From: Eubacteriales bacterium
GTDB taxonomy: Bacteria > Bacillota > Clostridia > Oscillospirales > CAG-272
Length of the DNA stretch: 64,000 nucleotides
Reading direction: 5' to 3'
NCBI GenBank assembly: GCA_045585895.1
Contig: JAZMZI010000051.1
Coordinates: 12,696 to 76,695 of the forward strand
Program-made: the position numbers and the translations under genes
Part shown: piece by piece, positions 1 through 64,000 of the stretch
Layout of the letters: each line of letters opens with the position of its first letter
How positions within the stretch are numbered: position 1 is the stretch's first letter
Notes under the pieces: model-generated
The model's database searches: none
The model's input: the letters and a program-made list of their open reading frames with translations, nothing else
Told to the model about the DNA's origin: nothing

Positions 1-550
1 ATTCGAAGGTGTCCGGCGCAATATCATTCCTGAATGCTACCACATAAATTCTTTCTCTGTTCTGTGGCACTCCGAAGTTTTTACTGTTAAGTACTTTGTG
101 GAATACTTTATATCCAAGATCCTCGAAGGTTTTGCAGATAATCTTGAATGTTCTCCCTCTGTCGTGAATTACAAGTCCTTTCACATTCTCACAGAAGATT
201 ACTTTAGGCTTATGATATTCGCAGATTCTTGCAACATCCATGAATAATGTTCCACGGCACATTCCTTTGTAGTTGTCTTCGAATCCCATACGCTGACCCG
301 CCAGACTAAACGCTTGACAAGGAAATCCTGCCAGGCAGATGTCAAACTCAGGCACATCTTTTTCATCAATTTTTGTTATATCTCCTGCTATTGCGAAATC
401 GTCGTCAAAGTTTGCTCTATATGTTTTTTGCGCGTTTTCATCCCATTCGCATACAAACACCGTATCAATATCGTTGCCAAACGCTCTTTCAAAGCCAAGT
501 CGGATTCCACCGATGCCTGCAAATAAGTCTATAGATCTCAGTTTATTCAT
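1..550 (-). CDS. dcm: DNA (cytosine-5)-methyltransferase, first ~183 codons (3' end runs off the window)
   Basis: Absent from the ORF track because it has no stop in the window. Hand translation of the reverse strand from the ATG at 550-548 gives MNKLRSIDLFAGIGGIRLGFERAF...LAGFPCQAFSLAG...FCENVKGL...GVPQNRERIY. These are C5-MTase motifs I (FxGxG), IV (PCQ), VI (ENV) and VIII (QxRxR). The ATG overlaps the vsr stop (ATGA). Confidence 0.9.
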   Translation of the reverse strand, partial: MNKLRSIDLFAGIGGIRLGFERAFGNDIDTVFVCEWDENAQKTYRANFDDDFAIAGDITKIDEKDVPEFDICLAGFPCQAFSLAGQRMGFEDNYKGMCRGTLFMDVARICEYHKPKVIFCENVKGLVIHDRGRTFKIICKTFEDLGYKVFHKVLNSKNFGVPQNRERIYVVAFRNDIAPDTFE

Positions 551-957
551 TTTGAATGTACCGCCTTTTCAATTATATCTGCGCATTGTGCTGTATTCTT
601 TTTGATTTCGTTGCCCCAAAAACGGATTACTGTCCATCCTTCAACTTCGAGTTTTGCAGTTACTTCTGCATCTCGTTCCATATTTCGCTCGATTTTAGGT
701 ATCCAAAATTCTTGGTGCGACTTAAAGTCCTTTTTTCTTTCTTCCCAGTTGTATCCGTGCCAGAACTCGCTATCACAGAAGACCGCAATCTTCCTGCCAA
801 TGAATACAATATCAGGCTTTCCGTATATTCGGTTTACGTTCTTTCTATAACGCAATCCACGATTCCATAGTTCTTTCCGCAACAAGACTTCAATCTTTGA
901 ATCTTTATTTTTAACTTGTTGCATATTGAAGCTTATTTGTTCTTTAGTTTTCTGCAT
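547..957 (-). CDS. vsr: very short patch repair endonuclease
   Basis: 136 aa. Vsr hallmarks are visible: KPDIVF..KIAVFCDSEFWHG and IERNMERD. It is translationally coupled to the downstream C5-MTase, the classic vsr-dcm pairing. Confidence 0.9.
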   Translation of the reverse strand: MQKTKEQISFNMQQVKNKDSKIEVLLRKELWNRGLRYRKNVNRIYGKPDIVFIGRKIAVFCDSEFWHGYNWEERKKDFKSHQEFWIPKIERNMERDAEVTAKLEVEGWTVIRFWGNEIKKNTAQCADIIEKAVHSK

Positions 958-1162
958 TGTTTGGTACTATTTCAACGATATCATCCATTGTACATTCAAG
1001 TGCTGTGCATATCTTAACAAGCACTTCACTGCTTACAACAGCACCATCCTTCTTCATCTTCGCAAGTGTAGCTGGGCTTATTCCGGCTTTCGCAGCGAGC
1101 TCTTTGCTCTTCATTTCACGGTCGATGAGTAGTTTGAAAAGTTTCTTATAGCTTGCAGCCAT
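944..1162 (-). CDS. XRE/Cro-type HTH transcriptional regulator (controller-like, first gene of HTH-vsr-dcm)
   Basis: HTH segment KSKELAAKAGISPATLAKMKKD. I prefer the start at the second Met (1162) because AGGTGG lies 5 nt upstream. The 3' end overlaps the vsr start. Confidence 0.75.
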   Translation of the reverse strand: MAASYKKLFKLLIDREMKSKELAAKAGISPATLAKMKKDGAVVSSEVLVKICTALECTMDDIVEIVPNNAEN

Positions 1163-1197
1163 GTTCCACCTCATAATAAGTATTTTTATACGGTTTT

Positions 1198-1226
1198 ATT
1201 ATATCACTTTTCCATCTAAATTGCAA
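1198..1226 (-). promoter_or_regulatory. sigma-A-type promoter for HTH-vsr-dcm (TTGCAA-17-TATAAT)
   Basis: Reverse strand reads TTGCAA (1226-1221), a 17-nt spacer, then TATAAT (1203-1198). A TTTCGAAA palindrome lies just upstream (about 1235-1242). Confidence 0.55.
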
Positions 1227-1393
1227 GGGGAATTTCGAAAGAATTCAACGAACTTGTAATTTATTAAATCTCATTGTAACCACACATATCAGCACCTCCA
1301 AACGAGCTAACTAATCAGCACATACGGATATGATCACCGCGAAAACTGCTTTTTCTTTGTTTATTGCGGTGCAAATTTTAATTGCTGAACCTC

Positions 1394-1422
1394 TTGACAA
1401 ATGGTTGCAGAAGAGTTACAAT
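1394..1422 (+). promoter_or_regulatory. plus-strand promoter TTGACA-17-TACAAT inside repeat copy A
   Basis: TTGACA at 1394-1399, a 17-nt spacer, TACAAT at 1417-1422. Confidence 0.5.
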
Positions 1423-1429
1423 ACGACGA

Positions 1430-1541
1430 CCCTGGTGGGTAGATTCGGTGATAAAACGACCACAGCAGTTGACCACAAATCCTTGAAATAAAACGATCCG
1501 CTCCCATGAGGCCGAAGCCATCAATTTGGGAGCGGATTTTT
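1430..1541 (+). ncRNA. candidate ~110-nt sRNA (promoter to terminator; no RBS or ORF)
   Basis: Bounded by the promoter at 1394-1422 and an 11-bp hairpin (1496-1506 pairing with 1527-1537) followed by TTTTT. It contains two GACCAC motifs and is convergent with the AEP-helicase gene. Confidence 0.3.
1496..1541. terminator. bidirectional intrinsic terminator-like hairpin
   Basis: ATCCGCTCCCA...TGGGAGCGGAT with TTTTT on the plus strand and TTTTATTT on the minus strand. Confidence 0.6.
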
Positions 1542-1847
1542 ACGACCACATACACGACCATAGACGCGATCGGAGCACCTGGAGACAAGATGCCACGAGA
1601 GCACGAAAGGCCATTTTTGCCGTAGCAGAAAGGTCTGAAAAAAGATAAAATGACCAGAAAAATGTTCAAGTCGCCCTTGGGGTAATGGTGGACTGTATAG
1701 CACACAATGGAATTATTATCACATAATGGACACTATATCACACAAAAAACGTTTTTTTGCTTGTGAACTATCGGTCTCTATCCTTTTTGCACTTTTCATA
1801 TACACATATCAAAACAACTTGCAATAAATGGAAGCCTATGCTATGTA

Positions 1848-4721
1848 TTATAAAACTGTATCCATAAGTTGTCCAGCAATATCTGTGTTTTCGAACCGCA
1901 TAATGCTCTCCTCGTGTGTACCAAAACTGAGGAAATTAACGCTTCCATACCACACAACAGATTGATCGATAACTGTAAATTTCTGATGAAAATCGGATTT
2001 ATAACTAACGATCACGCCGTTTTCTTGTAATTTCTCCGCACACTCGTTAACCGTATCGCGATCTTTATCCTTAAAATCCTCGGGAGGCCGTGTAACTACC
2101 GTTACTTTAACGCCGTTTTCAATAATTGGATCAAGGATTTTAATAAGACTTGTGATCCTGCTCTTCCTCATAAACGGGCTGACGATCAGAATCTCACTTT
2201 GAGCGTTTTGCAAATCATTACAAAATCCGTGATAGAAAGATTTACCGTCATAGATCAGATCGGGAGCCGCATTGATATTTGACAGTAATTTCGTCTTGTA
2301 TCCGATGGAGGAATAGCTTTTCACGCGTTTCTGATACATTCTTTCAAGCACGGGAATATGAATATCCACGTAATCGTACACTTGAACTTCGGTTTTGCCT
2401 TCGAAATTTCTGTGGAGTCTGCCGGCATACTGCGCAACTTTTCCCTTCCATGCAATTGGCAATGCAAGGAATAACGTGTCAAGTCGAGGATAGTCAAAGC
2501 CTTCTCCTACGTATTTACCCGTTGCAACTATGACAACCGATTCATCACCTGGGATAGATTCAAGACGTTCCAGCGTTTCTCTGCGAGATTTTGTGGATGC
2601 TGTTCCTACGAGTTGAATAACATTTTTACAGTAACAAGAAAGCCGTTCTGCAAGCAATGCAACATGCTCGCGCCGTTCTGTCAATACAATTGGATTTCGC
2701 CCCTCTTTTAGTGCTTCGGCAACATCCGAAACAATCATATTATTTCGGATCTCATTCTCGGATAATTTCTTATAGACATCTGTGATGCTTGCTTTTTCTT
2801 TGGATGGATAGCGCGTGTTTGTAAATCTTGGCACAAGATAATGCTCAAAGCTGCGCTTTTCAGCTTGCTCCTTCGCATCAACACGGTATCGAATCGCACC
2901 GCACTGCATGAAAATTATCGGATGATGACCATCCTGTCTTGTCGGCGTTGCGGTCAGACCATACACATATTTCGCGTTTGCATATTTGAGTATCATTTCA
3001 AAGTTAACGGCAGAAACATGGTGACATTCGTCAACAATGATCATCCCGTAGTTCCGCACAAGCTCTTTTACCTCGTCTCCATTAACAAGCGACTGCATAA
3101 CGGCAACATCGACAACGCCGTGTACGGTATCTTTTCCTGCACCGAGAACGCCCACGGGCGACCAAACCTTCCTGCGGCCTCTGCCCTTCTTTTCCTCGGG
3201 CAGTGTTATGTCAAAATGCAGAAAACTTTCAAGAGATTTTTTCCATTGTGTCATCAAAGCCTGTGTATGAACCAATATTAGGGTGTTTGTTTTTCTTTGC
3301 CCAATCATATACGAGCCAATGACCGTCTTACCGAACGCCGTTGTTGCAGATAGAACGCCCGTATTTTGTTCCAATAGCGCATCTGCCGCAGGCTGTTGTT
3401 CCTCGCGCAACTCACCGTTAAAAGTAACAGGGATAATTTCTCCTGAATTGGTTTTATCCTCGATCACATATGACACGTTGGCTTCATCGAGTAGATTGCA
3501 AAGTGCGTCCTCACAACCGCGAGGAATGGCAATATACTCTTCCGTGATGTCGGCTGTGCATATGATTCGTGGCTTATCGTATATGGGCAATCTCATTGCC
3601 TGAGCACGGTAAAAATCGGGATTTTTGAATGCCGCCAAGCGTTTGATCTGATTCTTCGCGTTTGCGGATAATTCTGCCGCAGGAATATACAACATGTTTG
3701 CATGGACGATGTTCAGTACCATAGGGAAATCACTATGCGTAATTTTAATTTTCTTCTTCGTTTCCCAAGGCTTACTATCGGATTCGCTGACGAGTTTACC
3801 AAGCTCTCCGTCCTTGCCGAATGATAAAACGAGTGTTTCCACTGCAGCTGCAGTCATTTTTTGAACAGACGAAAGATATGCCCATTGATCGTCATAAGGA
3901 CGGAATTGCTCATCTACAAACACACTGTTTCCACTTTTCCGTGCCAGTCCTTGTAAAGGCAAAGCAACAAGATTACCGAATCCACCATCGGGCATAGTGT
4001 CTTGGTTGGGAAATAGTCTGTCGTATGACTTGAAAGATAACTCACCGCGCTTCTCCATCGCCTTAGTCAAAATACCGCTTCCAAGCTTACGAGCTAATAC
4101 AGCAGGAACAGGCGACTCGAAGAATATCCAAGCGTGAGCTCCGTTTCCCGAACGGGATCGTTCCACGCATATAGGAACATTTAATTCTTCACATACCTCT
4201 CTAAAAGCAGTAACATCTTTTTCAAACGAGTCATCATCAAAGTCGGCGCATAGAAAATGACAAGTCTCATCCTGTAGCATTGGATAGATTCCTATCACAT
4301 CACGTGGTAATCCATCCTTGCCCTCAAGATGTTTATAAATGTCTTCATCAGTTAAGGATTTTAACACCCGATTGGGACAATTGGCGCACTTGTACTTCCT
4401 TTTGTCGCATAAGCCCTCTGCCCATTCATTTTCACACACGGGCTGATAGCCGCTTTTTCCGCTCGTCGTACTTTGCCACCGTTTTGCAAACACATCCTCC
4501 CTGCCGTGAAACAGTGAACGGAACAACTCGATCTTTTCCTTTGAAGAGCTGTATTTATTTACAGAGGCAGCATGGATTATGGGTATCTCGATATTCTCTT
4601 GAGGTGCCTCTGCAAAGCCAAGCTGCCGCCGCAACTGCAAGTTTTCTTCTGAAAGCCTTTTGTTCTCACGCTCTAATTCATTATAGCGAAGCAAAAGCTC
4701 TCGATATAGCTTCTCATACAT
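1848..4721 (-). CDS. AEP (PrimPol-like primase-polymerase) - SF2 DEAH-type helicase - PLD/HKD nuclease fusion protein, 957 aa
   Basis: N-terminal coiled coil, then Cys knuckle C96/C105/C112/C115. AEP motifs are LCADFD (D160, D162) and SRSGNGAHAW (H196). SF2 motifs are AFGKT (K465), DECH (564-567), TAT (590-592) and QYAGRLHR (764-771). There is one complete HKD motif, HQKFTVIDQSVVWYGSVN (H912, K914, D919, GSxN). Confidence 0.85.
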   Translation of the reverse strand: MYEKLYRELLLRYNELERENKRLSEENLQLRRQLGFAEAPQENIEIPIIHAASVNKYSSSKEKIELFRSLFHGREDVFAKRWQSTTSGKSGYQPVCENEWAEGLCDKRKYKCANCPNRVLKSLTDEDIYKHLEGKDGLPRDVIGIYPMLQDETCHFLCADFDDDSFEKDVTAFREVCEELNVPICVERSRSGNGAHAWIFFESPVPAVLARKLGSGILTKAMEKRGELSFKSYDRLFPNQDTMPDGGFGNLVALPLQGLARKSGNSVFVDEQFRPYDDQWAYLSSVQKMTAAAVETLVLSFGKDGELGKLVSESDSKPWETKKKIKITHSDFPMVLNIVHANMLYIPAAELSANAKNQIKRLAAFKNPDFYRAQAMRLPIYDKPRIICTADITEEYIAIPRGCEDALCNLLDEANVSYVIEDKTNSGEIIPVTFNGELREEQQPAADALLEQNTGVLSATTAFGKTVIGSYMIGQRKTNTLILVHTQALMTQWKKSLESFLHFDITLPEEKKGRGRRKVWSPVGVLGAGKDTVHGVVDVAVMQSLVNGDEVKELVRNYGMIIVDECHHVSAVNFEMILKYANAKYVYGLTATPTRQDGHHPIIFMQCGAIRYRVDAKEQAEKRSFEHYLVPRFTNTRYPSKEKASITDVYKKLSENEIRNNMIVSDVAEALKEGRNPIVLTERREHVALLAERLSCYCKNVIQLVGTASTKSRRETLERLESIPGDESVVIVATGKYVGEGFDYPRLDTLFLALPIAWKGKVAQYAGRLHRNFEGKTEVQVYDYVDIHIPVLERMYQKRVKSYSSIGYKTKLLSNINAAPDLIYDGKSFYHGFCNDLQNAQSEILIVSPFMRKSRITSLIKILDPIIENGVKVTVVTRPPEDFKDKDRDTVNECAEKLQENGVIVSYKSDFHQKFTVIDQSVVWYGSVNFLSFGTHEESIMRFENTDIAGQLMDTVL
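1851..2249 (-). other. PLD-like (HKD) nuclease domain (aa ~825-957)
   Basis: A single HxK(x)4D(x)6GSxN motif. Boundaries are approximate. Confidence 0.8.
2322..3404 (-). other. SF2 helicase core (aa ~440-800)
   Basis: Walker A GKT, DECH box, TAT and QxxGRxxR. Boundaries are approximate. Confidence 0.8.
3822..4559 (-). other. AEP/PrimPol-like domain (aa ~55-300)
   Basis: DxD and sGxGxH catalytic motifs as listed for the parent CDS. Boundaries are approximate. Confidence 0.7.
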
Positions 4722-4736
4722 TTCACAGCCTCGTTT

Positions 4737-6023
4737 TTACGCCATTTTGTATTTCGTTTTATTTCCGTTTCCGACCTTTATAATCAAGCCTTTATCAAGT
4801 AGTGCTGCAATCGCAACAATTGTAGTTGTCTGCGAAAATCCGAGAGCCTTTTGAATCTCCGAGCGAGACTTAATTCCCTCTTTAAGCACAGATAACACAC
4901 CTTGCTCGTTTTCGGTCAACTCAACCTTTGTTTCCTTCACCGCCGCGTTTGTATTAGGCAACGCAATCTTAAATGCGTTATCGGATATTTCTATATGAGG
5001 CTCAAGACCATATTCTCTGTATGCTTCAATAATTTTGGGCATACCCGTTCCGTAAGCTTCAATCAAATGCAAACGATAGAACACATCTGCTAACTTTTTA
5101 TTTCGTGCAATTGAAATACCAAGCAAAATATCACTTTGTGAAATACTTCGCGCTAAGCCACCGATGGATACAAATTCTATTCTGTTATCAAAAATGCTGA
5201 TAAGTGTGCTTGCGGAAAAGCTATATTCTCTGTGAACGATGGCATTCAACAATGCCTCTCTGATTGCTTCCGTAGGATATGCTCTTTTATCAACACGGTA
5301 CAGACCTTCCGTATGTGCGTGTGTATGATTAAACTGATCTATAAACTGATACGCATCGTTAAGCTGCTTTAACAACGAACCGCAAAATTCCCGTCTATCC
5401 TTAAATACCGTCTTTTGCTCGCCTTCAAAAACTGCAATTTTTACAGTATGGGTGCACTGATCTGAAAGTAACAATGCAAGATTGGTATACGTTCCGTCCT
5501 CGCCAATCAAGCCAAGACTTCTCTTCTGTGCTTCGCCGAAAGGAATTTTCTTATTTTCAAAAACAAAATCTGCTTCATTGAAGGTTAATTCCTGAATAAG
5601 CGAGCGCGCCTCCTCATAGCTATCTCCGGCAGTCTCACGTATCATAGAGAGAATTGCACTCTCGGAAGCAGGAACAGATGATGCCCCCTGTCTCACATAT
5701 ACCCCTTCCGGACGAATACCTTTAGCTGCCAAATAGTAAGGACGGGCAGTACCGCGATTAACGGTGATTTTTACAACCTTCTTATCTTGAACGGTTTCTA
5801 CAGTAATATCACAAAACATTGCAAGATCCGGCTTAATCGCATCTCGGTTCACGTTTGACACCTGTAGCATAACTCCGTCAATATTATTGACCTCAACAGC
5901 ATTGACGTCATCGTCAATTCCGATATAAAGATTACCACCATCGGTATTTGCAAAAGCAACAAGCGTCTTTTTTATATCCTCAACATATTCCCTTTTAAAC
6001 TCGGTATTCTTATCTTCCAACAT
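4737..6023 (-). CDS. Schlafen-like AlbA_2 domain protein with HATPase_c_4-like region and C-terminal winged HTH, 428 aa
   Basis: N-terminus NTEFKREY...LVAFANTDGGNLYIGIDDD is the AlbA_2 ('divergent AAA') signature. The central REALLNAIVHREYS is the ATPase-like region typical of these proteins. The C-terminus SEIQKALGFSQTTTIVAIAALLDKGLIIKVGNGNKTKY is a wHTH. Its stop lies 15 nt before the AEP-helicase ATG, which has its own GAGG. Confidence 0.75.
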   Translation of the reverse strand: MLEDKNTEFKREYVEDIKKTLVAFANTDGGNLYIGIDDDVNAVEVNNIDGVMLQVSNVNRDAIKPDLAMFCDITVETVQDKKVVKITVNRGTARPYYLAAKGIRPEGVYVRQGASSVPASESAILSMIRETAGDSYEEARSLIQELTFNEADFVFENKKIPFGEAQKRSLGLIGEDGTYTNLALLLSDQCTHTVKIAVFEGEQKTVFKDRREFCGSLLKQLNDAYQFIDQFNHTHAHTEGLYRVDKRAYPTEAIREALLNAIVHREYSFSASTLISIFDNRIEFVSIGGLARSISQSDILLGISIARNKKLADVFYRLHLIEAYGTGMPKIIEAYREYGLEPHIEISDNAFKIALPNTNAAVKETKVELTENEQGVLSVLKEGIKSRSEIQKALGFSQTTTIVAIAALLDKGLIIKVGNGNKTKYKMA

Positions 6024-6062
6024 ATTTTACCTCCAATTCCGTTACTAACGGTTACTAACGAT

Positions 6063-6091
6063 ATTATATCAGTTATTAGCGTTACTGTCAA
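6063..6091 (-). promoter_or_regulatory. consensus promoter of the AlbA_2 / AEP-helicase-PLD operon
   Basis: Reverse strand reads TTGACA (6091-6086), a 17-nt spacer, then TATAAT (6068-6063), about 40 nt upstream of the ATG at 6023. GGAGG serves as RBS. Confidence 0.65.
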
Positions 6092-6131
6092 TAGATTCTA
6101 TTAAATTATCTCCATTTTTTCGTCGACCTTT

Positions 6132-6290
6132 TTCTTTGTTTATTGCGCCCCAAATTTTGGGGTACGGTAAACGAAAAACGAGGCCCTGTGTATCACAATA
6201 AACGGATACGCAGAGCTTGTTTTTTGACCACATGTTTGACCACTTCGACGATTGGATTACACGGAAACAGTAGTACACGAGAGCACGAAA
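6132..6290. repeat. non-coding module copy B (between the decayed and the intact cassette)
   Basis: TTCTTTGTTTATTGC (6132-6146), perfect palindrome CCCCAAATTTTGGGG (6148-6162), hairpin 6186-6194/6205-6213 plus T-run, GACCAC x2 (6226, 6238) and CACGAGAGCACGAAA (6276-6290). Confidence 0.8.
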
Positions 6291-6313
6291 ATGTACGCTT
6301 TGGTTGACAGAAT

Positions 6314-6340
6314 AGCACTAAAAAGCACTAGATAGCACTA
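6314..6340. repeat. three AGCACTA iterons with exact 10-nt phasing
   Basis: AGCACTA at 6314-6320, 6324-6330 and 6334-6340, immediately after a TTGACA hexamer (6304-6309). Confidence 0.7.
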
Positions 6341-6377
6341 GAAAAATATAAAAATCGGTCTTGGGGTGGTAGAGGCC

Positions 6378-6405
6378 GCAAGTTCAAGTCTTGTCACTCA
6401 GACCA
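6378..6405 (+). other. tRNA gene 3'-end fragment (T-arm + acceptor 3' strand + discriminator A + CCA); no 5' half
   Basis: GCAAG-TTCAAGT-CTTGT gives a G53-C61 pair and a TTCRA T-loop, followed by CACTCAG-A-CCA. The preceding TGGTAGAG resembles a D-loop. No complementary CTGAGTG or anticodon arm can be drawn upstream. Confidence 0.6.
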
Positions 6406-6453
6406 TATCGAGTGTTCATAACAGATTCAAGTTATGGACACTCGATATTTTTT
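6406..6453 (+). terminator. intrinsic terminator (17-bp stem with one G-T, T6)
   Basis: TATCGAGTGTTCATAAC...GTTATGGACACTCGATA followed by TTTTTT. Confidence 0.75.
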
Positions 6454-6490
6454 GATTATGCTTACTTTTCGGTTAAATATTGAGTTGTTT

Positions 6491-6515
6491 TGAGCAGGTT
6501 CGCCTGCTCTTTTTT
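6491..6515 (+). terminator. second plus-strand intrinsic terminator
   Basis: GAGCAGG-TTCG-CCTGCTC followed by TTTTTTT. On the minus strand there is no T-run after the hairpin. Confidence 0.7.
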
Positions 6516-6521
6516 TGGGGG

Positions 6522-7295
6522 TTATACTGCATTAGATAAGTATTCGATGGCTACACCCTTGCGTGAGTCGAGGATAGCATTTTGCAAATCATTACAAAAT
6601 CCGTGGTAGAAAGATTTACCATCATAGATCAGATCAGGAGTAGCATTGATATTTGACAACAACTTCATTTTGTACCCAATAGCGGAATAGCTTTTCACGC
6701 GCTTTTGATACATTCTCTCAAGCACGGGAATATGAATATCCACATAGTCGTAAACCTGCACCTCTGTTTTTCCGTCATATGCAGTAACATCTTTTTCAAA
6801 CGAGTCATCATCAAAGTCGGCACAAAGAAAATGACAAGTCTCATCCTGTAGCATAGGATAAATTCCTATTACATCACGCGCTAATCCTTCCTTGCTCTCA
6901 AGATGTTTATAAATGTCTTCATCAGTTAAGGATTTTAACACCCGATTGGGACAATTGGCGCACTTATACTTCCTTTTGTCGCATAAGCCCTCTGCCCATT
7001 CGTTTACGCATACAGGCTGATATCCGCTTTTGCAGCTCGTCGTGCTTTGCCAACGCCTTGCAAATACATCTTCCCTCCCTTTGAATAGTGAACGGTACAG
7101 TTCGATCTTTTCTTTTGATGAACTGTATTTGTTGATTGCATTTACTTCGCTTACAGAGATTTTGGGGGCATTATCATTCATCTCGGCTAAGCCCGGTTGC
7201 TACCGCATGCGTTCGTTTTCTTCCGCAAGACGCTTATTTTCGCTCTCTAATTCTTTATATCGAAGCCAAAGCTCGTTGTATAACCTCTCATACAT
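6522..7295 (-). pseudogene. decayed paralogue of the AEP-helicase-PLD gene
   Basis: The reading frame starts MYERLYNELWLRYKELESENKRLAEENERMR and then hits an in-frame TAG (7202-7200). The rest matches aa ~50-172 of the intact protein. At about 6779 it jumps directly to aa ~775-840 (GKTEVQVYDY...CNDLQNA). Homology is lost at about 6578. The helicase core and the HKD motif are absent. Nucleotide identity to the intact copy is about 85-90% by eye. Confidence 0.85.
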
Positions 7296-7309
7296 TTTGC
7301 GACCTCAAT

Positions 7310-7461
7310 TTAGACCACTTTATACTTAGTCTTGTTTCCGTTTCCGACTTTTACGATCAAGCCTTTCTCGATTAAGGCAGATATTGTTACTATCGTAGTA
7401 ATATGCTCAAGGAAAAATCATCTTTTGCTTTTTCGATATAACTTACAATACTCTCAAACAT
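7310..7461 (-). pseudogene. remnant of the upstream partner gene: wHTH tail only, frameshifted
   Basis: GGAGG plus ATG (7461) gives MFESIVSYIEKAKDDF. A frameshift follows at a T-run. The other frame reads EHITTIVTISALIEKGLIVKVGNGNKTKYKVV*, matching the last ~32 aa of the 428-aa protein. The 14-nt gap to the pseudo-AEP ATG mirrors the intact operon. Confidence 0.7.
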
Positions 7462-7581
7462 CTAAATTTCCTCCACGCTATATTAACGAAATTTACTTTC
7501 ATATTTTTAATTTATACCACAAATTTCGTCCTTTTTCAACCGCATTATATGAACACGGCGACGGATTTCTCCGCCGCCCTG

Positions 7582-7718
7582 TTCTTTGTTTATTGCTCCC
7601 AATTATTGGGGAACGGTAAATAAAAAATTAAGCTCCGTGCATCACAATTCGGAATGCACGGAGCTATATTTTTTGACCACTTACAGAGTCCGATCACATG
7701 GAGACGAGGGCGCAGTGC
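7582..7718. repeat. non-coding module copy C (between the GNAT stop and the decayed cassette)
   Basis: TTCTTTGTTTATTGC (7582-7596), palindrome CCCAATTATTGGG (7598-7610), 12-bp hairpin (7631-7642/7654-7665), GACCAC (7675-7680) and a degenerate GAGACGAGGGCGCAGTGC. Confidence 0.8.
7622..7674. terminator. bidirectional intrinsic terminator (serves the GNAT gene on the minus strand)
   Basis: AAAAAA, then AGCTCCGTGCAT...ATGCACGGAGCT, then TTTTTT. Confidence 0.75.
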
Positions 7719-7724
7719 TTAAAT

Positions 7725-8264
7725 TTACACGTTAAGTTTCTTATTCCAAGACTCTCTCGTCATAAGAAGCGCGTGACCCGTGCGGGTCTCTCCGAGGAGG
7801 CGGACTTCAATGCCTTCAGCGGTATGGTGATAGGTAAATCCCAGCTTTTCCATCACACGGCGGCTCTTGACATTTCCCTCGTAGTGACCGCACCAGATAC
7901 GCGCCATACCGAGGTCTTCAAAGGCATAGCGGAGTATTTCGCGTGCCGCTTCGGGAATAAGACCCTGCCCCCAAAAGGGCTTGCCGATCCAATAGCCGAG
8001 CTCGTATTCATCGTCGTTTTCGGCAAGGTCGTTGCGGTGGAGGCCTATACTGCCGATGGGCTTGCCGTTTTCTTTGAGGCAAACGGCGTAGGTTTCGGGC
8101 GCGGAAAGCACGTTTTTAATTATCTCACGGCTGTTTTCCACGCTCGTGTGGGGTGGAAATCCCGCAGGCAGACCTATATCGGGGTCGCTTGCGTATTTGT
8201 ATAATTCTTCTGCGTCGTCCTCGCGCCAAGGGCGAAGAATGAGACGTTCCGTTTCAAATGTCAT
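7725..8264 (-). CDS. GNAT family N-acetyltransferase (RimJ/RimL-like)
   Basis: [30 protein letters not shown] and [10 protein letters not shown]. Confidence 0.8.
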
Positions 8265-8279
8265 ATTTTTCTCCTTTTT

Positions 8280-8765
8280 TCAAAAACGATATAAATACTC
8301 GTCTGCCTCTTCTCTGCTCTTGAAAATTATTATGTTTTTATCACTGTATTTTTCAAGCAGATCAAGCACTTTGGGGCGTTCTTTTTCGTTATATTTCTTT
8401 ATAAAATCCAAAAATTCGGTATCCGTTTCGGTCTCGACCCACGGCATATCGCTTCGGGGCTTTCCACGTCTTTCTTTGATACCGTCAAGGCAAATTTCAA
8501 GCGGGAAATCGAGAAAAAAGCAAGTGTCGCAAGCCGCAAGCCGCAGCTCCATCGTTGAGCCGTAATTACCGTCAATTATCCATTCGTCAGCATCAAGAAC
8601 GGCAGAAAGCCTTTCGCGAAAAAGGCTCTTATCAACCGTGGTTTTATCGGAGTTCCAATACATCATATCGAGATGATAAAGCGGAAGCCTCGTCTTTTTA
8701 TGCAATGACCGTGAAAAGGTGCTTTTGCCGCTTCCCGGACAGCCGATCACTATTATTTTTTTCAT
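8280..8765 (-). CDS. P-loop NTPase / nucleotide-kinase-like protein (topology-modulation/adenylate-kinase-like)
   Basis: Walker A GCPGSGKST directly after MKKIIVIG. I use the internal Met (8765) rather than the ORF-track start (8786), which would overlap the radical SAM gene. Confidence 0.6.
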   Translation of the reverse strand: MKKIIVIGCPGSGKSTFSRSLHKKTRLPLYHLDMMYWNSDKTTVDKSLFRERLSAVLDADEWIIDGNYGSTMELRLAACDTCFFLDFPLEICLDGIKERRGKPRSDMPWVETETDTEFLDFIKKYNEKERPKVLDLLEKYSDKNIIIFKSREEADEYLYRF

Positions 8766-8775
8766 ATTTTTACCT

Positions 8776-9525
8776 TTAAGGGGCATAACCCTTTATAATT
8801 TCCATAATGTCTTTTTCACAAACGTTTCCGTCGAGGACGTCACTGTTTGCCGAGAATGAGATACAACGCAGGTCGCGCGGGTCCTCTACGTATGGATTTT
8901 CGGGCTTGGAATTCTTAAAATAATCCGAAAGATACTTAAGCGCGTTGCCCTCTGGGAAAACGATATTTCCCTCTCCCTCGGGGATATTCATATCGTCAAA
9001 GCTATTGAGAAGCTCTTTTGTTTTGCTGTTATAGGGATTTTCATCATCACGGCTTACAAGCCACGCGGGAGAAAGCTTCACGGGGATACCCATTGTTTTC
9101 GCTTCTGCGGCAAAGGTTTTTACCGTGTCAAGCGGAATAGTTTCCTGATGAAAGGCGTCCACCGATAATAACAGGTCGTTTACGCCGCACTCGGCAAGCT
9201 TTTTCGCAACGGAGCGGATTTGCTCAATATTCTTTGAAAAATATCCGTTGGTGATAACCTGACGGCGAGGAATATTCAACTCCTTTGCGGTACTCATAAC
9301 GGCATACACCGCAGTCGGGTGCAAAAGCGGCTCGCCTCCGAACGTCATTACGGTTTTGATATCGTATTCAGCCGCGATCTTTCGCACTGCATCGGCGGCA
9401 ATCTGCGGGTCGATTCGTTCTCCGCAAGAAATATGATCACCTTCGGAGCAGTGCTTGCACCTTCCCGTACAGGCGTTTGTCACCGCGAATTCAATTTTAT
9501 TTAAATTCTTAAGATATTGATTCAT
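8776..9525 (-). CDS. radical SAM protein (small, no SPASM/C-terminal cluster)
   Basis: CTGRCKHC (CxxxCxxC) at aa 19-26 and the GGEPLL motif. Confidence 0.75.
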   Translation of the reverse strand: MNQYLKNLNKIEFAVTNACTGRCKHCSEGDHISCGERIDPQIAADAVRKIAAEYDIKTVMTFGGEPLLHPTAVYAVMSTAKELNIPRRQVITNGYFSKNIEQIRSVAKKLAECGVNDLLLSVDAFHQETIPLDTVKTFAAEAKTMGIPVKLSPAWLVSRDDENPYNSKTKELLNSFDDMNIPEGEGNIVFPEGNALKYLSDYFKNSKPENPYVEDPRDLRCISFSANSDVLDGNVCEKDIMEIIKGYAP

Positions 9526-9688
9526 ATTTAACTTGATCCTTCACTGTGTTTTCGCAAAAAACGATTGCGATTTAATTATACCACCACTCTTTTGAAATAT
9601 CAAGATATAATCAGTTGATTTTCCCATTCACGCATAAAAAAGCGGAAAGACTGCATATTATCATATAAAAAGATCTAAAGGTGGGCAT

Positions 9689-10213
9689 ATGAAACAAAAG
9701 ATAGGACTTTGGCAGTTGATGGGCTTCGCGGTAACGTCGCTCGGCGGAACTATTTTACACTTTTTATACGATTGGCTTGGGAAAGCCGCGTGGATAGCGC
9801 CCTTTTCGGGAGTGAACGAATCGACTTGGGAGCATATGAAGCTTCTTTTTTGGCCGATGTTTATTTTTGCGCTGGTGCAAAGCTTTTTCTTCCGCGACAG
9901 AAAGGATTTTTGGTGCGTTAAGCTTCGCGGAACGCTTTCGGGGCTTACCCTCATACCCGTTCTTTTCTACACCTACAACGGCGTTATCGGCAGATCCCCC
10001 GACTGGCTTAATATAGCAATTTTCTTTATTTCCGCGGCGATCGCTTATATTTACGAAACGAAGCTCTTTAACGAAAACAAATTGAGCTGCAAAACGCAAA
10101 GACGGGCGTTGGCAGCGCTTATAGTGATAGGAATCCTCTTTATAGTCTTCACGTTCTTCACGCCCGAGCTTGGCATTTTCAGAGACCCCTTGACGGGAAC
10201 CTATGGAATATAA
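9689..10213 (+). CDS. polytopic membrane protein (DUF6512-like by recollection)
   Basis: About 5 hydrophobic helices; AAAGGTGGG RBS. Confidence 0.5.
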   Translation: MKQKIGLWQLMGFAVTSLGGTILHFLYDWLGKAAWIAPFSGVNESTWEHMKLLFWPMFIFALVQSFFFRDRKDFWCVKLRGTLSGLTLIPVLFYTYNGVIGRSPDWLNIAIFFISAAIAYIYETKLFNENKLSCKTQRRALAALIVIGILFIVFTFFTPELGIFRDPLTGTYGI

Positions 10214-10395
10214 TTGCGAAAATACCGCAATTATATTTTCATTTTCATTGGACGCACAAAAATTGACTTGCGACGGTGTCGCAAGTCAATTTTTGTGTTA
10301 AGTTATAAATTCAATCGGATTTTTACCAAAGAAATACGTTATAGACACCGACGGCTATCGCCAAAGTGCAAAGGATACGCGCCAAGACGAACATT

Positions 10396-10650
10396 TTACG
10401 GCTTTTTCTGAACACAACGGATATCACCAACGCACCGATCACGGCGAGAACGCTTACGATACCGATCAGAATATCGAAAGGTATCATCCAGAATATACAG
10501 GTCTACGTCAGAGCTTGCCGTGTCCACCGCCGCCTGTCCGTCCTCGGCGCACACCACTGTATAGCCTTCGCCCGAGAGCAAAAGCGTCAGCACGTCGCGT
10601 ATTTCCTTTTAGTCGTCTGCAACAAGAATATATTTTTTCCCGTCTTTCAT
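10396..10650 (-). pseudogene. response-regulator receiver domain remnant
   Basis: MKDGKKYILVADD, then TAA (10611-10609, where GAA would be expected), then KEIRDVLTLLLSGEGYTVVCAEDGQAAVD...DLYILDD. The sequence then loses similarity. No output domain or kinase is nearby. Confidence 0.7.
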
Positions 10651-10772
10651 ACGTTTACCTCGAAATTTATCCGTTTATCGTTTTTCAACTTGATTGTATC
10701 ACAAAACCGTCATTTTGGCAACCGATTTTTCAAATATCACCTATCCGATTTACAAGTTATGAGGATAGTAGG

Positions 10773-11408
10773 TCACGCTTCTTCTCCACCGCGGAGCTTG
10801 AGATCGGCAAGACCGCTCTTATGAAGCAATACCGTACCCAAAAGAAGCGTACCCTGTCCGACTACGTTAACGCCCTCGGCTATCCAGTTCATAACCGCTT
10901 CGGCAAAATCCTGACTCGAAAGATATCCCATACCGAGCGAGCAGATAAAGGATATTGCAAAAATCGCTATAAGCCAAGGCTTTTTAAGCTTTACTGACAA
11001 AATACAGAGCACTACGTCCATGATTCCAAGCCCCGCCACCATAAGTCCTACGAAAACGAAGGTTCCCGAGAATACGGGAGGAACGGTCGCCATAAGTGCG
11101 TTCCCCGACTGCTTATGTATAAGCATAGCAAGAATTCCTATACCCGCAAGCAGAAAACCGATGGATTGAACAGGAAAGAACATATGGTCAAGTGCTTCAA
11201 AATTGCATACACCCGCCGCGTAAAGCAGTTTCCACGTAGCCTTGAGCGCCCCCGCGACAGCAACGTCGATAACGCCTGCCGAGAAAAGCGCAAACGCGCC
11301 CTTGCTCATTTTGTTGTAAAGATCTCGCAGAAGGATCACGGAGGCAATCGCAAAGCAGACGACGGGAATATAATCTACCAATGCCATAGAAACGGAAAAG
11401 TCATTCAT
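10773..11408 (-). CDS. integral membrane protein, unknown function
   Basis: About 6 hydrophobic segments; no recognisable motif. Confidence 0.5.
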   Translation of the reverse strand: MNDFSVSMALVDYIPVVCFAIASVILLRDLYNKMSKGAFALFSAGVIDVAVAGALKATWKLLYAAGVCNFEALDHMFFPVQSIGFLLAGIGILAMLIHKQSGNALMATVPPVFSGTFVFVGLMVAGLGIMDVVLCILSVKLKKPWLIAIFAISFICSLGMGYLSSQDFAEAVMNWIAEGVNVVGQGTLLLGTVLLHKSGLADLKLRGGEEA

Positions 11409-11429
11409 ATGCGTTCTCCTAAAGCTTTT

Positions 11430-12242
11430 TTATTTTTTCTTGTTAAGGTGATAGATGGGAAGCAAAGGAATAATTATAGGGGTCTTATCGGCGTAAGTAT
11501 TGTACTCCTCGTTTTCGCCGTAACGAGCCATCTGACGCTTTTCAAGTCTCTGAGCGCCGTTGAACATAATGTAAACGATGCATATATAAGCGAGAACGGC
11601 AACGATCCACTGACCAACACCCTGATATGCGGTAACGCCGCTTACGAATACGCCCGTCCAGAAAAGGATCTCACCGAGGTAGTTGGGGCAACGGCAGATT
11701 CTGTAAAGCCCTTTAGTTGCGACCATATCGGGGCGAGCCTTCTTCTGCGCTGACTTCTGCTTGTCTGCAATAGACTCAAGAATAAGTCCGAATACTGAAA
11801 TAACAAATCCGACTGCGGGAACGATAAAATCGGTAGAACCGTTATCATAACGGAAAAGCATGGGGCTGACCTGAGCTACGTAAAGAACCGAAACGCACAC
11901 CCATATAGTTACGAGAACGAATATCGGCATCTTCTTTTCACCGTTCTTTGCAAGGGTGTCCTTTGCAACGTCGGTCTTCTTGAAGGTAACGTTCTTAAGC
12001 TCTCTTACGAGAAGGAAACCCGAAAGGCGCGCGCCGTACGCAATAAAGAGCGCGGTCTGAACGAGAACTATCCAAAGAGGAGTTGACGAGGGATTGATGA
12101 GATACATTACGAGAACGGTAATACCGCCTGCCGCTACCGCAAAGCCGTATCCGATAGAGAGAAAATATACGAACTTATAAAATCCTACGGCACAGGCAAC
12201 GGCACAGACCGCAAGAAGAATTCCTAAAAGTGACCAAGGCAT
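11430..12242 (-). CDS. DUF1295 / steroid-5-alpha-reductase-like membrane protein
   Basis: C-terminal GLYRICRCPNYLGEILFWTG motif typical of this family. Confidence 0.6.
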   Translation of the reverse strand: MPWSLLGILLAVCAVACAVGFYKFVYFLSIGYGFAVAAGGITVLVMYLINPSSTPLWIVLVQTALFIAYGARLSGFLLVRELKNVTFKKTDVAKDTLAKNGEKKMPIFVLVTIWVCVSVLYVAQVSPMLFRYDNGSTDFIVPAVGFVISVFGLILESIADKQKSAQKKARPDMVATKGLYRICRCPNYLGEILFWTGVFVSGVTAYQGVGQWIVAVLAYICIVYIMFNGAQRLEKRQMARYGENEEYNTYADKTPIIIPLLPIYHLNKKK

Positions 12243-12243
12243 A

Positions 12244-13110
12244 TCAGTTGTTCTCCTTTCCGAAGTATGACTTTATGTATTCGCCGAAGCTCTTTTCTCC
12301 GACTATGGTATCGCCCACAAGGTCGTGAGAAAGGGTCCACTTGGAGAACAGAATAATGTCGTGCTTTCCTGCCTTCTTGATCTTGGGAAGGTTGGCAAGA
12401 ACGCCAAAGAGCCACATAGGTGCCCACTTGATCTTAAGGGGCTTCTCTGCCGCGTCGAAGCACATCTTTGCCATTTCCTCGTAGGTGTAGGTCTCCTTAC
12501 CGCCAACGTTATAGGTTGCGTTAGTATCGTTCATATGATCAACTATGAACTGTGCGAAATCGGGACAATCGACCACGTTTGCCTTTACACCGCCAAAGCC
12601 TTTGAGGAGCTGCATCTCACCCTTATCTACGTAGGGCTTGAACACCTTTGCAATATCATAAAAATATCCGGTGGGACGGTAGATTACCCAGTCCATAGCC
12701 TCTTTCTTGATCTCTTCCTCAACAAGATACTTTGCGTGAAGCATGGGAACCTTCTCTGCTCCCTTTTCGTCACAGGAAATAACCGAAATGTAGTTAAATT
12801 TCTTAACTCCTGCCGCCTTTGCCTCGGCATAAAGGTTCATGTTACCCTTATAATCGATATCGTAAGACGTTACCTTGGTGGATGCGCCCGTAAGTCCTAC
12901 GGTAGTGATAACCACGTCAGCACCGTCGCAAAGTCCCTTCATGGTCTCGGGATCGGTAGCGTCGATAGCCTTGAAGGTGTATTTTCCTTCACAACCCTCT
13001 ACCGCCGTCTCACGAAGGTCTGCGGCTATGACCTCGTGGTCAGCCGCGCAAAGACATTTGAGAATTTCTGCGCCAAGATTTCCAAAAGCGCCTGCAAGTA
13101 CAACTTTCAT
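12244..13110 (-). CDS. NAD(P)-binding NmrA/SDR-like oxidoreductase
   Basis: N-terminal Rossmann motif VVLAGAFGNLG. Confidence 0.65.
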   Translation of the reverse strand: MKVVLAGAFGNLGAEILKCLCAADHEVIAADLRETAVEGCEGKYTFKAIDATDPETMKGLCDGADVVITTVGLTGASTKVTSYDIDYKGNMNLYAEAKAAGVKKFNYISVISCDEKGAEKVPMLHAKYLVEEEIKKEAMDWVIYRPTGYFYDIAKVFKPYVDKGEMQLLKGFGGVKANVVDCPDFAQFIVDHMNDTNATYNVGGKETYTYEEMAKMCFDAAEKPLKIKWAPMWLFGVLANLPKIKKAGKHDIILFSKWTLSHDLVGDTIVGEKSFGEYIKSYFGKENN

Positions 13111-13133
13111 TTTGAATCTTCTCCTTTTATGTA

Positions 13134-14060
13134 TTACTTTTTATTCTTTTCTTTGGAACGCTTGTCATTTATGATTGCCATATGCTCTGCGGTGATAAGG
13201 GTAACGCCGTTTTCCTTCGCCCACGAAACGCATCCCTTAAGCACGACCGAGAGGAATACTCTCGGAACTCCGAGGATAGTCATAAGCGCGTCGTCGGTGA
13301 ATTTTACGGTGTCGTCCACGCGGTCTGCGGCGTAGCGAACGGATTCGAGAGACGCCTGACGCATCTGAAGAAGCTCGGCTCTCATTTTCGTCTTTCTGTG
13401 GAACCAGAAATTCTTACTGTCTCTATAACCGTAATCAACGGGAAGCGCGGGAAAATCCTTGGCTCTTACACCGTTGATAATAGCGTCGCTGTACTTCTTC
13501 TTCATAAGGATCTTGTCGATCTTAAGGATAAAGTGCGCGCCGAACTTGCTTGTGATTCCGTTGAAATCGTTGTAGGGCCCCTCGTATCCGTTAAGCTCTC
13601 CCGCCGCGAACTTATCCGCGCCCTCAAGCTCACGAACCCAAGTACACTCAATTGCCTCGATCGCATCGGTCAAAACCATAGGTCTTTTTTCACCCGTTTC
13701 TTCCTCGATCATACTCTTTTCAAGCTTGAAGTTGCACTTGGGCATCTTCTCCTCGGGCTTGTCGCCGGGCCATGAAAGCTTGACCGCTTCCTTGAAGGTG
13801 GCGGGCTTGTCATCGATGAAGTTAAGGGTGCATTTTCCGTTGCGGAGAATGTTCTGGGCGGTATTGGAGGAGTTACGGCAACACAAAAGCATTGCGTAGT
13901 AATCCTTACCCGCTACGTAGTAGGGCTGGACCAGCGAATAGGGTCCGAGGGTGGTCTTTCCATCCTCGCAAAGAGTGGAAATGATGACCGTGGGCATCGG
14001 GAAAAACAGGGACGTCTGATAGAAGTTATCCACGATGCGAAGATTTTCAAAGCTGCTCAT
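13134..14060 (-). CDS. flavin-reductase-like (split-barrel) domain protein
   Basis: FPMPTVIISTL..DG..LGPYS...NT..NI...G.CTLNF pattern; weak recognition. Confidence 0.4.
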   Translation of the reverse strand: MSSFENLRIVDNFYQTSLFFPMPTVIISTLCEDGKTTLGPYSLVQPYYVAGKDYYAMLLCCRNSSNTAQNILRNGKCTLNFIDDKPATFKEAVKLSWPGDKPEEKMPKCNFKLEKSMIEEETGEKRPMVLTDAIEAIECTWVRELEGADKFAAGELNGYEGPYNDFNGITSKFGAHFILKIDKILMKKKYSDAIINGVRAKDFPALPVDYGYRDSKNFWFHRKTKMRAELLQMRQASLESVRYAADRVDDTVKFTDDALMTILGVPRVFLSVVLKGCVSWAKENGVTLITAEHMAIINDKRSKEKNKK

Positions 14061-14082
14061 TTTAAGTCTCCTTTATGTAATA

Positions 14083-14607
14083 TTATTTTTTTAACATCTT
14101 TTCAAACAACGGATAGACCGTTTCAAAATCAGCGCTTTCCATAGACCATGATATAAGCGCCTCGGAAATGAATTCTGCCGTAAATCTCGGTTCTTCTACC
14201 CTTTTCAGCTCGCATAACGGCAGGATAAAATCCGCGATCTGAGCGCGAAGCATTTTATGCCGTGAGGAATAGCCCGTGGGCATAAGCTTTTCCGCATCGG
14301 GGTCGGAAAACAGCTCTTTGTTTTCATCGGCAAAGGCTATAAGCAGATCGTATATTCCTTTTAAGAGAGTTTTGGGTTCGTCGGCGGGAAGGCAAGCCAT
14401 AGCGTTAAGATAGGTCTTCCAATCTTCAAAAACAAAGGTCGCAACCAGCATTTCCTTTGATTCGAAATAATTATATACTGTTCCAACACCCACGCCGCAC
14501 GCGTTTGCGACCGAACGAACGGTGGTTTTTGCATACCCCTGCTCCGCTATCTGCTTTTTCGCCTCGGCAAGGAGCTGCTCTCGCAGATTTTCAATGATCT
14601 TCGGCAT
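14083..14607 (-). CDS. TetR/AcrR family transcriptional regulator
   Basis: TTVRSVANACGVGVGTVYNYFESKE HTH. Confidence 0.85.
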   Translation of the reverse strand: MPKIIENLREQLLAEAKKQIAEQGYAKTTVRSVANACGVGVGTVYNYFESKEMLVATFVFEDWKTYLNAMACLPADEPKTLLKGIYDLLIAFADENKELFSDPDAEKLMPTGYSSRHKMLRAQIADFILPLCELKRVEEPRFTAEFISEALISWSMESADFETVYPLFEKMLKK

Positions 14608-15366
14608 TTAATTATCCTCGTTTAACATAAATTCGCTTATATATTCAGCGGTTTTGCATATCTGTTCTTCAACGCCGATTGCAGGCTCTCCGTCGCCGTC
14701 CTGCTTGCCGTACATTCCGAAATAAGCATGACATCCGCCCTCTATGATGATCTCCGTAAAAGTCTTGGGAAGATTTGATTTGCAATCGTCATACTTTTCG
14801 CGGTTCATTACCCCGTCCTCGCTTCCAAAGACCGAAAGCACGTCAATTTCCGTGTCGGAAAGGTCAGCGGTTGAATAAGAACCAAGCAAAACGAGCCCTT
14901 CAAAATCCTCATTGGTTTTTTGGGCGTAGGACGCCGCCATTGATCCGCCAAGCGAGTGTCCGCCAATATACCAACGCTCAACTTCGGGAAAAAGACCGCA
15001 AACACCGTCTGCCGCGTTCATATCAAGAACCGCAAGATTGAACGGCATTTTTACAAGTACGCAAAGCGCTCCATCTGACGCGATCTGACGCATAAGAGGC
15101 TCGTAAGCAGTATATTCCACTTTACCGCCCGGATAGAAGATAAATCCGACCTCCGAATCGCTATCCCCATATGCTATCATTCCGTCGGATATCACGGTCT
15201 CCGCAACGTCAACGTTCACGGAAAAGGCTTCTATACTCGGGGTATCCGCTCTGTAATAGTCCGAAACGTAGAGCGCGACACCGCCAAAGGTCACGGCAAA
15301 GACCGCAACGACCGAAGCGGCGATAATTATTACTTTTTTATTAAATACTTTTTTCAAACTACTCAA
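14608..15366 (-). CDS. membrane-anchored alpha/beta hydrolase
   Basis: N-terminal TM segment; nucleophile elbow GGHSLGG. Confidence 0.7.
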   Translation of the reverse strand: MSSLKKVFNKKVIIIAASVVAVFAVTFGGVALYVSDYYRADTPSIEAFSVNVDVAETVISDGMIAYGDSDSEVGFIFYPGGKVEYTAYEPLMRQIASDGALCVLVKMPFNLAVLDMNAADGVCGLFPEVERWYIGGHSLGGSMAASYAQKTNEDFEGLVLLGSYSTADLSDTEIDVLSVFGSEDGVMNREKYDDCKSNLPKTFTEIIIEGGCHAYFGMYGKQDGDGEPAIGVEEQICKTAEYISEFMLNEDN

Positions 15367-15532
15367 CTCCGTTTATGAACTCGTTCATTTAATATTATAC
15401 TTATTCTTTTATCCGTTGTCAAGCCAAAAACGACAAATAACGACCGAATTACTTATACCAATTGATTATATTTGCATTATCAATATTGATATAACGAAAA
15501 ACGGCTCCGCTCTAAAGCAAAGCCGTTTTTCA

Positions 15533-16063
15533 TCATTCTATTATACTTACCAATCCGTCAAGCTCCTTACGCTTCTTCGCGCGAAGCTTATCGTCGGCTT
15601 TGGCGTATCCGAGAGCGACGACGAGGCGCACAGTTCCGTCAAGCGAGCATATCTTCCGTATCTCTCCGTCGTCAAACCAGCCGAGGATGCAAGTGCCAAG
15701 CCCCTGAGCAGTCGCCTCGGCGGTGATATACGCGGCAACGATACCGATATCGATGGAACGGTAGTCGTTCTTTTTGACCTTTGCTCCAAGCGCCGCCGAC
15801 GCAACGTAAGGCATTTCGGATATTACCAGCATAACGGGCGCGTCGCTTGCAAATTTATTCATCCCCATTCCCTGCGTAGCCTTTGCCACCTTTTTGGCGG
15901 CTTCTCCCTTACATACCGTTATATGATAAGGCTGACCGTTACAGGCGGAAGGAGAGAGCCTTGCCGACTCCAAAACCGAGTTAAGCTTTTCTTGCTCTAC
16001 CTCTCGCGAGGGGTCGTAGCTGCGGCAGGACTGTCTGTTCTCTGCGATCTCCGTAAAATTCAT
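15533..16063 (-). CDS. nitroreductase family protein
   Basis: MNFTEIAENRQSCRSY...ARLSPSACNGQP. An internal Met is chosen as the start. Confidence 0.75.
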   Translation of the reverse strand: MNFTEIAENRQSCRSYDPSREVEQEKLNSVLESARLSPSACNGQPYHITVCKGEAAKKVAKATQGMGMNKFASDAPVMLVISEMPYVASAALGAKVKKNDYRSIDIGIVAAYITAEATAQGLGTCILGWFDDGEIRKICSLDGTVRLVVALGYAKADDKLRAKKRKELDGLVSIIE

Positions 16064-16256
16064 AATACACCTCAAAAGCTTATTTTTTCTTATTATATCA
16101 CAAAATCGGCGATTTTTCAACGCCGCTTGCGATTTCGGTTAAATTTTTTCGTCAAAACACGGTTTCTTTCGAGAAATTTTTCTAATAATTATTGACTTTA
16201 TTTGCATTTCATGCTATCATATTAATAAAGAATTTTAATCCAAAAGGAGATCTTTT

Positions 16257-16721
16257 ATGGCAAAGAAAAAGCTTTTTGACACCAATCTTTTCTCCGCTAT
16301 CATCTACGTGGCTCTCGGTCTGCTTCTCATCATTTTCCCCGGTGAAGCGCTCAATTGGGCTATGACCCTCGGCGGAATCTTCTTCTTGATCTTCGGTATT
16401 CTCGAGCTTGTCAAGAAGAATTGGTTTGGCGGCGCCGTCAGCATCATCATCGGAATCGTCATTCTCGTTCTCGGCTGGACGCTGGTTTGGCTGGTTCTTC
16501 TGGTTCTCGGAATCCTCGTTGCTATCAAGGGTATTATCGCTCTTATCGACGCGCTTAAGAAGAAAAAGAAGAACACTCTTTCCATCGTTTTTGCCGTCCT
16601 TACCATCGTCGTAGGTATCGTCCTCGCTTTCGGTAACGCTCTTACCATCTTGACCATCATCGCAGGCGTCCTTCTCGTCGTAAACGGAATTCTCGGACTC
16701 CTCTCTGCCTTCAAAAAGTAA
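16257..16721 (+). CDS. small multi-pass membrane protein (DUF308/HdeD-like)
   Basis: Repeated GxxxG-rich helices. It is preceded by TTGACT-17-TATCAT (16192-16220) and AAAGGAGA. Confidence 0.55.
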   Translation: MAKKKLFDTNLFSAIIYVALGLLLIIFPGEALNWAMTLGGIFFLIFGILELVKKNWFGGAVSIIIGIVILVLGWTLVWLVLLVLGILVAIKGIIALIDALKKKKKNTLSIVFAVLTIVVGIVLAFGNALTILTIIAGVLLVVNGILGLLSAFKK

Positions 16722-17369
16722 GATCGATTTAATGTCTCGCCGATAAACCGACGAAATTTCAGAGTTAAAAAGGTTGCTTCGTAAGGGACTGTACTCTTAA
16801 GGACAGTTTTTTGAATTGAATAGAATACATTATCTACCGACAGAAAAAGGACAGAGAGTGCCAAAGCATTCTCTGTCCTCTTTTCTTGACAAGCACTGCA
16901 TTTGTAGACACAAATGCGTATGGTGAATTTACAACTACGTTCCCGAAGAATAATTCGTTTCCCTGCCCCTCTCGGCACAAACCGAAAGGGGCATTTTGCG
17001 TCGTTGGGCATTATAAGTTTTTTGGAGAATTAAAAAATCAAACAAATAGGTGCATCCTCATCCACCGCGGAGCGGTCATCGGTCGCCCGTTCGTCGGTTT
17101 TAAATCGTTCCTCACGGGACGTCGAGGCAGGCATAGCCGTATAGAGACGTCCCCACGACCGCGGAATCGTTTAAAGTCCTTTTACGGTAAGGGATTGGTG
17201 AACGTTCAAACGTAGGGGAGGGGCTCCTCCCGTTAACATTATTATTGAACGTTCGCCACCGCGGGCGGCAATGACCGCCCCTACGGTTATCCCAAATCCA
17301 ATTTAAAATTTATAAAAATTCATTTTTCAAAAAATGTCAATACTTTTGAATATTTTTTCAAAAAACCTA

Positions 17370-17398
17370 TTGACAAATAAGCAAAACGGGAGTATAAT
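17370..17398 (+). promoter_or_regulatory. promoter P1 (TTGACA-17-TATAAT) of the leader transcript
   Basis: TTGACA at 17370-17375 and TATAAT at 17393-17398. Confidence 0.7.
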
Positions 17399-17429
17399 GT
17401 GTAACATAATTCACGAAAGGAGAGCAGAA

Positions 17430-17513
17430 ATGTTCGCATACGAGTATTTTTATTACTTTTATTATTTTGGCAAGGGCTGCCCGTCTTTTGTGGAGAGTGA
17501 GTTTCGATATTGA
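17430..17513 (+). CDS. 27-aa Phe/Tyr-rich leader peptide MFAYEYFYYFYYFGKGCPSFVESEFRY
   Basis: AAAGGAGAG RBS lies 6 nt upstream. Ten of residues 2-13 are Phe (4) or Tyr (6). It is too short to appear in the ORF track; hand translated. Confidence 0.6.
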   Translation: MFAYEYFYYFYYFGKGCPSFVESEFRY

Positions 17514-17543
17514 AGCTCAGGTGGAAACAAAAATACGGTCGGT

Positions 17544-17593
17544 CCGCATTCGTCGTGCAAGGCACATCGAAAATGCGGATTTTTTGTTTTTTT
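17544..17593 (+). terminator. attenuator terminator downstream of the leader ORF
   Basis: CCGCATT...AATGCGG stem with internal pairs, followed by ATTTTTTGTTTTTTT. Confidence 0.7.
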
Positions 17594-17698
17594 AACGCAA
17601 AAAAACAAGCCTTATAAAACACAAGAGCTTCACGCCGAAAAAAAACGGCAAAAAAAGTGAAAAAAGCTTAAAAAAGCTTAAAAAAAGTCAATTATTCA

Positions 17699-17727
17699 TT
17701 GACAAATATATGATTATATGATATAAT
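17699..17727 (+). promoter_or_regulatory. promoter P2 (TTGACA-17-TATAAT) directly upstream of the permease gene
   Basis: TTGACA at 17699-17704 and TATAAT at 17722-17727. It shares ATTGACAAATA with P1. Confidence 0.6.
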
Positions 17728-17779
17728 ACTTCTATTGTTTTTTTATAAAGCAATACGCAGAGACACGAAGGAGACCAAC

Positions 17780-19339
17780 ATGATCTTAGATTACATAATT
17801 CTCGCCATATACGCCGCGGCAATGGTAGGCGTGGCAATATACACCCACAACCGCTCGGGATCGGTCAACGACTTTCTGCTTGCGGGCAAAAAGGGACTCA
17901 ACGGCTGGATGACAGCCTTCGCATACGGCACCACCTACTTTTCGGCAGTTATCTTTATCGGTTACGCGGGTCAGTTCGGCAAGCAATTCGGTCTTGCTTC
18001 GATCTGGATAGGCATCGGCAACGCTATTATCGGTACTCTTTTCGCTTGGCTGGTTTTGGCTAAGAGAACGAAAAATATGACCCGCCGTCTCGAGGCGAAA
18101 ACCATGCCCGAGTTTTTTGAAAAGAGATACGGCAGCAAAAATCTTAAATTGGTTACTGCCGTTATAATCTTCATTTTCCTCATTCCCTACTCCGCTTCGG
18201 TCTACAACGGACTCAGCGCCCTTTTCGAGACGGTCTTCGGAATCGACGGCTGGATGGTGATGATAGCGCTTGCGGCTCTCACCGCGCTCTACCTCTTCTT
18301 CGGCGGCTATTTCGCTACCGCCCTCTCGGATTTCATTCAGGGAATCATTATGATAATCGGCGTGGCTCTTATGGTCTTCTGCTTTATGAACCACGAAAAC
18401 GTAAGCTGGAATATATCCGAGCTTGTAAACGATAACAACCTTACCTGGTTCACCTTCGGCAACGATAACGCTTCGGGAATCTACGGCACGACGGTCTCGC
18501 TTATCTCGCTGACCCTTCTTACCTCTCTCGGCGTTTGGGCGCTCCCCCAGACTATTCACAAATACTACGCCATCAGAGACAAGAAGGCTATAAAGCAGGG
18601 CATCATCGTCAGCACCGCTTTTGCACTCATCATCGGTGCGGCGGCTTATTTCACGGGTGCTCTCAGCCTGTTCTTCGGCGAAGAGCTTGCCGAGGCGGGT
18701 GTTTCCAATAACTATTCCCTTATAATCCCCACGATGCTCAAGGTAGTTATCCCCACGGGACTTATGGGAGTTATCGCGGTGCTTATCCTCTCCGCAAGTA
18801 TGTCCACACTTTCGTCGGTATCGCTTGCAAGTGCGTCGGTCATTGCCGTTGACCTTTACAAGGGCGCGGTCAACAAGAAGGCAAGCGATAAAAAGACCAA
18901 CACCGTTATGAGAATTCTTTGCCTCGTATTCGTGGCTATTTCGGTAATTCTCGCAATTCTCAACGAGGAATTCGGCATCGCCGCTATCGCTTATATGATG
19001 GGACTTAGCTGGGGAACGCTTGCGGGCTGCTTTATGGGTCCTTACGTTCTCGGCGTGCTCTGGAAAAGAGTTACCAAGAGCGCGGCGTGGGCTTCGGTCA
19101 TCAGCTCACTCATATTGACCGCGACTCTTATAGTCGTGCTCGGCTTTGACAAAAACGGTTGGAGCTGCGATTTCGGTACCGCTCTCCAAAGCGGCGTCGG
19201 CTGCTCTCCCCTCATCGGCGTTATCTGTATGATATTCTCTCTGATAATAACCGTTGCCGTTACCCTCTTTACCAAGAAGCCATCCGACGAAATACTTTAC
19301 AATGCATTTGATAAGCCCATTGAGAATGAAATAAAATAA
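17780..19339 (+). CDS. sodium:solute symporter (SSS) family permease
   Basis: About 13 TM helices. Start chosen at MILDYII with a GAAGGAG RBS; the ORF-track start at 17735 lacks an RBS. Confidence 0.75.
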   Translation: MILDYIILAIYAAAMVGVAIYTHNRSGSVNDFLLAGKKGLNGWMTAFAYGTTYFSAVIFIGYAGQFGKQFGLASIWIGIGNAIIGTLFAWLVLAKRTKNMTRRLEAKTMPEFFEKRYGSKNLKLVTAVIIFIFLIPYSASVYNGLSALFETVFGIDGWMVMIALAALTALYLFFGGYFATALSDFIQGIIMIIGVALMVFCFMNHENVSWNISELVNDNNLTWFTFGNDNASGIYGTTVSLISLTLLTSLGVWALPQTIHKYYAIRDKKAIKQGIIVSTAFALIIGAAAYFTGALSLFFGEELAEAGVSNNYSLIIPTMLKVVIPTGLMGVIAVLILSASMSTLSSVSLASASVIAVDLYKGAVNKKASDKKTNTVMRILCLVFVAISVILAILNEEFGIAAIAYMMGLSWGTLAGCFMGPYVLGVLWKRVTKSAAWASVISSLILTATLIVVLGFDKNGWSCDFGTALQSGVGCSPLIGVICMIFSLIITVAVTLFTKKPSDEILYNAFDKPIENEIK

Positions 19340-19358
19340 ACCAAAGAAGGAAAAAATA

Positions 19359-20660
19359 ATGATCTGGTCAAAAGAAGAGACCCTCCCCCGTGAGGAAATA
19401 GAAAAAATACAGCTTGAACGCTTGCAGGAGACCGTAAACCGAGTTTACGCAAACGTAGAGCCTTACAGAAAAAAGATGGACGAGGCGGGCGTGAAGCCCG
19501 AGGATATAAGATCCCTCGCAGACCTCAAAAAGCTCCCCTTCGTCACCAAGCAGGATATGAGAGACAACTACCCCTTCGGTCTCTTTGCAGTCCCCAAGGA
19601 TAAGCTCGTGAGAATTCACGCCTCCAGCGGTACTACGGGCAAGCCCACCGTTGTCGGCTACACTCAGGGCGACCTTGAGACCTGGACGGAATGTGTTTCG
19701 CGTATCGCTTGCATGGGCGGCGCGACCGAAAAGGACGTAGCGCAGATCTGCTTCGGCTACGGTATGTTTACGGGTGCGCTCGGACTTCACTACGGTCTTG
19801 AAAATATAGGCGCGGCTATCGTCCCCTCCTCCACGGGCAACTCCGAAAAGCAGATAATGTATATGCAGGACTTCGAGACCTCGCTCTTAGTTGCAACTCC
19901 CTCTTACGCGCTTCGCTTGGCGGAGGTCGCAAGAGAGATGGGCATCGACCCCGCAAAGGATCTTAAGGTCAAGATAGCTCTCGTCGGAAGTGAGCTTCTC
20001 ACCGACGCTATGCGCGAAGAAATGCACAAATATTGGGGCGAGGATATTAAGATAACCTCCAACTACGGTATGAGCGAGCTTATGGGCCCCGGTGTTTCGG
20101 GTGAGTGTCTTGAGGTTTGCGGCATGCACATCAACGAGGACTTCTTCATCCCCGAAATAATCGATCCCGCAACGGGCGAGGTCCTTCCCGCAGGCGAACA
20201 GGGCGAGCTTGTTATCACCTGCATCAAGAAGGAAGGAATTCCGCTTATCCGTTACAGAACGAAGGATATTACAAGACTCTTCTACGAGAAGTGCAAGTGC
20301 GGCAGAACCTTCTGCCGTATGGAAAACCTCTCGGGAAGAAGCGACGATATGCTGAAGATCCGCGGAGTAAACGTATTCCCCAGCCAGATCGAAGAGGTCA
20401 TCCTCAGCATCGAGGAGCTTGGTCCTCACTACGAGATAGTGCTTGAACGCGAAGGATATCTCGATAAGCTTACGGTGAAAGTCGAGCTTGCGCAGATCAC
20501 CGACTCCTTCGCAACTCTTGAAAGAATTTCCAAGACTCTCAAGAATAAGCTTAAAATAATGCTGGGTCTCGACGCGAAGATAATGCTTGAATCCCCCAAT
20601 ACCCTCCAGAGATTCGAGGGCAAGGCAAAGAGAGTAAAAGACCTCAGAAACATTAAATAA
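19359..20660 (+). CDS. paaK: phenylacetate-CoA ligase family (aryl-acid AMP-forming ligase), paralogue 1
   Basis: Canonical PaaK N-terminus: LPFVTKQDMRDNYPFGLFAVP...IHASSGTTGKPTVVGYT. Confidence 0.85.
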   Translation: MIWSKEETLPREEIEKIQLERLQETVNRVYANVEPYRKKMDEAGVKPEDIRSLADLKKLPFVTKQDMRDNYPFGLFAVPKDKLVRIHASSGTTGKPTVVGYTQGDLETWTECVSRIACMGGATEKDVAQICFGYGMFTGALGLHYGLENIGAAIVPSSTGNSEKQIMYMQDFETSLLVATPSYALRLAEVAREMGIDPAKDLKVKIALVGSELLTDAMREEMHKYWGEDIKITSNYGMSELMGPGVSGECLEVCGMHINEDFFIPEIIDPATGEVLPAGEQGELVITCIKKEGIPLIRYRTKDITRLFYEKCKCGRTFCRMENLSGRSDDMLKIRGVNVFPSQIEEVILSIEELGPHYEIVLEREGYLDKLTVKVELAQITDSFATLERISKTLKNKLKIMLGLDAKIMLESPNTLQRFEGKAKRVKDLRNIK

Positions 20661-20682
20661 TCCCCGAAAGGAACTACATAAA

Positions 20683-22425
20683 ATGGCAAACAAAACAATA
20701 ATGCTGGGCAACGAAGCAATTGCAAGAGGCGCATACGAGGCAGGCGTTAAGGTCTCCAGCGCGTATCCCGGAACCCCCAGCACCGAGATAAGCGAGTATC
20801 TCGCAAAATACGACGAGGTCTACACGGAATGGGCGCCCAATGAAAAGGTAGCGGCTGAGGTGGCGATCGGTGCATCTATCGCGGGCGTGAGATCTATGGC
20901 TTGCATGAAGCACGTCGGTCTCAACGTGGCAAGTGACCCTCTCTACACCTTCGCATACACAGGCGTTAACGGCGGTTCGGTCATCATCGTTGCCGACGAC
21001 CCCGGTATGGCAAGCTCGCAGAACGAGCAGGACACCAGAATGATCGCCCGCGCGGCTCACGTTCCGGTGCTTGAGCCCTCCGACAGCCAGGAAGCAAAGG
21101 ATTTCGTTAAGTACGGATACGAGCTCAGCGAGGAATACGACACACCCGTGATCCTCCGCACTACCACGAAGCTTGCTCACTCCCAGAGTGCAGTCGAGCT
21201 TTGCGACAGAGCCCCGGTAGCCGACAAAGAATACACCCGTCAGGTGCCCAAGTACGTTATGATGCCCGCAAGCGCTATCGGCAGACATATCGCAGTCGAG
21301 GCAAGAGAAAACAGAATGGCGGCTGACGCGGCGACCTTCCCCGTAAACAAGCTTGAAATAAACGACAAAAAACTCGGTTTTATCACCTGCGGTATCGCTT
21401 ATCAGTATGTTAAGGAAGCGTTCCCCACGGCAAGCGTGCTGAAGTTCGGTCTTGTCAATCCTCTTTCCAAGAAGCTGGTCGACGATTTTATGGCTGAGGT
21501 TGAAAACGTTTACGTTTTCGAGGAGCTTGAATCGGTGATCGAAGATCAGGTTCGAGCTTGGGGCTATAATAACGTAAAGGGTAAGGACGTATTTACCCGT
21601 CAGGGAGAATACAGCGTTAACCTTCTCAAAAAAGTTATTCTCGGTGAGAGTGACGCCGTTTTCGAAAAGCAGGACGCTCCCGCTCGTCCTCCCATTCTCT
21701 GCCCCGGTTGCCCTCACAGAAGCGTTTACTCCGTGCTTAATAAGCTTAAGATCCACGCGGCGGGCGACATCGGCTGCTACACCCTCGGTGCGGTCGCTCC
21801 TTTGAGTGTTGTCGACACCACCATCTGCATGGGTGCCAGCATTTCCTCCCTCCACGGTATGGAAAAGGCGAAAGGCAAGGACTACGTCAAGAACTGGGTT
21901 GCCGTTATCGGTGACTCCACCTTCCTCCACACGGGTGTCAACTCGCTTATGAATATGGTCTACAACAAGGCGACGGGCACGGTCATGATACTCGACAACC
22001 GCACCACGGGTATGACGGGACATCAAGATCACGCCGCTACGGGTAAGACCTTAAAGGGCGAGGAGACCAATGCCGTCGATCTTGTAGAGCTTTGTCACGC
22101 GGTTGGAGTTAAGAATGTGATAGAGGTCAACGCATTTGACGTTGAGGGACTTACCAAGGTCGTTAAGGAAAGCGTTGCAAGCGATGAATTGACGGTCATT
22201 ATCACCAAGTCGCCCTGCGTTCTCTTGAAGGGTCAGAAATTCCCCAACAAGTGCGTAGCCGACCCCGAAAAGTGCCGCAAGTGCGGTATGTGCTTGAAGA
22301 TAGGCTGCCCCGCGATCACAAAGCAGGCTGACGGCACCATCAAGATCGACGAAACTATGTGCAACGGTTGCGGTCTTTGCAAGAGCTATTGCAAATTCGG
22401 CGCTATTGAAACCGCAGCGAAGTGA
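20683..22425 (+). CDS. iorA: indolepyruvate:ferredoxin oxidoreductase subunit alpha
   Basis: LGNEAIARGAYEAGV..AYPGTPSTEI. TPP region GDIGCYTLG...GDSTFLHTG. C-terminal 2x[4Fe-4S] motifs CRKCGMC...C and CNGCGLC...C. Confidence 0.9.
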   Translation: MANKTIMLGNEAIARGAYEAGVKVSSAYPGTPSTEISEYLAKYDEVYTEWAPNEKVAAEVAIGASIAGVRSMACMKHVGLNVASDPLYTFAYTGVNGGSVIIVADDPGMASSQNEQDTRMIARAAHVPVLEPSDSQEAKDFVKYGYELSEEYDTPVILRTTTKLAHSQSAVELCDRAPVADKEYTRQVPKYVMMPASAIGRHIAVEARENRMAADAATFPVNKLEINDKKLGFITCGIAYQYVKEAFPTASVLKFGLVNPLSKKLVDDFMAEVENVYVFEELESVIEDQVRAWGYNNVKGKDVFTRQGEYSVNLLKKVILGESDAVFEKQDAPARPPILCPGCPHRSVYSVLNKLKIHAAGDIGCYTLGAVAPLSVVDTTICMGASISSLHGMEKAKGKDYVKNWVAVIGDSTFLHTGVNSLMNMVYNKATGTVMILDNRTTGMTGHQDHAATGKTLKGEETNAVDLVELCHAVGVKNVIEVNAFDVEGLTKVVKESVASDELTVIITKSPCVLLKGQKFPNKCVADPEKCRKCGMCLKIGCPAITKQADGTIKIDETMCNGCGLCKSYCKFGAIETAAK

Positions 22426-22434
22426 GGTAATACA

Positions 22435-23001
22435 ATGACTAAAAATATAATGATAGTAGGAGTTGGCGGTCAGGGCACGCTCCTTACAAGCAGAATAATC
22501 GGTAAGACCGCACTTGAACAGGGTCTCGACGTAAAAATTTCCGAGGTCCACGGTATGGCTCAAAGAGGCGGCAGCGTAGTAACCTTCGTCCGCTTCGGTG
22601 AAAAGGTTTTCGAGCCCGTTGTCGAAGAGGGTCAGGCAGATGTTATCATCGCTTTCGAGCGTCTCGAGGCTCTCAGATACTCTCACTTTTTGAAGAAGGA
22701 CGGAATTTTGGTAGTTAACGATTGCCGAATCGACCCTATGACCGTCGTTATCGGAGCTAAGACCTACCCCGAAAACATCATTGAGGGTCTTGAAGAAACT
22801 CACAAGGTCATTTCCATCGACGGAATGGCTATCGCTAAAGAGCTTGGCAACAGCAAGGTTCTTAACTCCGTAGTTCTCGGCTTTGCCGCAAAGCACGTAG
22901 GATTTGACGAGGAAAACTGGCTTTCAGTAATCGAAAAGACGGTCCCCGCAAAGACAATAGACATCAACAAGGAAGCCTTCAAGAGAGGATATGAAGCGTA
23001 A
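22435..23001 (+). CDS. iorB: indolepyruvate:ferredoxin oxidoreductase subunit beta
   Basis: IVGVGGQGTLL...SEVHGMAQRGGSV. Confidence 0.9.
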   Translation: MTKNIMIVGVGGQGTLLTSRIIGKTALEQGLDVKISEVHGMAQRGGSVVTFVRFGEKVFEPVVEEGQADVIIAFERLEALRYSHFLKKDGILVVNDCRIDPMTVVIGAKTYPENIIEGLEETHKVISIDGMAIAKELGNSKVLNSVVLGFAAKHVGFDEENWLSVIEKTVPAKTIDINKEAFKRGYEA

Positions 23002-23022
23002 TTCACACAAAGGGGAAAACAT

Positions 23023-24321
23023 ATGATCTGGAATGAAACCAAAGAATGCATGAGCCGCGACGAAATGAGCGTGGTTCAAAGCGCAAGGCTTGTAAAATTG
23101 GTCGACTACGTTTACCATAACGTAGAATTCTACCGCAAAAAAATGCAGAAGGTTGGACTTATGCCCGGTGACATCAAGAGCATCGAGGATATAGTCAAGC
23201 TTCCCTTCACCACCAAGGACGACCTCAGAGATAACTACCCCTTCGGTCTTTTCGCAGTTCCCAACTCTCAGATAGTCAGGATCCACGCATCCAGCGGCAC
23301 CACGGGTAAGGCGACGGTCGTAGGCTACACTCGCCACGATCTTGACGTTTGGGCAGAATGCGTTGCCCGTTGCTTTGCTATGGCGGGCGTTGATAAAAAC
23401 GATATTATTCAGATAGCTTACGGCTACGGACTTTTCACGGGCGGTCTCGGCGCTCACGGCGGTGCTGAAAAAATTGGTGCAACGGTCGTTCCCATGAGCG
23501 TCGGTAACTCCAAGAAGCTGACCACTATGATGGTAGACTTCGGCGCCACCGCTATTGCCTGCACCCCCTCCTATCTGCTTCACATCTCCGAGGTGCTGGA
23601 GGCGGAAGGCCTTATAGATCAGATAAAGCTGAAATCCGCGATCTGCGGCGCTGAGCCTTGGACCGAAAAAATGAGACAGGAGATCGAAGCAAGGCTTCAC
23701 CTCAAAGCGTTCGACATCTACGGTCTCAGCGAGGTAATGGGTCCCGGTGTGGCTTGCGACTGTGAGTTCCACAAGGGTCTCCACGTTTGCGAAGACCACT
23801 TCTACCCCGAAGTCCTCAACAGCGCAACTCTCACTCCCGTTGCCGACGGCGAGACGGGCGAGCTTGCCTTCACTACTCTCACCAAGGAAGGAATTCCGCT
23901 CATCCGTTACAGAACGAAGGATCTTACCAGCATCGACCATTCGGTTTGCGAGTGCGGCAGAACCAGCGCGCGCATCTCACGTTTCAAGGGACGCGTGGAC
24001 GATATGCTTATTATCCGCGGAGTCAACGTATTCCCCAGTCAGGTCGAGGCGGCTCTTATCGACGTTGAAGAGGTCACTCCTCACTATATGATGATAGTAG
24101 ACAGAGTTAATAACCTTGATACACTTGAGATTCAGGTTGAGATCGATCAGAAGTTCTACACCGACGAGGTAAGAGCTATCGAGGCGCTCAACAAGAAGAT
24201 CGCCCACATAATTCAGCAGGCTCTCGGCATAAACGCCAAGATCAAGATAGTCGAGCCTCAGACTCTCGTGCGAAGCGAGGGCAAGGCTGTTCACGTTATA
24301 GACAAGCGTAAATTGGTATAA
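23023..24321 (+). CDS. paaK: phenylacetate-CoA ligase family, paralogue 2
   Basis: Same motifs as paralogue 1 (LPFTTKDDLRDNYPFGLFAVP...IHASSGTTGKATVVGYT). Identity to paralogue 1 is roughly 55-60% by eye. Confidence 0.85.
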   Translation: MIWNETKECMSRDEMSVVQSARLVKLVDYVYHNVEFYRKKMQKVGLMPGDIKSIEDIVKLPFTTKDDLRDNYPFGLFAVPNSQIVRIHASSGTTGKATVVGYTRHDLDVWAECVARCFAMAGVDKNDIIQIAYGYGLFTGGLGAHGGAEKIGATVVPMSVGNSKKLTTMMVDFGATAIACTPSYLLHISEVLEAEGLIDQIKLKSAICGAEPWTEKMRQEIEARLHLKAFDIYGLSEVMGPGVACDCEFHKGLHVCEDHFYPEVLNSATLTPVADGETGELAFTTLTKEGIPLIRYRTKDLTSIDHSVCECGRTSARISRFKGRVDDMLIIRGVNVFPSQVEAALIDVEEVTPHYMMIVDRVNNLDTLEIQVEIDQKFYTDEVRAIEALNKKIAHIIQQALGINAKIKIVEPQTLVRSEGKAVHVIDKRKLV

Positions 24322-24339
24322 TATTTAAGGAGGCTTATT

Positions 24340-24768
24340 ATGTTTGCAAAACAGTTAACGGTATTTATCGAAAACAGAACGGGCAGACTCTGCGAGGTGC
24401 TGGGCGTACTGAAGCAGAACGAAGTCAACATTCTCTCTTTGAGCCTTGCCGACACTACCGAGTTCGGTCTGCTCCGTCTTATAGTCGACCGTCCCGAGGT
24501 CGGTAAGGAAAAGCTTGCGGAACAAGGTTTTTCCTCCCTTCTCTCCGACGTTTCGATCATCAAGATCCCCCACAAGGTAGGAAGCCTTCAAGCGTTGCTT
24601 GAGGCTATTGACGAAAGCGGTGTAAATATCGAGTATATGTACGGTCTTTCGGTTGACGGAGACGATGCGTACGTTGTGCTTAAGACCAACGACGTCGTAA
24701 AGGTCGACGCTATTCTCAACGCTCATAATATCGAGACCGTTGCTTGCGATCATATCGCACAGAAGTAA
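24340..24768 (+). CDS. ACT domain-containing protein
   Basis: Two short beta-alpha-beta-beta-alpha-beta-like halves. It is a common companion of PaaK/Ior genes. Confidence 0.65.
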   Translation: MFAKQLTVFIENRTGRLCEVLGVLKQNEVNILSLSLADTTEFGLLRLIVDRPEVGKEKLAEQGFSSLLSDVSIIKIPHKVGSLQALLEAIDESGVNIEYMYGLSVDGDDAYVVLKTNDVVKVDAILNAHNIETVACDHIAQK

Positions 24769-24770
24769 TA

Positions 24771-25583
24771 ATGATAATCGATTTTCACACCCACGTCTTT
24801 CCCGACAAAATAGCTGAAAAAACTATCGACGCCTTATCCCGTAAGGCGTCGATACCTCCATTTTCAAACGGCACTTATGCCCGCCTCATGGAAAAAATGG
24901 AACAGGCTGGCGTAGATATCGCCGTAAATCTCCCCGTTGTAACCAACCCCGCTCAGTTTGAAAGCGTTAACCGCTTTGCGGCATCAATAAACGCTGAATT
25001 TGCCGCAAAAGAGCAAAAAATCATCTCTTTTGCGGGTATTCACCCTAATTGCGAGGATATCGAGAGAAAGATGGCAGAGATAAAGTCGCAAGGCTTTCTC
25101 GGTGTCAAGATACACCCCGATTATCAGGAGACTTTTTTTGACGACGGCAGATATATCACAATTCTTGAATGCGCCAAAGATCTTGATCTTGTCGTCACCA
25201 CCCACGCCGGATTTGACGGAGGCTATCCCGATTGTCCGATCCGTTGTACACCCGAAAGAGCAAGAAGGGTGATAGAAAAGGTGGGGCACAAAAAGCTTAT
25301 TTTAGCACATCTCGGCGCTAACGAGCTTATTGATGACGTTATCGAAGAGCTTTGCGGTCTCGACGTTTATTTTGATACCGCCTACGTACTTCGTTTCGTG
25401 GGTAGAGATAGATTCATGCAAATCCTTGAAAAACACGGAGAGGACAGAATACTTTTCGCCAGCGACTCGCCTTGGAGCGATATGGCGGCTGATGCAGATA
25501 TTCTGCGTTCTTACAATTTAGAAAAAGAAACCGAGGAAAAGATCTTTTGCAATAATGCAAAAACACTCCTCGGAATAGGATAA
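24771..25583 (+). CDS. amidohydrolase-2 / TIM-barrel metal-dependent hydrolase
   Basis: MIIDFHTHVFP start motif; HLG..., D..SD.PW. Start moved to 24771, just after the ACT stop. Confidence 0.65.
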   Translation: MIIDFHTHVFPDKIAEKTIDALSRKASIPPFSNGTYARLMEKMEQAGVDIAVNLPVVTNPAQFESVNRFAASINAEFAAKEQKIISFAGIHPNCEDIERKMAEIKSQGFLGVKIHPDYQETFFDDGRYITILECAKDLDLVVTTHAGFDGGYPDCPIRCTPERARRVIEKVGHKKLILAHLGANELIDDVIEELCGLDVYFDTAYVLRFVGRDRFMQILEKHGEDRILFASDSPWSDMAADADILRSYNLEKETEEKIFCNNAKTLLGIG

Positions 25584-25588
25584 AAAAT

Positions 25589-26785
25589 ATGGGAATCAAT
25601 GAAAAAACACTGGCGCTTGGCTCCAAGCGCTCTATAATCAGAGAAATATTTGAATACAGCAAGACCCGCGCGGCGGAGATCGGCGCCGAAAACGTTTTCG
25701 ACTTCAGCCTCGGAAACCCCAGCGTTCCCGCCCCCGCTGAGGTCAATAACACCATAAAAGAGCTGCTTGACACCGAAAGCAGTCTGCTGCTTCACGGCTA
25801 CACCTCGGCACAGGGTGATGCTACCGTGCGCAAGGTGATAGCGGACAGCATTAAAGAGCGTTTCGTCGTGGATATCAGCCCCAATCTCATTTATATGACC
25901 TGCGGCGCGGCGGCTTCGCTTTCGATCTGCTTAAAGGCGGTCATTGCGGAAGGAATTGACGACGAGTGTATCGTATTCGCTCCCTTCTTCACCGAATACC
26001 GCGTATTTATCGAAAACGCGGGCGGAAAGGTAGTCGTAAGCAAGCCCCGCGAGGGAGATCTGCAAATAGACGTTGCCGATTTTGAGAGCCGCATTACCGA
26101 AAAAACCAAGTGCGTCATTATCAATTCGCCCAACAACCCCAGCGGCGTAGTCTACCCCGAGGAGACCGTAAAGGCAGTTTGCGAGATACTTGAAAAAAAA
26201 TCGGCTGAATACGGCAGAGATATCTACCTTATCGCCGACGAGCCTTACAGAGAGCTGGTTTACACCGAGGTCAAAGTTCCCTATCTTATGAGCTACTACA
26301 AGAATACCTTGGTCTGCTATTCCTATTCAAAATCGCTGTCTTTGCCCGGTGAGCGTATCGGATATATCGCGGTATGCCCCGAAATGAACGACGCTCAAAG
26401 CGTCTATCTTTCGGTATGCGGCGCGGGACGCTCTCTCGGCTACGTATGCGCCCCCAGCCTCTTCCAGCAGGTTATAGCGAAATGTCAGGGCGCTAAAGTG
26501 GATATCGAGGTCTACCGCGAGAACCGCGATCTGCTCTACAACAGTCTTACCGAATACGGCTACGATTGCGTCAAGCCCGACGGAGCCTTCTACCTCTTCG
26601 TCAAGGCGCTTGAGGACGATGCTTACGCATTCTACGAGAAGGCAAAGGCGCACGAGATCCTCGTCGTTCCCTGCGACGACTTCGGCATTTCGGGCTACGT
26701 CAGGATCGCGTATTGCGTCGATAAAGCAAGAGTCGAGAACGCCCTCCCCGCGTTCAAGAAGCTGGCGGAGGAATACGGCAAATAA
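25589..26785 (+). CDS. class I/II PLP-dependent aminotransferase
   Basis: NPSGVVY, YSYSKSLSLPGERIGY (PLP lysine region). Confidence 0.85.
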   Translation: MGINEKTLALGSKRSIIREIFEYSKTRAAEIGAENVFDFSLGNPSVPAPAEVNNTIKELLDTESSLLLHGYTSAQGDATVRKVIADSIKERFVVDISPNLIYMTCGAAASLSICLKAVIAEGIDDECIVFAPFFTEYRVFIENAGGKVVVSKPREGDLQIDVADFESRITEKTKCVIINSPNNPSGVVYPEETVKAVCEILEKKSAEYGRDIYLIADEPYRELVYTEVKVPYLMSYYKNTLVCYSYSKSLSLPGERIGYIAVCPEMNDAQSVYLSVCGAGRSLGYVCAPSLFQQVIAKCQGAKVDIEVYRENRDLLYNSLTEYGYDCVKPDGAFYLFVKALEDDAYAFYEKAKAHEILVVPCDDFGISGYVRIAYCVDKARVENALPAFKKLAEEYGK

Positions 26786-26797
26786 GATATGAAAAAA

Positions 26798-26820
26798 AGC
26801 GGCGAATTCGCCGCTTTTTT
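26798..26820 (+). terminator. operon terminator
   Basis: AGCGGCGAATTCGCCGCT followed by TTTTTT. Confidence 0.8.
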
Positions 26821-27039
26821 CATTATCTTATTCGCTATATCTGCCGGTTTCACTCCAACATTTATTATAGAACCTTATAGAATCATTTTTCATTATTTAC
26901 ATCTTTACGTTATCGTTATCGGTGTTGCTATTATTTGATATAATAATATGATTGACCTTGGTTTTTTGTTACGGCCGCACTTAGCGAACACAATTTGTTA
27001 ACGCTATGAAGCAGTGCCTTCTTCTATAAAGACGTTTAA

Positions 27040-27426
27040 TTAAAATTCCTCGTCAGCCGCTACTGCGTATGTAGCTGCGTCTACGTTTCTGTTGTAGTTA
27101 TCGCAAATAACGATACAGTTGTAAACAGGAACGAACATAAGGATGAAGAGAACGAATGCATTCTTTGCGGGCTTGGTCGAGATACCGTTTGCGTTTGCGA
27201 TCTTGATCTGCTGAGAGTGGAACTTAATAGCCCAAACCAGCCAAAGGATTCCGCAGGTAACGAAACCGAGAAGGAGCGCGGGGATAAATCCGATGATCTT
27301 CTTTTCGCCGCAAGCTTCTGCGATCTTATTGCTGTTTTTGGACATTCTTGCAAGGGCAACGAGAGCATAAATTCCGCAGGTTATAAAGGGGAAAATCAAA
27401 AGTGCCCACCATTTTACTTTTTTCAT
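27040..27426 (-). CDS. small membrane protein (DUF4234-like)
   Basis: Four hydrophobic helices; weak recollection of the family. Confidence 0.4.
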   Translation of the reverse strand: MKKVKWWALLIFPFITCGIYALVALARMSKNSNKIAEACGEKKIIGFIPALLLGFVTCGILWLVWAIKFHSQQIKIANANGISTKPAKNAFVLFILMFVPVYNCIVICDNYNRNVDAATYAVAADEEF

Positions 27427-27532
27427 GACAAAACTCCTTTTAAAATATTAATAATAATTTAGGAAATTACTAAATTACGTTAATTCATTATACAATACAT
27501 TTCGACAAATGTCAATACTTTTTCTGACTTTT

Positions 27533-28465
27533 TTATTTTTCAGATAAATAATTCAAAATATCGTTTTTTACCTCGTCATAGGTGAAATCGTTAAGTATTT
27601 CATGGCGAGCGCCCTTATAAAGTATAGCTTTTACGTTATGACCGCGTTTTTTCAGTTTACTTTCTACCTCTCGGATTCCCTTTCCGTAGTTGCCAACGGG
27701 GTCGTCCTCTCCCGCAACCAAGAGGATCGGGATACGGGGCATATTTTTAAACCACGCGCCGCGGTTGCAGTATTTAAGAAGGCGCATAAGGTCGCCCATT
27801 GCGCTGACGGTAAATTTGAAGGTACAATACTCGTCGCTTATATAATTGTTGCGTATGGTCTGATCGGTGGTCAGCCAAGAGCGAGGATTGGCATCGGCGT
27901 CGTTTTTGAATTTGTTATTGTAAGAGCCGAAGGCAAGAGAATACACGAACTCGGAAATATGTCTCTCTCCCTTGAAAAGCTTTATCAGCGAAATAAGGGC
28001 TATTCCAAAGGGCGCGGCGGGATTTCCCCCTCCCGTACCCATAACTATCAGCTTATCGGGACGGGCGTATTTCTCCGTGGCAAGACGGACGATAAACGAA
28101 CCCATGCTGTGTCCCATAAGATAATAAGGAAGTTTATTTTCGGAGTCGTATTCCGATCTTACCGCGTCGGAAAAGACCTTTATATCGCGGCAAAGCAGAT
28201 CGTAGCCCTTTTTTGAAGCAATAAAACCCAGCTCGCTTTTATCGTTTACCGTCTTTCCGTGACCCAAATGATCGTAACCGAAGCAGATATATCCCGCCTT
28301 TGCAAGATCGCTCATTATCCTATCGTATCTTGCGATATACTCCGTCATTCCGTGGGCGATATGAAAGAATCCCTTTGCCTCTCCGTCGGGAATATAGACG
28401 ACACCCGAAAGCTTATGTATGCCGTCGCTTGATAAAACCTTATAATCTCTCTTGGTATAAGACAT
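27533..28465 (-). CDS. alpha/beta hydrolase, lysophospholipase/monoacylglycerol-lipase-like
   Basis: HGMTEY, GHSMGS nucleophile elbow. It starts 1 nt after the glpK stop. Confidence 0.7.
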   Translation of the reverse strand: MSYTKRDYKVLSSDGIHKLSGVVYIPDGEAKGFFHIAHGMTEYIARYDRIMSDLAKAGYICFGYDHLGHGKTVNDKSELGFIASKKGYDLLCRDIKVFSDAVRSEYDSENKLPYYLMGHSMGSFIVRLATEKYARPDKLIVMGTGGGNPAAPFGIALISLIKLFKGERHISEFVYSLAFGSYNNKFKNDADANPRSWLTTDQTIRNNYISDEYCTFKFTVSAMGDLMRLLKYCNRGAWFKNMPRIPILLVAGEDDPVGNYGKGIREVESKLKKRGHNVKAILYKGARHEILNDFTYDEVKNDILNYLSEK

Positions 28466-28466
28466 A

Positions 28467-29975
28467 TTATTCCTCTTCCTCCGTAAATATTCTGCAAGCT
28501 TTTACCGCTCTGCGCCAACCGCTCTGCGCCTTTACTCTCTCGTCTTCGGCTATTTCGGGAAGGAATATCTTACCGGTTCCCGAAAGCCTCGACAGCTCTT
28601 CTCTGCTTTCAAAAAATCCTACGGCGAGACCCGCAAGATACGCCGCACCCGCCGCAGTCGCTTCGGGATTTAATGCGCGTGAGACTTCTATACCGGAAAT
28701 ATCGCTCTGCATCTGCATAAGCAGATCGTTAGCCGATGCGCCGCCATCAACGCGCAAAGAAGATATTCCGCCGCCGACTGTTGCCTGCATATCGGAGTTC
28801 ATAGCCGAGATCACATCCTCGGTCTGATACGCTATCGACTCAAGCGCCGCGCGTATAACGTGATTCTTTCCGACACCGCCCGTAAGACCGACGATAGTTC
28901 CTCTCGCCCTCATATCCCAATAAGGCGCTCCGAGACCCGCAAATGCGGGAACGAGGTAAACGCCGCCGCTGTTTTCCACCTTGCGTGCAAAATATTCACT
29001 GTCGCGGGAGTCGTGTATCAGCTTCATTTCGTCACGAAGCCAACGGACGATAGCGCCGCCTACGAAAACGCTTCCCTCAAGAGCGTATTCAATAGGTCTG
29101 CCCTCCTCCCCCGCGGCAATAGTGGTAAGCAGACCGCTCTTACTCTCGATAGCCTTGTAACCCGTATGAGAAAGCAAGAAACATCCCGTACCGTAAGTAT
29201 TCTTCGCTTGACCTGCCTCAAAACAGCATTGACCGAAAAGCGCCGCCTGCTGGTCACCCGCAACGCCCGAAATCGGGAGAGTCGCGCCCATACATTCAAA
29301 GCTGCCGTAGATCTCACTGCTGCTCTTTATCTCGGGCAGAATATTTTTGGGGATCGAGAGCATTTCAAGCATCCTCTCATCCCATTTTCCTGTGTGGATG
29401 TTGCAAAGCATAGTTCTTGACGCGTTTGTTCTGTCGGTAACGAAAACTCTTCCTTCGGTCAGCTTCCAGATAAGCCACGTATCGACCGTTCCTACCAAAA
29501 GCTCTCCGCTCTCGGCAAGCGCTCTTGCACCGTCAACGTTATCAAGGATCCATTTTATCTTCGTACCGCTGAAATAAGGGTCGATGCGAAGTCCCGTAGT
29601 TGCCTTGATATAGTCACCGACACCCATTTCTTCAAGCTCTCTGCAAATATCCGCGGTTCTGCGGCACTGCCAAACTATGGCGCGCGTGATAGGCTTGCCC
29701 GTGGTCTTGTTCCACGCAACCACGGTCTCACGCTGATTGGTAATGCCAACCGCCGCTATCTCCTCGGGGTCAATACCACTCTTGGCAATACACTCGGTAA
29801 GCGCCGCGTACTGATTGGCGTATATCTCCATAGGCTCCTGCTCGACCCAACCCGCATGGGGGTAATACTGGGGAAACTCGTGCTGAGCCATCGAAACGAT
29901 ATTTGAATTTTTGTCAAAAAGTATCGCTCTTGCGCTGGTAGTTCCCTCGTCAAGGGCAAGAATGTATTTTTTCAT
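28467..29975 (-). CDS. glpK: glycerol kinase
   Basis: [18 protein letters not shown]...GWVEQEP...WQCRRT...; 502 aa. Confidence 0.95.
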
Positions 29976-29996
29976 ATCATGTTTACCTTTCGATAA

Positions 29997-30572
29997 TTAA
30001 ATTAATCCGTAAAAGACCATTCCAAGCACCGCGGAGAAAATAATCAAAAGTATTGGCGAGATCTTCTTTTTTATCACATTTTTTGTAAATAACGAGCCTC
30101 CTGCGAGGATTGCGAAAATAGCAATACCGCGAAGGTCGGGCGCAAAACCGCCGCTAACCGTCGTCAGGCTAAAAAGGGTCTTCATAAGCATTATAGCGGC
30201 GGTTGCAAGGATAAGCGCTATAACGCAAGGACGAAGCCCACTCATAAAAGCCTTGACTCCCTTATATTTCATAAGATTTTTAAGCACCATCGCTATGATA
30301 AGAATAATTATAAACGACGGAAGTACCACGCCGAGAGTTGCGCACAACGCCCCAAAAACACCACCCTGATCACTGCCCACGAATGTCGCCATATTCACGG
30401 CGATAGGACCCGGTGTTGATTCGGCGACGGCTATCATATTAAGCAACTCTCCGTCACTGAGCCAACCCTTTTGTAGGCAAAGCTCGCGGATAAGGGATAT
30501 CATCCCGTAACCGCCTCCGAAGGAAAACGCTCCCACTTCAAGGAACGTAAGAAAAAGCTCTAAATAGATCAT
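29997..30572 (-). CDS. chromate transporter family protein (second half-size subunit)
   Basis: FGGGYGMISLI...AESTPGPIAVN. Overlaps the partner by 4 nt. Confidence 0.8.
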   Translation of the reverse strand: MIYLELFLTFLEVGAFSFGGGYGMISLIRELCLQKGWLSDGELLNMIAVAESTPGPIAVNMATFVGSDQGGVFGALCATLGVVLPSFIIILIIAMVLKNLMKYKGVKAFMSGLRPCVIALILATAAIMLMKTLFSLTTVSGGFAPDLRGIAIFAILAGGSLFTKNVIKKKISPILLIIFSAVLGMVFYGLI

Positions 30573-31150
30573 GCTCTGCCCTCCTTATTCTTCGCTCTGC
30601 CTACAAGGTAGAGGACAACTCCGAGAGTACCGCATATAAGTATATAGAACACCGTTGAAAAGTTCACGGCAAAGAGCGAAAACGCTATCATCAAAGCCGC
30701 TACCGCGCATATTACTGACACGTTGAAAGCCGTCTTTTTGATTCCCTTCAGCATCTTAAAGCCTGCCGAAAAAATGATGTAGATAACTCCCACCTGTATT
30801 CCCCTGAAGGCATATTCGACTATTTTAAATGACAAAAACGCGTCGAAGAAAAGCGAGATAAGATATATAACAACGAAAGACGGCAAACACATACCTGCTG
30901 TGGCAACGATTGCGCCGAAAAAGCCCCGGCGCTTGTAGCCTATATAGGTTGCGGCATTGATCGCAATAGGTCCCGGTGTGGACTCGGCTATTGCCGCAAG
31001 GTCTAAAAACTCGTCCTTTTCAAGCCAAGAGCGTTTGCCGACGAACTCGTTTTCAAGCAGAGCTATCATAGCGTAGCCGCCGCCGAACGTAAATGCGCCT
31101 ATCTTCATCATCGTGAGGAAGATAGATAAAAGCTCTTTAAAATTTTTCAT
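30569..31150 (-). CDS. chromate transporter family protein (first half-size subunit)
   Basis: FGGGYAMIALL...AESTPGPIAIN. Confidence 0.8.
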   Translation of the reverse strand: MKNFKELLSIFLTMMKIGAFTFGGGYAMIALLENEFVGKRSWLEKDEFLDLAAIAESTPGPIAINAATYIGYKRRGFFGAIVATAGMCLPSFVVIYLISLFFDAFLSFKIVEYAFRGIQVGVIYIIFSAGFKMLKGIKKTAFNVSVICAVAALMIAFSLFAVNFSTVFYILICGTLGVVLYLVGRAKNKEGRA

Positions 31151-31701
31151 TATTTTACCATTCCGTAGCCGCCCGCATACTTGCTGACCTCGCTGGCAAC
31201 TACGAAAACCTTATTATCACACACCGATCTGATTGCTTTCAGGGTTTTGGGCGTCTCGCGGCGGGAGAGCACGATAAATATCATATTCATTTTGTCCTTG
31301 GAGCCGTGGCCTTCAAATACGGTGTAGCCCATATTGTTTTCTTTAAGATACGCGGTGATCTTCGCGGTACTATCGTCGTTTGCTATAAGCTCGAGATTAG
31401 AGGTGCCGAGGGCTATCTTATTTTCAATGGTAGAACCGAGGAAAAGACCCGTCGCGTATCCGATACAGTAGAATACGAGCAAAAGCAGATCGTTTCCGAG
31501 AGTTCCGATGAGCGTGGATATAACAAGACCCCAGATAGTACACTCGATAAATCCGAGTCCCGCCGCTTTAAGTCTCTGACCCTTGACCATCATACAAGTT
31601 TTAAGTGATTGAATAGTTATCTCAACGATCTTCGCCGCGCATACGAGAAGGCAGACGAGGATAGGGCTTATTGCCCTTAAAGCATCTAAAAATTCGGTCA
31701 T
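31150..31701 (-). CDS. UPF0316 / DUF2179 membrane protein
   Basis: Three N-terminal TM helices followed by a soluble DUF2179-like C-terminus. Confidence 0.55.
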   Translation of the reverse strand: MTEFLDALRAISPILVCLLVCAAKIVEITIQSLKTCMMVKGQRLKAAGLGFIECTIWGLVISTLIGTLGNDLLLLVFYCIGYATGLFLGSTIENKIALGTSNLELIANDDSTAKITAYLKENNMGYTVFEGHGSKDKMNMIFIVLSRRETPKTLKAIRSVCDNKVFVVASEVSKYAGGYGMVK

Positions 31702-31835
31702 TTTAAATCTCCTTTTTACTATTTACATTTTATTTTAACATATTTGAAGCAAAAAATCAATATCTGCGCCTCTATTATTGACACAAAAATCTTTTTATGA
31801 TAAAATAAAGTATATCCTTTTGAAAGGAGCAAAAT

Positions 31836-33050
31836 ATGAGTCTTAACTACGAATCGCTTTCCGCGGAGATTACCGCAAGAATACAAAACGATATAGTAAA
31901 CGGCACGAGACCTTCTTTCGGCTTTCGTGAGGAGAGAGTTATACGAAGGACCCCCTCGGACAAGGATAATGCAAACGTCTGGCGTACGGCTTTCGTCCGT
32001 GATATCGACAAAATACTGCACTGCCCGTATTACAACCGTTACGCAGATAAAACGCAGGTATTTTCCTTTTACCGCAACGATGATATTACAAGACGGGCGC
32101 TTCACGTTCAGCTCGTATCCAGAATTGCGAGAACTATCGGAAAATCCCTCAATCTCAATCTCGACCTTATCGAGGCGATAGCGCTTGGACACGATATCGG
32201 ACACACTCCCTTCGGCCATGCGGGAGAAAAATATCTTGACGAGATCTACTTTGCCCACACGGGAAGGCATTTTTCTCACAATATTCACTCGGTAAGAGTG
32301 CTTGACGGAATTTATCCCTACAACGTAAGCCTTCAGACCCTTTCGGGCATCGCCAGCCACGACGGTGAGCTTGAGCTCGCCGAGTATTATCCCAAGGAGT
32401 TGACCTCGTTCGAGGAATTCGACTCTCTTATCGAGGGCTGTTATACAGACAAAGCAAACGTGCGCCGTCTCGTCCCCTCCACCCTTGAGGGCTGCGTTAT
32501 GCGAATCTCCGACATAATTGCATATCTCGGCAAGGACCGTCAGGATGCTATGCGCGCGAAGATGATAGACTCCGAGGATTTCGAGGGTGGAGAGATAGGC
32601 AGTAAGAACGCCGAGATAATCAATAATCTCGTGGTCAACATTATTGAAAACAGCTACGGCAAGCCCTATATAAAGCTTGACGAAAAGCATTTTAATGCTC
32701 TCTCAGCTCTTAAGCAGGAGAATTACAGTAAGATATATCTCTCCGACACGGTCAAAAAGGAGTTTGACGCGAAGATAAAGCCTATGATGGTGGAGCTATA
32801 CGAAAAGCTGCTGTCCGACCTTAATTCGGGTATCAAGGATTCGCCCGTATTTACCCAACATATCGATTACGTCAACGAAGCGCATTACACGCGAAAGATC
32901 CCGTATGAGGAGACCGAGCCAAATCAGATCGTGGTTGATTACATAGCGAGCATGACCGACGATTACTTCATCGACCTCCACAGCTATCTCTTTCCCGACA
33001 GTGAACACAAGATAGAGTATCACGGTTATTTTGACGGCTACGGTAAATAA
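31836..33050 (+). CDS. HD-domain dNTP (dGTP) triphosphohydrolase-like protein
   Basis: RTRALHVQLV-type helix, then LGHDIGHTPFGHAGE. Confidence 0.75.
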   Translation: MSLNYESLSAEITARIQNDIVNGTRPSFGFREERVIRRTPSDKDNANVWRTAFVRDIDKILHCPYYNRYADKTQVFSFYRNDDITRRALHVQLVSRIARTIGKSLNLNLDLIEAIALGHDIGHTPFGHAGEKYLDEIYFAHTGRHFSHNIHSVRVLDGIYPYNVSLQTLSGIASHDGELELAEYYPKELTSFEEFDSLIEGCYTDKANVRRLVPSTLEGCVMRISDIIAYLGKDRQDAMRAKMIDSEDFEGGEIGSKNAEIINNLVVNIIENSYGKPYIKLDEKHFNALSALKQENYSKIYLSDTVKKEFDAKIKPMMVELYEKLLSDLNSGIKDSPVFTQHIDYVNEAHYTRKIPYEETEPNQIVVDYIASMTDDYFIDLHSYLFPDSEHKIEYHGYFDGYGK

Positions 33051-33059
33051 GAATTAAAA

Positions 33060-34283
33060 ATGGAGAATACAAAAATGAATATTACAGAAAGATTTTTGAA
33101 ATACGTTTCCTTCCCCACAATGTCTGATGAAAGCAGCGAGACCTGCCCATCAAGCGAAAAACAGTTGGCTCTCAGCCGCTACCTTGCAGATGAGTTGACA
33201 GCGCTCGGCATTTCAGACGTAGAGCTTGATGAAAACGGCTATCTTTACGCAACTCTTCCCGCAAACTGCGATTGCAAAACGACGATCGGTCTTATCGCTC
33301 ACGTCGACACCTCCGACGCCTGCGCCGACGAGCCTATAAAGGCAAAAATCGTTAAATATGAGGGCGGCGCGGTATGCCTCAACGAGGAAAAGGGCATATT
33401 CCTCTCCCCCGAGGAATATCCCTCAATGAACAAATATATTGGCGATCATCTTATCGTCACCGACGGCACGACCCTGCTTGGAGCCGACGATAAGGCGGGC
33501 GTTTGCGCTATCATATCTGCCGTTGAAAGAATAATCAACAGCGGTGCGAAGCACGGTACCGTTAAAATAGGCTTTACCCCCGACGAGGAGATCGGTCGCG
33601 GCGCAGACCTTTTCGACGTTGAGAAATTCGGTGCGGATTATGCTTACACAGTCGACGGCGGCGCACTCGGTGAGCTTGAATACGAAAATTTCAACGCGGC
33701 GGGCGCGAAGGCAGAGTTTTTCGGAGTATCCATTCACCCAGGAAGCGCAAAAGACAAAATGAAGAATGCCCAGCTTATGGCTATGGACTTCAATGCTCTC
33801 CTGCCTGCCGACGAGATCCCCGCAAAGACCGAGGGCTACGAGGGATTCTTCCACCTCTGCGATATGAAGGGCGATTGCGAAAACGCAGAGCTTTTCTACA
33901 TCATACGCGACCACGACAGAGCGAAATTTGAAGAAAAAAAGGCAATATTCGCATCTGTTTGCGATAAGATCAACGAAAAATACGGCAAGGGCTCCTGCGC
34001 CGTTACCGTCAAGGACTCCTACTACAATATGAAGGAGATCATCGACGAAAATATGTTCACCATAGACCGCGCTATCGCGGCTATGAAGACGGGTGGGGTT
34101 GAACCCGAGATCGTGCCTATCAGAGGCGGCACGGACGGTGCGCGTCTCTCCTTTATGGGTCTCCCCTGCCCAAATATCTGCACAGGCGGTGAGAATTTCC
34201 ATTCAAGATTTGAATATCTCCCCGTGGAATCTCTCGAAAAGGTCGTTGACATCGTTGAGAGAATTATTCTTGACCTTGTTTGA
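33060..34283 (+). CDS. pepT: peptidase T (tripeptide aminopeptidase)
   Basis: ERFLKYVSF.T.SDE..., GLIAHVDTS, DDKAG, PDEEIG. Confidence 0.9.
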   Translation: MENTKMNITERFLKYVSFPTMSDESSETCPSSEKQLALSRYLADELTALGISDVELDENGYLYATLPANCDCKTTIGLIAHVDTSDACADEPIKAKIVKYEGGAVCLNEEKGIFLSPEEYPSMNKYIGDHLIVTDGTTLLGADDKAGVCAIISAVERIINSGAKHGTVKIGFTPDEEIGRGADLFDVEKFGADYAYTVDGGALGELEYENFNAAGAKAEFFGVSIHPGSAKDKMKNAQLMAMDFNALLPADEIPAKTEGYEGFFHLCDMKGDCENAELFYIIRDHDRAKFEEKKAIFASVCDKINEKYGKGSCAVTVKDSYYNMKEIIDENMFTIDRAIAAMKTGGVEPEIVPIRGGTDGARLSFMGLPCPNICTGGENFHSRFEYLPVESLEKVVDIVERIILDLV

Positions 34284-34331
34284 TAAATTGCAGTTTAGCG
34301 GTGCGTTTAAGATAAACATTGTCGTAGAGCC

Positions 34332-34769
34332 GTGTTCGGAAAAGAACCAATGGCAATTCATCACCGCGTTTTCGGTGAAGCGATTGCCAAAATGATACTC
34401 TCACTCAATTCAAAATCAGATTATAACGAGCAACGCTCCCGTGACGAGGGATGGGTCATAAAGGCAAAAGACTACATTGCTGCCAATTATCATAGACGAC
34501 TTAAGGTTGAACATATCGCAGAAGCGTTGCACATCGATCGCCAATATCTGCGAAATCTCTTCGTAAAGTACGAGGGTGTTCCCACTAAGGAGTATCTGGA
34601 CGGTTACAGAATGGCAAAAGCCGCAGAGCTTCTGAATTTGGAGGGTGCAAACGTGTATATCGTTTCTCTATCGGTAGGATATTCCGACGCTCTTGCATTT
34701 TCAAAAGCCTTTAAAAAGTATTACGATATGGCGCCAAGTATATATGCCAAGCAGCAACGGGATCAGTAA
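34332..34769 (+). CDS. AraC-family HTH protein (DNA-binding domain only)
   Basis: AEALHIDRQYLRNLFVK...VGYSDALAFSKAFKKYYDMAPS. There is no sensor domain, so it may be truncated. Confidence 0.7.
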   Translation: MFGKEPMAIHHRVFGEAIAKMILSLNSKSDYNEQRSRDEGWVIKAKDYIAANYHRRLKVEHIAEALHIDRQYLRNLFVKYEGVPTKEYLDGYRMAKAAELLNLEGANVYIVSLSVGYSDALAFSKAFKKYYDMAPSIYAKQQRDQ

Positions 34770-34775
34770 TATATC

Positions 34776-34810
34776 AAACAAGGACGCTCTGTTGAGCGTC
34801 CTTGTTTGAT
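34776..34810. terminator. bidirectional terminator between convergent genes
   Basis: CAAACAAGGACGCTC-TGTT-GAGCGTCCTTGTTTG. Confidence 0.75.
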
Positions 34811-34811
34811 T

Positions 34812-36284
34812 TTAATATGAGTGTGCGTCCCAAGTATAGCCGCCCAAGCCCAAGAAGCCTCGGTCAAGCTCAAAATATCCGTCGCTGCACTTGACAGTAG
34901 AACCGTCTTTAAGTCCGTTATGCCAATCGCTGTTCTTTTCTATAGCCTGCCATTCCGCCATCGTGCCGTTAAACTCGATGGTCAAAACCTTCTTATCTGA
35001 ACCGCTGTTACGTGAAAATACGTTCTTATCAATATATTCGATCGTACTCGGAAGCTTAACTTTATCGAGGTCCGACGTGTATGCCAGAGCATTGTGGTTT
35101 ATCCTCTTGACGCCTTCTCCGATCTCGATAGTATTAACGCCTGCTCCGTAGTCAAAGTTGTTCGCGTTGAGATACAACTTATTTACGACTGCAACGTCAA
35201 GACCGTTAATGCGTCCGGGGATAATCGTGGGGTCATCCAGCTTATCAACTGCATCTACCTGATAATAATCGGTAATTCCGTCTCCGTCTCCGTCTACGGG
35301 GGTCAACTTCAGGTTTCCTGTATAAGTGTAGACCGCTCTTACGGTGATATTTCCATTGGCGTTTGAAATATCATAATCTGTCCACGAAACGCTCATATCT
35401 TTGTCCGCATTTGACTGCAGTTCGGCAAGCTTGGCGTCGATTATCGCCTGTCCTTCAGGCGATAGCTTCGTTGAGGAATCGGTAAAGCTTTCCTCGTAGA
35501 TAACGTTTCCTTTATTATCTACGAAAATTATAAGATATACGTTATCCCACTTTGCAGACAAGGTATAGCTATTGGTATTACCCGCAGGATAACTGTAAAC
35601 CACGTCTGCATTGGCATTTACCCAGTTTGCAAATACCAAGTCTCCTTTATCGGGTCCTTCTTCTCTTACCTCATACTCAATACTGTTATCGAAAATACAA
35701 TCAATGGCATATATGTCGTTATCGGACATATAAGTCACAGAATATATTACAGGCTTAAAGCTGAAATTAACCAATATCTCGGCTGTGGACACGTTGGCGT
35801 TAAGGGTGTAGGTGGCATAGAAAACGATCTCCTCGTCCGGCGCTACCGGTATGCCCTCAACACTGTTATACGTCTTTCTATCCATCAAAGGCTTCTTGTT
35901 CTCTTCATCCAAGGAAGCAGAGATAGTCAGCTTATCCGACACGTCGGTATATACGTCACTTATCTGCGTTCCGGTATATACGTAAGTCGTAGTCTTGGAA
36001 TAATTGTGAGCAGTTATCTTATAGACTATAGTTTGCCCTGCGCTGCCGGAAATGGTTGACTGTACGTTCGTAAGCGGAACGTCTTTATGCGTTTCCGAGC
36101 TTACGTTGCTTGACAAAGTCTTTACTTCGGTAATAACGATTTCATCATACTGTGGCGGTATTATCTCCGCGCTTCCCGAAATGACGAGGTTTTCGCTTAT
36201 CGCGGCATAGCCAATAGAGGTGAAAAGACACATAAAGGAGAGTGCCACTCCACCTAAGATCTTACCCAAAGGTCTCATAGGCAC
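34812..36284 (-). CDS. secreted/anchored 490-aa protein with SipW-type-like N-terminus and C-terminal BspA-like leucine-rich repeats
   Basis: N-terminus ...CLFTSIGYAAISENLVISGSA shares the IGYAA..LVI.G motif with the 169-aa protein. The C-terminus IEIGEGVKRINHNALAYTSDLDKVKLPSTIEYIDKNVF is LRR_5-like. Confidence 0.55.
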   Translation of the reverse strand: MPMRPLGKILGGVALSFMCLFTSIGYAAISENLVISGSAEIIPPQYDEIVITEVKTLSSNVSSETHKDVPLTNVQSTISGSAGQTIVYKITAHNYSKTTTYVYTGTQISDVYTDVSDKLTISASLDEENKKPLMDRKTYNSVEGIPVAPDEEIVFYATYTLNANVSTAEILVNFSFKPVIYSVTYMSDNDIYAIDCIFDNSIEYEVREEGPDKGDLVFANWVNANADVVYSYPAGNTNSYTLSAKWDNVYLIIFVDNKGNVIYEESFTDSSTKLSPEGQAIIDAKLAELQSNADKDMSVSWTDYDISNANGNITVRAVYTYTGNLKLTPVDGDGDGITDYYQVDAVDKLDDPTIIPGRINGLDVAVVNKLYLNANNFDYGAGVNTIEIGEGVKRINHNALAYTSDLDKVKLPSTIEYIDKNVFSRNSGSDKKVLTIEFNGTMAEWQAIEKNSDWHNGLKDGSTVKCSDGYFELDRGFLGLGGYTWDAHSY

Positions 36285-36308
36285 TCTCCTTTCTCGAAAT
36301 TTTGCTAA

Positions 36309-38099
36309 TTAGCTTTCAGAGTCCTCGGTATTTACCGAAGGAGTCTCTACAGGAGTCTCCTCAATATCCTTATCATCTGGGGTTATCATTGCAACGAAAG
36401 CCTTTTCAGCTCTGCGTCTTACGACTCCGATTATCTTTTTGAGAGGAGATTCAAGCTCTTCGGGATCAACTCTGTAGTTTCCTCTTGCTACCTCTGCCTC
36501 TCTGACGACTTCTCTGTCGCTGTGGACGTCTCTCGTGGGAACGAGAACGATATCGCCCTCCTCAACGTTATTTCCGTCGGGATCGTAACGGTATTTTTTC
36601 TCTCTTCTTTCCTGCCAGAAAACGTCTATGACGTCAACGCCGGGAGCTTCAACCACAAGCTGATCTGCGGCGGATTCTTCAACCGCGGGAATAGTATCAA
36701 GAATATCCTGAACTTCCTCTTCCTCTGCGATCTCCTCTTCCTCTGCGGTTTCTTCTTCAACTATCTCGGTCTCTGCGGTTTCTTCTTCCTCAGTGACCAC
36801 CTCGACCTCTGGTATCTCCTCGGCAGTCTCGACCTCTATCTCAGGCTCTTCGATAAGCGTTTCGATCTCAGCCTCGTGCTCTGCCTCTTTCTCCTCGGGC
36901 ACGATCACGGTCTCGGTGACCTTGGGCTTTACCACTACCTTGACCACGGGACGAACCACGTTGGTAATTTTAGGCTTAACGATAGTGGTGGGCTGAGGCT
37001 CGGGACGAGGCTCAGGCTCAGGCTCGGTGTAGCCCTCGATCTTTATCTCGTAGAAATAGAGAAGCTTGTTATCGGTGGGAATAATGAACTTGGCGCAGGT
37101 CTTATCTTCGTTCTCATACATAAGTATGGGAGACTGGATAGTATCGCGTATTTCAAGCAGCTCGTCGAAGGTCTCGACCTGTATTATCTGATAACCGTAG
37201 GTATCAAATACGTTCTTGATCTTCTGGATGTAAGACTTGTACTGATTTACTATCTTCTTGACACGCGCGGTGTAGGTTATATCCTCGGTTCTCGTCAGAA
37301 GGATAAACGCAACCATTATAAGTATAACGATGGCGTCTATAATTCCGAGAACGATAGCCGCGGCTTTGAATATCTCGCTTCCCGATCCACCTGCGGCGGC
37401 AATGGTCTTAGTCTCCGCATCGGGAACGTTGGAGGTCATTTCGATATTGACCGTTTTGGTCGTAAGAGGTATACGTAATTCGGATCGGTAGCTTTCCGCG
37501 CTGTTGCTTGCGAAAGCCGAGGAATCGCTGAGCACGTCAACTTCAAGAGTGACTACGATATTGCTGGTCGTGCTTGGCAGATCGTACTTCGCCAAGAAGC
37601 TGTTAGCCACGTCGTTATACTCGTCGTAATTGATAACTACGTTTTCGCTTATAACGAGACGGTTTTCACTTTTCTGTGCCTTGTTCTGAACGTTCTTCAA
37701 TACCTTTTCTTCGTTGAGTATTGCTCTTTGGGATTTGTTGTCTATGATCTCAAGTCTTGACGTTACCTTGTAGGAATAACGATAGTTTACGTCATCCGCA
37801 TCCATATCTATCTCATAGGTCATATTGGCAATGATCTGATCGATAAGGGACGCTACGTAAGACTGACCCTGTTCAAGACGGTCTTGTTCAAAGTAATCGT
37901 TTTCCTTGAGATATACGTCATAATCGATGTTTCCGCTCTCACGGTAGTTTATATACTGAGTTTTATCGAGCTGATAAGAAACAAACAGTGATACAAGCAA
38001 CGAGAGTGTAAGCACGACTGCGACAGCCGCTTGCGCAAATATCAGAAGCGATCGGTTTTTTTGGTATTTGGCGCGTTTTTTCTTTTCCTTTTCCGACAT
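36309..38099 (-). CDS. two-TM membrane protein with ~200-aa external domain, Pro/Glu-rich acidic linker and conserved C-terminal domain
   Basis: TM at aa ~18-40 and ~236-258. EPEPEPRPEPQP plus an EEETAE-rich tract. Function unknown. Confidence 0.5.
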   Translation of the reverse strand: MSEKEKKKRAKYQKNRSLLIFAQAAVAVVLTLSLLVSLFVSYQLDKTQYINYRESGNIDYDVYLKENDYFEQDRLEQGQSYVASLIDQIIANMTYEIDMDADDVNYRYSYKVTSRLEIIDNKSQRAILNEEKVLKNVQNKAQKSENRLVISENVVINYDEYNDVANSFLAKYDLPSTTSNIVVTLEVDVLSDSSAFASNSAESYRSELRIPLTTKTVNIEMTSNVPDAETKTIAAAGGSGSEIFKAAAIVLGIIDAIVILIMVAFILLTRTEDITYTARVKKIVNQYKSYIQKIKNVFDTYGYQIIQVETFDELLEIRDTIQSPILMYENEDKTCAKFIIPTDNKLLYFYEIKIEGYTEPEPEPRPEPQPTTIVKPKITNVVRPVVKVVVKPKVTETVIVPEEKEAEHEAEIETLIEEPEIEVETAEEIPEVEVVTEEEETAETEIVEEETAEEEEIAEEEEVQDILDTIPAVEESAADQLVVEAPGVDVIDVFWQERREKKYRYDPDGNNVEEGDIVLVPTRDVHSDREVVREAEVARGNYRVDPEELESPLKKIIGVVRRRAEKAFVAMITPDDKDIEETPVETPSVNTEDSES

Positions 38100-38120
38100 T
38101 TAATGTAACCTCCTTTCTTC

Positions 38121-39245
38121 TTAATTTGAAATAATTTCTCTCAGCCACAGAGTGGGAAAACCGACAAATGGAACCTTAATGTCGGTCAACCCGACTATGT
38201 CAGCCTCGGTTCTGTATCCGAAATCGGGATCGGGATTGGCATCACCTTTCGTGTAATACCTTCTCTCTCCCTGAATATCTTCGATTTTAATTACTCTGTG
38301 TATTACGTTTGACTGTCCTTGAGAAAAGACGATGACCTGTCCTTCCTCGATTTTTTGATCATCATACTGCTCGTAGATAATCATATCGCCCTTGTTTATC
38401 TCACCCGTCATACTTTCGGTTGCAATAACCAAAGCACCGAAGCGAAACTGGTTTGATATGAGCATTGCGACGGAGACAATAATAACGACGGTAATAACGG
38501 TTAATACCGCCGAGAGCTTGCCTCCCTTTTTTTCTTTTGCGTTCTTCTTTTTCTTCTCGTAAAGTCCCATAACGAACGCAAGCAACAGTATGGGAAGAAT
38601 TATTTTGATACAGGCGGTGAGTGCGTCTGACATCGCGCTTACGTTAGGAAGTGCGTAAATATAACACATCGTTATAATACGGAAGGATATATTGGGCAGC
38701 ACTCCGAAGTTTTTTGATACGTAGTGGTAATAAAGGTTTGCGCAAAGCGCGGGGAAAAGCGTCATTCCAACAAGACTCATGAACATATTGAAATTTCTTA
38801 TTCCCGCTAAATTGGAATAGGTCAGCACTTCGACGAGAACGCAGGTGAGAAAGGTAATAAAGCTTACAAGCTTATTCTTCTGCGCTAAAAATACGCGGCG
38901 GATTATCTCTGAGGTAATGATAATGGAGAGGGTGGGAAGAACCGCAGTCCAGAAGGTCTCGGCGTTTACGAAATAGGGATTGTAGTAATAGCCCATATAA
39001 AGACCCGACATATGAAGAAGTATTACGTAGAGAGCCGCAACGACGGTGCTGATCAAAAGAACTTCTCTTTTGTATATCGATACTATGTCTCTTTTTTTAA
39101 TAATGAGACAAACTATCGGGGTTACGGGAAGCAGCAAGCAAGCCGTAACTATTTTGCTGCTTCCTAAATCCACAAAGAGAGTGATAAGGAGGACGGCAAA
39201 GGTTATAAAAGACGTTAAGTATAAAGTTTTTTTATCCTTAGACAT
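38121..39245 (-). CDS. fusion of an ~8-TM membrane domain (aa 1-260) with an archaeal/ER-type (SipW-like) signal peptidase I domain
   Basis: C-terminal domain: ATESMTGEI (Ser), GQVIVF, NVIHRVI (His), YYTKGDANPDPD (GDxN box). Confidence 0.7.
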   Translation of the reverse strand: MSKDKKTLYLTSFITFAVLLITLFVDLGSSKIVTACLLLPVTPIVCLIIKKRDIVSIYKREVLLISTVVAALYVILLHMSGLYMGYYYNPYFVNAETFWTAVLPTLSIIITSEIIRRVFLAQKNKLVSFITFLTCVLVEVLTYSNLAGIRNFNMFMSLVGMTLFPALCANLYYHYVSKNFGVLPNISFRIITMCYIYALPNVSAMSDALTACIKIILPILLLAFVMGLYEKKKKNAKEKKGGKLSAVLTVITVVIIVSVAMLISNQFRFGALVIATESMTGEINKGDMIIYEQYDDQKIEEGQVIVFSQGQSNVIHRVIKIEDIQGERRYYTKGDANPDPDFGYRTEADIVGLTDIKVPFVGFPTLWLREIISN

Positions 39246-39303
39246 TTACCGTCCTCCTTTCCAATCAATTAAAAGTTTAATTTTTTATCCGTTATCGCTT
39301 TGA

Positions 39304-39813
39304 TCAGGGATTAGGATTAACGGAGGTGGAATCGATGGTAATGGTGAAATACTGCTTTACCTGCTCACTCATACCCTCATCAAGAGTTACTGTTACATTA
39401 ACAGTGGTGGTTGCGCCTGCTGCAAGGGTAACAGGATTAGTTGCAAGGTCATCCATAGAGGTTGTAACTGTAAACACGTTAGTATCCACATTCTCTTTCG
39501 CAATACCGGTGAGATACATAGGAAATTGGTTTTCGTTTGTGATGGTAAACTTACCTGTGAGGGTGTCTCCTTGCTTGCTCATACCGTTAATGGTAAAGGA
39601 AACGGTCTTGTCAGGGAGAGTGCCGGGGGTTGCGGTAACACCGGTCGTTGCAGATACATCTTCATATGCAGTAAACTTAACGTCAAAGGACTGTGCCTGT
39701 GTGGAAACTACACCGTTGATAACAAGGTGACCGGTGGTAGCCGCATAACCTATACCGAGTGCAAGTGCTGCAACGAGAAGCAGCGCGATGATGACTGTTC
39801 TGTTCTTTTTCAT
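39304..39813 (-). CDS. small Thr-rich secreted beta-protein, probable SipW-type substrate / fibre subunit
   Basis: MKKNRTVIIALLLVAALALGIGYAATTGHLVINGV. The remainder is beta-strand-like and T/V/N-rich. Confidence 0.5.
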   Translation of the reverse strand: MKKNRTVIIALLLVAALALGIGYAATTGHLVINGVVSTQAQSFDVKFTAYEDVSATTGVTATPGTLPDKTVSFTINGMSKQGDTLTGKFTITNENQFPMYLTGIAKENVDTNVFTVTTSMDDLATNPVTLAAGATTTVNVTVTLDEGMSEQVKQYFTITIDSTSVNPNP

Positions 39814-40043
39814 TTTGTTTTTCTCCTTTGTAGAAAAATTTTTTTGTTTGAGCCTTCCCTAATAGGCTCTTTTTTCTTAAGAAAGCAAATTTTTCCAGCC
39901 TTCTAAACGTATTTTAGCACCCTATGACTACAACTCGACTACAAATTTTGCAGTTTTTCAAAAAAAATTTAAAAAATATCAAAAAAATTTCGGCGCGTCC
40001 CTTTTTGATACGGAACGCGCCGAAAAGCTTCATTAATTATTTA

Positions 40044-40847
40044 TTATTTCATATTATGTACGCGGCTTTCAAGATAACCCACGGTAAATTCAGCCCATGA
40101 ATAGGCGCTCATATACTGACCCGTGAAGGAATTTATTGCTCTTACGTCGCCTTCAAGAAATCTGTAGTAATCGCAATCTATCTTCGCGGTATTGACGAGA
40201 ATTCCCTGTCTGCCCTTAAGTATCAGGTCGTTCTCTCCCAAGCCCTGCAAGGTTTTTACGAGACTTGCAACGTAGACCTGCAAATTCTTCTGCCTTACTC
40301 TGTCGTAATCTCCGTCCTCCCAGATAACCGATGCCAATTCGGCATAGGTCACCGACGTGCCTCTTTTATCTATAAGGTAAGCAAATATCTCCTTCGACTG
40401 CTTTCGCTCGAATTTCACGGGAGAGCCGTCGATAAAAACCTCGAAATTTCCGAAGGTCTGGACCCTCACTCTCTTTCCCGCGTCCCACTCAACGGGATGG
40501 CGGAGATTTTCCATCTCGGTCTTGACCTGTGCCGCCGTTACGGGCTTTAAAAGATATCCGCTGGAGCGCAGGTCTATGGCGTCCTTCATATGCTCGGAAA
40601 ATCCCGTGGCAAAAATTATATTAACCTTGGGATTTATATCTTTCAGAACCTTTGCAAGCTCTATTCCCGTCATTCCCGACATATGGATATCTAAAAACGC
40701 CACGTCGATCTTATTCTTTTTTGCCGTTTCGATGGCGCTTTCAGGCTCGTCGCAAAGATAAAGCACTGCTCCCGAAACCGCATCTTTTATCGCCTGTTCA
40801 ATAAGCTTAAGCGCAAAATATTCGTCGTCAACTGCCAATATGTTCAT
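40044..40847 (-). CDS. response regulator: receiver + SARP/OmpR-like winged-helix output
   Basis: ILAVDDE...FLDIHMSGMTG...LLKP. Then VQTFGNFEVFIDGSPVKF..KQSKEIFAYLIDKRG..VTYAELASVIWED. Confidence 0.75.
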   Translation of the reverse strand: MNILAVDDEYFALKLIEQAIKDAVSGAVLYLCDEPESAIETAKKNKIDVAFLDIHMSGMTGIELAKVLKDINPKVNIIFATGFSEHMKDAIDLRSSGYLLKPVTAAQVKTEMENLRHPVEWDAGKRVRVQTFGNFEVFIDGSPVKFERKQSKEIFAYLIDKRGTSVTYAELASVIWEDGDYDRVRQKNLQVYVASLVKTLQGLGENDLILKGRQGILVNTAKIDCDYYRFLEGDVRAINSFTGQYMSAYSWAEFTVGYLESRVHNMK

Positions 40848-42120
40848 TTTTTACCTTCACCATATATTTTTTCTTATTGGGTATCTTCACGGTAACTCTC
40901 GTCCCGACGTCCTTCTTACTCTTGATCTCAAGACGCCCGTTGCACATATCCTTCAATCTGTTTCTTACGTTACCGATGCCGATCCTCTCACCCTTTTCGC
41001 GGAGAAGACGCTCACTGTCAAAGCCAACGCCGTTATCCTTGATCTCTACGACATAGTGCTTATCGGTCTTATAGGTAGAGATCCTTACCGTTCCGCCTCC
41101 GCTCTTTTTTGTGATGCCGTGCTTTATTGCGTTCTCCACCAGCGGCTGTATCGTCAGCGCGGGAACGTAAAAATCTTTGCAATCTATGGCGTAAACAACG
41201 TCGATCTTTTCTCCGAATCTTGCCTTCTCTATCTTGAGGTAGCATCCGATATGACGAAGCTCCTGCTCAAAGGGAATAAGCTCTACCGAGGTAAGATTAT
41301 CGAGATTTCGGCGAAGAAAGGTTGAAAAATCTATCGTAAGATTCTTTGCGCGCTTCGGGTCTATTTCGCACATAGACGCGATCGTAGTCAAAGTATTATA
41401 CATAAAATGAGGATTTATCTGCGACATCATTATGGCAGTCCTCTGCTCTCTTATCAGCTTGAGCTTTTGCTGATATATGACCGTATAGATCATCAGCGTG
41501 CTTATAACGAAGCCGATATAGGTCAATGACAGTCCGTGTATGCAATAATCGAGTATTACGCAGACGGTAGGCACGATTGCATAGATATAGTAGACGAATC
41601 TGTTTTTGAGGCTTACCCATCTTGCCGCCAGCACCATAATGAAGATAGTGAAAAACGACGTAAGCGGAAATACGAGATGCGCCAATGACAAAAACACATT
41701 GTCTCCGTGAACGTAATGTCCGTCGCCGTCTATTACGAAGGAATGGAGCAGCGCAACGTCGCAAAGCAAGGTCAGCATAGAAAAGGCGCAAAATACGGCA
41801 AAAAGTATCACGATGACCTTCGACGCAACGCTTCCTCTGTACAGGTTACCGCGCAGATACATTATGAAGAAAAGTATTGCCAGATATCCCGAGCAGGACG
41901 CAAGCATATTGGCGATAACCGTCAGGATAGCAAGCTTCGTATGTCCCTCGCCCATCCACGAGATCATATCAAATACGAGCGCGAAAACGATAGCTATCAT
42001 CAAAAGCAAAAAGCTGTTTGATCGGCTCTCTTTTTTTATTCTTTCGCTGAAGCAACTGAAAAATATTATCAGCGTTATAATTATACCCACTGCATCAAGC
42101 GCAATATTTACCTGCGGCAC
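40828..42120 (-). CDS. LytS/YehU-type sensor histidine kinase (6-7 TM + His_kinase + GHKL)
   Basis: QINPHFMYNTLTTIASM, LVENAIKHG, DNGVGF, GIGNVRNRL. Confidence 0.85.
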   Translation of the reverse strand: MPQVNIALDAVGIIITLIIFFSCFSERIKKESRSNSFLLLMIAIVFALVFDMISWMGEGHTKLAILTVIANMLASCSGYLAILFFIMYLRGNLYRGSVASKVIVILFAVFCAFSMLTLLCDVALLHSFVIDGDGHYVHGDNVFLSLAHLVFPLTSFFTIFIMVLAARWVSLKNRFVYYIYAIVPTVCVILDYCIHGLSLTYIGFVISTLMIYTVIYQQKLKLIREQRTAIMMSQINPHFMYNTLTTIASMCEIDPKRAKNLTIDFSTFLRRNLDNLTSVELIPFEQELRHIGCYLKIEKARFGEKIDVVYAIDCKDFYVPALTIQPLVENAIKHGITKKSGGGTVRISTYKTDKHYVVEIKDNGVGFDSERLLREKGERIGIGNVRNRLKDMCNGRLEIKSKKDVGTRVTVKIPNKKKYMVKVKNEHIGS

Positions 42121-42208
42121 GTCCTCGCCTCCTTAACCGTTTTAACTTGATCATATTATAATACATTAAGCCGCATATGTCAACGGTTTTATATTAAAGC
42201 AACCGTTT

Positions 42209-42670
42209 TCACGATCCAAAAACCGTTTTTTCCACGATCTTGGCGAATTTTTCGATACCCTCGCGATCGTTTTCGTCAAAGCGCGCATGCTTTGGGCTAT
42301 CGATATCCAAAACTCCCACAACTTCTCCGTTCTTATTGAAAATCGGCACTACTATCTCACTGTTTGAAGCCACGTCGCAGGCAATGTGCCCCGGGAACGT
42401 GTGAACATCCTTTACAAGCTGCGTTTTCTTCTCTGCCACCGCCGTTCCGCATACTCCGCGTCCTACGGGTATTTCGATGCAGGCAGGCTTGCCCTGAAAT
42501 GCGTTAAGCACAAGCTTGCCATCCTCCATAAGGTAAAATCCCGCCCAATTAAGGTCTTCAAGAGTATTGAAAATCAAAGCCGACGCGTTGGCAAGGTTTG
42601 CCGTTTTGTGCGGCACGCCGCATATAAGCGCTTTTAACTCGGAACAAAGCTCGTTATAATTCGTTTTCAT
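42209..42670 (-). CDS. GAF domain protein (free Met-(R)-sulfoxide reductase-like)
   Basis: WAGFYL..., IPVGRGVCGTA..., HIACD..S.SEIVVP. Confidence 0.75.
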   Translation of the reverse strand: MKTNYNELCSELKALICGVPHKTANLANASALIFNTLEDLNWAGFYLMEDGKLVLNAFQGKPACIEIPVGRGVCGTAVAEKKTQLVKDVHTFPGHIACDVASNSEIVVPIFNKNGEVVGVLDIDSPKHARFDENDREGIEKFAKIVEKTVFGS

Positions 42671-42756
42671 AATTCACCTTACGTTTTATTTAAAAATATC
42701 ATCCCTATTAATTTTATCACTCCCGTCAAAAAATGTCAACCCTTGCGTGAAAACTG

Positions 42757-42785
42757 TTGACTTTTGAATAAAAATAGTTTATAAT
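42757..42785 (+). promoter_or_regulatory. promoter TTGACT-17-TATAAT
   Basis: 42757-42762 and 42780-42785, upstream of the aldo/keto reductase. Confidence 0.5.
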
Positions 42786-42818
42786 TATGATAGTTTATTA
42801 TAACATTCGGAGGTCTTA

Positions 42819-43943
42819 ATGGCGAATTTTGATAAAGTTAAAGGCAATTTCGGCTTTGGTTGTATGCGTTTTCCGATGAAAGACGGGGAGGTAGATACCG
42901 CCACCGTCTGCGAGATGGTCGACGCTTTTCTTGATGCGGGATTTAACTATTTCGATACGGCTCACGGATATCTCAGCGGTAAAAGTGAGACCGCGCTCCG
43001 CGAGTGCCTTACCTCTCGCCACCCCCGTGAAAGCTATATTTTGACAAACAAGCTTTCAAATCCTCACTTTGAAAAGGAAAGCGAAATCCGTCCTCTTTTC
43101 GAGGAAGAGCTTAAGGCTTGCGGAGTCGATTATTTTGATTTCTACCTTATGCACGCGCAGAACAGAACGAATTTTGAAAAATACAAGGCTTGCCGCGCTT
43201 ACGAGACCGCGCTGGAGCTTAAAAACGAGGGCAAGGTCAGACACGTGGGCATTTCCTTCCACGACACCGCCGATATTCTTGACATGATACTTACCGAAAA
43301 GCCTATGATCGAGGTGGTTCAGATACAGTTCAACTATCTTGACTACGACGATGCGTCGGTTCAGTCGAGGCTTTGCCTTGAGACCTGCCGCAAGCACGGT
43401 AAAAAGGTTATCGTTATGGAGCCTGTCAAGGGCGGAAGTCTCGTCAATCTTCCCAACGACGCGGCGGCTGTTCTCGACGAACTTAACGGCGGCAGTCACG
43501 CAAGCTACGCGATCCGCTTTGCCGCAAGCTTTGAGGACATCTTTATGGTGCTCTCGGGCATGGGAAATATGGATATGATGCGCGACAATCTTTCCTATAT
43601 GACCGATTTCAAGCCTCTCGACGAAACCGAGATGGCTGCAGTTTTCAAGGTTGCGGAGGTCATAAAGAGTAAAAATCTTATTCCCTGCACATCTTGCCGC
43701 TATTGCGTTGACGGTTGCCCCGCAAACATCGCCATCCCAAAGCTTTTCGCCTGCATGAACGAGAGCAACAAGTGGAAGAATTGGAATTCGGGATATTATT
43801 ACGGCATTTTCACAAAAGATCGCGGCAAGGCAAGTGATTGCATCGGCTGCGGACAGTGTGAGGATATCTGCCCTCAGAAGCTTCCTATAAGAGAGCTGCT
43901 CAAACAGGTCGAAGAATATTTTGAAAAGAACCCTATTGATTGA
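42819..43943 (+). CDS. aldo/keto reductase with C-terminal 4Fe-4S ferredoxin-type domain
   Basis: GCMRFP, FDTAHGY, HVGISFH. C-terminal CTSCRYCVDGCP and CIGCGQCEDICP. Confidence 0.8.
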   Translation: MANFDKVKGNFGFGCMRFPMKDGEVDTATVCEMVDAFLDAGFNYFDTAHGYLSGKSETALRECLTSRHPRESYILTNKLSNPHFEKESEIRPLFEEELKACGVDYFDFYLMHAQNRTNFEKYKACRAYETALELKNEGKVRHVGISFHDTADILDMILTEKPMIEVVQIQFNYLDYDDASVQSRLCLETCRKHGKKVIVMEPVKGGSLVNLPNDAAAVLDELNGGSHASYAIRFAASFEDIFMVLSGMGNMDMMRDNLSYMTDFKPLDETEMAAVFKVAEVIKSKNLIPCTSCRYCVDGCPANIAIPKLFACMNESNKWKNWNSGYYYGIFTKDRGKASDCIGCGQCEDICPQKLPIRELLKQVEEYFEKNPID

Positions 43944-43990
43944 TATTTTGCGTCGAAAATGAATTTATTTAACATATAAGGAGATATATT

Positions 43991-44536
43991 ATGGATTTTA
44001 CCGTTGAACTTTTAAAATACCCCACAGAAGAGGATTGGATGCTTTGTAAGCTCTGCACCCTCAACACCGTCGGCAAGACCAGCACAAAGCTCCCCACCGC
44101 CGAGTGGAGACACAAGCTGCTCATGAGCGAGCACAGCCCCATCAGAACCCTCAATTTCTGTATTAAAATGGTAATTCCCTATTACGTTTCGGTTCATTTC
44201 TGCCGTCACTTTATCGGAGTTACTCACTTCGTGCAGAGCCAGAGAAACGACCGTCAGGAAAACTACGACAGAACCAAGGCTCCCCAGGATTCTCCCGTTT
44301 CCCACATGATGTATATCAACGCGCAGGAGCTTATGTTTATGTCTCGCCGCCGCCTCTGTATGCAGGCTGACCCCTATACCCGCAAGGTAATGGCGGAGAT
44401 AGTCAGACTCGTCGAGGAACAGTGCCCCGAATTCGTCGGCACTCTCGAGCCTATGTGCTCCTATCGTGGAGGCAGATGCACCGAGTTTACCCCCTGCGGT
44501 CTTTACAAGAAGTATCTTACGGGTAAAGAAGAATAA
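43991..44536 (+). CDS. short ThyX (Thy1)-fold protein with divergent signature motif
   Basis: [23 protein letters not shown] aligns by eye to ThyX [36 protein letters not shown] aligns to NARSLMNFLNLR. Length is 181 aa. Confidence 0.45.
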   Translation: [181 protein letters not shown]

Positions 44537-44550
44537 CGACAAGATAAAAA

Positions 44551-44578
44551 GAAGTAGCAAAAACGCTACTTCTTTTTT
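44551..44578 (+). terminator. intrinsic terminator
   Basis: GAAGTAGC-AAAAAC-GCTACTTC followed by TTTTTT. Confidence 0.75.
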
Positions 44579-44964
44579 GTTTCAAATTTTGATTTATCGG
44601 TGGTTTATTACTAACTTTTCTTGCCATCAGCGGCAAAAAAAGTTACAAAAGAAACGCCGCTTAAGGGTAGGGGGTCTCACGAATAAAAAAGCAGCAAGCC
44701 GCATTTTTGTTCGTCACGACATCCCCTCCCTTAAGGATCCCAACCCCTGTCGGCTTCGCCGACGACACGAAATGAAATCTTATTTAAACTTAAAGATATT
44801 TAGGTTTAAATAAAACTGTGAAGGCCGGGTTTAACACCCTTTAAAGGGGATGTGACAGTGGGGGATTTTTTTAGCTCCGAAGGAGCAAAAAATCCTGCGC
44901 CACCCTAAGAGAACCCCTTCTTTTGGAAAGTTTCTTTGCCTACTTTCTTCTCAAAGAAAGTAGG

Positions 44965-45016
44965 CCGCCGGAGGCACGCGTCCCCCGCGTCCCCCCTCGC
45001 CGCTAAACCCCAATTT
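44965..45016 (-). repeat. G-rich ~50-nt element, copy 1 (immediately after the yraN stop, sense orientation)
   Basis: Reverse strand reads AAATTGGGGTTTAGCGGCGAGGGGGGACGCGGGGGACGCGTGCCTCCGGCGG. Identity to 59533-59581 is about 80% by eye. Confidence 0.7.
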
Positions 45017-45017
45017 A

Positions 45018-45437
45018 TCAATGCAATTTTCTTCCTCTTGCATCAAATGCGTTTCGGATATGGTTGACCTTCAAGACGGTGGGGGTCTTGAACTCGCCTT
45101 TTTGTTCAAGCATATAGACCTCGACGACGTCGATCCGCGGCTGTTTATTGATATAATTCTGCGCCATATAATCGCGCGCCGCCTTGACGGTATTTTTTCG
45201 CTTACCCTCGTCGACCGCGCGGGAGGGGATCCCGTAATCACCCGATTCGGGGTAGAGACAGCTTCTCGTTTTAACTTCAACGAAAACAAGGTAGGCATCG
45301 TCTTCGGCGATAACGTCAAGCTCGTTTTTACCGAAACGCACGTTTCGGCGGACTATACGGTAGCCGTTTTTTTCAAGATAATCGGTGGCGATATCCTCGC
45401 CAAGTTTTCCGAGAATCTGTCTTTCGGTGTCTGCCAT
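45018..45437 (-). CDS. yraN: YraN family (UPF0102) endonuclease-like protein
   Basis: GEDIATDYLEKNGYRIVRRNVRFGKNELDVIAEDD..LVFVEVKTR. Confidence 0.85.
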   Translation of the reverse strand: MADTERQILGKLGEDIATDYLEKNGYRIVRRNVRFGKNELDVIAEDDAYLVFVEVKTRSCLYPESGDYGIPSRAVDEGKRKNTVKAARDYMAQNYINKQPRIDVVEVYMLEQKGEFKTPTVLKVNHIRNAFDARGRKLH

Positions 45438-46043
45438 TTATTTGTCCTCGTTCAAGAAGCGAATGAACTTCTTTCTATGTATAGGGGAAGGGCCGAACTC
45501 TCGGAGAGCGTCCATGTGAGCCTTGGTGCCGTAGCCCTTGTGCTTTGCAATTCCGTACTGGGGATATTCGCGGTCAAGATCGGCGCAGATCCTGTCACGC
45601 GCCACCTTGGCAAGAATAGATGCCGCCGCAATGCTCATGCTCTTTGCGTCGCCCTTGACCACCGCTTCGGCGGGGATCTGAAAATCTCTTGCGATATTGC
45701 CGTCGATAATGGCGAAATCGGCTTTGACCGAAAGACCGTCGATAGCGCGGCGCATAGCCAAGAGGTCGGCTTCGAGAATGTTAAGCTCGTTGATCTCCTC
45801 AACGCTTGCCGAGGCTATGCAGTAGGCGATCGCGTTCTCGCAGATAACGTCGAAAAGCTTTTCTCTCTTCTTTTCGGTCAGTTTTTTGGAGTCGTTAAGG
45901 CCCTCAATAAAAAGACCGTCGGGAAGAATGCAGGCGGCGGCGAAAACGGGACCGCAGAGAGGCCCCCTGCCTGCCTCGTCGATGCCGCAGACGTATTTGA
46001 ATCCCTTTTCGTGAAGGGCGGATTCTATTGAATAATCAGGCAT
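45438..46043 (-). CDS. rnhB: ribonuclease HII
   Basis: GIDEAGRGPLCGPV...DSKKL...ASILAK...GYGT. Start moved to the Met at 46043, which has a GGAGG RBS. The ORF-track extension to 46100 runs through the hairpin repeats. Confidence 0.9.
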   Translation of the reverse strand: MPDYSIESALHEKGFKYVCGIDEAGRGPLCGPVFAAACILPDGLFIEGLNDSKKLTEKKREKLFDVICENAIAYCIASASVEEINELNILEADLLAMRRAIDGLSVKADFAIIDGNIARDFQIPAEAVVKGDAKSMSIAAASILAKVARDRICADLDREYPQYGIAKHKGYGTKAHMDALREFGPSPIHRKKFIRFLNEDK

Positions 46044-46060
46044 AGCTTTCCTCCGGAAAG

Positions 46061-46165
46061 TTGCGGCGAAGCCGCAAATGATGTTGCCGCAAGGCGGCAA
46101 ATGATGTGGGCGAAGCCCAATGATGTTTGCGCCGATGGCGCAAATGATGTTGCCGCAAGCGGCAA
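46061..46165. repeat. five tandem GC-rich hairpins separated by invariant ATGATG spacers
   Basis: Hairpins at 46061-46077, 46084-46100, 46107-46119, 46126-46143 and 46150-46165. Spacers at 46078, 46101, 46120 and 46144. The array fills the ylqF-rnhB intergenic gap. Confidence 0.85.
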
Positions 46166-46166
46166 A

Positions 46167-47027
46167 TTAAATGCGGTCAAGCGTAATTCGTCCTAATTTT
46201 GCGGCGCGGAACTCGTCGAGCAGCATATCGGCGGTTCTTTCGGTGTTTATCTCGCCGCCCGAAATGAGAAATCCTCGCTTTTTGCCGATGTAACAAAGCA
46301 GATCGTAGTCGCTCATATCGGTGAAAGTCTCCTTTTCGCCCAGCTTATATCTCGCGGCGAGAAGGTCGGGATAGAGCTGCTTCATTCGGTTACAGTATGC
46401 CATAGCAAGCTCTTCTATCTGAACCACGTCGTCCTTGATAGCACCCGTAAGCGCAAGATTTTCGCCAACGGTTCTATCCTCAAATTTAGGCCAAAGAATA
46501 CCCGGCATATCCATAATGTCAAGTCCGATGCCCGTGGAGAACCACTGTTTATCTCTGGTAACACCGGGGCGGTTTTCTACCTTTGCTTTTTTGTTGCCCG
46601 AAAGCTTATTTATAAGGGTAGACTTGCCCACGTTGGGGATACCCAGCACCATTGCGAAAATGCGGCGGTTCATGCCCTTGTTTTCATATCTTTCAAGCTT
46701 TTCTTTAAGCAATTCGCGTATCGCGGGAAGAATCTTGTTGAGACCCTCACCCGTAAGACAGTCAACGAGTATGCAGGCGGTCTTTTCGGTGCTGTAATGC
46801 TCCTGCCAAGCCTTGTTTTGTGCTGGATCGGCAAGATTTGCCTTGTTTAAAATTATAAGAGAAGGCTTATTTTCGGTTAATTTTGTAATTTCGGGGTTTC
46901 TCGACGAATAGGGAATTCTGGCATCAAGTATCTCGATAACGACGTCAACGTTTTTGAGATTTTCGGAGATCATTCTCCGAGTTTTCGCCATATGCCCGGG
47001 AAACCACTGTATCTGATCGGATGGCAT
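46167..47027 (-). CDS. rbgA: ribosome biogenesis GTPase YlqF/RbgA
   Basis: Circularly permuted GTPase: IQWFPGHM, ILNKANL, GIPNVGKST, DMPGIL. Confidence 0.9.
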   Translation of the reverse strand: MPSDQIQWFPGHMAKTRRMISENLKNVDVVIEILDARIPYSSRNPEITKLTENKPSLIILNKANLADPAQNKAWQEHYSTEKTACILVDCLTGEGLNKILPAIRELLKEKLERYENKGMNRRIFAMVLGIPNVGKSTLINKLSGNKKAKVENRPGVTRDKQWFSTGIGLDIMDMPGILWPKFEDRTVGENLALTGAIKDDVVQIEELAMAYCNRMKQLYPDLLAARYKLGEKETFTDMSDYDLLCYIGKKRGFLISGGEINTERTADMLLDEFRAAKLGRITLDRI

Positions 47028-47077
47028 AGTTTACCTCCTTAAAAATTATGGGTATAGCTAATTCAATACCGTTTTAT

Positions 47078-47803
47078 TTAATTGAAAACGGTAAAAGGAG
47101 ATACGCGCAAGATTGCCTTGCCGAGAACGCATTCTTCCTCGACGAAACCGACTGCGGTTCGGGAATCGGTGGAGCCGTTTCTGTTGTCTCCCATTACGAA
47201 CAGGTGACCCTCGGGAACTTGGGTCTTATAGACCGCGTGACCGTTTTCATAACGCACGCTACCGTATTCGAAATAACTTTCGATATTATATTTGCCGTTG
47301 CTGAGATAGGTGTTGCTGTCGTCAAAAAGCTCACCGTCAACGTAGACCTTTTGTTCAGTAAGATCTATCTTAACGGTCTGACCGCCCGTTGCGATGATTC
47401 TCTTGACAACCGCTTTATTGTCAAGACCGTGAGCGTGAAATACTATTATATCGCCTTGCTGAGGCTCGTAAAAGAGCGACGTGGTTATAAGCATTTCACC
47501 GTCGTTAAGAGTTTGATTCATAGAATTGCCGTCGACTCTGCAAACTCTGAAGCAGAAGGTGAACACCATAAGCACGGCAAGAACCGAAATTGCGAATATT
47601 TCTACGTAATCGTAAAGAGTTGTCAAGAACTGAAATACGCCGCTTTTATTTTTCTCGGTCATAGACTCATTTTCACCGTTATCTGCGTTATCGATCTCGG
47701 TTTCATCTACGATCTCATTTGCGGCCTCGTCCTCGTTGGGGGCAAAGTCGGAATTTTCCTCGGATTCGGTATCCGTGGAATCAAATTCAGGCTCTTTATT
47801 CAT
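47078..47803 (-). CDS. lepB: signal peptidase I (S26A) with acidic N-terminal extension
   Basis: VDGNSMNQTL, GDIIVF, VKRIIA, GDNRNGSTDSR. Confidence 0.9.
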   Translation of the reverse strand: MNKEPEFDSTDTESEENSDFAPNEDEAANEIVDETEIDNADNGENESMTEKNKSGVFQFLTTLYDYVEIFAISVLAVLMVFTFCFRVCRVDGNSMNQTLNDGEMLITTSLFYEPQQGDIIVFHAHGLDNKAVVKRIIATGGQTVKIDLTEQKVYVDGELFDDSNTYLSNGKYNIESYFEYGSVRYENGHAVYKTQVPEGHLFVMGDNRNGSTDSRTAVGFVEEECVLGKAILRVSPFTVFN

Positions 47804-47821
47804 AAAGCTACCTCGTAAATC

Positions 47822-49030
47822 TTATTTTTCAATAACTCTCTCCATAAGAGTGTGTCCGGCAGAAACGTAAAGTCCCGTAGCAGCGGCGCTTTCCTCCGAG
47901 AAGGAGGCAACGCCCGTTTTTTCTTCCTTGGAGGAGTAGATCATATAAGGAACTGCATCCATCGTGTGGGTGCGGAGACGGATAGGCGTGGGATGATCGG
48001 GGAGAATAACTATTTTGAAGTCCTCTCCCGAGTTTTTAAGATACTCGTAGATCGGAGAAAGCACCTTTTCGTCAATAAGCTCGATGGAGAGCACCTTGTT
48101 TTCGGTCTCGGCTCTGTGACCGCACTCGTCGGGACCTTCAAGGTGAACGTAAACGTAATCTATGCCTCTCTTGAAGGCTTCGATAGCCGCCTGAGCCTTG
48201 CCGCTGTAGTTGGTGTGAACGTTGCCTGTAACACCCTCAACGTCGATAGACTCCATTTCGGCGCAAAGTCCGATACCCTTGATAAGGTCAACGGCAGAGA
48301 TAACGGCGCTGTCGAGTCCCCATTTCTCCTTGAACGAGGGAAGAGCGGGCTTTTTGCCGGGGCTCCAGAACCAGATAGAGTTGGCGGGTTTGAGACCGCG
48401 AGCGCGTCTCGCCTCGTTTACGGGATGCCTGTCGAGTATATCCCAGCTTGCCTTCATAAGCTCGTAATACTTATTGCCGACCTCGCCCGAAGGGAGAAAG
48501 TCCTTTATGCGCTTACCGAGAATATCGTGAGGGGGAGTAAAGCCGTAGTTATCCTCAACTCCGTCCCAAAGGAGACAGTGGCGGTAGCTGACACCCGTGT
48601 AAAAATGACGTTCATCGTTACCGAGAACTGCCTCGACTGCTTTTATAAGCTCGTCGGCTTCAGCGGTGCTTATTTCGTCTGCGCTATGGTCGATGATGGT
48701 TTTTTCATCATATTCTTCATCCTCAGAAAGGGTGACTATGTTGCAACGGAAAGCCACTTGAGTGTCGTTCATCGTAAGTCCCATGCTCACCGCCTCAAGA
48801 GGAGAGCGGCCCTTGGAATAGACCTTGGGATCGAAGGAGAGGATCGCCATATTTGCCGCGTCGCTTCCGGGAGCTATACCCTCGGGGACGTTGGAAACGA
48901 GTCCGACTTCGCTTTTTGCCGCCAATGCGTCGGTCACGGGCTTTTTTGCCGCCTCCATGGGAGTTTTAAAGCCAAGGCTTTCTATTTTTTCATCCGCCAT
49001 ACCGTCGGGGATAAGTACAAGGTATTTCAT
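47822..49030 (-). CDS. cofactor-independent phosphoglycerate mutase, archaeal-type (ApgM-like)
   Basis: MKYLVLIPDGMAD...GSDAANMAILSFDP...HLEGPDECGH...DHPTP. Confidence 0.8.
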   Translation of the reverse strand: MKYLVLIPDGMADEKIESLGFKTPMEAAKKPVTDALAAKSEVGLVSNVPEGIAPGSDAANMAILSFDPKVYSKGRSPLEAVSMGLTMNDTQVAFRCNIVTLSEDEEYDEKTIIDHSADEISTAEADELIKAVEAVLGNDERHFYTGVSYRHCLLWDGVEDNYGFTPPHDILGKRIKDFLPSGEVGNKYYELMKASWDILDRHPVNEARRARGLKPANSIWFWSPGKKPALPSFKEKWGLDSAVISAVDLIKGIGLCAEMESIDVEGVTGNVHTNYSGKAQAAIEAFKRGIDYVYVHLEGPDECGHRAETENKVLSIELIDEKVLSPIYEYLKNSGEDFKIVILPDHPTPIRLRTHTMDAVPYMIYSSKEEKTGVASFSEESAAATGLYVSAGHTLMERVIEK

Positions 49031-49258
49031 TTATTCGTCCTTTCGGAATATAATTATATAATAATACATTTTACATTATAACACATCTTCTGCGATAAAA
49101 CAACATTATTTTTCCGATTTTTTGAAGTTCGGTATCTTGCCGAATTTTATGTGAGTATCAAGGACTAAATTTTACATAATGACTATAAAAAAACTTGTAA
49201 TTAAGAGAGAAATGTGGTATAATTGACTCAATAGAATAATATTGAGAGGTTTATATTA

Positions 49259-49933
49259 ATGAATGACCAAGAAATGAAGCCCGTTGATGGCAGAATAAGC
49301 AAGGGATTATTTAAGGATAATAAGCTTTTGATAGTAATCATTGTCGCTGCTTTGGCGGTAATTATTATAGTATCTGCGGTGATAGTGCTTTTAAATTCCG
49401 ATTATTTTGACCGTACCGTGGCAGAACCCTATCCCGCTCTCGGAGAGGACGAGCTTGCCGAGACGAAAGAAGAGGGATTTGACATAATGGAATACGACAG
49501 GTATCTTAACTGTAACAGGGTTGTAATGCTTGAAGACAGTAACGGTGTTTCTCAAAGTATAAACGATGCTACCTATAAGAATTACGGAAAGGGAGTTGCG
49601 CTGACTTACGAGCTTCTGAAAGCGGTAATAGCAGGCGACGCGGATGCGTATAATTCAATGGTGACCGAGGAAGTCGGGCATTACGAAAGCTTTACACAGC
49701 AGCAATTGTACGACATGAAAATAACCCGCGTAAGTCAGGAAACGGTGCAGGGCAAGAACGGAAACTACGACGAATACGTGCTTGAAGTCGAATTTAAGAT
49801 AAGAGAGAACAACGGAAGCTTTAAGAATAATCTTCCCAGCGATACGTCGAGACCTTTTACGATGGTTTTGAACGATAGCTCGGGAGAGCTTCTTGTTGTG
49901 AGTATTTCAGAGCCCGTTTATATCAAAAAGTAA
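49259..49933 (+). CDS. membrane-anchored hypothetical protein
   Basis: Single TM (aa ~25-47). Preceded by TTGTAA-17-TATAAT at 49195-49223. Confidence 0.5.
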   Translation: MNDQEMKPVDGRISKGLFKDNKLLIVIIVAALAVIIIVSAVIVLLNSDYFDRTVAEPYPALGEDELAETKEEGFDIMEYDRYLNCNRVVMLEDSNGVSQSINDATYKNYGKGVALTYELLKAVIAGDADAYNSMVTEEVGHYESFTQQQLYDMKITRVSQETVQGKNGNYDEYVLEVEFKIRENNGSFKNNLPSDTSRPFTMVLNDSSGELLVVSISEPVYIKK

Positions 49934-50008
49934 TCGGATAAAGGTTTTTTGTGCAAAATATACTAATCGGGAGCTTGAGATTTGTAAATAATTTTTCGTG
50001 GAACGCTA

Positions 50009-50037
50009 TTGACAATCAAGTGACCGCGTGTTATAAT
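50009..50037 (+). promoter_or_regulatory. promoter TTGACA-17-TATAAT for nfeD-SPFH
   Basis: 50009-50014 and 50032-50037. Confidence 0.6.
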
Positions 50038-50104
50038 TGTATCAAGGTGAGACGAGGACGGAAATCCGTCTGCACCGCCAACGAATAAGAGAGGAGAATA
50101 ATAT

Positions 50105-50551
50105 ATGGAACCGTACGTTATGACTTTGGTTTGGGTGTCGATGTTTATCGCGGCACTTGTTATCGAAGCGCAAACAGCAGAGCTTGTGGCGATCTGGTTT
50201 TTGCCGGGAATATTGGTGTCACTGATACTTTCATTTTTTGAGGTCGATCAGTTGATACAGTGGGCAGTTTTTGCCGCAATTTCCGCAGTGTTGCTAACCT
50301 TGGCATTCACTGTATTCCGCAAGAGGCTGTTGAAAAATCACGGCAGTGAGCCAACCGATATCGATCTGCTTTTGGGCAAGGATGCTTTGGTAACGGAAAA
50401 CATTAATAATCCGCTTATGCAGGGCGCGGTCAAGATCGACGGAAAAGAGTGGAGCGCGAGAATGACCGACGATTCCGAAACCGCGGAGGTCGGCGAGTTC
50501 GTTACCGTAGAGAGCATTTCGGGCGTAAAGCTCATTTGTAAGCGTAAATAA
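50105..50551 (+). CDS. NfeD family membrane protein
   Basis: Three TM helices plus a C-terminal OB-like segment (G.V.VDG..W.A). Sits upstream of an SPFH gene. Confidence 0.8.
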   Translation: MEPYVMTLVWVSMFIAALVIEAQTAELVAIWFLPGILVSLILSFFEVDQLIQWAVFAAISAVLLTLAFTVFRKRLLKNHGSEPTDIDLLLGKDALVTENINNPLMQGAVKIDGKEWSARMTDDSETAEVGEFVTVESISGVKLICKRK

Positions 50552-50604
50552 CGCTTTGTCCGTAAGGCAAGCGAAAAAATTTATAGACAGAAAGGAATTA
50601 AATC

Positions 50605-51534
50605 ATGGAACCTTGGCAAGCAATATTGATCGGAGTAGGAGTAGTTTTCGTACTCATTCTCATTTCCAACATTCACGTAGTACCTCAGGCGAGAGCATAC
50701 GTAATCGAACGTCTCGGCGCATACCACGCAACGTGGGGAACGGGACTTCATTTCAAGATCCCGTTTATAGACAGAGTAGCGCAAAAGATCAACAAGATGG
50801 AGCAGGTTGCGGATTTCCCGCCTCAGCCCGTTATCACCAAGGATAACGTAAGAATGCAGATAGATACCGTAGTGTTCTATCAGATCACCGACCCCAAGCT
50901 CTACGCTTACGGTCACGCAACGCCTATGGCGGCTATTGAAAACCTTACCTCCACCACACTCCGTAACATTATCGGTGATATGGAGCTTGACGAGACTCTC
51001 ACATCCCGCGATGTTATCAACTCCAAGATGCGCGCAATTCTTGACGAAGCGACCGACCCTTGGGGAATCAAGGTAAGCCGTGTTGAGCTTAAGAACATCA
51101 TTCCTCCCAAGGAGATTCAGGACGCCATGGAGAAGCAGATGAAGGCAGAGCGTGAGCGCCGCGAATCCATCCTCCGCGCAGAGGGTGAAAAGAACTCCGC
51201 TATCCTTTTGGCAGAAGGACGTAAGCAGTCTCAGATCCTTGACGCGGAAGCGGAAAAGGCATCGAGAATTCTCCGCGCAGAGGCAGAGAAGCAGTCTCAA
51301 GTCCTTAAGGCAGAAGGTGAAGCAGAGGCGATCCTCAAGATCCAGCAGGCTACTGCGGACGGTATCAAGATGATCAACGAAGCAAATCCCGGCGAGGGCG
51401 TAGTAGCGCTTAAGAGCCTTGAGTCTCTTGAAAAGGTGGCTAACGGTCAAGCGACCAAGATCATTATCCCCTCCGAGATACAGAACGTAGCAGGACTCGT
51501 TGCGTCTATCAAGGGCGTAGCGGAAGAGAAGTAA
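50605..51534 (+). CDS. SPFH/Band-7 (stomatin/prohibitin-like) protein
   Basis: V.ERLG.Y......GLHF.IPFID; an EAEK-rich coiled-coil tail. Confidence 0.9.
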   Translation: MEPWQAILIGVGVVFVLILISNIHVVPQARAYVIERLGAYHATWGTGLHFKIPFIDRVAQKINKMEQVADFPPQPVITKDNVRMQIDTVVFYQITDPKLYAYGHATPMAAIENLTSTTLRNIIGDMELDETLTSRDVINSKMRAILDEATDPWGIKVSRVELKNIIPPKEIQDAMEKQMKAERERRESILRAEGEKNSAILLAEGRKQSQILDAEAEKASRILRAEAEKQSQVLKAEGEAEAILKIQQATADGIKMINEANPGEGVVALKSLESLEKVANGQATKIIIPSEIQNVAGLVASIKGVAEEK

Positions 51535-51629
51535 AAGACTCAATACAAGGAGGCGGAGAAAACTTTTAAAAAGCTTTCTCCGCTTTTTTGGCAAAATTAT
51601 TAAAAACCAAACAAAAGGTAGGAAAAAAT

Positions 51630-52598
51630 ATGAGTCTCGAAAACATCAAAAAGGTGCGCGACGGCGTTAAGGAAAACGTCGGCCGTGTTATCGTCGGCAA
51701 GGAAAGAGTTACGGAGCTTGCTATAATCGCCCTCCTTTGCGGTGGTCATATGCTGCTCGACGACGTTCCGGGTACGGGTAAGACGGTTCTTTCCAAAACC
51801 TTTGCAAGCTCACTTTCCCTTGATTTTAAACGCGTTCAGTGCGTTCCCGATATGTTGCCGTCCGACGTGGTCGGCGTTAACTTCTTCGATATGAAGGAGA
51901 ATGAATTCCGCTTCGTGAGAGGCCCCGTTTTTACTAATATTTTGCTTGCCGACGAGATAAACCGCGCTATGCCAAAGACACAGTCGGGTCTCCTTGAGGC
52001 GATGGAGGAGCATCAGGTCACCGTTGACGGCGTTACGTATACCCTCGACGAGCCTTTTATGGTAATAGCCACCCAAAACCCCGTTGAGACCAAGGGAACC
52101 TTTGACCTCCCCGAGGCTCAGCTCGACCGTTTCCTTATAAAGACCAGCATGGGATATCCCACCGTCGACGAGAGCGTTGAGATCCTTTCGCGCAAGCTTT
52201 CTGCAGCAACTTTTGCTGAAACGGTTGGTTCTGTGGATAAGGAGACCGTCCTTGCCGCTCGCCGTGAACTTGAATCGGTCTACGTACATAAAGACCTTCT
52301 CACCTATGCCGCCGAGATCTGCGAGGAGACGAGAAAGGGAAGTGAGGTAATGCTTGGCGCAAGCCCCAGAGCAATGATCGCGCTTATCAAGGTGGCGCAG
52401 GGCTTTGCGGCGCTTGCCGAGAGGGATCATCTTTTGCCCGACGACGTAAAGAAGGCGGCAGTTCCCGTTTTGGCGCATAGAATAGTATTCAATAACAGCT
52501 TCTTCCACAGACAGAATATGGGTGAGGAGTATATCACAGAAGTGCTTGAGAGAGTGACGGTTCCCAGTGAGCAGATCGCTTTCTCACGAAAGATGTGA
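51630..52598 (+). CDS. MoxR-family AAA+ ATPase
   Basis: GVPGTGKT, LLADEINR, ATQNP.E..GT..LPEAQLDRF. Start at the Met with an AGGAAAA RBS. Confidence 0.9.
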   Translation: MSLENIKKVRDGVKENVGRVIVGKERVTELAIIALLCGGHMLLDDVPGTGKTVLSKTFASSLSLDFKRVQCVPDMLPSDVVGVNFFDMKENEFRFVRGPVFTNILLADEINRAMPKTQSGLLEAMEEHQVTVDGVTYTLDEPFMVIATQNPVETKGTFDLPEAQLDRFLIKTSMGYPTVDESVEILSRKLSAATFAETVGSVDKETVLAARRELESVYVHKDLLTYAAEICEETRKGSEVMLGASPRAMIALIKVAQGFAALAERDHLLPDDVKKAAVPVLAHRIVFNNSFFHRQNMGEEYITEVLERVTVPSEQIAFSRKM

Positions 52599-52601
52599 CA
52601 G

Positions 52602-53732
52602 ATGAGAACTATAATTAACACAGTAGGAGATCTTATTGGCGCGCTCGTTTCTCATCAGACGTTTCTTGTCGTTGTCACTATGGCGGTGATAGCGTCCGTC
52701 GTTGGCGTTATAGCCGTGATAGTGTACCAAAGAATGAAACTTTACGCGCTCGGTTTGATCGAATATTCAAGGAGCTTTTCAACCGACGGTATCTTTTCTG
52801 GCGAGAGCTTTACTCTGACCGAGACCGTGCGGAACAGAACCTTGTTCCCTCTGTTTTTTGTGGAGGTTGACTTTTTCGTGCCCTCGGGATTGACGGTAGA
52901 TGGAGTAAAGTGCTCGGAATATACCAAATCCACCAGTATTTTTCATATTCCGCCATTTTCCACGGTGAAAAAGATACACACCGTAACGTCTGACAGACGC
53001 GATCACTATATTTTACATAATGCCGCCGTTACTTACCTTAAAAACGAATTCGTTTTTGACGTTCCCATCGACGTTTACGTTTATCCGCAGAGATATCATA
53101 ACGGCGCGGAGTTGTCGGACGACGTTCGGGTTGCGGGTGAGGCGATCTCAAAGAAAAAATATATAGAAGATCCTTTTTTCTTCGCGGGGATAAGACAGTA
53201 CAACCGCGGAGACAGTATGCGTCAGGTCAATTTCAAAGCGTCGGTGAGATCCTTTTCGGGAGGCTCAAGACAACTTATGTGTAACTATTACGACAGTTCA
53301 AGAAGCTTTGATACTATGATATATCTTGACCTTACCGACTATTCGAATTCCGATGATTTCGAGCATTACAGCGCGTCGCTTGAGGACGGTCTCAGAAGCG
53401 TATGCTATCTTTTCTCCCAAGCAGAGGAGAACGGCGGAAGAGTAGGCTTTGCAGCTAATTGCGCCTCGGAAAATTCAAGATACATAAAGATAAATTGCGA
53501 TTCGGGTATAGGTCACTCAAAGGCTGTGCTTGAGTGCTTGGCTTCCATAACGCCATACGCGAGAAGAAATTATTCGATCCACGCGCTTATGAGCGAGGCT
53601 GCCGAATTGCCGCCCACTACCGATATATATTACGTCACGTCCTATATAAACGATAAAAACGCAGAGCTTATCCGAAGCCTTCAAAGAATGGGCAAAAGTG
53701 TCAGGACGGTCAGATTGGGGGGGACGGAATGA
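52602..53732 (+). CDS. DUF58 domain protein
   Basis: GIRQYNRGDSMRQVNFKASVR corresponds to the DUF58 REY.PGD..R.I.WK..AR motif. Confidence 0.8.
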   Translation: MRTIINTVGDLIGALVSHQTFLVVVTMAVIASVVGVIAVIVYQRMKLYALGLIEYSRSFSTDGIFSGESFTLTETVRNRTLFPLFFVEVDFFVPSGLTVDGVKCSEYTKSTSIFHIPPFSTVKKIHTVTSDRRDHYILHNAAVTYLKNEFVFDVPIDVYVYPQRYHNGAELSDDVRVAGEAISKKKYIEDPFFFAGIRQYNRGDSMRQVNFKASVRSFSGGSRQLMCNYYDSSRSFDTMIYLDLTDYSNSDDFEHYSASLEDGLRSVCYLFSQAEENGGRVGFAANCASENSRYIKINCDSGIGHSKAVLECLASITPYARRNYSIHALMSEAAELPPTTDIYYVTSYINDKNAELIRSLQRMGKSVRTVRLGGTE

Positions 53733-54391
53733 AAAGGTTGATCTTTAAAATACTTTCTGCGATAAAGAGATTTTTTGCAAAATACTGGCGCGAGGCAGGT
53801 TTTGCCGCCTCGGTATTGGGATTTATAACGATTGCCTACTATTTCACTTACGAACGCCCCGAGGATAGATTTGAGCAATCACTTATGATTCTCGGAATGA
53901 TGGTGTTCGGAGCTTTAAGCGTATTTTTCTTCAGACTTGTCTGGAAGAAGAAATGGAAAGAGAAGGTAACCGAAGGACTGCAAAAGGTGTTTGCAAGACT
54001 TCAGCGTATCGTTGAGAGAGTTTCCACAAAGCTTGGACTTAATAAACGCTCCAAAAAGAGCGTGCTTGAGGGCAAGACGAAGATAATATTTGAAAAAAGC
54101 GTCGAGAGGGAAACAAAAAGGGTAAAGACCGAGCCGAAGCCGCCAAAATGGGGCAGGCTCAACGATAACCGCGAAAGGGTGAGATATCTTTACCGAGGTA
54201 TGGCTAACGATAAGATAAGACGCGGAGAGCGGATATACCGTTTTGAAACTCCCAACGAGCTTGGCGAAAGACAAAAGTCGGGAAGCGCGGAAAAAAAGCT
54301 TATCGAGGTCTATTCCTCCTGCCGATACGACGAAAGAAAAAGCCCCGACCCCAAGACCGTGGCGGAGCTTAAGCGCGAACTGAATATTTAA
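53729..54391 (+). CDS. two-TM hypothetical protein completing the MoxR-DUF58 triad (DUF4129-like tail)
   Basis: ATGA overlap with the DUF58 gene; basic linker. Confidence 0.45.
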   Translation: MKRLIFKILSAIKRFFAKYWREAGFAASVLGFITIAYYFTYERPEDRFEQSLMILGMMVFGALSVFFFRLVWKKKWKEKVTEGLQKVFARLQRIVERVSTKLGLNKRSKKSVLEGKTKIIFEKSVERETKRVKTEPKPPKWGRLNDNRERVRYLYRGMANDKIRRGERIYRFETPNELGERQKSGSAEKKLIEVYSSCRYDERKSPDPKTVAELKRELNI

Positions 54392-54430
54392 AAATTCGCA
54401 AGGAGCTTTCTGTTCCTTGCGAATTTTATA

Positions 54431-55030
54431 TTATTCGGACTTTTCATTACCGTCCTTGTTTTTTTCGGTGTCTGCCCGTTTTATTGCTCTGACGTTTTCG
54501 GTGAGATAGAAAAAGAAAGAGACGCAGATCATAACGGTGCAAAGGATTATAGATATGCTTGACACCTCAGGGGTAACGTCTATCCAGAACGTATGAAGCA
54601 TCATCATACCGTAGAGCAGAACGGTAGCCACCTTGCCGTGCCAATGCGCTCCCGTGACCTTTCCGCTTTTCTGTATTGCGAGAAATCCCGTGATACCCAC
54701 GAGGGTCTCCTTAACCACCATCGAAACGATAGGCAAGAGCATCCACGGAAACCTTGATACAAGACAGATAAGTACCGCTAATTGAGTGAATTTGTCTGCA
54801 ATGGGGTCAAGTATCTTTCCAAGATCGCTTATAAGGTTAAATTTTCTTGCTATGAATCCGTCCAATACGTCGGTGATTCCCGAAATTATGATGATATAGC
54901 CTGTAAAAACGTAATTCTCCTCGATGCAATATAGCCATACCATCAAAGGGATCAGACAGAGACGGAAAAACGACATAACGTTTGGCAGAGTGAATATCTG
55001 ACGCAAAACGTCTTTGTTTTGTTTTTTCAT
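54431..55030 (-). CDS. pgsA: CDP-alcohol phosphatidyltransferase (PgsA-like)
   Basis: DGFIARKFNLISDLGKILDPIAD matches DG(x)2AR(x)8G(x)3D(x)3D. Start at the internal Met (55030). Confidence 0.8.
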   Translation of the reverse strand: MKKQNKDVLRQIFTLPNVMSFFRLCLIPLMVWLYCIEENYVFTGYIIIISGITDVLDGFIARKFNLISDLGKILDPIADKFTQLAVLICLVSRFPWMLLPIVSMVVKETLVGITGFLAIQKSGKVTGAHWHGKVATVLLYGMMMLHTFWIDVTPEVSSISIILCTVMICVSFFFYLTENVRAIKRADTEKNKDGNEKSE

Positions 55031-55213
55031 TTTTCTCCCCCTATGATTTGTATTATCAATAAACAGTATAGCCAAATTTTTGAGCGTTGTCAAGGGAAAG
55101 GACCGCGCAATCCGACTCATTTTACCTATTTTTTACAAAGTTCAAATTCATTAAATATTTTTCGTCGGCAGAGTTAAAAACAAGGCAGAAATGCATCTGC
55201 CATGTTCTTGTTT

Positions 55214-55441
55214 TTATTGAGTTTTCATGGATTTTTTGAAAAACACGATTGCCAATACGATACAAACCGCAATAGCAATTGCAAAAGGAATGGCGTAGAT
55301 AAACGCGATCGAAGCGGGCGCGCTGGCTCCGCAATGCTCGATAGCGCAAAGCATTCCGCGGTATTGGAACGCAACCGTTGCGCATCCGATCTGGGAAAGG
55401 ATCACCGCCGCCAATGAAAGAATATAAACTGCGATCTTCAT
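55214..55441 (-). CDS. 75-aa two-TM protein, unknown function
   Basis: AAGGAGC RBS 9 nt upstream; hairpin+T-run terminator downstream (about 55165-55200). Confidence 0.45.
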   Translation of the reverse strand: MKIAVYILSLAAVILSQIGCATVAFQYRGMLCAIEHCGASAPASIAFIYAIPFAIAIAVCIVLAIVFFKKSMKTQ

Positions 55442-55472
55442 TTTTTTAGCTCCTTTCGGTCAATTTGAAATA

Positions 55473-56792
55473 TTATCTTTTTCTCGTGTATCTGCCTTTG
55501 GAATTAAATCGGTTCAGATATTTGTAGACCAACACCGCAGCCATTGCAAGGATAAAGAATATAACGGTAGCCGCAAACGCGCGGCTCTTGGTATAAGAAC
55601 CTATAACATCAACTATCCTCATAACTCCGTTGACCTCACAGTCCTCGCTGAGAATAAGATCGCACTCGCCGACTTTTTCGCCGTTGACGGTGGCAACTAC
55701 CTTACCCACCACGTCGCCCGCCTTTATAGGAGCGCGCAGGTCGTCGTTCAGCACCGTGGAGCAGGAGACCTTAGCGCTTCCCGAAGGAAGATAAGCCACG
55801 AGATCTTCCGCAGTTTCGTAGGGTATCTCTCCGCCCATGGTCAGACCGATCCTGGCACTGCCGAGATTTTTTCCCTTGATATATACCGTTTTGTTTTCGT
55901 AGGTGCTGCAAGCCCATTTTGCCACGCGGTTAACGTCCTCGAAGGCGTAGATCTTGCTGCCGTTTTCGTTTTCCTTGCCGCCAAGCAGAACGCAGATATA
56001 ATCGACGTTTTCGCCAACCTTTTCCTTGTCACGGATAAGAGTTACTATGCTCCATCCTCCCTTTTCGCCCGAATATCCCGCGTTCATGCCGAAACAGGAC
56101 GAATTGTGATATTGGGTGTATTGTGAGGATGATATAAGGTGATTTCGATTGTATTTATGAAGTCCCGATGCCGTGTCGTAGCTGACGGCGGAGCATATCT
56201 CCATATAAAGCTTGTTTTCGGAAGCCGCCAAGGCGATCTTGAGCACGTCGTAAGCCGTGGTGATCATACCGTCGCTGTCGGGGTAGCCTAAAGGATTGTG
56301 ATAGACGGTATTTTTTGCGCCAAGCTCGCTTGCCCGTACGTTCATCATATCTACGAAGGCTTGGGGACTGCCCGCGACGACGTGAGCTATAACGTAAGCC
56401 GCGTCGTTATAGGAGCCGCAGATCGCGTGATATAAGAGATCGCGTATGCTGATAGTCTCGCCCACGCGAAGATCGATTCGGCTTCCCGAAACGCCATCAA
56501 GCATTTCAGCGGTGATCGTGACCGTTTCCTTGAGTCGGTTCTCAAGATTTTCGCAAGCTACGAGCCCCATCGTCACCTTTGCGCTGGTGGAGGTGTTCAG
56601 CATAGCGTAGCCGTTTTCCTCAATGATATACTTTTCATGGGTCTTATCGTAAAGCACCAGAGCCTCACACCCCGATATCTGAGGCTTGTCAGCCGCCTCC
56701 GCCTCTATGGGGAGCGCGGTAATTATCGTTATAAATAAGAGCAGGAGCGCCGTGATGACGGCGGTGCGGCGCCCTGTTTTGCTGTTGTTCAT
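55473..56792 (-). CDS. PBP5/DacB-like D-Ala-D-Ala carboxypeptidase homologue with degenerate catalytic motifs
   Basis: Signal peptide and C-terminal TM anchor. The S-Y-N (SxN) motif is kept. The SxxK position reads TSAK and the KTG position reads NAG (by-eye alignment to B. subtilis DacB/DacF). Confidence 0.6.
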   Translation of the reverse strand: MNNSKTGRRTAVITALLLLFITIITALPIEAEAADKPQISGCEALVLYDKTHEKYIIEENGYAMLNTSTSAKVTMGLVACENLENRLKETVTITAEMLDGVSGSRIDLRVGETISIRDLLYHAICGSYNDAAYVIAHVVAGSPQAFVDMMNVRASELGAKNTVYHNPLGYPDSDGMITTAYDVLKIALAASENKLYMEICSAVSYDTASGLHKYNRNHLISSSQYTQYHNSSCFGMNAGYSGEKGGWSIVTLIRDKEKVGENVDYICVLLGGKENENGSKIYAFEDVNRVAKWACSTYENKTVYIKGKNLGSARIGLTMGGEIPYETAEDLVAYLPSGSAKVSCSTVLNDDLRAPIKAGDVVGKVVATVNGEKVGECDLILSEDCEVNGVMRIVDVIGSYTKSRAFAATVIFFILAMAAVLVYKYLNRFNSKGRYTRKR

Positions 56793-56813
56793 CGTCGGTC
56801 TCCTTTCTCGATC

Positions 56814-57797
56814 TTAAAGTGTGACCTGCGTGAGAAATTCAGCACCCTCGGAGGCGAAATAATCATTCGTTCGTAAGGCATCGGCGGCTATCTGCCGTCT
56901 CAGGTCGCGGAGTGAATCGAATTTCTTTTCCTCTCGGAGATAGTGATAAAACTCCACCCTTAGAATCTGACCGTATATGTTTTTATCGAAATCGCAGATA
57001 TAGGTCTCGCAGTTTACCGCGTGGGAGTCGCTTCCGTCGGTTATTGAAGGGCGAATGCCCACGTTTGAAACGCCGATATACCGCTTGCCGTCCTCCGTGT
57101 AGCAGAGAGAAGCGTATATACCGCGTTTGGGAGTTACGACGCCTTCTTTAAAACACATATTTGCGGTGGGAAAACCGAGAACGTGTCCCAGATGCTTGCC
57201 CTGCTTGACCGTTGCGGTCAGGGACACGGGACGCTCCAGCATTTTTGCCGCCAATTCAACTTCACCCTTGGCGATATGCTCACGTATAGCCGAGGAGCTG
57301 ACCGTTTCGCCGAAAAGCTTGATCTCGGGTACTATCTTGACGTTATTTTCCCCGAAAATATCTTCAAGCATTTTTGGAGAGCCGAGACCGCCTTTTCCAA
57401 ATCGGTGATTGAAACCGCAGACCGCCCCTACCGCACCAAGCTCACCCTTGAGTAGGGCCTCAACGAATTCGTTTGCAGTCAGAGAAAGGATCTCTTTGAA
57501 ATCTCCGACCGCCACGAAATCAAGCCCCAAAGATAGAAGGATTTCGACCTTTTCGTCAAGAGTGCAGAGCATAGACGCGTCAGCCTTGCCGAGAACGCTT
57601 GAGGGAAGCTCCGAAAAGCACCACGCGCCAACGCTGCAAGCCCCGATCCGCTCCTTAAGAGCAATAGCCTCGCTGATGATAGACTTATGAGCGGAGTGAA
57701 CACCGTCGAAGGTTCCGAGAGCGATAACCGAGCCTTTCTCGGGAAGAGAAGTGCCGTTTGGGGCTCGAAGTACGGTGTAAAATGACTTGTTATTCAT
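56814..57797 (-). CDS. ribF: bifunctional riboflavin kinase / FMN adenylyltransferase
   Basis: GTFDGVHSAH, GFNHRFG, LGFPTAN, E..I.DF...IYG. Confidence 0.9.
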   Translation of the reverse strand: MNNKSFYTVLRAPNGTSLPEKGSVIALGTFDGVHSAHKSIISEAIALKERIGACSVGAWCFSELPSSVLGKADASMLCTLDEKVEILLSLGLDFVAVGDFKEILSLTANEFVEALLKGELGAVGAVCGFNHRFGKGGLGSPKMLEDIFGENNVKIVPEIKLFGETVSSSAIREHIAKGEVELAAKMLERPVSLTATVKQGKHLGHVLGFPTANMCFKEGVVTPKRGIYASLCYTEDGKRYIGVSNVGIRPSITDGSDSHAVNCETYICDFDKNIYGQILRVEFYHYLREEKKFDSLRDLRRQIAADALRTNDYFASEGAEFLTQVTL

Positions 57798-58102
57798 TAT
57801 CCGTTATTATCCTTAAATTCTTTTTCAACAGATGCAATATAGAGAGATACCATATTGCTGAGCAATTCGTCACGATCAAGCTTTGTGACAAGAGTTCTCG
57901 CGCCCTTGTAGTTGGTTATGTGAGTGGGGTCTTCGGAAATCAGATAACCTACTATCTGGGTCGTGGGATTGTACCCGCCCTCTTTGATAGCGCGGCAGAT
58001 CTCGTAAAAGAGCTCTTTTGGATCTCGCTCTGCGCTTCTTGCGTCGTTAGCGGGGCGGGATGCGGTTTTAATAATTATTCTTTCGTTGTTATTGAGTATC
58101 AT
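57797..58102 (-). CDS. ireB: IreB family regulatory phosphoprotein (UPF0297)
   Basis: GYNPTTQIVGYLISEDPTHITNYKGAR. Confidence 0.85.
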   Translation of the reverse strand: MILNNNERIIIKTASRPANDARSAERDPKELFYEICRAIKEGGYNPTTQIVGYLISEDPTHITNYKGARTLVTKLDRDELLSNMVSLYIASVEKEFKDNNG

Positions 58103-58126
58103 TTTTTATCCTTTGATTGTATTTAA

Positions 58127-58705
58127 TCAACCGAGAAGTTCCTCGGTGAGAGAGTCCGCGTGCTTTTTAATAAGGGAAGCATAGTATGCCACCACTATGA
58201 CTTCAAGCGCCCTTGAAAGTCTTTCGCGCGCGCCGGGCATGACCTCCTTATATCCTGCGGTCTCCTCCTCGATAGCCTGACGGATCGAGCCGAGAGAGCA
58301 GAGATCGTACGTCATAAGCTTGTCCAGAATTTTACAGATGTAATCGTAAAGCACGCTGTCCTCGATAATATCGTCGCTTCTGTCGTCAACGCTACCGTTT
58401 ATGTATTGGATAAGAGAAGCTATTTTATCCAGCTGCATACAGGAGCGGAGCATATTGATTATAAGAATGTGAGCTATCTGATTAATGTCGTATTTTTTCA
58501 ACTTTGAGTTAGCAACCCAGCCTCTCTTTGTCCAGTTTTGAAGGGTAGAGCCGTCAATTCCCGATATCTCGCGTATCTGGGTCAGCATAACGCCGTCGGA
58601 GATAAAAAAGATTTTGGAGAGAAACTCAAGTCCTGTAACGTCGCCCATCTGGGAGCGGTGAAGGATCGTACCGGGGATAAGCTCGTCTTTGATTTGAAGA
58701 TTCAT
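58127..58705 (-). CDS. DUF1836 domain protein
   Basis: LTQIREISGIDGSTLQNWTKRGWV...KKYDINQIAHILIINMLR. Confidence 0.7.
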   Translation of the reverse strand: MNLQIKDELIPGTILHRSQMGDVTGLEFLSKIFFISDGVMLTQIREISGIDGSTLQNWTKRGWVANSKLKKYDINQIAHILIINMLRSCMQLDKIASLIQYINGSVDDRSDDIIEDSVLYDYICKILDKLMTYDLCSLGSIRQAIEEETAGYKEVMPGARERLSRALEVIVVAYYASLIKKHADSLTEELLG

Positions 58706-58886
58706 ACTTTTTTCCTTTCAAAGTCATATTTTGCCGAATTGTGTCACGGTTAGGCATAATTACATCAATTTATAATTTTATTATATCTTACGGTCACTTG
58801 ATTGTCAAGCGGTTTCGCAAAAATCGCAAATATTTTTTCGTCGGCGCACATAAGCTTAACTGATATTTTCGAATAGGGGCGAGAGC

Positions 58887-59534
58887 GTGAAGAAGGTAAG
58901 ATTCGGTCTTGGTGGAATAGTGATGATGGCGGCAATGCTGGTCTCTGACAGCGGTGCGCTTATACTTATATACGTTTTGGCGGCGGCGCTTCACGAAGCG
59001 GGGCATCTTTTGGCGGCAAAAATACTTAAAGTCGGAGTAAGCGAGATAAAATTCGGCTTTTCGGGGGTACGGATAGTTACGGACGAGCGGCTGACCTCGT
59101 ACCGCCGAGAGATCATACTTGCATTGGCGGGACCCGTGACGAATCTTCTCGCGCTTCTTTTTTCGCTTACCGTATTCAGAATTCGCGGAGAAGGTTTTTT
59201 GACACTGTTGACTCTCGGCAGCGAGATGCTCCTTTCGGGAGAAGGAAATTTATATGGCGCGCTGTCTTTTTTTGCGCTTTCCTCGCTGGTTCAGGCGGCG
59301 GTGAACCTCTTGCCTGTGAAAACCTTTGACGGGGGAAGAGTTTTATACTGTCTTGCGGCAGAGCTTTTGGGAGAGAACGTAGCGGAGCGTATCATCGACG
59401 TTACAACCGCGTTTTCCGCGTTTGTTCTCTGGACGCTCGCTCTCTATCTTATGCTCCGCGTCTCGTCGGGACTTGGGATATACGTTTTCTCCGCGTTTAT
59501 CTTTGCAAGCGTAATAATGGGGAACGATCGCTAA
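58887..59534 (+). CDS. site-2 protease (M50) family membrane metalloprotease
   Basis: HEAGH zinc motif inside a TM helix. GTG start per the ORF track; an ATG 30 nt downstream is an alternative. Confidence 0.75.
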   Translation: MKKVRFGLGGIVMMAAMLVSDSGALILIYVLAAALHEAGHLLAAKILKVGVSEIKFGFSGVRIVTDERLTSYRREIILALAGPVTNLLALLFSLTVFRIRGEGFLTLLTLGSEMLLSGEGNLYGALSFFALSSLVQAAVNLLPVKTFDGGRVLYCLAAELLGENVAERIIDVTTAFSAFVLWTLALYLMLRVSSGLGIYVFSAFIFASVIMGNDR

Positions 59535-59581
59535 AATGGGGTTTAGAGGGGAGGGGGACGCGAGGGATGCGCGCCTCCCCG
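59533..59581 (+). repeat. G-rich ~50-nt element, copy 2 (immediately after the S2P stop, sense orientation)
   Basis: AAAATGGGGTTTAGAGGGGAGGGGGACGCGAGGGATGCGCGCCTCCCCG. Confidence 0.7.
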
Positions 59582-59600
59582 ATAAATCAAGATATAAACA

Positions 59601-59629
59601 CAAAAAACCGCCCCTTAAGGCGGTTTTTT
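59601..59629. terminator. bidirectional terminator
   Basis: AAAAAACCGCC-CCTTAA-GGCGGTTTTTT. Confidence 0.8.
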
Positions 59630-59653
59630 GTGTGCGTTTTAAAAACAAAATAT

Positions 59654-60460
59654 TTACATTTGCGCAATTCTTCTCGCTCTTTCGGCGCACTCCGCGAAGA
59701 ATTGGTCCTCGGTCATTTTACGGTATTCGGGCTTGGTGGTATTAAAGACCTCAAGCATGATGGGGCCTTGATAGCCTACGGCATCGAGACGGCGCACCAT
59801 ATCTGCGTAGTCAAGCTTGCCATCGAAGGGAAGATAGTGGAAGTCGGGGTCGATGCTTCTGTCATATCCTAAATTGTCGTGAATGTGTACGCAAGCAAGC
59901 TTGTCGCCAAAGGTTTTTATCCAATCCTGTTGGGGGGTATAGCTGAACTCGTGCCCGCAATCGTAACAATACTTAACGTATTCGCGGTCTTTATATCTTT
60001 CCATCAGTGCCAGTAGATTGTCAACGGCGCGGAGATTTTCAAAGCAGACCGTCACTTTCTTGTTTTCGGCATAGTCAACCAGCTCGTCGAATCGTGAAAA
60101 ACCGACTTCACTCATAGCAGGCGGCTCCCATCCGCTGGACAGATGGAAGATTACCATAGGGATGGAATACTCTGCCGCTAAGTCGACGGAAAGTTTCATT
60201 CCGTTGTAAAGCTCAAGGTAAGCGTCGCCCTCGATCCAAAAATCATTGATACCTCTGAAGGGAGCGTGAATGAAATCAAGGCTCATGCCCATCTTGTCGC
60301 CCACGGAGCGGTATTTGGCGAAATCGCCGTCGTTACTGCCAATAAAGAAGTGTTCAAAGCCGACCTTGCTCAGCTTTTCTATGTGGGAATAGATGACATC
60401 CTCGTAATCTCGGGCGCTGTCGCGGAAGCAGTCGGCGTTTATGCCGATCTTTCTTTTCAT
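59654..60460 (-). CDS. sugar phosphate isomerase/epimerase (xylose-isomerase-like TIM barrel)
   Basis: General pattern only (FHLS...CFEN...HIHDN). Confidence 0.55.
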   Translation of the reverse strand: MKRKIGINADCFRDSARDYEDVIYSHIEKLSKVGFEHFFIGSNDGDFAKYRSVGDKMGMSLDFIHAPFRGINDFWIEGDAYLELYNGMKLSVDLAAEYSIPMVIFHLSSGWEPPAMSEVGFSRFDELVDYAENKKVTVCFENLRAVDNLLALMERYKDREYVKYCYDCGHEFSYTPQQDWIKTFGDKLACVHIHDNLGYDRSIDPDFHYLPFDGKLDYADMVRRLDAVGYQGPIMLEVFNTTKPEYRKMTEDQFFAECAERARRIAQM

Positions 60461-60484
60461 TTCGGTTGCCTCGCTTTTAGCTCA

Positions 60485-61909
60485 TTAAAGATTATAATAC
60501 TTATCAAACTCTGCGGGGTGGGGAATCTTGCTCATTTCAGCGCACTCGGCTCTCTTTGCCTTGATGAAGTTAGCAAGCAATTCCTTGGGGAATACACCGC
60601 CTGCGGTGAGGTAGTCGTTGTCCTTCTCCAAAGCGTCCAGAGCCTCGGGGAGGCTGGTGGGAAGACCCTGAAGCTTTGCCTTTTCCTCCTCGGGAAGGTG
60701 GAAGAGGTTGAAATCGTAGGGGCCCCAACCCTCTGCGTGAGGATCGATCTTGTTCTTGATTCCGTCGAGACCCGCCATAAGGATAGCCGCGTAGCAGAAG
60801 TAGGGGTTGCAGGTCGCGTCGGGGTTACGAAGCTCGAAGCGGCGCTTGTCGGGGCTCTTTGCGTATGCGGGGATTCTGATGACCGCGGAACGGTTGGAGG
60901 TAGCGTAACCGACGGTTACGGGAGCCTCGAAGCCGGGAACGAGACGCTTGAAGGAGTTGGTGGAGGGGTTGGTAAGGGCGCAGAGCGACGCGATATGCTT
61001 AAGAAGACCGCCCATAAAGTAGTGCGCGGTCTCGGAGAGGTGCGCGTAGCCGTTGACGTCGGAGAACACGGGAGTGCCGACCTTAAAGAGAAGCATATGA
61101 ACGTGCATTCCGCTGCCCGCCTCGCCGTAAATGGGCTTGGGCATGAAGGTAGCGCTCTTGCCGTATTTCAGCGCGGTGTTGTGGATGATGTACTTGATCA
61201 TCATAGTAGCGTCAGCCATGTGAACGACCTCGCCGAGCTGAGGCTCGATCTCAAACTGACCCGAAGCCGCAACCTCGGGGTGATGGTAGTTGATCTCGAT
61301 GCCCGCGTCCTTCATGTGCATGCACATTTCGCTTCTGCACTCGTAGGATACGTCAAAGGGCTTTGCAATGTGGTAGTTCTTCTGCTTGGGAACGATAACG
61401 CCACGACCCTCGGTTGCGCTGTTCCAATAGGACTGGACCGCGTCGACCTGAGAGAAGATGCAATTTGCGTCAACGCTCCAGTTGACCTCGTCGAAGAGAT
61501 AGAACTCAAACTCGGGAAGTATCTTCATCTCGTCGGCAACGCCCTGATCCTTCATGTACTGCACGGCAGCTTTGATGATATTTCTGGGGTACTGAGCGAG
61601 AGGACGGTTTTCGGGATTGTCGATGATCATCGCGTTACCCGTCATGGAGAGGGTAGGGATAGAGCAGAAGGGGTCGATGACGGCAGTGTCGGGGTCGGGA
61701 ATAAAGACCATATCGCTCTTTTCGACTACCGCGTAGCCGTAGTTGGAGGCGTCGAAGCCGATGCCGCTCTTCATGGTGTCCTCGGAGAAATTCTCCGCGG
61801 GGATGGTAACGTGACGGTATTGACCGTTGATGTCGACCATCTTGAAGTCAACCATTTTAATGTCGTTTTCTTTGATCAACTTCATAATGTCTTTAACTGT
61901 TTTTGCCAT
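60485..61909 (-). CDS. glnA: glutamine synthetase, type I
   Basis: 474 aa. VDFKMVDINGQYRHV, GFDASN, PKPIYGEAGSGMHVH, NSFKRLVPGFEAP, RNPD..CNPY. Confidence 0.9.
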   Translation of the reverse strand: MAKTVKDIMKLIKENDIKMVDFKMVDINGQYRHVTIPAENFSEDTMKSGIGFDASNYGYAVVEKSDMVFIPDPDTAVIDPFCSIPTLSMTGNAMIIDNPENRPLAQYPRNIIKAAVQYMKDQGVADEMKILPEFEFYLFDEVNWSVDANCIFSQVDAVQSYWNSATEGRGVIVPKQKNYHIAKPFDVSYECRSEMCMHMKDAGIEINYHHPEVAASGQFEIEPQLGEVVHMADATMMIKYIIHNTALKYGKSATFMPKPIYGEAGSGMHVHMLLFKVGTPVFSDVNGYAHLSETAHYFMGGLLKHIASLCALTNPSTNSFKRLVPGFEAPVTVGYATSNRSAVIRIPAYAKSPDKRRFELRNPDATCNPYFCYAAILMAGLDGIKNKIDPHAEGWGPYDFNLFHLPEEEKAKLQGLPTSLPEALDALEKDNDYLTAGGVFPKELLANFIKAKRAECAEMSKIPHPAEFDKYYNL

Positions 61910-61953
61910 AATTTTTTCTCTCCAATCCGAGTAAAATTTTTATTTCAACCTAA

Positions 61954-61982
61954 ATTATAGCATTTTTTGCGCGTTTTGTCAA
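61954..61982 (-). promoter_or_regulatory. glnA promoter TTGACA-17-TATAAT
   Basis: Reverse strand: TTGACA at 61982-61977 and TATAAT at 61959-61954. Confidence 0.65.
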
Positions 61983-62009
61983 TCTTTATGCAAAAAAAAT
62001 AAAACTTAG

Positions 62010-64000
62010 GACAGTTACAACGAATCTGCAAAAAAACTCGTTCCCTTTATCGCGGGTGACGATTTCCACACCTACATAGTAAGACTTGACGATCTCGGTA
62101 ATGAAAATTACAGCGGATTTTTGACGGGTATCCGTCTTGATATTGCCCATAACGCAGGCGAGAAGATCGAGATACAGTCTATAAAGGCGGTAGATTATAC
62201 CGACAACGTCATCCCCGTAAGACTTGACAGAGGACTCCACGCATATTCAGATAAGCTTCATCAGGAGATCCATCTCGTTACCACCGACAAGACCAGAGAC
62301 GTGGCTTCTTACGGTATGCTCACTCAGATCGATGCCGGCACCGTGGCTAAGATACTTGTATACGACGCGTCGGGCTTCCACACCTCTCTTGACGGAGTCG
62401 ATTGGAACACCGCGGAATACGTAGGCTTTGACATAAAGAACGTAGGTATATTCGGATATATCCTTGCCAATGATCCTTCCAGCGGAAAGCTTACAGTAAC
62501 TCTTGAAAACGGTATATATAATATCGTTCAGGAATACACTATTGAGCCCGATACTCTCCTTTACGAGAATCACAATATGTATATGGGTCACCGTATATAT
62601 ACCGACGATAAGCATAATTTCTCGGACTTCCAAAGAGCAGCCGTTATCGAGCGCAATCCTCTCGGAGCGGAGAATTTCGTCGTTGAATACGATATGGGTA
62701 ATCAGGCGAAATACGTAGGCTACAATTATCTTCGCGGAGCTTACGAGATCAATATGAAGGGAACGAGCTTCAACAACGCGTACTATCAGATCTGGAACCG
62801 CCATTTTACCGCGACCGTTACGGTCAAGGGCGACGATCTTAACAGAAAGATCTATTTGTATACTTCCACGAAGTCGGGTAACCTTGAGTGCGCGGCGCTT
62901 CTTGATAAAAATCAGATGATGCTCCCCGTACCGCTTCAGGTCATCAAGAATTTTGCGGGTGACGGCGAAGACTCCATCTTCGTAAAAGATATTTCTTACA
63001 GTGAAGTGTATCTTCCCGTAAAGGTAGACGCGGGAAGCGAGCAGACCTTCTCGGTGCTTAATCTCTATCAGAACTGGGGCGCGCATCCCTTAAAGCAGCT
63101 TTCTTGGATACAGTTCGCATCTCCTTACTACCATATCTCCACGGGAGCAACCGAGACCAACTGTATTATGCCTATGTACGGCGGCGGTCCCTCTTGGAAG
63201 ATAGTTCACGATCCTTCGGTGGGCGACATTCACGAGTTCTTCGTGGTGTCGGGTAAGACCCTGTCCACGCTCCCTGACTTCAGAGCTATGTCGGGTATTC
63301 TTTGGAAGGATCAGCCTCAGCACAACAGCTGTATGGATATAACCTGGCTTGAGTATTACACCAAGGACGGAAGCTACGTTGCCAGCGATTTCGTCGACGA
63401 CGTTATCTCCTCTTACGGTCCTACTTACGCGGATATAACTCTTGATTATATTTCCGATGACGGCAAGATAGACGCAAGCTACCGTCACGCCGAAATGCCT
63501 CAGACCGATGAGACAAGAACATATTACACTATAAGACTCGACGTAAAAGATACCGTTGAGATCGCAAGCTTCAAGAACGACTTCAATATCTTTGAGACCA
63601 ACTCCCGTTTCGGTCCTTACCGTTATATAGGATATCTTAACGAGGCAGGAGAGCAGGTTGTTGAAGAATCAGACCGCTCGGGTGAGAGAAGATTTATCAC
63701 TCTTGGCAAAGAGAATCCTTATTTCGGATATTTCTACTATTATTTACAGCCGAGCAGCACTATGTGCAACTACGCCGTAATAATCAAGAATTGGGATATA
63801 GTTATCGGCGGAGAGAAGTATGAGGGCAATTTCCTTATAGAAGAGAGATTTGCTGATAATTACAATTATACGAGATTTACCCTTGATCTTGACGAAATAA
63901 CCCTTGAAGAGGGCGACTATATCGATATCGATATGATCCTTCTTCCTTGGGGTAAGGCAAACGATACCGAGGATACCAACGTCCGTCAGGTAAGACAGGA
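62010..64000 (+). CDS. large hypothetical protein, open to the window end; 5' end unresolved (possibly truncated)
   Basis: Hand translation shows one uninterrupted frame from the TAG at 62007-62009 to 64000 (DSYNESAKKLVPFIAGDDFHTY...GKANDTEDTNVRQVRQ), with codon usage like the neighbouring genes. It is absent from the ORF track because it has no stop in the window. The first in-frame starts (TTG 62121, GTG 62301, ATG 62316) lack an SD. Confidence 0.55.

Follow-up and report, generated by a model that had tools for sequence, protein, structure and literature searches.

A probable integration hotspot anchored on tRNA-Pro(GGG), and its recurring non-coding junction modules, in a gut Clostridia genome

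The locus and its three modules

The window, as we call the whole stretch of 64,000 nucleotides analysed here, belongs to an 85 kb contig (C51) of a 2.4 Mb genome whose assembly is 85% complete. It contains an intact cassette and a decayed one, together with three copies (A, B and C) of a non-coding module; a GNAT acetyltransferase gene bounds this array on the right (Table 1). An earlier note on this DNA, made from the letters of the window, had pointed out that the three modules carry an identical 15-mer, and an exact-match search of the window indeed finds TTCTTTGTTTATTGC at 1353, 6132 and 7582, each time on the + strand. The same locus, from the HTH gene to the GNAT gene, is present in genome G011, with one module and with a gene of the RlaP family replacing the AEP cassettes.

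Table 1. Positions of the features in the window (or on contig C51 where indicated)
Feature	Position	Strand	Description
tRNA-Pro(GGG) gene	C51:3629-3704		9 kb left of the window
Site A	1348..1382	+	15-mer 1353-1367, GGTG, then CAAATTTTA; att-type; PWM 47.9 bits
P1 promoter (predicted), module A	1394..1422	+	TTGACA-17-TACAAT
Module A, middle	1458..1561	+	GACCAC 1458, 1471; terminator hairpin 1495-1538; GACCAC 1544; GACCAT 1556
CACGAGAGCACGAAA, common to modules A and B	1594..1608	+	exact also at 6276; kept in modules of relatives
Decayed tRNA-Pro(GGG) repeat, module A	1676..1760	+	CTTGGGGT 1676, ATGGACACT 1726, T-run; aligned to module B repeat
Intact cassette	1848..6131	-	AEP(PrimPol)-SF2 helicase-PLD gene 1848-4721; AlbA_2/HATPase_c_4 gene 4737-6023; Pfam
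Site B	6127..6161	+	15-mer 6132-6146, GCCC, then CAAATTTTG; att-type; PWM 47.5 bits
Module B, hairpin and GACCAC pair	6172..6243	+	two-way terminator hairpin 6172-6226; GACCAC pair 6226-6243
Module B, arm adjoining tRNA repeat	6244..6359	+	CACGAGAGCACGAAA 6276, TTGACA, AGCACTA x3 at 6314, 6324, 6334 (10-nt spacing)
Right-hand direct repeat, attR-like	6360..6459	+	tRNA-Pro(GGG) anticodon loop to 3' end 6360-6405, then terminator (stem about 6405-6448)
Decayed second cassette	6522..7581	-	three AlbA_2/AEP cassette pieces, different 5' gene stub, promoter flank; Pfam: AEP-TOTE N-terminal half only
Site C	7577..7611	+	exact 15-mer; att-type, TCCCAAT..TTGGGG subclass; PWM 16.0 bits
Module C	7612..7718	+	terminator hairpin 7621-7675; single GACCAC 7675, then TTACAGAG; truncated before GNAT
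GNAT acetyltransferase gene	7725..8264	-	Pfam; right-hand bound of array

The intact cassette has its own predicted promoter (TTGACA-17-TATAAT, about 6063-6091). The pairing of an intact with a decayed cassette, already made in the earlier note, is borne out by three segments, 6576-6776, 6781-7080 and 7182-7406, which match 2202-2402, 4207-4506 and 4608-4833 at 72-91% identity. The 5' flank of the decayed cassette (7494-7581) recurs beside other sites in three genomes (G020, G053 and G043).

The resemblance between the modules goes well beyond the 15-mer: B and C are 77% identical over 120 nt, and A and B, which had been said to share further patches, align at 63% over 148 nt and at 90% over a separate stretch of 31 nt. 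Each contains a long hairpin, and these hairpins are terminators. Folding against shuffled sequences gives -27.9 kcal/mol (z = -6.0) for A, -23.8 kcal/mol (z = -6.9) for B and -26.6 kcal/mol (z = -7.4) for C. The earlier note had taken the three stems to be unrelated in sequence; this holds for A, whose hairpin differs from the others in both sequence and position (its sequence is kept in A-type modules of G054, G019 and L071), but the B and C hairpins are homologous and differ by three compensatory pair changes in the stem. The covariation claimed for the modules is thus real in the B/C hairpin, but not in the short palindromes, which are variants of a conserved and intrinsically palindromic element, CAAATTTTG, from which their symmetry derives, and which as RNA hairpins fold no better than shuffles.

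The GACCAC motifs, reported as four, two and one copies at 11-12 nt spacing, were counted correctly in B (at 6226 and 6238) and in C (at 7675, accompanied by GATCAC at 7692), but A has three exact copies and one variant, GACCAT, and one of its gaps is wider (1458 and 1471 lie 13 nt apart, 1544 and 1556 12 nt apart). Likewise, CACGAGAGCACGAAA is exact in A and B as described, but is absent as such from C, where a degenerate copy had been seen.

Several of these elements are known from the surroundings of tRNA-Pro(GGG) in relatives. In most relatives examined, the 20-mer GACCACATGTTTGACCACTT of module B occurs downstream of the tRNA-Pro(GGG) core at a distance of 183 nt (157 nt in one relative), and GACCACTTACAGAG of module C matches GACCACTTACGGAG in the flank downstream of this tRNA. 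The GACCAC pair belongs to the same flank, 183 nt after the core and about 50 nt before tRNA-Pro(TGG); it could serve as an accessory recombination site or as a -35-like TTGACC. We considered it as a CtsR operator and dropped the idea on spacing (12 nt, not 10), and as arm-type sites of the two-recombinase element described below, the ends of which, on contig C14 and in G054, do not carry it. The arm of module B is kept in L045, L055, L050, L073 and L070.

The P1 promoter predicted in module A is absent from B and C. In 13 module copies of other genomes, both hexamers and the 17-nt distance between them recur while the spacer sequence varies, and this strong conservation suggests that module A may have an additional function at the RNA level. 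Nothing in positions 1-10000 of the window reaches the gathering score of an Rfam 15 family (chance hits stay below it, for example uup with 28 bits on the C hairpin, against a cut-off of 36.8), and ARAGORN finds no tRNA or tmRNA in positions 1-12000. A complete tRNA, a tmRNA or an Rfam family is therefore rejected for these stretches; the tRNA-like piece is the 3' half of tRNA-Pro(GGG).

An attachment-type site and a tRNA-derived repeat

The 15-mer turned out to be one half of a site of about 35-40 bp, with the consensus gcTTTTTCTTTGyTTAYTGC-N4-CAAATTTTGA, in which an 18-bp conserved block is followed by four free positions and a 10-bp palindromic block, the right-half CAAATTTTG. The site is conserved in sequence and not as a fold. 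Exact copies of the 15-mer number three in the whole genome, all of them in the window, and four matches with up to two mismatches occur in the window where 0.23 are expected (at least four were reached in none of 100 shuffles). A scan of the genome with a PWM of the site gives 12 matches of at least 14 bits, against none in the reversed-genome control. Site C scores low because its right half belongs to a gapped subclass. The strong sites are four in number, all located at junctions of mobile elements or cassettes and all in the same orientation. A survey of the genus recovered 63 matches in 24 of 39 genomes (about 10 with the reversed pattern), and co-orientation is the rule in all eight contigs that have at least two sites, 25 sites in total: seven on G054:C92, three each on G043:C9, C51, L070 and L071, and two each on L072, L091 and L094. 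No further site was found to the right of the GNAT gene.

The site is closely associated with recombinase genes. Profile searches confirm, as had been noted for the window, that recombinases are missing here: neither PF00589 (tyrosine) nor PF00239 (serine recombinase) has a match anywhere on the 85 kb of C51. Nine tyrosine recombinases are encoded elsewhere in the genome, and two pairs of them adjoin the site containing the 15-mer. These pairs belong to small mobilizable elements, flanked by the site, which encode a pair of tyrosine recombinases together with a MobL relaxase and an Xis-like HTH protein; the genome has two such elements, on C14 and C98. On C14, direct copies of the site at 4402 and 10331 enclose two PF00589 recombinases (C14:4461-7060), MobL and HTH_17 (C14:9984-10304), and direct copies also flank an integrase-bearing element in G054:C92 (21614 and 28979) and in G002:C14. 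At five of six loci encoding a 480-aa recombinase, the stop codon of the gene is followed after 36-64 nt by the site, with which the gene is convergent. A lone Xer-like PF00589 gene is present on C92, and most units bounded by the site have no integrase at all. Copies at both ends of an element, an integrase gene adjoining one of them and a break of homology at the site (see below) are what one would expect of an att site, and they bear out the suggestion, made in the earlier note, of a reused insertion or recombination site.

The breaks become visible when the intact cassette is compared between genomes. Its homology to five other genomes begins at the AEP stop codon (1847-1849) and extends to site B (6147-6163) in L069 and L070, the only two with a contig that goes so far. 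On the promoter side, a flank of 73 nt is identical in the window, L069, L070 and L073, save for one mismatch in L073; past it, homology between these four is lost in an interval of about 25 bp that spans the site. Beyond the break lies a B-type module in the window and in L073, an A-type module in L070 and unrelated DNA in L069. In L070, a B-like module is 3' of the cassette and an A-like module 5', an arrangement opposite to that in the window; in L091, the site stands directly at the cassette stop codon, without a module. Modules and cassettes therefore assort independently between genomes. We therefore rejected a fixed mobile unit composed of site, module and cassette; nor does this support the idea of a cassette-borne 3' element in the form in which it had been proposed. 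At the AEP-stop boundary, none of the five genomes has a recognisable site except L091, so that a second site at this end was rejected; L071 and L105 possibly have a degenerate left half there.

Module B had been thought to end at 6290. In fact it extends to 6459 and closes with a copy of the 3' half of tRNA-Pro(GGG) and its terminator (z = -9.2 on folding). This 101-nt repeat starts in the anticodon loop and is identical at 99 of 101 positions to C51:3659-3759, a segment that begins within the tRNA-Pro(GGG) gene and continues just past its end. In module A, the decayed repeat retains the anticodon-loop core (CTTGGGGT) and a remnant of the terminator (ATGGACACT), and in other module copies the piece of the tRNA 3' half is cut at ragged positions. 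A third match to the core, on C108, is no more than a short chance match next to an unrelated gene. The tRNA gene, on which the matter turns, stands 9 kb beyond the window and was thus out of sight of the earlier reader.

Between the tRNA gene and the repeat at the end of module B lies an integrase-less island of 15.4 kb. Besides restriction-modification genes and HTH-vsr-dcm, it contains the intact cassette with a site and its module on either side (A and B); no recombinase is encoded inside. An array of the same kind exists in G054; it comprises the tRNA, sites and a pair of A-type modules, both with an intact tRNA 3' half (47/47) at their end. G043:C16 has, between a full tRNA and a 3'-half copy, an element of 4.5 kb that encodes a tyrosine integrase and a rolling-circle Rep. 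The genome studied here has, in its 85% complete assembly, no counterpart of this tRNA-site integrase (the best match has 32% identity).

Origin of the array and alternative readings

The observed repeats, sites, integrase linkage and junction breakpoints lead us to think that the modules are probably blocks left at the junctions of an integration hotspot that has tRNA-Pro(GGG) as its anchor, where integrase-less cassettes and islands have piled up in tandem in the manner of CIMEs. In this scenario, a block would start with the attachment site of about 35-40 bp (the 15-mer plus CAAATTTTG) that is used in the genus by the mobilizable elements with two tyrosine recombinases, MobL and an Xis-like protein, would go on with a hairpin acting as a two-way terminator and with direct repeats of GACCAC, as after the tRNA gene in relatives, and, when of full length, would end in the tRNA 3' half and terminator, the direct repeat left by elements integrating in the anticodon loop. 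The array would have grown by successive site-specific integrations followed by decay. The 15.4 kb island, a composite, sits between the tRNA gene and the module B repeat; as to the order of events, the decayed cassette, together with site C and module C, would represent earlier residents of the region downstream of the original tRNA. Recombinases encoded elsewhere in the genome presumably move the integrase-less cassettes in trans. As in a CIME, the flanking repeat derives from a tRNA, the genes for integration and transfer have been lost (judging by the contig-wide recombinase search), and autonomous integrase-bearing elements use the same att sequences, namely G043:C16 for the tRNA core and the elements on C14 and C98 for the 40-bp site.

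A bolder version of this scenario, which we put forward only tentatively, is that the site of about 40 bp defines a cassette system of gut Clostridia, integron-like in its working and unrelated to integrons. In such a system the recombinase-less cassettes, each a set of defence genes with its own promoter, would be inserted, excised and reshuffled by the trans action of the tyrosine recombinase pair of a mobilizable element. The array would take its start downstream of tRNA-Pro genes, and the conserved blocks at the junctions (terminator, GACCAC repeats and P1) would serve as accessory recombination or insulation modules.

Other readings have to be weighed against the tRNA-anchored hotspot. 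One could regard the module mainly as a functional RNA or regulatory 3' element, that is, a P1-driven sRNA with GACCAC motifs and a tRNA-like end, along with terminators that would shield the converging defence operon or regulate it, the repeats being kept for their function and not as scars. The persistence of P1 in the 13 modules, the strong terminators downstream of it and the three compensatory changes of the B/C hairpin speak for such a role; however, B and C have no P1, no Rfam family matches, modules and cassettes assort independently, and the "tRNA-like" end copies the 3' half of a real tRNA gene including its terminator, with ragged cuts in other copies. We consider this reading unlikely as a general explanation, although for module A alone it is compatible with the hotspot. 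It is more improbable still that the site is served by host Xer-type recombinases (as in dif-exploiting or pdif systems) or by an integron-type integrase and not by the two recombinases of the mobilizable element. The absence of an integrase from most site-bounded units, the palindromic centre of the site and the lone Xer-like gene on C92 would fit this idea, but the site is tightly linked to the recombinase pair (36-64 nt), lacks the 11-6-11 layout of dif and occurs in several copies per genome clustered after tRNA-Pro instead of one at the terminus; its conservation in sequence is unlike attC, and the cassettes carry their own promoters.

A plain local tandem duplication of cassette and flank, followed by divergence without any site-specific recombination, would fit two adjacent, co-oriented cassettes that are 72-91% identical. 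It is very hard to reconcile with a module A that differs in type from B and C, and with the fact that the same site bounds unrelated units, integrase-bearing elements among them, in many genomes; the tRNA repeat copied from 15 kb away, the recombinase linkage and the cross-genome breakpoints inside the site largely refute it. Finally, the modules are short, structured, repeated and non-coding, as a generic dispersed repeat of the REP/MITE type would be. Such a repeat should be scattered in many intergenic copies, and the genome has just the three exact 15-mers and four strong sites, co-oriented at mobile-element or cassette junctions, so that this last reading is refuted. Of the two findings that the earlier note had named as refuting its own reading, scattered copies and a similarity confined to the 15-mer, neither was obtained.

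Significance and comparison with known systems

The hotspot scenario explains the build-up and turnover of a defence island that holds the AlbA_2 and AEP-helicase-PLD pair together with restriction-modification modules. It provides a sequence signature (the 40-bp site plus tRNA-Pro 3'-half repeats) for defence cassettes in uncultured gut Clostridia, and it names a candidate helper, the element with two tyrosine recombinases, MobL and Xis. The build-up of integrative elements and their relics beside a tRNA gene is already well known, and is a familiar way in which bacteria assemble and reshuffle defence islands; the value of this work thus lies in the annotation and in a possible new cassette-exchange site, and not in a new principle.

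CIMEs and tandem accretion at tRNA genes have been described for the ICESt1/ICESt3-related islands of Streptococcus thermophilus and the tRNA-Lys composite islands of S. agalactiae (PMC5704250). Our array shares with them integrase-less units that retain flanking att repeats, tandem stacking with a related integrase-bearing element on the same att site, a repeat derived from the end of a tRNA gene, and decayed older members. It differs in that two att systems, the tRNA-Pro anticodon-loop repeat and a separate site of about 40 bp, are interleaved, and in that the candidate helper is a mobilizable element of 6-7 kb with two tyrosine recombinases, located on other contigs. The tycheposons of Prochlorococcus (bioRxiv 10.1101/2020.12.28.424599) are similar in forming tRNA-side islands by repeated integration, in which new elements push older ones inward and partial tRNA copies and degenerate remnants mark old junctions, and in carrying defence cargo; our case concerns gut Clostridia, other recombinases and an extra, non-tRNA site that bounds cassettes. 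In the ssrA-specific genomic islands of Dehalococcoides (PMC3146451) the target is a tmRNA, instead of tRNA-Pro as here.

Integron arrays look alike in outline, with co-oriented and mostly recombinase-less cassettes between recurring recombination sites. However, there is no IntI beside the array or anywhere on its contig, the site is conserved in sequence and is not a folded attC, and the cassettes are multi-gene units with their own promoters; the array is not a member of the integron family. In its layout the site also differs from the dif and pdif sequences, which are 28 bp long, arranged as 11-6-11 and bound by XerC/XerD, whereas ours consists of an 18-bp block, four free positions and a 10-bp palindromic block, and is linked to the recombinases of the element itself.

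The site family and the repeated modules

The identical 15-mer, TTCTTTGTTTATTGC, which the earlier note had reported in three copies, is exact at 1353, 6132 and 7582 and has no other exact copy in the genome of the window; aligned with further pattern matches, it turns out to be half of a genus-wide site that reads gcTTTTTCTTTGyTTAYTGC, N4, then CAAATTTTGA. The degenerate form of this pattern has 63 matches in 24 of the 39 genomes of the genus (reversed control, about 10), and a weight matrix applied to the window's own genome gives 12 hits of at least 14 bits, with none in the reversed genome. On every contig that carries two or more sites (8 contigs, 25 sites) these are co-oriented. In one subclass, conservation extends over longer arms, GCTCCCAA...TTGGGAGC.

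In the window, each of the three sites opens a repeated non-coding module (A, B or C). The likeness beyond the 15-mer was borne out by alignment: B and C are 77% identical over 120 nt, while the figures for A and B are 63% over 148 nt and, in a second stretch of 31 nt, 90%. The motifs listed previously lie where they had been placed, except that the four GACCAC claimed in A are three GACCAC and one GACCAT. The long hairpins have a stability far above that of shuffled sequences (z = -6.0 to -7.4); their stems had been called unrelated, which is right for A (another sequence, at another position in the module) but not for B and C, whose stems are homologous and differ by three compensatory pair changes. 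The claim of covariation fails for the short palindromes: GCAAATTTTAATTGC, CCCCAAATTTTGGGG and CCCAATTATTGGG are right-half variants of the site, the core of which (CAAA-T-TTTG) is itself palindromic, so that the symmetry kept is mostly conserved sequence. Folded as RNA hairpins, they do no better than shuffles. The long hairpins, flanked by A- and T-runs and faced by converging transcription, would serve as terminators within the array. Module A also contains a strongly conserved promoter, P1 (in 1394-1541), with TTGACA-17-TACAAT and then ACRAC, kept in 13 module copies across species with a variable spacer sequence; a strong predicted terminator follows about 70 nt past it, and the stretch between the two may encode a small RNA of about 110 nt with two GACCAC motifs.

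Every gene in 1-9525 lies on the minus strand. The window covers 12696-76695 of contig C51 (G000:C51), and the assembly behind it has 2.4 Mb in 158 contigs and is 85% complete.

Genes and sites in the first part of the window
Feature	Position	Strand	Remark
dcm	2-550	minus	
vsr	547-957	minus	
Cro/C1 HTH	944-1174	minus	
Site A	1348-1382		opens module A
AEP (TOTE-type PrimPol)-SF2 helicase-PLD protein	1848-4721	minus	957 aa
AlbA_2/HATPase_c_4 protein	4737-6023	minus	428 aa
Site B	6127-6161		opens module B
Decayed second copy of the AlbA_2/AEP pair	6522-7406	minus	three pieces, 72-91% identity to the intact copy
Site C	7577-7611		opens module C
GNAT, P-loop kinase, radical SAM operon	7725-9525	minus	

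Recombinase-bearing elements

The position of the site relative to recombinase genes indicates that small mobilizable elements probably use it for attachment. On contig C14 of the same genome, 5.9 kb between sites C14:4402 and C14:10331 hold two convergent tyrosine recombinase genes (480 and 386 aa, PF00589 and PF14659) directly after the first site, then a MobL relaxase, two small genes, an HTH_17 (Xis/AlpA-like) gene and the second site. The same recombinase pair follows tRNA-Pro(TGG), a terminator and a site on contig C98; a 7.4 kb element with the C14 gene order lies between sites 21614 and 28979 of G054:C92, from another genome of the genus; and a further site-bounded copy of the pair is found in G002:C14. 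In five of the six loci examined that carry the 480-aa recombinase gene, the next site is only 36-64 nt past its stop codon. Just beyond the right end of the C14 element (G000:C14:10350-10700), a repeat of roughly 120 nt (ctcctcacctata...acaggggtttgaggggg) is present at least twice.

The tRNA-Pro genes and the proposed origin of the module parts

A tRNA-Pro(GGG) gene was located by ARAGORN at C51:3629-3704, outside the window. A stretch of 101 nt (C51:3659-3759) that begins in its anticodon loop (CTTGGGGT) and takes in the 3' half together with the complete terminator recurs at window 6360-6459 with 99/101 identity. The last part of module B is thus the right-hand repeat that closes a 15.4 kb segment, and within this segment lie restriction-modification genes, HTH-vsr-dcm, module A, the intact cassette and module B. 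A search of this segment for a recombinase found none. The end of module A is a decayed copy of the same repeat (core at 1676, terminator remnant at 1726), and the A-type modules of G054 twice end in an intact 47/47 copy of the tRNA 3' half. Integration at the anticodon loop of tRNA-Pro(GGG) does occur in the genus: in G043:C16 (element at 237-4830 of locus L149, 36700-42600), that loop is occupied by a 4.5 kb element, placed between the full tRNA gene and a 3'-half copy, which encodes a 314-aa tyrosine integrase and a rolling-circle Rep (REP_ORF2-G2P).

In most relatives examined, tRNA-Pro(GGG) or its 3'-half copy is followed by a terminator, a T-rich block (TTCTTTTATTTTCTCGC...) and a long hairpin, and then by TTTTTCGCCTTT-GACCACATGTTTGACCAC-TTACGGAG; the pair lies 183 nt beyond the core, except for 157 nt in one relative. 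This layout is matched by modules B and C (site, hairpin, T-run, GACCAC), B has the 20-mer of the flank, and C runs on with GACCACTTACAGAG as the flank of relatives does; we therefore read module C as the probable resident flank downstream of the tRNA, at the left edge of which a cassette would have been inserted. Between its GACCAC pair and the tRNA core, module B has CACGAGAGCACGAAA and three AGCACTA at 10-nt spacing, conserved in several species, a part that can be read as an arm beside the tRNA repeat. The GACCAC pair also occurs about 50 nt before tRNA-Pro(TGG) on C14 and C98, and is absent from the ends of the two-recombinase element.

Other partial tRNA copies were seen. The tRNA-Pro(TGG) genes at G000:C14:130-700 and G000:C98:3465-3960 (minus strand) are intact, and each is preceded by one or two truncated 38-nt 5' halves, cut in the anticodon loop after TTTGGGA and followed by about 165 nt ending in GACCACAGATTTGACCAC; about 130 nt are also inserted into the D-loop of the C98 copy. 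These halves look like relics of elements carrying a tRNA 5' half. Downstream of tRNA-Pro(GGG) in G019:C67 and G014:C4 there is a series of incomplete 3' ends that resemble those of a tRNA (T-arm, acceptor strand, CCA, terminator), with GC-rich spacers between them; these may be further integration relics.

Cassette junctions and proposed accretion

The AEP-helicase-PLD protein has 424 relatives in many phyla of the genome collection, and close relatives of the cassette come from MAGs of uncultured gut and rumen Clostridia, Acutalibacteraceae and Candidatus Pelethomonas. PADLOC gives only piecewise matches for this protein (Cas-associated PrimPol, PbeA, Mokosh PLD), and the two-gene pair (1848-6023) looks like an undescribed yet widespread defence candidate.

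The cassette junctions map to the site. Close relatives again lie between co-oriented sites in five fetched loci (L070, L071, L072, L091 and L094), spaced 4575 bp apart in L091 and 4822 bp in L094. Homology with the window begins at the AEP stop codon (1847-1849), within 2 nt, in L069, L070, L071, L072 and L105. In the two with contigs long enough to show the other end, L069 and L070, it stops within site B (6147-6163). Three unrelated kinds of neighbour adjoin the AEP stop across these five genomes, in which no clear site is recognisable at this 3' boundary; only L091 has one. About 100 nt past the AEP stop, L069, L070 and L072 share a conserved block, aaaggagacttttgaaaattcttctcaaagtgatagagtcaaatagttcaagtctccttt, which is closed by a 9-bp stem and contains a T-loop-like GTTCAAGTC; ACTAAA-type repeats at 10-nt spacing precede it in L070 and L072.

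In an alignment of the window with L069, L070 and L073, a 73-nt stretch that leads to site B and enters it differs at a single base, in L073, while the cassette DNA is just 86-93% identical. The 73-nt flank (6063-6131 on the window) contains the cassette's own perfect minus-strand promoter, TTGACA-17-TATAAT, and may be conserved as promoter, as recombinase arm, or as both. Past it, homology breaks inside about 25 bp: L070 leaves the shared sequence after TTCTTTGT and enters an A-type module, L069 leaves it after CAAATTTTG and goes on as unrelated DNA, and L073 runs on into a B-type module, as does the window. The module types of L070 are in swapped places relative to the window; cassettes and modules thus assort independently.

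In G011:C45 the same HTH...GNAT locus has one module, and an RlaP-family gene replaces the AEP cassettes; the content between fixed flanks is thus variable. All the elements of the pattern (tRNA, sites, modules, recombinase element) are found on one contig in G054:C92, in the order tRNA-Pro(GGG); site and 18.5 kb unit; site and A-type module with the tRNA 3' half at its end; two genes and site; recombinase element and site; 1.7 kb unit and site; 21 kb unit syntenic with C51:4-14 kb; two sites and a second A-type module ending in the tRNA 3' half. A GNAT homologue sits within a site-bounded unit of G054, and the GNAT operon that appears to bound the array may thus itself be cargo. The cassettes at window 7725-9525 and G000:C14:700-4315 both lie beside tRNA-Pro sites, and each encodes a P-loop AAA_18 kinase together with a radical SAM enzyme; the additional genes are those for DUF5919 and an HD protein in C14 and for a GNAT in the window.

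The repeats, the site family, its linkage to recombinases and the junction breakpoints are all observed. On this basis, we propose that the array was built by accretion, in which repeated site-specific integration would have come first and decay afterwards, with the C14 and C98 recombinases acting in trans on cassettes that have no integrase of their own. Accretion is known from CIMEs and from composite islands at tRNA genes (PMC5704250); tycheposon islands (10.1101/2020.12.28.424599) are a further published case.

Follow-up and report, generated by a model that had tools for sequence, protein, structure and literature searches.

Among the described systems to which the locus can be compared, the IS-excision enhancer IEE of E. 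coli O157:H7 (ECs_1305 / Z1568; Kusumoto 2011; Calvo 2023, PMC9943667) has been characterised genetically and biochemically, and its AEP and SF2 core acts alone in E. coli (PMC9943667). IEE is a Mn-dependent polymerase and a DNA-dependent ATPase without unwinding activity. Its microhomology-mediated end joining requires both domains, and unidentified nucleases were postulated by Calvo et al. to trim the ends before joining (PMC9943667). Homologues of IEE have been reported across many phyla. AEP-helicase relatives of the CRISPR-associated Prim-Pols (CAPP) exist also outside CRISPR loci, AEP plus helicase being the commonest architecture of these non-CRISPR relatives (Zabrady 2021, PMC8211822). 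TOTE conflict systems (TPR, OB, TBP, Effector) are described, in the citation of Aravind, Iyer and Burroughs 2022 given in PMC12458937, as TPR-CSD and TBP genes with effector genes.

Transcription unit and domain structure

The window, the whole 64-kb stretch of DNA analysed, carries an operon of two genes.

4737..6023 (-), 428-aa AlbA_2 (Schlafen-core-like)–HATPase_c_4–winged-HTH ORF, the 'head' gene (Pfam; PDB 3lmm match)
1848..4721 (-), 957-aa IEE-family ORF (ORF call; Pfam; BLASTP to IEE; AF2; Foldseek)
6063..6091 (-), sigma-70-type promoter TTGACA-17-TATAAT with extended -10 TG (12/12 match)
6041..6060 (-), tandem direct repeat CGTTAGTAAC x2, candidate operator for the wHTH protein (read from the sequence)

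The 15 nt between the ORFs contain a GAGG ribosome-binding site (RBS). The promoter, read at 6091..6063(-), is the sole 12/12 match in 8 kb and is kept in the relatives L007, L116, L214 and L218. Each CGTTAGTAAC unit contains the palindrome GTTA-N-TAAC, and the repeats sit between the -10 and the RBS. They are identical in L116 (~81 % identical overall) though the flanking bases differ, and are replaced by other repeats in L210/L211, upstream of a divergent 489-aa AlbA_2 variant. An initial annotation had reported the two ORFs, the 15-nt gap and the consensus promoter, and all were found in the sequence. The 428-aa protein comprises SLFN_AlbA_2 (3-119), HATPase_c_4 (275-354) and a winged HTH (366-427), and matches PDB 3lmm with E 3e-11. 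The 957-aa protein is divided as follows.

4617..4718 (-), residues 2-35, N-terminal single long helix, candidate coiled coil or dimerisation element (DSSP on the AF2 model)
3834..4538 (-), residues 62-296, AEP (Prim-Pol) domain (PF22548; CAPP structure match)
2307..3413 (-), residues 437-805, SF2 ATPase core (ResIII/DEAD/Helicase_C matches; XPBII 6p4f)
1851..2261 (-), residues 821-957, C-terminal single-HKD PLD-family nuclease domain (PLDc_2; MkoC/DrmC profiles; motif)

Pfam matched AEP-TOTE (PF22548) at 62-296 (E 3e-103), ResIII/DEAD at 437-595, Helicase_C at 670-772 and PLDc_2 at 834-953 (E 1.1e-12, 48 bits, cutoff 27). In the AlphaFold2 model (pLDDT 88, pTM 0.80) the domains are predicted as separate folded units: a disordered linker (residues 36-51, pLDDT <50) follows the N-terminal helix, whose heptad-like L/E pattern is retained in the family consensus, and the PLD domain forms a separate fold behind a flexible linker (815-818). 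The AEP domain presents motif A (D160xD162), motif B (S189..G192xG194xH196), motif C (D234) and a 4-Cys cluster (C96/C105/C112/C115); it matches the CAPP structure 7nqd with E 7e-12 (Foldseek TM 0.81, rmsd 3.4). The SF2 core contains Walker A (G464-K465-T466), DECH (564-567), TAT (590-592) and motif VI (Q764..R768..R771), matches XPBII 6p4f with E 9e-19 and has UvsW, XPB-Bax1 and TFIIH XPB as best Foldseek matches. The PLD motif HxK(x)4D(x)6GSxN is intact (H912-x-K914-x4-D919-x6-G926-S927-x-N929). This domain was matched by the PADLOC profiles MkoC (5e-14), DrmC (2e-8) and DpdK (1.5e-6) and weakly by the NCBIfam models of DpdK, NucT and DrmC. All catalytic-motif positions assigned initially to AEP, 4-Cys cluster, SF2 and HKD were verified, and the domain parsing of both proteins was borne out by Pfam, that of the 957-aa protein also by the separate folds of the AF2 model.

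Relationship to IEE and other described systems

Sequence comparison identified the 957-aa protein as a member of the IEE / Z1568-like family with a C-terminal single-HKD PLD domain. In BLASTP it has 44 % identity to the E. coli O157 IEE (ECs_1305) over 760 aa (645 bits); the stretch is collinear, residues 59-809 corresponding to IEE residues 46-776, and PF22548 matches the two proteins with 3e-103 and 1.7e-98, respectively. They share a Z1568-like AEP domain with motifs A/B/C and the Cys cluster, an intermediate domain and an XPB-like SF2 ATPase with all motifs, and both genes ride on horizontally moving islands. IEE, at 786 aa, ends after the ATPase, whereas in the window protein a PLD nuclease adds ~140 residues. 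The surroundings of IEE in SpLE1 are IS elements, and upstream of it an AlbA_2 gene is missing; the window gene, in contrast, belongs to an array of restriction/Abi-type cassettes and has no IS in its vicinity, and an IS-excision activity like that of IEE is hypothetical for the PLD-bearing members. The architecture had been held to be that of no named system. This stands insofar as PADLOC v2 has no model spanning the entire protein, but the AEP and SF2 core falls in the IEE family (PF22548) and only the PLD domain is extra. The protein is a nuclease-bearing variant of a known family, whose PLD-bearing members are so far uncharacterised.

The family was found in at least 594 species genomes and on 121 plasmids, and its full-length protein was absent from ~50,700 phage genomes. 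Three tail types occur: none (IEE itself), PLD, and a DUF559/Vsr-fold nuclease. The catalytic residues of AEP and ATPase were invariant in 77 of 77 members, with a near-invariant Cys cluster, whereas only 21 of 42 PLD tails present the catalytic HxK; the tail of the window protein is intact. Cleavage thus cannot be the core mechanism of the family, contrary to the first view of the nuclease as a core activity.

Other likenesses are restricted to parts of the protein. SauUSI (type IV, 7clg; partial profile match, 1e-9), DISARM DrmC, Mokosh MkoC and Dpd DpdK share with it the SF2 ATPase and single-HKD PLD modules; these matches cover single domains only, and the systems differ in lacking a polymerase domain, in domain order and in further components that are missing at the window locus. 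Archaeal XPB-Bax1 is the best structural match of the ATPase core and follows the same logic of translocase and nuclease, but Bax1 is a separate, unrelated nuclease, and XPB has no polymerase and acts in nucleotide excision repair. The AEP domain is homologous to and superposable on that of the CAPP-Helicase Prim-Pols; the window locus differs in lying outside any CRISPR-Cas context, and PMC8211822 describes no PLD tail and no link to IEE.

Cassette array and exchange of the head gene

In an island with a GC content of 41.3 % vs 47.1 % in the remainder of the window, defence cassettes form an array linked to tRNA-Pro, and the locus is one of these cargo cassettes.

6127..6163 (-), cassette-boundary element, palindrome CCCCAAAATTTGGGG then GCAATAAACAAAGAAAAAGG (sequence comparison with L007)
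7577..7596 (-), boundary element, second copy, in front of the decayed cassette
1348..1367 (-), boundary element, third copy, in front of the HTH-vsr-dcm cassette
6360..6391 (+), 32-nt fragment, 3' half of tRNA-Pro(GGG), att-like remnant (96.9 % match to intact tRNA-Pro)
6522..7406 (-), decayed tandem copy of the AlbA_2–IEE-like pair (ORFs, Pfam, sequence comparison)
944..1174 (-), Cro/C1-type HTH regulator, opens the next cassette (HTH_26, E 2e-18)
547..957 (-), Vsr very-short-patch repair endonuclease (TIGR00632, E 6.5e-39, above curated cutoff)
1..550 (-), dcm C5 DNA methyltransferase, 5' part (FAGIGG, PCQ and ENV motifs in the translation)

Homology to L007 begins exactly at the boundary element 6127..6163, which recurs in ~23 metagenome contigs in front of differing gene sets. 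The tRNA-Pro fragment separates the decayed copy from the intact cassette; no complete tRNA is present within the window, and in L212/L213 an intact tRNA-Pro sits 6 nt past a solo effector gene. Two blocks of the decayed copy align with the intact pair at 87-91 % DNA identity. The copy retains the AlbA_2 3' end (7406-7310) and the IEE-like N-terminus (7296-7200) with a stop after 31 codons; across an internal deletion, a 219-aa ORF fuses AEP residues ~46-176 to residues ~776-844. In the next cassette the vsr stop codon and the dcm start codon share bases in ATGA. L210 and L214 possess orthologous cassettes that encode DNA_methylase; in L210 the downstream cassette is the same as in the window, and Mrr lies upstream. 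The HTH-vsr-dcm genes beside the locus, the lower GC content of the island and the decayed second copy in tandem, all noted in the initial annotation, were confirmed by profiles, base composition and DNA identity. The proposed defence-island setting was also correct: vsr-dcm adjoins the locus, and the neighbours of the family are rich in AAA_14-DUF4143 (PADLOC PDC-S01), AbiEi/Eii, RhuM-Fic, Abi_2, restriction enzymes and integrases, an enrichment judged from a neighbour census without formal genomic background.

The slot upstream of the effector gene is filled in relatives by AAA_14-DUF4143, AbiEii, DUF1016, RhuM-Fic or Abi_2, and the nearest sister lineage (71 % identity) carries DUF1016. An 88 %-identical effector gene, intact in the two independent samples L212/L213, stands solo, the AlbA_2 ORF in front of it being reduced to 40 nt. 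Conversely, AlbA_2 genes 93-97 % identical to that of the window head another module of a RecQ-like helicase and a DprA-like protein, in which homology to the window breaks 8 nt past the AlbA_2 stop. The fixed pairing with a Schlafen-like sensor, as first proposed, is not supported by these observations. The pair is kept as a unit in L007, L116 and L210. AlbA_2 partners were found at three places in the PLD clade. Partner and effector of the window are equally diverged from those of Gemmiger (52.0 % and 52.3 %), thus the pairing can stay stable over long periods and a functional interaction is possible. Judged from these sequences, the AlbA_2 gene is not an obligate partner of the effector gene but an exchangeable DNA-binding 'head' that also fronts other defence-island effectors. 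Overall, the observations of the initial annotation were confirmed in every detail tested and its interpretation was partly supported.

Proposed role and alternative explanations

The explanation that we favour, at a probability of about 60 %, is a PLD-tipped IEE homologue that attacks mobile DNA and is expressed behind a modular regulatory head. By analogy with the biochemistry of IEE and from the folds, the SF2 module, which is XPB-like, would be a DNA-dependent ATPase gripping or translocating on duplex DNA, not a classical unwinding helicase, and the AEP domain would extend 3' ends and re-align them by short microhomologies (template switching or end joining). As the PLD domain has only one HKD half-site, two copies must come together to form an active site, like those of Nuc and BfiI, and the long N-terminal helix may supply the dimerisation. 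The domain could add cleavage or end-processing of captured DNA. Together, these activities would abort and destroy replicative intermediates of mobile DNA, such as IS copy-out intermediates as for IEE, possibly also plasmids or phage. The head would consist of promoter, operator and DNA-binding protein, and its 3' end would be the point of recombination with varying effector tails. The AlbA_2 protein is most likely a regulator, as suggested by the wHTH, the conserved repeats and the modularity; it would autoregulate and gate downstream expression by binding the GTTAnTAAC repeats that follow the -10 in tandem. Against a regulatory role, AlbA_2/Schlafen domains can themselves act as nucleases or sensors. 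WYL-domain BrxR/CapW are shared defence-island regulators. They resemble the AlbA_2 head as DNA-binding genes with their own promoter/operator that front varied effectors and are exchanged as modules, but they have a wHTH-WYL fold instead of AlbA_2, HATPase_c_4 and wHTH, and regulation by the AlbA_2 family is putative.

A strict IEE function would comprise transposase-dependent excision of copy-out-paste-in IS with microhomology-mediated end joining of the donor site, the PLD domain serving end resection, without a role against phage or plasmids. The collinear identity to IEE and the wide distribution of its homologues agree with it, and a fused nuclease would fill the end-processing gap postulated by Calvo et al. 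We nevertheless consider it unlikely: a limited test detected no IS transposase in the 64-kb window, the gene is cargo of an exchangeable cassette beside restriction and Abi-type genes, and the family shows swapping or inactivation of the nuclease tails, as is typical of conflict effectors. The negative result for the transposase also counts against the explanation favoured above, as do the PLD tails without HxK. A fixed, undescribed two-component defence system, in which an AlbA_2/Schlafen-like sensor activates a dedicated polymerase-translocase-nuclease effector, appears somewhat less probable still. Co-transcription across 15 nt, the pair kept in L007, L116 and L210, its equal divergence in Gemmiger, the recurrence of AlbA_2 partners in the PLD clade and the lack of a whole-protein PADLOC model speak for such a system; the varying upstream slot, DUF1016 in the sister lineage, the intact solo effector gene and the near-identical AlbA_2 gene in front of an unrelated module speak against it, as does the AEP-SF2 core that works alone as IEE in E. 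coli (PMC9943667).

Membership in a TOTE conflict system, with the 957-aa protein as effector, is very improbable. The TOTE label mentioned in the initial annotation was correct, since 'TOTE conflict system, AEP domain' is the name of the Pfam model that gave 3e-103, and a setting of biological conflict is shared. Yet E. coli IEE matches the same model and sits outside such a system. The TPR-OB and TBP genes that define TOTE in the cited description are missing at the window locus and in the sampled relatives: no TPR, OB/CSD or TBP gene was found in the window island or right flank, among the recurrent families of 119 neighbours of 44 PLD-class loci or among the 30 immediate upstream genes scanned, thus the locus does not constitute a complete TOTE system. 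Slightly more remote is a primase-helicase for the replication of a mobile element, or a CAPP of CRISPR adaptation. AEP-helicase fusions replicate many plasmids, the AEP domain is structurally closest to CAPP, and the PADLOC Cas-associated PrimPol profile matches the protein at 1.6e-90; however, the cassette holds neither cas genes nor replication modules, the phage genomes lack the full-length protein, the ATPase is an XPB-like SF2 enzyme and not a hexameric replicative helicase, and the gene is exchangeable cargo rather than backbone.

The 957-aa protein and the excision enhancer of E. coli

The operon layout proposed in the initial annotation was confirmed. Both open reading frames are real and are separated by 15 nt that include a GAGG ribosome-binding site; 40 nt lie between the end of a single perfect promoter and the first ATG.

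6091..6063, minus strand: sigma-70 promoter, TTGACA-17 nt-TATAAT with an extended -10 TG, the only perfect consensus in the first 8 kb
4737..6023, minus strand: open reading frame (ORF call), 428-aa AlbA_2 protein, the upstream partner
1848..4721, minus strand: open reading frame (ORF call), 957-aa AEP-SF2 ATPase-PLD protein

By sequence, the 957-aa protein is a homologue of the IS-excision enhancer (IEE; ECs_1305, Z1568) of E. coli O157 (Sakai) that bears a single-HKD PLD domain. BLASTP aligned it to ECs_1305 with 44 % identity over 760 residues (645 bits), window residues 59-809 being collinear with IEE 46-776, and PF22548 matched IEE too (E 1.7e-98), thus the window protein is an IEE homologue with about 140 extra C-terminal residues. 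IEE is a 786-aa protein, a "Z1568-like" AEP fused to an SF2 ATPase (PMC9943667). The N-terminal AEP and the C-terminal ATPase are both present in the window protein with all motifs, and K465 is equivalent to K451 of IEE, R768/R771 of motif VI to R735. However, IEE ends after the ATPase, whereas the window protein continues with the PLD domain (821-957). The initial impression of an architecture found in no named system did not hold: the core is that of IEE, of the Z1568-like AEP family and of Pfam AEP-TOTE, and AEP-helicase relatives outside CRISPR loci had already been noted by Zabrady et al. (PMC8211822). The core architecture is known, and the nuclease-tailed form is a variant of the IEE family. 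Among the literature matches listed was no paper on a defence system combining primase-polymerase, helicase and PLD; undescribed in the accessible literature are the link of IEE to nuclease-tailed clades, their defence-island context, the frequent PLD inactivation and the modular AlbA_2 head.

Pfam assigned AEP-TOTE to residues 62-296 (E 3e-103), ResIII/DEAD to 437-595, Helicase_C to 670-772 and PLDc_2 to 834-953 (E 1e-12, 48.4 bits versus a cutoff of 27). A motif check on the sequence found all residue numbers of the initial annotation correct. The AEP motifs A (hDhD; D160, D162), B (sGxGxH; H196) and C (hD; D234) are present, and the HxK(x)4D(x)6GSxN motif of the tail is complete (H912, K914, D919, G926, S927, N929), with a single HKD per chain; this motif in a PLDc_2 fold is shared with Nuc/BfiI-type PLD nucleases. 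An AlphaFold2 model built with 30 family sequences (pLDDT 88, pTM 0.80) divided the chain as follows.

2-35: long N-terminal helix, followed by a disordered linker
~60-300: AEP domain
~335-430: alpha/beta domain
~435-805: two-lobed ATPase
815-818: flexible hinge
821-957: compact C-terminal (PLD) domain

The nearest structures to the ATPase core (Foldseek) were T4 UvsW, archaeal XPB, including XPB-Bax1 helicase-nuclease complexes, and TFIIH XPB. In this whole-model search any match of the PLD domain was swamped by helicase matches, and the C-terminal 160 residues returned only spurious designed-PPR matches from PDB sequences.

Family, named systems and mechanism

Until now IEE has been an oddity known from pathogenic E. 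coli, and its mechanism is debated. A very large multi-phylum family, in which nuclease tails were repeatedly gained or lost, has IEE as its tail-less form. An exhaustive profile-free search yielded 2,841 clusters (50 % identity) at E <= 1e-30, and at least 594 loci were confirmed in species-representative genomes; the phyla among the matches listed were Bacillota, Bacteroidota, Desulfobacterota, Pseudomonadota, Verrucomicrobiota, Chlamydiota, Actinomycetota and others. In public records these proteins are named just "DEAD/DEAH box helicase family protein". Three architectures occur: tail-less (~800 aa, IEE proper), PLD-tailed (~950 aa) and tailed with a DUF559/REase_MTES_1575 domain of Vsr fold (~950 aa). 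In a neighbour-joining tree of the common core, the PLD forms are one major clade that includes the window protein, and the DUF559 forms are a clade nested among tail-less forms. The latter clade is mainly from Verrucomicrobiota, Planctomycetota and Chlamydiota, and its tail occupies the C-terminal ~175 residues, as seen at five loci of relatives (L053, L056, L075, L083, L087). The catalytic residues of AEP and ATPase were invariant in all 77 intact members examined, whereas HxK was kept in 21 of 42 PLD tails, with the structural D and G retained in all. This identifies the polymerase-ATPase as the engine and the nuclease as an optional, often inactivated accessory. In the window protein and in close relatives the PLD motif is complete; HxK-less tails read for example NQRYAVVD or SLHTAIID (C-terminal ~110 residues, PLD-class loci L009-L051). 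The family is carried by 121 sequenced plasmids, the best-matching plasmid records being of the tail-less form, and a full-length family protein was not found in ~50,700 phage genomes.

Several named systems share parts with this locus. The label "TOTE" of the initial annotation proved to be the Pfam name of the AEP domain; it stands for TPR, OB, TBP, Effector (PMC12458937). An effector with an AEP-TOTE domain is present, but neither a TPR-OB (TPR-CSD) gene nor a TBP-like gene was found in window 1-15366, among the 30 immediate upstream genes or among the recurrent families of a neighbour census (119 genes within two positions of the IEE-like gene at 44 PLD-class loci). The locus thus lies outside the TOTE definition despite the domain name, and a full TOTE system was rejected. 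For CAPP, the AEP domain is homologous to the MpCAPP Prim-Pol (7nqd, E 6.6e-12, TM 0.81, rmsd 3.4 Å), and the PADLOC profile PDLC01465 for Cas-associated PrimPol matched at 1.6e-90, while NCBIfam PrimPol_Msp scored 119 bits, under its cutoff of 200; CAPP was rejected because cas genes were absent from the identified genes of window 1-15366 and from the census. DISARM, Mokosh and Dpd gave single-domain partial matches only (DrmC, MkoC, MkoB, DpdK). Of the full sets (DrmA/B/C, MkoA/B/C, Dpd genes), no other component was found in the island, and membership in DISARM or Mokosh was rejected since the component set is not present. A replicative primase-helicase was considered and rejected as well.

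The AEP domain of IEE is a Mn-dependent, error-prone, template-dependent DNA polymerase, for which primase activity was not reported; the DNA-dependent ATPase activity is lost in K451A, duplex unwinding was not observed, and both domains are required to join 3' overhangs that share 4 bp or more of microhomology (PMC9943667). Genetically, IEE stimulates the transposase-dependent excision of IS families using circular copy-out intermediates, and the IS-excision, Mn-dependent polymerase and MMEJ activities are known only for E. coli IEE (PMC9943667; bioRxiv 10.1101/2023.06.07.543989). By homology we infer the same polymerase-ATPase engine in the window protein. The XPB-like module would hold or track duplex DNA and the AEP domain would extend and re-align 3' ends. 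In Nuc and BfiI, one HKD half-site must pair with a second copy. By analogy, the PLD half-site would have to pair with that of a second chain, the N-terminal helix 2-35 of the model being a candidate dimeriser. The putative PLD nuclease would add cleavage or resection at the step of end processing for which Calvo et al. expressly postulate a nuclease yet to be identified (PMC9943667); the fused domain would supply this "missing" activity of the IEE model.

The AlbA_2 gene as a probable portable head

The partner was matched by SLFN_AlbA_2 (3e-19), HATPase_c_4 (1.3e-15) and winged HTH families of the TrmB/HTH_27 type (366-427), and PDB 3lmm matched its middle region and C-terminal winged HTH (E 3.4e-11). 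This fits the COG2865-type layout of N-terminal AlbA_2, central HATPase_c_4 and C-terminal winged HTH; the COG2865 literature offered nothing useful on the function of the partner.

A fixed two-gene defence system, as claimed initially, was not supported: the upstream slot varies, a close homologue stands alone, and the same head precedes unrelated effectors. Neighbours were extracted for 83 loci. Upstream sequence of 1.5 kb or more was available at 65 of them, and at 40 of these 65 a co-oriented gene lay within 150 nt upstream.

Upstream gene of the IEE-like gene in the PLD clade (L numbers denote loci of relatives)
AlbA_2-HATPase_c_4: window, L007, L024, L042, L036
AAA_14-DUF4143: L010, L018, L029, L040
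AbiEii: L027, L034, L050
AbiEi: L030
DUF1016/YhcG: L001
RhuM-Fic: L015
Abi_2: L043
XhoI: L023
type IIG R-M enzyme: L031

The remaining PLD-clade loci had unrelated genes in this position; in the tail-less and DUF559 classes AbiEii, AbiEi, FRG, SNF2 and a PIN-associated domain were observed. AlbA_2 partners appear at three separate places on the core tree, and in L001 (71 % identical), which represents the sister lineage nearest to the window, DUF1016 takes the place of AlbA_2. A solo homologue of equal length, 88 % identical, was recovered from two independent metagenomes, 311 nt after a UPRTase gene. Its similarity to the window starts only 38 nt ahead of the AlbA_2 stop codon, so this locus keeps a stub of the lost partner.

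Conversely, AlbA_2 proteins 93 % and 97 % identical to that of the window precede a 692-aa RecQ-like helicase and a 316-aa DprA-like protein, a pair that stands in place of the IEE-like gene on at least six contigs. The RecQ-like helicase is unrelated to the window protein except for SF2 motif II. On the DNA level, the window and a contig with this module share 95.7 % identity over 1,678 nt, a stretch that reaches from the upstream spacer across the AlbA_2 ORF and breaks off 8 nt past the stop codon. The module of AlbA_2, RecQ-like DEAD/ResIII and DprA-like (DNA_processg_A) genes was found on contigs L214-L219 (genes ~8350-11381) and is a candidate for an uncharacterised defence module; in L214 it occupies the same hot spot, with HTH-Vsr-Dcm-HpaII downstream. 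The AlbA_2/IEE-like pairing can nevertheless be stable: it is kept in the relative L210 (86 % identical), and both genes of the window have diverged to an equal extent from those of Gemmiger (52.0 % and 52.3 %). In our reading, the AlbA_2 gene and its promoter form a portable head, and recombination at the 3' end of this gene joins it to different tails carrying effectors. Since it heads different effectors, a general class of regulators or sensors for defence islands is suggested, comparable to the WYL regulators of such islands.

A possible operator lies between promoter and start codon.

6041-6060: tandem CGTTAGTAAC repeats, each with GTTA-N-TAAC

The CGTTAGTAAC repeats are perfectly kept in a relative only ~81 % identical overall, and other repeats stand in their place ahead of a divergent AlbA_2 variant. 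This pattern would be consistent with autoregulation by the winged HTH, the repeats being a candidate operator.

Cassette array and proposed role against mobile DNA

The initial description of the surroundings was accurate: the island is AT-richer (GC 41.3 % versus 47.1 % in the remaining window), HTH, Vsr and a partial Dcm gene are located downstream, and a decayed second copy of the IEE-like gene lies at 6522-7406. Fragmentary or decayed extra copies beside intact ones were also seen in unrelated genomes (L014, 3828-4966; L048, 14126-14515), which may point to tandem insertion or to recurrent replacement of cassettes. The neighbour census was led by AAA_14-DUF4143 (PADLOC candidate PDC-S01), AlbA_2-HATPase_c_4, AbiEi/AbiEii, PDDEXK_9 ATPases, integrases, RhuM, restriction enzymes and the PADLOC candidates PDC-S05 and PDC-S23. 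In Bacteroidota, AAA_14-DUF4143 is the commonest co-oriented upstream neighbour of IEE-like genes (L010, L018, L029, L040, L052). Taken as a set, the upstream genes are similar to accessory genes that are frequently found within type I R-M operons. The family lives among restriction, Abi and toxin-antitoxin genes, which places IEE in genome-conflict biology.

Each cassette carries, ~120-230 nt ahead of its first gene, an element of ~45 nt composed of the palindrome CCCCAAATATTTGGG followed by GCAATAAACAAAGAAAAAGG. It marks the 5' edge of successive cassettes that bear promoters.

Copies and settings of the ~45-nt element
7596, 6146 and 1367 (within 7577-7596, 6127-6163 and 1348-1367), minus strand: window
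6577, 11646 and 14615: relative L007
elsewhere: two copies enclosing a PIN_8 gene
elsewhere: ahead of GIY-YIG-DUF4357 (PADLOC PDC-S14) with a type I methylase (HsdM)
elsewhere: ahead of WYL, LexA-like and ArsR regulators
elsewhere: ahead of a tyrosine integrase

This element is the exact point at which the homology between the window and L007 sets in, and the homology extends precisely to the stop codon of the 957-aa gene. The 20-nt motif of the element had one match in viral contigs and 119 in metagenomes, mostly single and chance-like, with extended context in ~23. The hairpin was no more stable on folding than shuffled sequence (z -0.62), and a structured attC-like site or terminator at this boundary was therefore dropped. 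A complete tRNA-Pro(GGG) lies 6 nt past the stop of the solo homologue (contigs L212, 12880-12958, and L213, 3583-3661), and a 32-nt piece of the same tRNA survives at window 6360-6391, between decayed copy and intact cassette. Serial integration at a tRNA gene typically leaves such a pattern of an abutting tRNA and a surviving piece, which suggests integration of this kind at tRNA-Pro. The cassette array at tRNA-Pro, bounded by the ~45-nt element, may be a new exchange platform for defence genes in gut Clostridia.

The cassette setting, the swapping of tails and the lack of a full-length copy in phages make, on genomic grounds, a general role against mobile DNA more likely than pure housekeeping. 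A more far-reaching joint reading, to which we give a chance of about one in four, regards the whole family, E. coli IEE included, as immune effectors that are widespread, consist of a single protein and act against replicating mobile DNA: the polymerase would hijack 3' ends of the invader, the XPB-like motor would hold the duplex, and the optional PLD or Vsr-fold tails would cut. In this island the effector would be wired to the AlbA_2-winged HTH head, a portable switch responding to infection or damage. Several unrelated effectors would have this head in common, and recombination at a fixed joint would exchange it; the setting would be an integron-like array of cassettes with promoters, marked by the 45-nt element.

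No RNA family reached the Rfam curated threshold in the island and its spacers; matches were sub-threshold only. A sub-threshold match to "uup" (both strands, 28 bits versus a gathering score of 36.8) fell on a 21-bp inverted repeat directly after the GNAT gene (7622-7674), which is probably a bidirectional terminator at the island edge. The right flank of the window consists of ordinary metabolism genes. At the other side, the vsr stop and dcm start codons overlap (ATGA, 547-550). The restriction partners of the orthologous HTH-Vsr cassette differ among relatives: Z1, DUF6339 and DUF4420 genes stand ahead of Dcm in L210 (13615-22853), and Dcm and HpaII accompany it in L214 (12520-15287).

Follow-up and report, generated by a model that had tools for sequence, protein, structure and literature searches.

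Upstream of an operon that runs from an SSS transporter gene to an aminotransferase gene, the window (the whole stretch of 64,000 nucleotides of an Oscillospirales contig that we analyzed) carries two consensus promoters with a short ORF, an intrinsic terminator, and a spacer between them. These elements, together with the segments of the RNA fold proposed below, all lie on the + strand:

17370..17398, +: promoter P1 (TTGACA-17 nt-TATAAT, 12/12 match), which would drive the leader transcript
17417..17422, +: Shine-Dalgarno sequence AAGGAG, 7 nt before the leader ATG (read from the sequence)
17430..17513, +: leader ORF of 27 codons, MFAYEYFYYFYYFGKGCPSFVESEFRY, with the putative regulatory Phe/Tyr codons at positions 2-13 (17433-17468)
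17474..17491, +: segment A (GGGCUGCCCGUCUUUUGU), which spans leader codons 15-21 and would form the 5' strand of the antiterminator, paired with 17527-17545 in minimum free energy (MFE) folds
17498..17519, +: hairpin B (UGAGUUUCG-AUAU-UGAAGCUCA), enclosing the UGA stop of the leader (17511-17513)
17527..17545, +: segment C (ACAAAAAUACGGUCGGUCC), which would supply the 3' strand of the antiterminator and shares its final 3 nt with the start of the terminator stem
17543..17593, +: intrinsic terminator with a bulged hairpin (17543-17579, -17.5 kcal/mol), conserved in its 5' arm, and a U-tract (17580-17593)
17594..17698, +: A-rich spacer from the terminator to P2, without ORF or terminator
17699..17727, +: promoter P2 (TTGACA-17-TG-TATAAT, 12/12 match with TG extension)

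A previous reading of this DNA from its letters alone (the sequence-only reading) had already named the promoter, Shine-Dalgarno sequence, ORF, terminator, and second promoter, and we recovered all of them where it had placed them. Residues 2-13 of the leader comprise four Phe and six Tyr (10/12 aromatic), and the peptide contains no Trp, again as that reading had counted. No other ORF in the six frames of the window reaches 10/12 aromatic residues, and only 12 other stop-free stretches of up to 120 aa with at least 8/12 were found in six frames across 80 related loci (ca. 0.7 Mb), four of them less than 100 nt upstream of an orthologous SSS gene on the same strand; this uniqueness and rarity argue that the aromatic leader ORF is more than a product of chance. 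An aromatic ORF of locus L055 (9269-9331) and F-rich matches in L019, L023, L036, L054, and L077 as well as in the window (37978-38562) were discarded as T-run artefacts or out-of-frame matches. The leader codons show the three-base periodicity (TAY/TTY) that is typical of coding sequence, and the RNA from leader to terminator folds with a z-score of -4.3. The terminator separates the leader ORF from the first structural gene and has equivalents in all leader-bearing relatives; its U-tract, TTTTTTGTTTTTTT, reads U6GU7, and the hairpin was missed by a simple terminator scan because its stem is bulged.

The operon downstream, which we take as the target of regulation, consists of the following genes and ends at a terminator of its own:

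17780..26785, +: regulated operon from SSS to aminotransferase (Pfam; NCBIfam)
17780-19339, +: SSS transporter (Pfam)
19359-20660, +: PaaK-like ligase 1 (Pfam)
20683-22425, +: IorA (NCBIfam IOR alpha, above the equivalog cut-off)
22435-23001, +: IorB (NCBIfam IOR beta, above the equivalog cut-off)
23023-24321, +: PaaK-like ligase 2 (Pfam)
24340-24768, +: ACT-pair protein (Pfam)
24744-25583, +: amidohydrolase (Pfam)
25589-26785, +: class I/II aminotransferase (Pfam)
26793-26820: bidirectional terminator after the operon (terminator scan)

Both PaaK-like ligases are of the AMP-forming type, and the gene order SSS-paaK-iorA-iorB-paaK is kept in leader-bearing and leaderless loci alike. Among the neighbouring genes, we found no relevant regulator gene adjoining the operon. 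A TetR gene at 14083-14607 is part of a divergent cluster.

The sequence-only reading had made its proposal of a Phe/Tyr attenuator in a Firmicute hinge on conservation of the mini-ORF in related genomes, and this expectation held. Oscillospirales/Clostridia metagenome-assembled genomes and metagenome contigs yielded another 13 mini-ORFs (16-29 codons) that are rich in Tyr/Phe and free of Trp, each with 10-13 Phe and Tyr residues, directly upstream of and co-oriented with an orthologous SSS-paaK-iorAB operon. Six of them are homologous to the leader of the window (L081, L083, L166, L171, L173, and L175), and seven are similar in composition (L046, L063, L079, L080, L085, L087, and L089); two more loci are repeats, L167 of L166 and L174 of a part of L173. 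Orthology of the operon was checked directly for all but L171, L173, and L175, for which it was taken from called genes. Most leaders have more Tyr than Phe, and it is this composition that is conserved across the family, not the peptide sequence or its length (16-29 aa). A purine-rich Shine-Dalgarno sequence precedes every leader whose 5' part is in the sequence except that of L085, where none is visible. The leader unit was seen only next to the SSS operon in the loci examined, and its distribution is patchy: around 95% of the 80 species-level relatives are leaderless, including the close relatives L001-L004, L069, L082, and L164. A metagenome scan with the SSS protein of L063 returned only about nine close relatives, three of them leader-bearing, while the other ca. 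70 matches are leaderless, distant paralogues of 41-57% identity.

The 13 leaders come in two architectures. Seven, the compositionally similar ones, are classic attenuators built of four segments (helices 1:2, 2:3, and 3:4). In all seven, the terminator U-tract abuts the ribosome-binding site of the SSS gene; the sole consensus promoter lies upstream of the leader in the three loci that were scanned, and the other four, as read from the sequence, have no space for a downstream promoter. Their operons are therefore transcribed only via read-through of the leader terminator, which, together with the recurrence of the leaders, bears out the mechanism class that the sequence-only reading had proposed, a ribosome-mediated Phe/Tyr attenuator of an aryl-acid operon. 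Nascent-RNA folds of all seven contain an antiterminator 2:3: the terminator 5' arm is 7-9 nt long, and 6-8 of these are tied up by a segment with GCGG that follows the stop codon. The GCGG segment also pairs with the coding region of the Tyr/Phe run in all seven (helix 1:2, -14 to -19 kcal/mol; codon-shuffle p = 0.002-0.08), and the partners in this helix co-vary, with GGGCU/AGCC in L063 and L079 and GCGGU/ACCGC in the other classic loci. The stop codon has a fixed place relative to segment 2. In 7/7 classic relatives, the modelled antiterminator would exclude the terminator depending on ribosome position. These helices were tested sequence by sequence because a MAFFT alignment of the seven leaders misaligned L089 and is unreliable for column-wise covariation.

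The other six leaders share the architecture of the window with P1, leader, terminator, spacer, and P2 in this order, and P1 is conserved in the five of them whose 5' part is present (L081, L083, L166, L171, and L173). From the -35 element of P1 to the U-tract, the four complete modules of this type that were compared span 221-224 nt with 77-82% identity among the four lineages, while the four-fold sites of the SSS genes in these lineages are only 45-59% identical and the spacers among window-type loci only 21-51% identical with lengths of 55-107 nt. This comparison clearly indicates purifying selection on the module. No position of the terminator 5' arm differs among the four aligned modules, and L171, L173, and L175 have the same sequence there; the 3' arm varies at bulge and internal-loop positions.

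In all seven window-type sequences, segments A, B, and C form the same folded domain. Among the 16 A:C pairs, 12 are invariant, two show one-sided changes (U.G to U-A), and two carry a single mismatch, with no double compensatory change in the window-type modules. Hairpin B has four different sequences across the seven modules, with compensatory changes at three pairs and the stop codon always inside. With shuffled upstream sequence as the reference, nascent-RNA folds reach z-scores of -1.8 to -4.1, varying with the point from which the RNA is assumed to be free. With a ribosome masking the stop codon, only the terminator is predicted to form. Stalling the ribosome at Phe10 yields A:C in the prediction, at the expense of the terminator base, and if it stalls at codon 13, the final Phe of the run, the prediction returns to the full terminator. 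In these folds with and without a ribosome mask, a check suggested by the sequence-only reading, the predicted switch helix is A:C and not the pairing of TTTCGAT with ATCGAAA which that reading had put forward. The overlap of A:C with the base of the terminator amounts to no more than 3 nt. A:C is also predicted in the absence of a ribosome, so that the window type would be without the 1:2 "superattenuation" state of classic attenuators. Other pairings were tried and rejected. Pairing of GUUCGCAU (17432-17439) with the terminator 3' arm AUGCGGAU dominates the full-length MFE fold, yet its codons are not conserved in L081, L083, and L166 and would sit beneath the stalled ribosome. GUGGA (17491-17495 or 17522-17526) with UCCGC gives only 5-6 bp and is broken in L081, and window-type antiterminators built from post-stop sequence alone score no better than shuffled sequence.

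We consider it rather likely, at a probability of about three in four, that this region of a gut Clostridia bacterium is a transcription attenuator that senses Tyr and Phe through translation of its leader peptide. P1 would yield a short transcript whose 27-codon ORF opens with the run of Tyr/Phe codons. With ample charged tRNA-Tyr and tRNA-Phe, the ribosome would traverse codons 15-27, melt A and B, and halt on the UGA within B, leaving C unpaired so that the terminator (17543-17579 and the U-tract) would form and the transcript would end around 17590. If either tRNA is poorly charged, the ribosome would stall in codons 2-10 and leave A free to pair with C, giving a domain of -24 to -28 kcal/mol closed around hairpin B that would take the 3 base pairs of the terminator stem beside the U-tract. 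RNA polymerase would then continue through the spacer and P2 into the SSS-paaK-iorAB-paaK-ACT-amidohydrolase-aminotransferase genes. While the elements themselves, their recurrence, and the four-segment design of the classic relatives are there to be observed, we infer the response to Tyr/Phe starvation, and the A:C step of the window type likewise comes from modelled folds.

In the window, the attenuated P1 transcript would add to transcription from P2, which has its own candidate operator in the form of a palindrome (GTCAAT-TATTC-ATTGAC, 17687-17703) at the 3' end of the spacer that overlaps the P2 -35 element. The sequence-only reading was right about the second promoter as a site but had treated it merely as a caveat: P2 is the ancestral promoter of the SSS operon, conserved in close relatives without a leader (L001-L004, L069, L082, L088, L091, and L164) and recognizable in a looser form in most of the 80 loci. 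The attenuator would therefore be an added input in the window genome and not the sole gate. Since P2 sits between the terminator and the SSS gene in the window and the six like loci, the attenuator of the window can only add to transcription from P2, and attenuation probably supplements other control in this genome without replacing it.

This arrangement could also mean that P1, the mini-ORF, and the terminator form a small gene for an aromatic micropeptide or small RNA, insulated by its terminator from an operon that is transcribed from P2 only, with nothing being sensed. In its favour, the unit has its own consensus promoter, Shine-Dalgarno sequence, and strong terminator, the second consensus promoter follows in 7/7 window-type loci (after 105 nt in the window), and the window-type leaders have a stretch of the peptide (YFYYFYYF..GCPSFV) in common. 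We nevertheless regard this explanation as unlikely: conservation acts at the nucleotide level including synonymous positions and reaches into non-coding segment C and the terminator 5' arm, the unit was never found away from the SSS operon in the loci examined, and in the seven classic relatives a similar ORF and terminator are the sole transcription route into the operon. The wider family keeps composition only and its neighbours are the SSS/PaaK/IOR operon and unrelated genes, unlike what would be expected of a stand-alone small protein or RiPP precursor.

Somewhat less probable still is that the region is the relic of an attenuator made redundant by P2, with termination or read-through now constitutive. 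Points in its favour are the perfect P2 promoter, the leaderless state of most relatives, and the minimal overlap between A:C and the terminator, but a relic would decay like the spacer, while the module has kept its length and identity in four lineages in which spacer and synonymous sites are near saturation and hairpin B has been maintained despite replacement of its sequence.

A switch that responds to some protein, tRNA, or metabolite and not to the ribosome, with the Tyr/Phe ORF as a mere by-product of T/A-rich sequence, seems quite improbable to us. The 5' regions are indeed T/A-rich, TTT/TAT-like motifs follow the -10 element in leaderless loci too, and covariation does not prove the ribosome-dependent helix of the window type. 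Yet an ATG opens the reading frame of the aromatic run, which is preceded by a Shine-Dalgarno sequence in all but one of the leaders whose 5' part is present; its TAY/TTY periodicity is that of codons, the chance expectation of such an ORF is very low, and the stop codon keeps its place in both architectures, at a set position with respect to segment 2 in classic leaders and within hairpin B in those of the window type. Known ribosome-independent elements also appear to be missing: a regular expression for the T-box motif (GGTGGNACCRCG) found no match on the + strand (the strand of the SSS operon) of loci L001-L080, and Rfam gave no T-box match in the window, no family at gathering score anywhere in it, and only noise at E<=10 over 16200-17800 for leader families (Phe_leader, leu/phe leader, Trp_leader, and others).

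Least probable of all is the antiterminator of the sequence-only reading, TTTCGAT (17502-17508) with ATCGAAA (17566-17572) in the terminator 3' arm: the two are exact complements in the window, as that reading had said, and a weaker G.U version is possible in L083, but both partners differ in L081, L166, L171, and L173, where the helix is absent, the duplex reaches only -6.6 kcal/mol, and TTTCGAT is already engaged as the 5' arm of hairpin B, so that A:C appears to be the better candidate.

Like E. coli pheA (pheL), pheST (pheM), and the proteobacterial trp, his, leu, thr, and ilv attenuators, the system described here combines a short translated ORF carrying a run of the sensed codons with predicted alternative antiterminator and terminator hairpins, and the seven classic relatives match the full four-segment design. 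It has no sequence or Rfam relationship to any of these, however, and differs from them in that Tyr would be sensed together with Phe and that the target is an operon for aryl-acid uptake, ligase, IOR, and aminotransferase functions and not chorismate-pathway or synthetase genes. The window also departs from them in placing the 5' strand of its proposed antiterminator within the leader ORF, in lacking a 1:2 helix, and in having a second promoter downstream.

T-box riboswitches are the usual sensors of tRNA charging in Firmicutes. They share input (tRNA charging) and output (terminator read-through) with the proposed attenuator, which has no specifier-loop or T-box sequence and would sense via translation instead. 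The statement in the sequence-only reading that Firmicutes generally use T-boxes or TRAP instead of leader peptides is too strong, given leader-peptide attenuators in bacilli (PMC2965389) and Staphylococcus aureus (PMC5794164). For the S. aureus ilv-leu operon, a Leu-rich attenuator peptide is backed by genetic and reporter evidence, with CodY as a second control (PMC5794164). Both systems thus pair a Firmicute leader-peptide attenuator with an independent control (CodY there, P2 and its candidate operator here), but both controls act on one promoter in S. aureus and there are two tandem promoters here, amino acid and pathway differ, and the attenuator of the window is known from comparative evidence. 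In bacilli, a His leader peptide precedes hisZ and a hisS paralogue, and attenuators hopping between genes were discussed in the same study (Naville & Gautheret 2010, PMC2965389). This is likewise a "regular" leader peptide of patchy distribution found by comparative analysis in Firmicutes, with a different amino acid, different genes, and a different class (Bacilli there, Clostridia/Oscillospirales here).

Leader-peptide attenuation is a textbook mechanism reported in a few Firmicutes, and another case of it would not surprise the specialist; here, both the lineage and the operon that it precedes are unusual. What appears to be new is the Tyr/Phe specificity and the target operon. To the best of our knowledge, no Tyr-rich leader has been described; our literature search found no Tyr-rich leader peptide, and a Clostridial sensor of Tyr as well as Phe is absent from Rfam and the searched literature. 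With their two architectures, the leaders also amount to a natural experiment, if a small one, on the construction and relocation of attenuators.

Attenuators induce genes upon starvation for the amino acid that they read, and a Tyr/Phe leader ahead of a transporter, two AMP-forming ligases of arylacetate type, IOR, and an aminotransferase thus speaks for an operon that produces Phe and Tyr from aryl acids and does not serve their degradation. The operon would import arylacetates, activate them to CoA thioesters, reductively carboxylate these via IOR, and transaminate the products, thereby supplying Phe and Tyr on demand. We infer this anabolic direction at a time when it is debated which way the IOR/PaaK clusters of gut anaerobes run and when AMP-forming ligases adjoining IOR have been argued to indicate biosynthesis (PMC13285125). 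Phe formation from phenylacetate in rumen anaerobes (Allison 1965, as cited in PMC7356843) and use of aryl acids via IOR by Methanococcus maripaludis (Porat et al., as cited in PMC4162585) are on record. The direction of such clusters bears on which organisms of gut and rumen release phenylacetate and 4-hydroxyphenylacetate and which use them up. We would lay even odds on a wider proposal: that the Tyr/Phe leader is a functional fingerprint which marks the SSS-PaaK-IOR-(ACT)-aminotransferase operon, widespread among Oscillospirales of gut and rumen, as anabolic salvage, and that the attenuator behaves as a cassette of ca. 260 nt gained or lost upstream of an existing, separately regulated promoter. 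If this is true, phenylacetate and 4-hydroxyphenylacetate would be imported and reductively carboxylated to Phe and Tyr when these are scarce, and the leader would offer the first genetic and regulatory handle on an aryl-acid route that has been seen physiologically in rumen anaerobes since 1965.

The region 5' of the SSS transporter gene is organised around a short leader ORF whose residues 2-13 comprise six Tyr and four Phe and which contains no Trp. The promoter, ribosome-binding site, Phe/Tyr ORF and terminator described in the sequence-only reading were each confirmed with their positions unchanged, so that the observation of a leader ORF followed by a terminator is secure:

17370-17398, promoter P1, sigma-70-type, 12/12 match
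7 nt 5' of the leader ATG at 17430, Shine-Dalgarno AAGGAG
17430-17513, leader ORF, 27 codons, MFAYEYFYYFYYFGKGCPSFVESEFRY
17543-17579, bulged terminator hairpin, -17.5 kcal/mol, then TTTTTTGTTTTTTT
17699-17727, promoter P2, 12/12 match, TG extension
17780, ATG of the SSS gene

Rfam gave no family match anywhere in the window and none at E<=10 around the leader site. Farther 5', two mechanically called ORFs of odd composition (16304-17011, reverse strand, 235 aa; 16886-17215, forward strand, 109 aa) have no Pfam match and are probably not genes, so that ca. 400 nt 5' of P1 appear non-coding. Just 5' of P1 lies a multi-branched structure of ca. 225 nt (17064-17288; MFE -106 kcal/mol; z ca. -4.6, both strands alike) made of nested inverted repeats and closed by a long-range helix between 17069-17079 and 17271-17281. 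It has no Rfam match, no Pfam-bearing ORF and no homologue in the loci compared, and could be a new structured RNA or the remnant of a mobile element.

Similar mini-ORFs recur 5' of orthologous operons, with Tyr/Phe leaders at 13 further loci. With the SSS protein as query, species-representative genomes yielded 80 loci, all from MAGs titled Oscillospiraceae, Acutalibacteraceae, Christensenellaceae, Eubacteriales or Clostridia and, where the isolate name states a source, from ruminant guts. All frames of all loci were searched for stop-free stretches of at most 120 aa in which 8 or more of 12 residues are aromatic, which gave 12 matches outside the window, four of them on the same strand and no more than 100 nt 5' of the SSS gene. 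A metagenome scan added three leaders, and contigs encoding the closest SSS homologues (86-92% identity) added six distinct loci with the architecture of the window, i.e., P1, leader, terminator, spacer and P2 ("window-type"):

L046, species-representative scan, MKKNTSYYYAYYYFGNYYFESFQF
L063, species-representative scan, MFYFYTAYAYYYFTTI
L079, species-representative scan, MYYFYPVYEFYYYHLT
L080, species-representative scan, MKLDARFNFYYAYYFYYYFE
L085, metagenome scan, MKAYNNAYYGYYYFRNYYYN
L087, metagenome scan, MTNFYRNYQYFYYFFK
L089, metagenome scan, MFAYFYYYEYYLNFNTIPI
L081, window-type, MFKSKYFYYFYYFGKGCPSFVEFKLDSKA
L083, window-type, MFTNKYFYYFYYFGKGCPSFVESEFRY
L166 (identical to L167), window-type, MFVNKYFYYFYYFSLGCPSFVKSER
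L171 and L173, window-type, MFVNKYFYYFYYFSLGCPSFVRSVS
L175, window-type, 5' end missing

Trp occurs in none of these leaders, Tyr is at least as frequent as Phe in most, and the order SSS-paaK-iorA-iorB-paaK is present in every leader locus long enough to tell. On the SSS tree, the leaders are split over three positions (the window clade, an L063/L079/L080 clade and L046) and are absent from close relatives including L001-L004, L069, L082, L088, L091 and L164; their distribution is therefore patchy.

The seven loci from the first two scans (L046, L063, L079, L080, L085, L087 and L089; "classic") are textbook attenuators. Behind the terminator of the upstream gene come a promoter, a Shine-Dalgarno sequence, the leader and its stop codon, followed by a G(U)GCGG segment, an AU-rich stretch and a GC-rich terminator whose U-tract leads straight into the SSS ribosome-binding site. 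The gap between terminator and SSS gene is too small for another promoter, and a promoter scan of this interval in three of these loci detected none. The operon can thus be expressed only by read-through, which we regard as strong evidence for attenuation. Only in L085 (1279-1307) is no Shine-Dalgarno sequence visible; there the leader ATG lies ca. 7 nt 3' of the -10 element (TGTTATATT) and the leader mRNA may be leaderless. When nascent RNA was folded from stop codon to terminator loop, the GCGG segment (segment 2) paired with 6-8 of 7-9 nt of the terminator 5' arm (segment 3) in all seven loci, giving a 2:3 antiterminator. Segment 2 has a second partner in the codons of the Tyr/Phe run (segment 1), where a 1:2 helix forms, usually at embedded Ala-Tyr codons (GCN-UAY), with energies of -14 to -19 kcal/mol and p = 0.002-0.08 against shuffled leader codons (7/7), and the partners change together (GGGCU with AGCC or GGCC in L063 and L079, GCGGU with ACCGC in the others). 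A ribosome at the stop codon would reach into segment 2, and one stalled in the Tyr/Phe run would cover segment 1 and leave segment 2 free to pair with segment 3, a predicted geometry that fits the classic attenuator model. A stand-alone micropeptide gene fits poorly, as composition alone is conserved across the leader family and transcription reaches the operon only through this unit in the classic loci. A T-box is ruled out by a motif search over the forward strand of L001-L080 and by Rfam in the window.

The window type (the window, L175, L081, L083, L166, L171 and L173) differs in architecture. The antiterminator proposed from sequence alone, TTTCGAT with ATCGAAA, is exactly complementary in the window, but neither 7-mer occurs in L081, L166, L171 or L173, the duplex reaches only -6.6 kcal/mol, and TTTCGAT is taken up in every fold by a hairpin, B (17498-17519), that holds the stop codon. 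Across the seven loci, four unrelated sequences form a hairpin at this position, each of them enclosing the stop codon, and three of its pairs show compensatory changes. B is enclosed by a helix between segments A (codons 15-21, 17474-17491) and C (17527-17545), and the A-B-C domain as a whole, at -24 to -28 kcal/mol, has an identical fold in 7/7 loci; nascent-RNA folds gave z = -1.8 to -4.1, varying with the assumed start of free RNA. The overlap of A:C with the terminator is small: three nucleotides, UCC (17543-17545), end segment C and at the same time begin the terminator stem, in the pairs adjoining the U-tract. In predicted folds, a ribosome at the stop codon leaves the terminator as the sole structure, a stall at Phe10 lets A:C form at the expense of the terminator base, and a stall at Phe13 masks part of A and restores the full terminator. 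Twelve of the 16 A:C pairs are invariant, two vary on one side (U.G to U-A) and two have single mismatches, so we infer a pairing that this variation does not prove. In contrast to the classic design, untranslated RNA would default to read-through. Given the invariant pairs, the small overlap and this default, a ribosome-dependent switch is the best available model for the window type and not a demonstrated mechanism. Pairing of the leader 5' end with the terminator 3' arm and short GUGGA/UCCGC pairings were rejected, and a window-type antiterminator of post-stop sequence only was no better than shuffled sequence.

Window-type leaders are longer than classic ones, with the Tyr/Phe run followed by G/S-K/L-G-C-P-S-F-V-..., and their terminator is followed by a spacer of 55-107 nt and a second consensus promoter. 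The presence of P2 had been noted correctly and its role incompletely: leaderless close relatives share its hexamers, a palindrome over its -35 and a T-rich motif 3' of its -10, and P2 is the ancestral promoter of the SSS operon. The palindrome (GTCAAT-TATTC-ATTGAC, 17687-17703; consensus TGTCAAT-N5-ATTGACA) also lies just 5' of the SSS promoter in L001-L004, L069, L082, L088, L091, L166, L171, L173 and L175 and is a candidate operator for a dimeric regulator. At P1, half-sites stand 21 nt apart (17335-17347, 17363-17375), adjoined by a 12-nt direct repeat, TTTTTCAAAAAA (17323-17334, 17354-17365). The T-rich motif ACTTCTATTGTTTTTTTATAA (17728-17748, directly 3' of the SSS promoter -10) recurs at equivalent positions in most of L001-L080 (ATTTCTATTCTTTTTTAT and similar), across loci with proteins only ca. 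75% identical, and its TTY/TAT-like content resembles raw material for a Tyr/Phe leader. L166, L171, L173 and leaderless L082 share the same upstream gene (EF-G-like with NYN domain), and the interval from it to SSS differs by ca. 260 nt between L082 and the other three, suggesting that the module was gained or lost as a ca. 260-nt unit. The attenuator thus seems to behave as a cassette beside an intact promoter. From the P1 -35 to the U-tract, the module measures 221-224 nt and is 77-82% identical among four lineages that share 21-51% identity in spacers and 45-59% at SSS four-fold degenerate sites; the module is under selection and is not decaying.

The mechanism is shared with the pheA, pheST and trp attenuators, but neither sequence nor Rfam relates the leader to them, and it is therefore not a member of these RNA families. 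Leader-peptide attenuation in Firmicutes is documented though uncommon: bacilli have a His leader (PMC2965389), and S. aureus has a Leu-rich attenuator that acts together with CodY (PMC5794164, which also cites predictions for Lactococcus and Streptococcus). The literature searched contained no Tyr-rich leader and no leader before an IOR (IorA + IorB) operon, which does not in itself prove novelty. With recurrent leaders and seven loci where read-through is the sole route, the sequence-only reading was right about the kind of element (a ribosome-mediated attenuator), wrong about the specific helix and incomplete about P2.

The genes 3' of the leader form one operon ending at a terminator (26793-26820):

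gene 1, SSS-family transporter (monocarboxylate-type)
gene 2, 19359-20660, PaaK-like AMP-forming ligase
genes 3 and 4, IorA and IorB, both passing NCBIfam equivalog cut-offs
gene 5, 23023-24321, second PaaK-like ligase
gene 6, 24340-24768, ACT-pair protein
gene 7, amidohydrolase
gene 8, class I/II aminotransferase

Both ligase paralogues score below the NCBIfam PaaK equivalog cut-off. There may be one ligase per aryl acid, with feedback through the ACT protein of this operon, the leader of which reads two amino acids; assigning one paralogue each to the two amino acids is tempting speculation. Leader-peptide attenuators switch genes on when the amino acid being read is scarce. An anabolic role for the operon agrees with several published lines: phenylacetate is a precursor of Phe in rumen anaerobes (Allison 1965, as cited in PMC7356843), M. 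maripaludis converts aryl acids to aromatic amino acids via IOR (Porat et al., as cited in PMC4162585), and a 2026 paper argues for a possible biosynthetic role of IOR where an AMP-forming ligase adjoins it (PMC13285125). Attenuation itself being known, the finding is of moderate interest for its lineage, Tyr/Phe specificity, two architectures and implication for a debated pathway: the Tyr/Phe leader provides independent regulatory evidence for the anabolic reading of the IOR operon.
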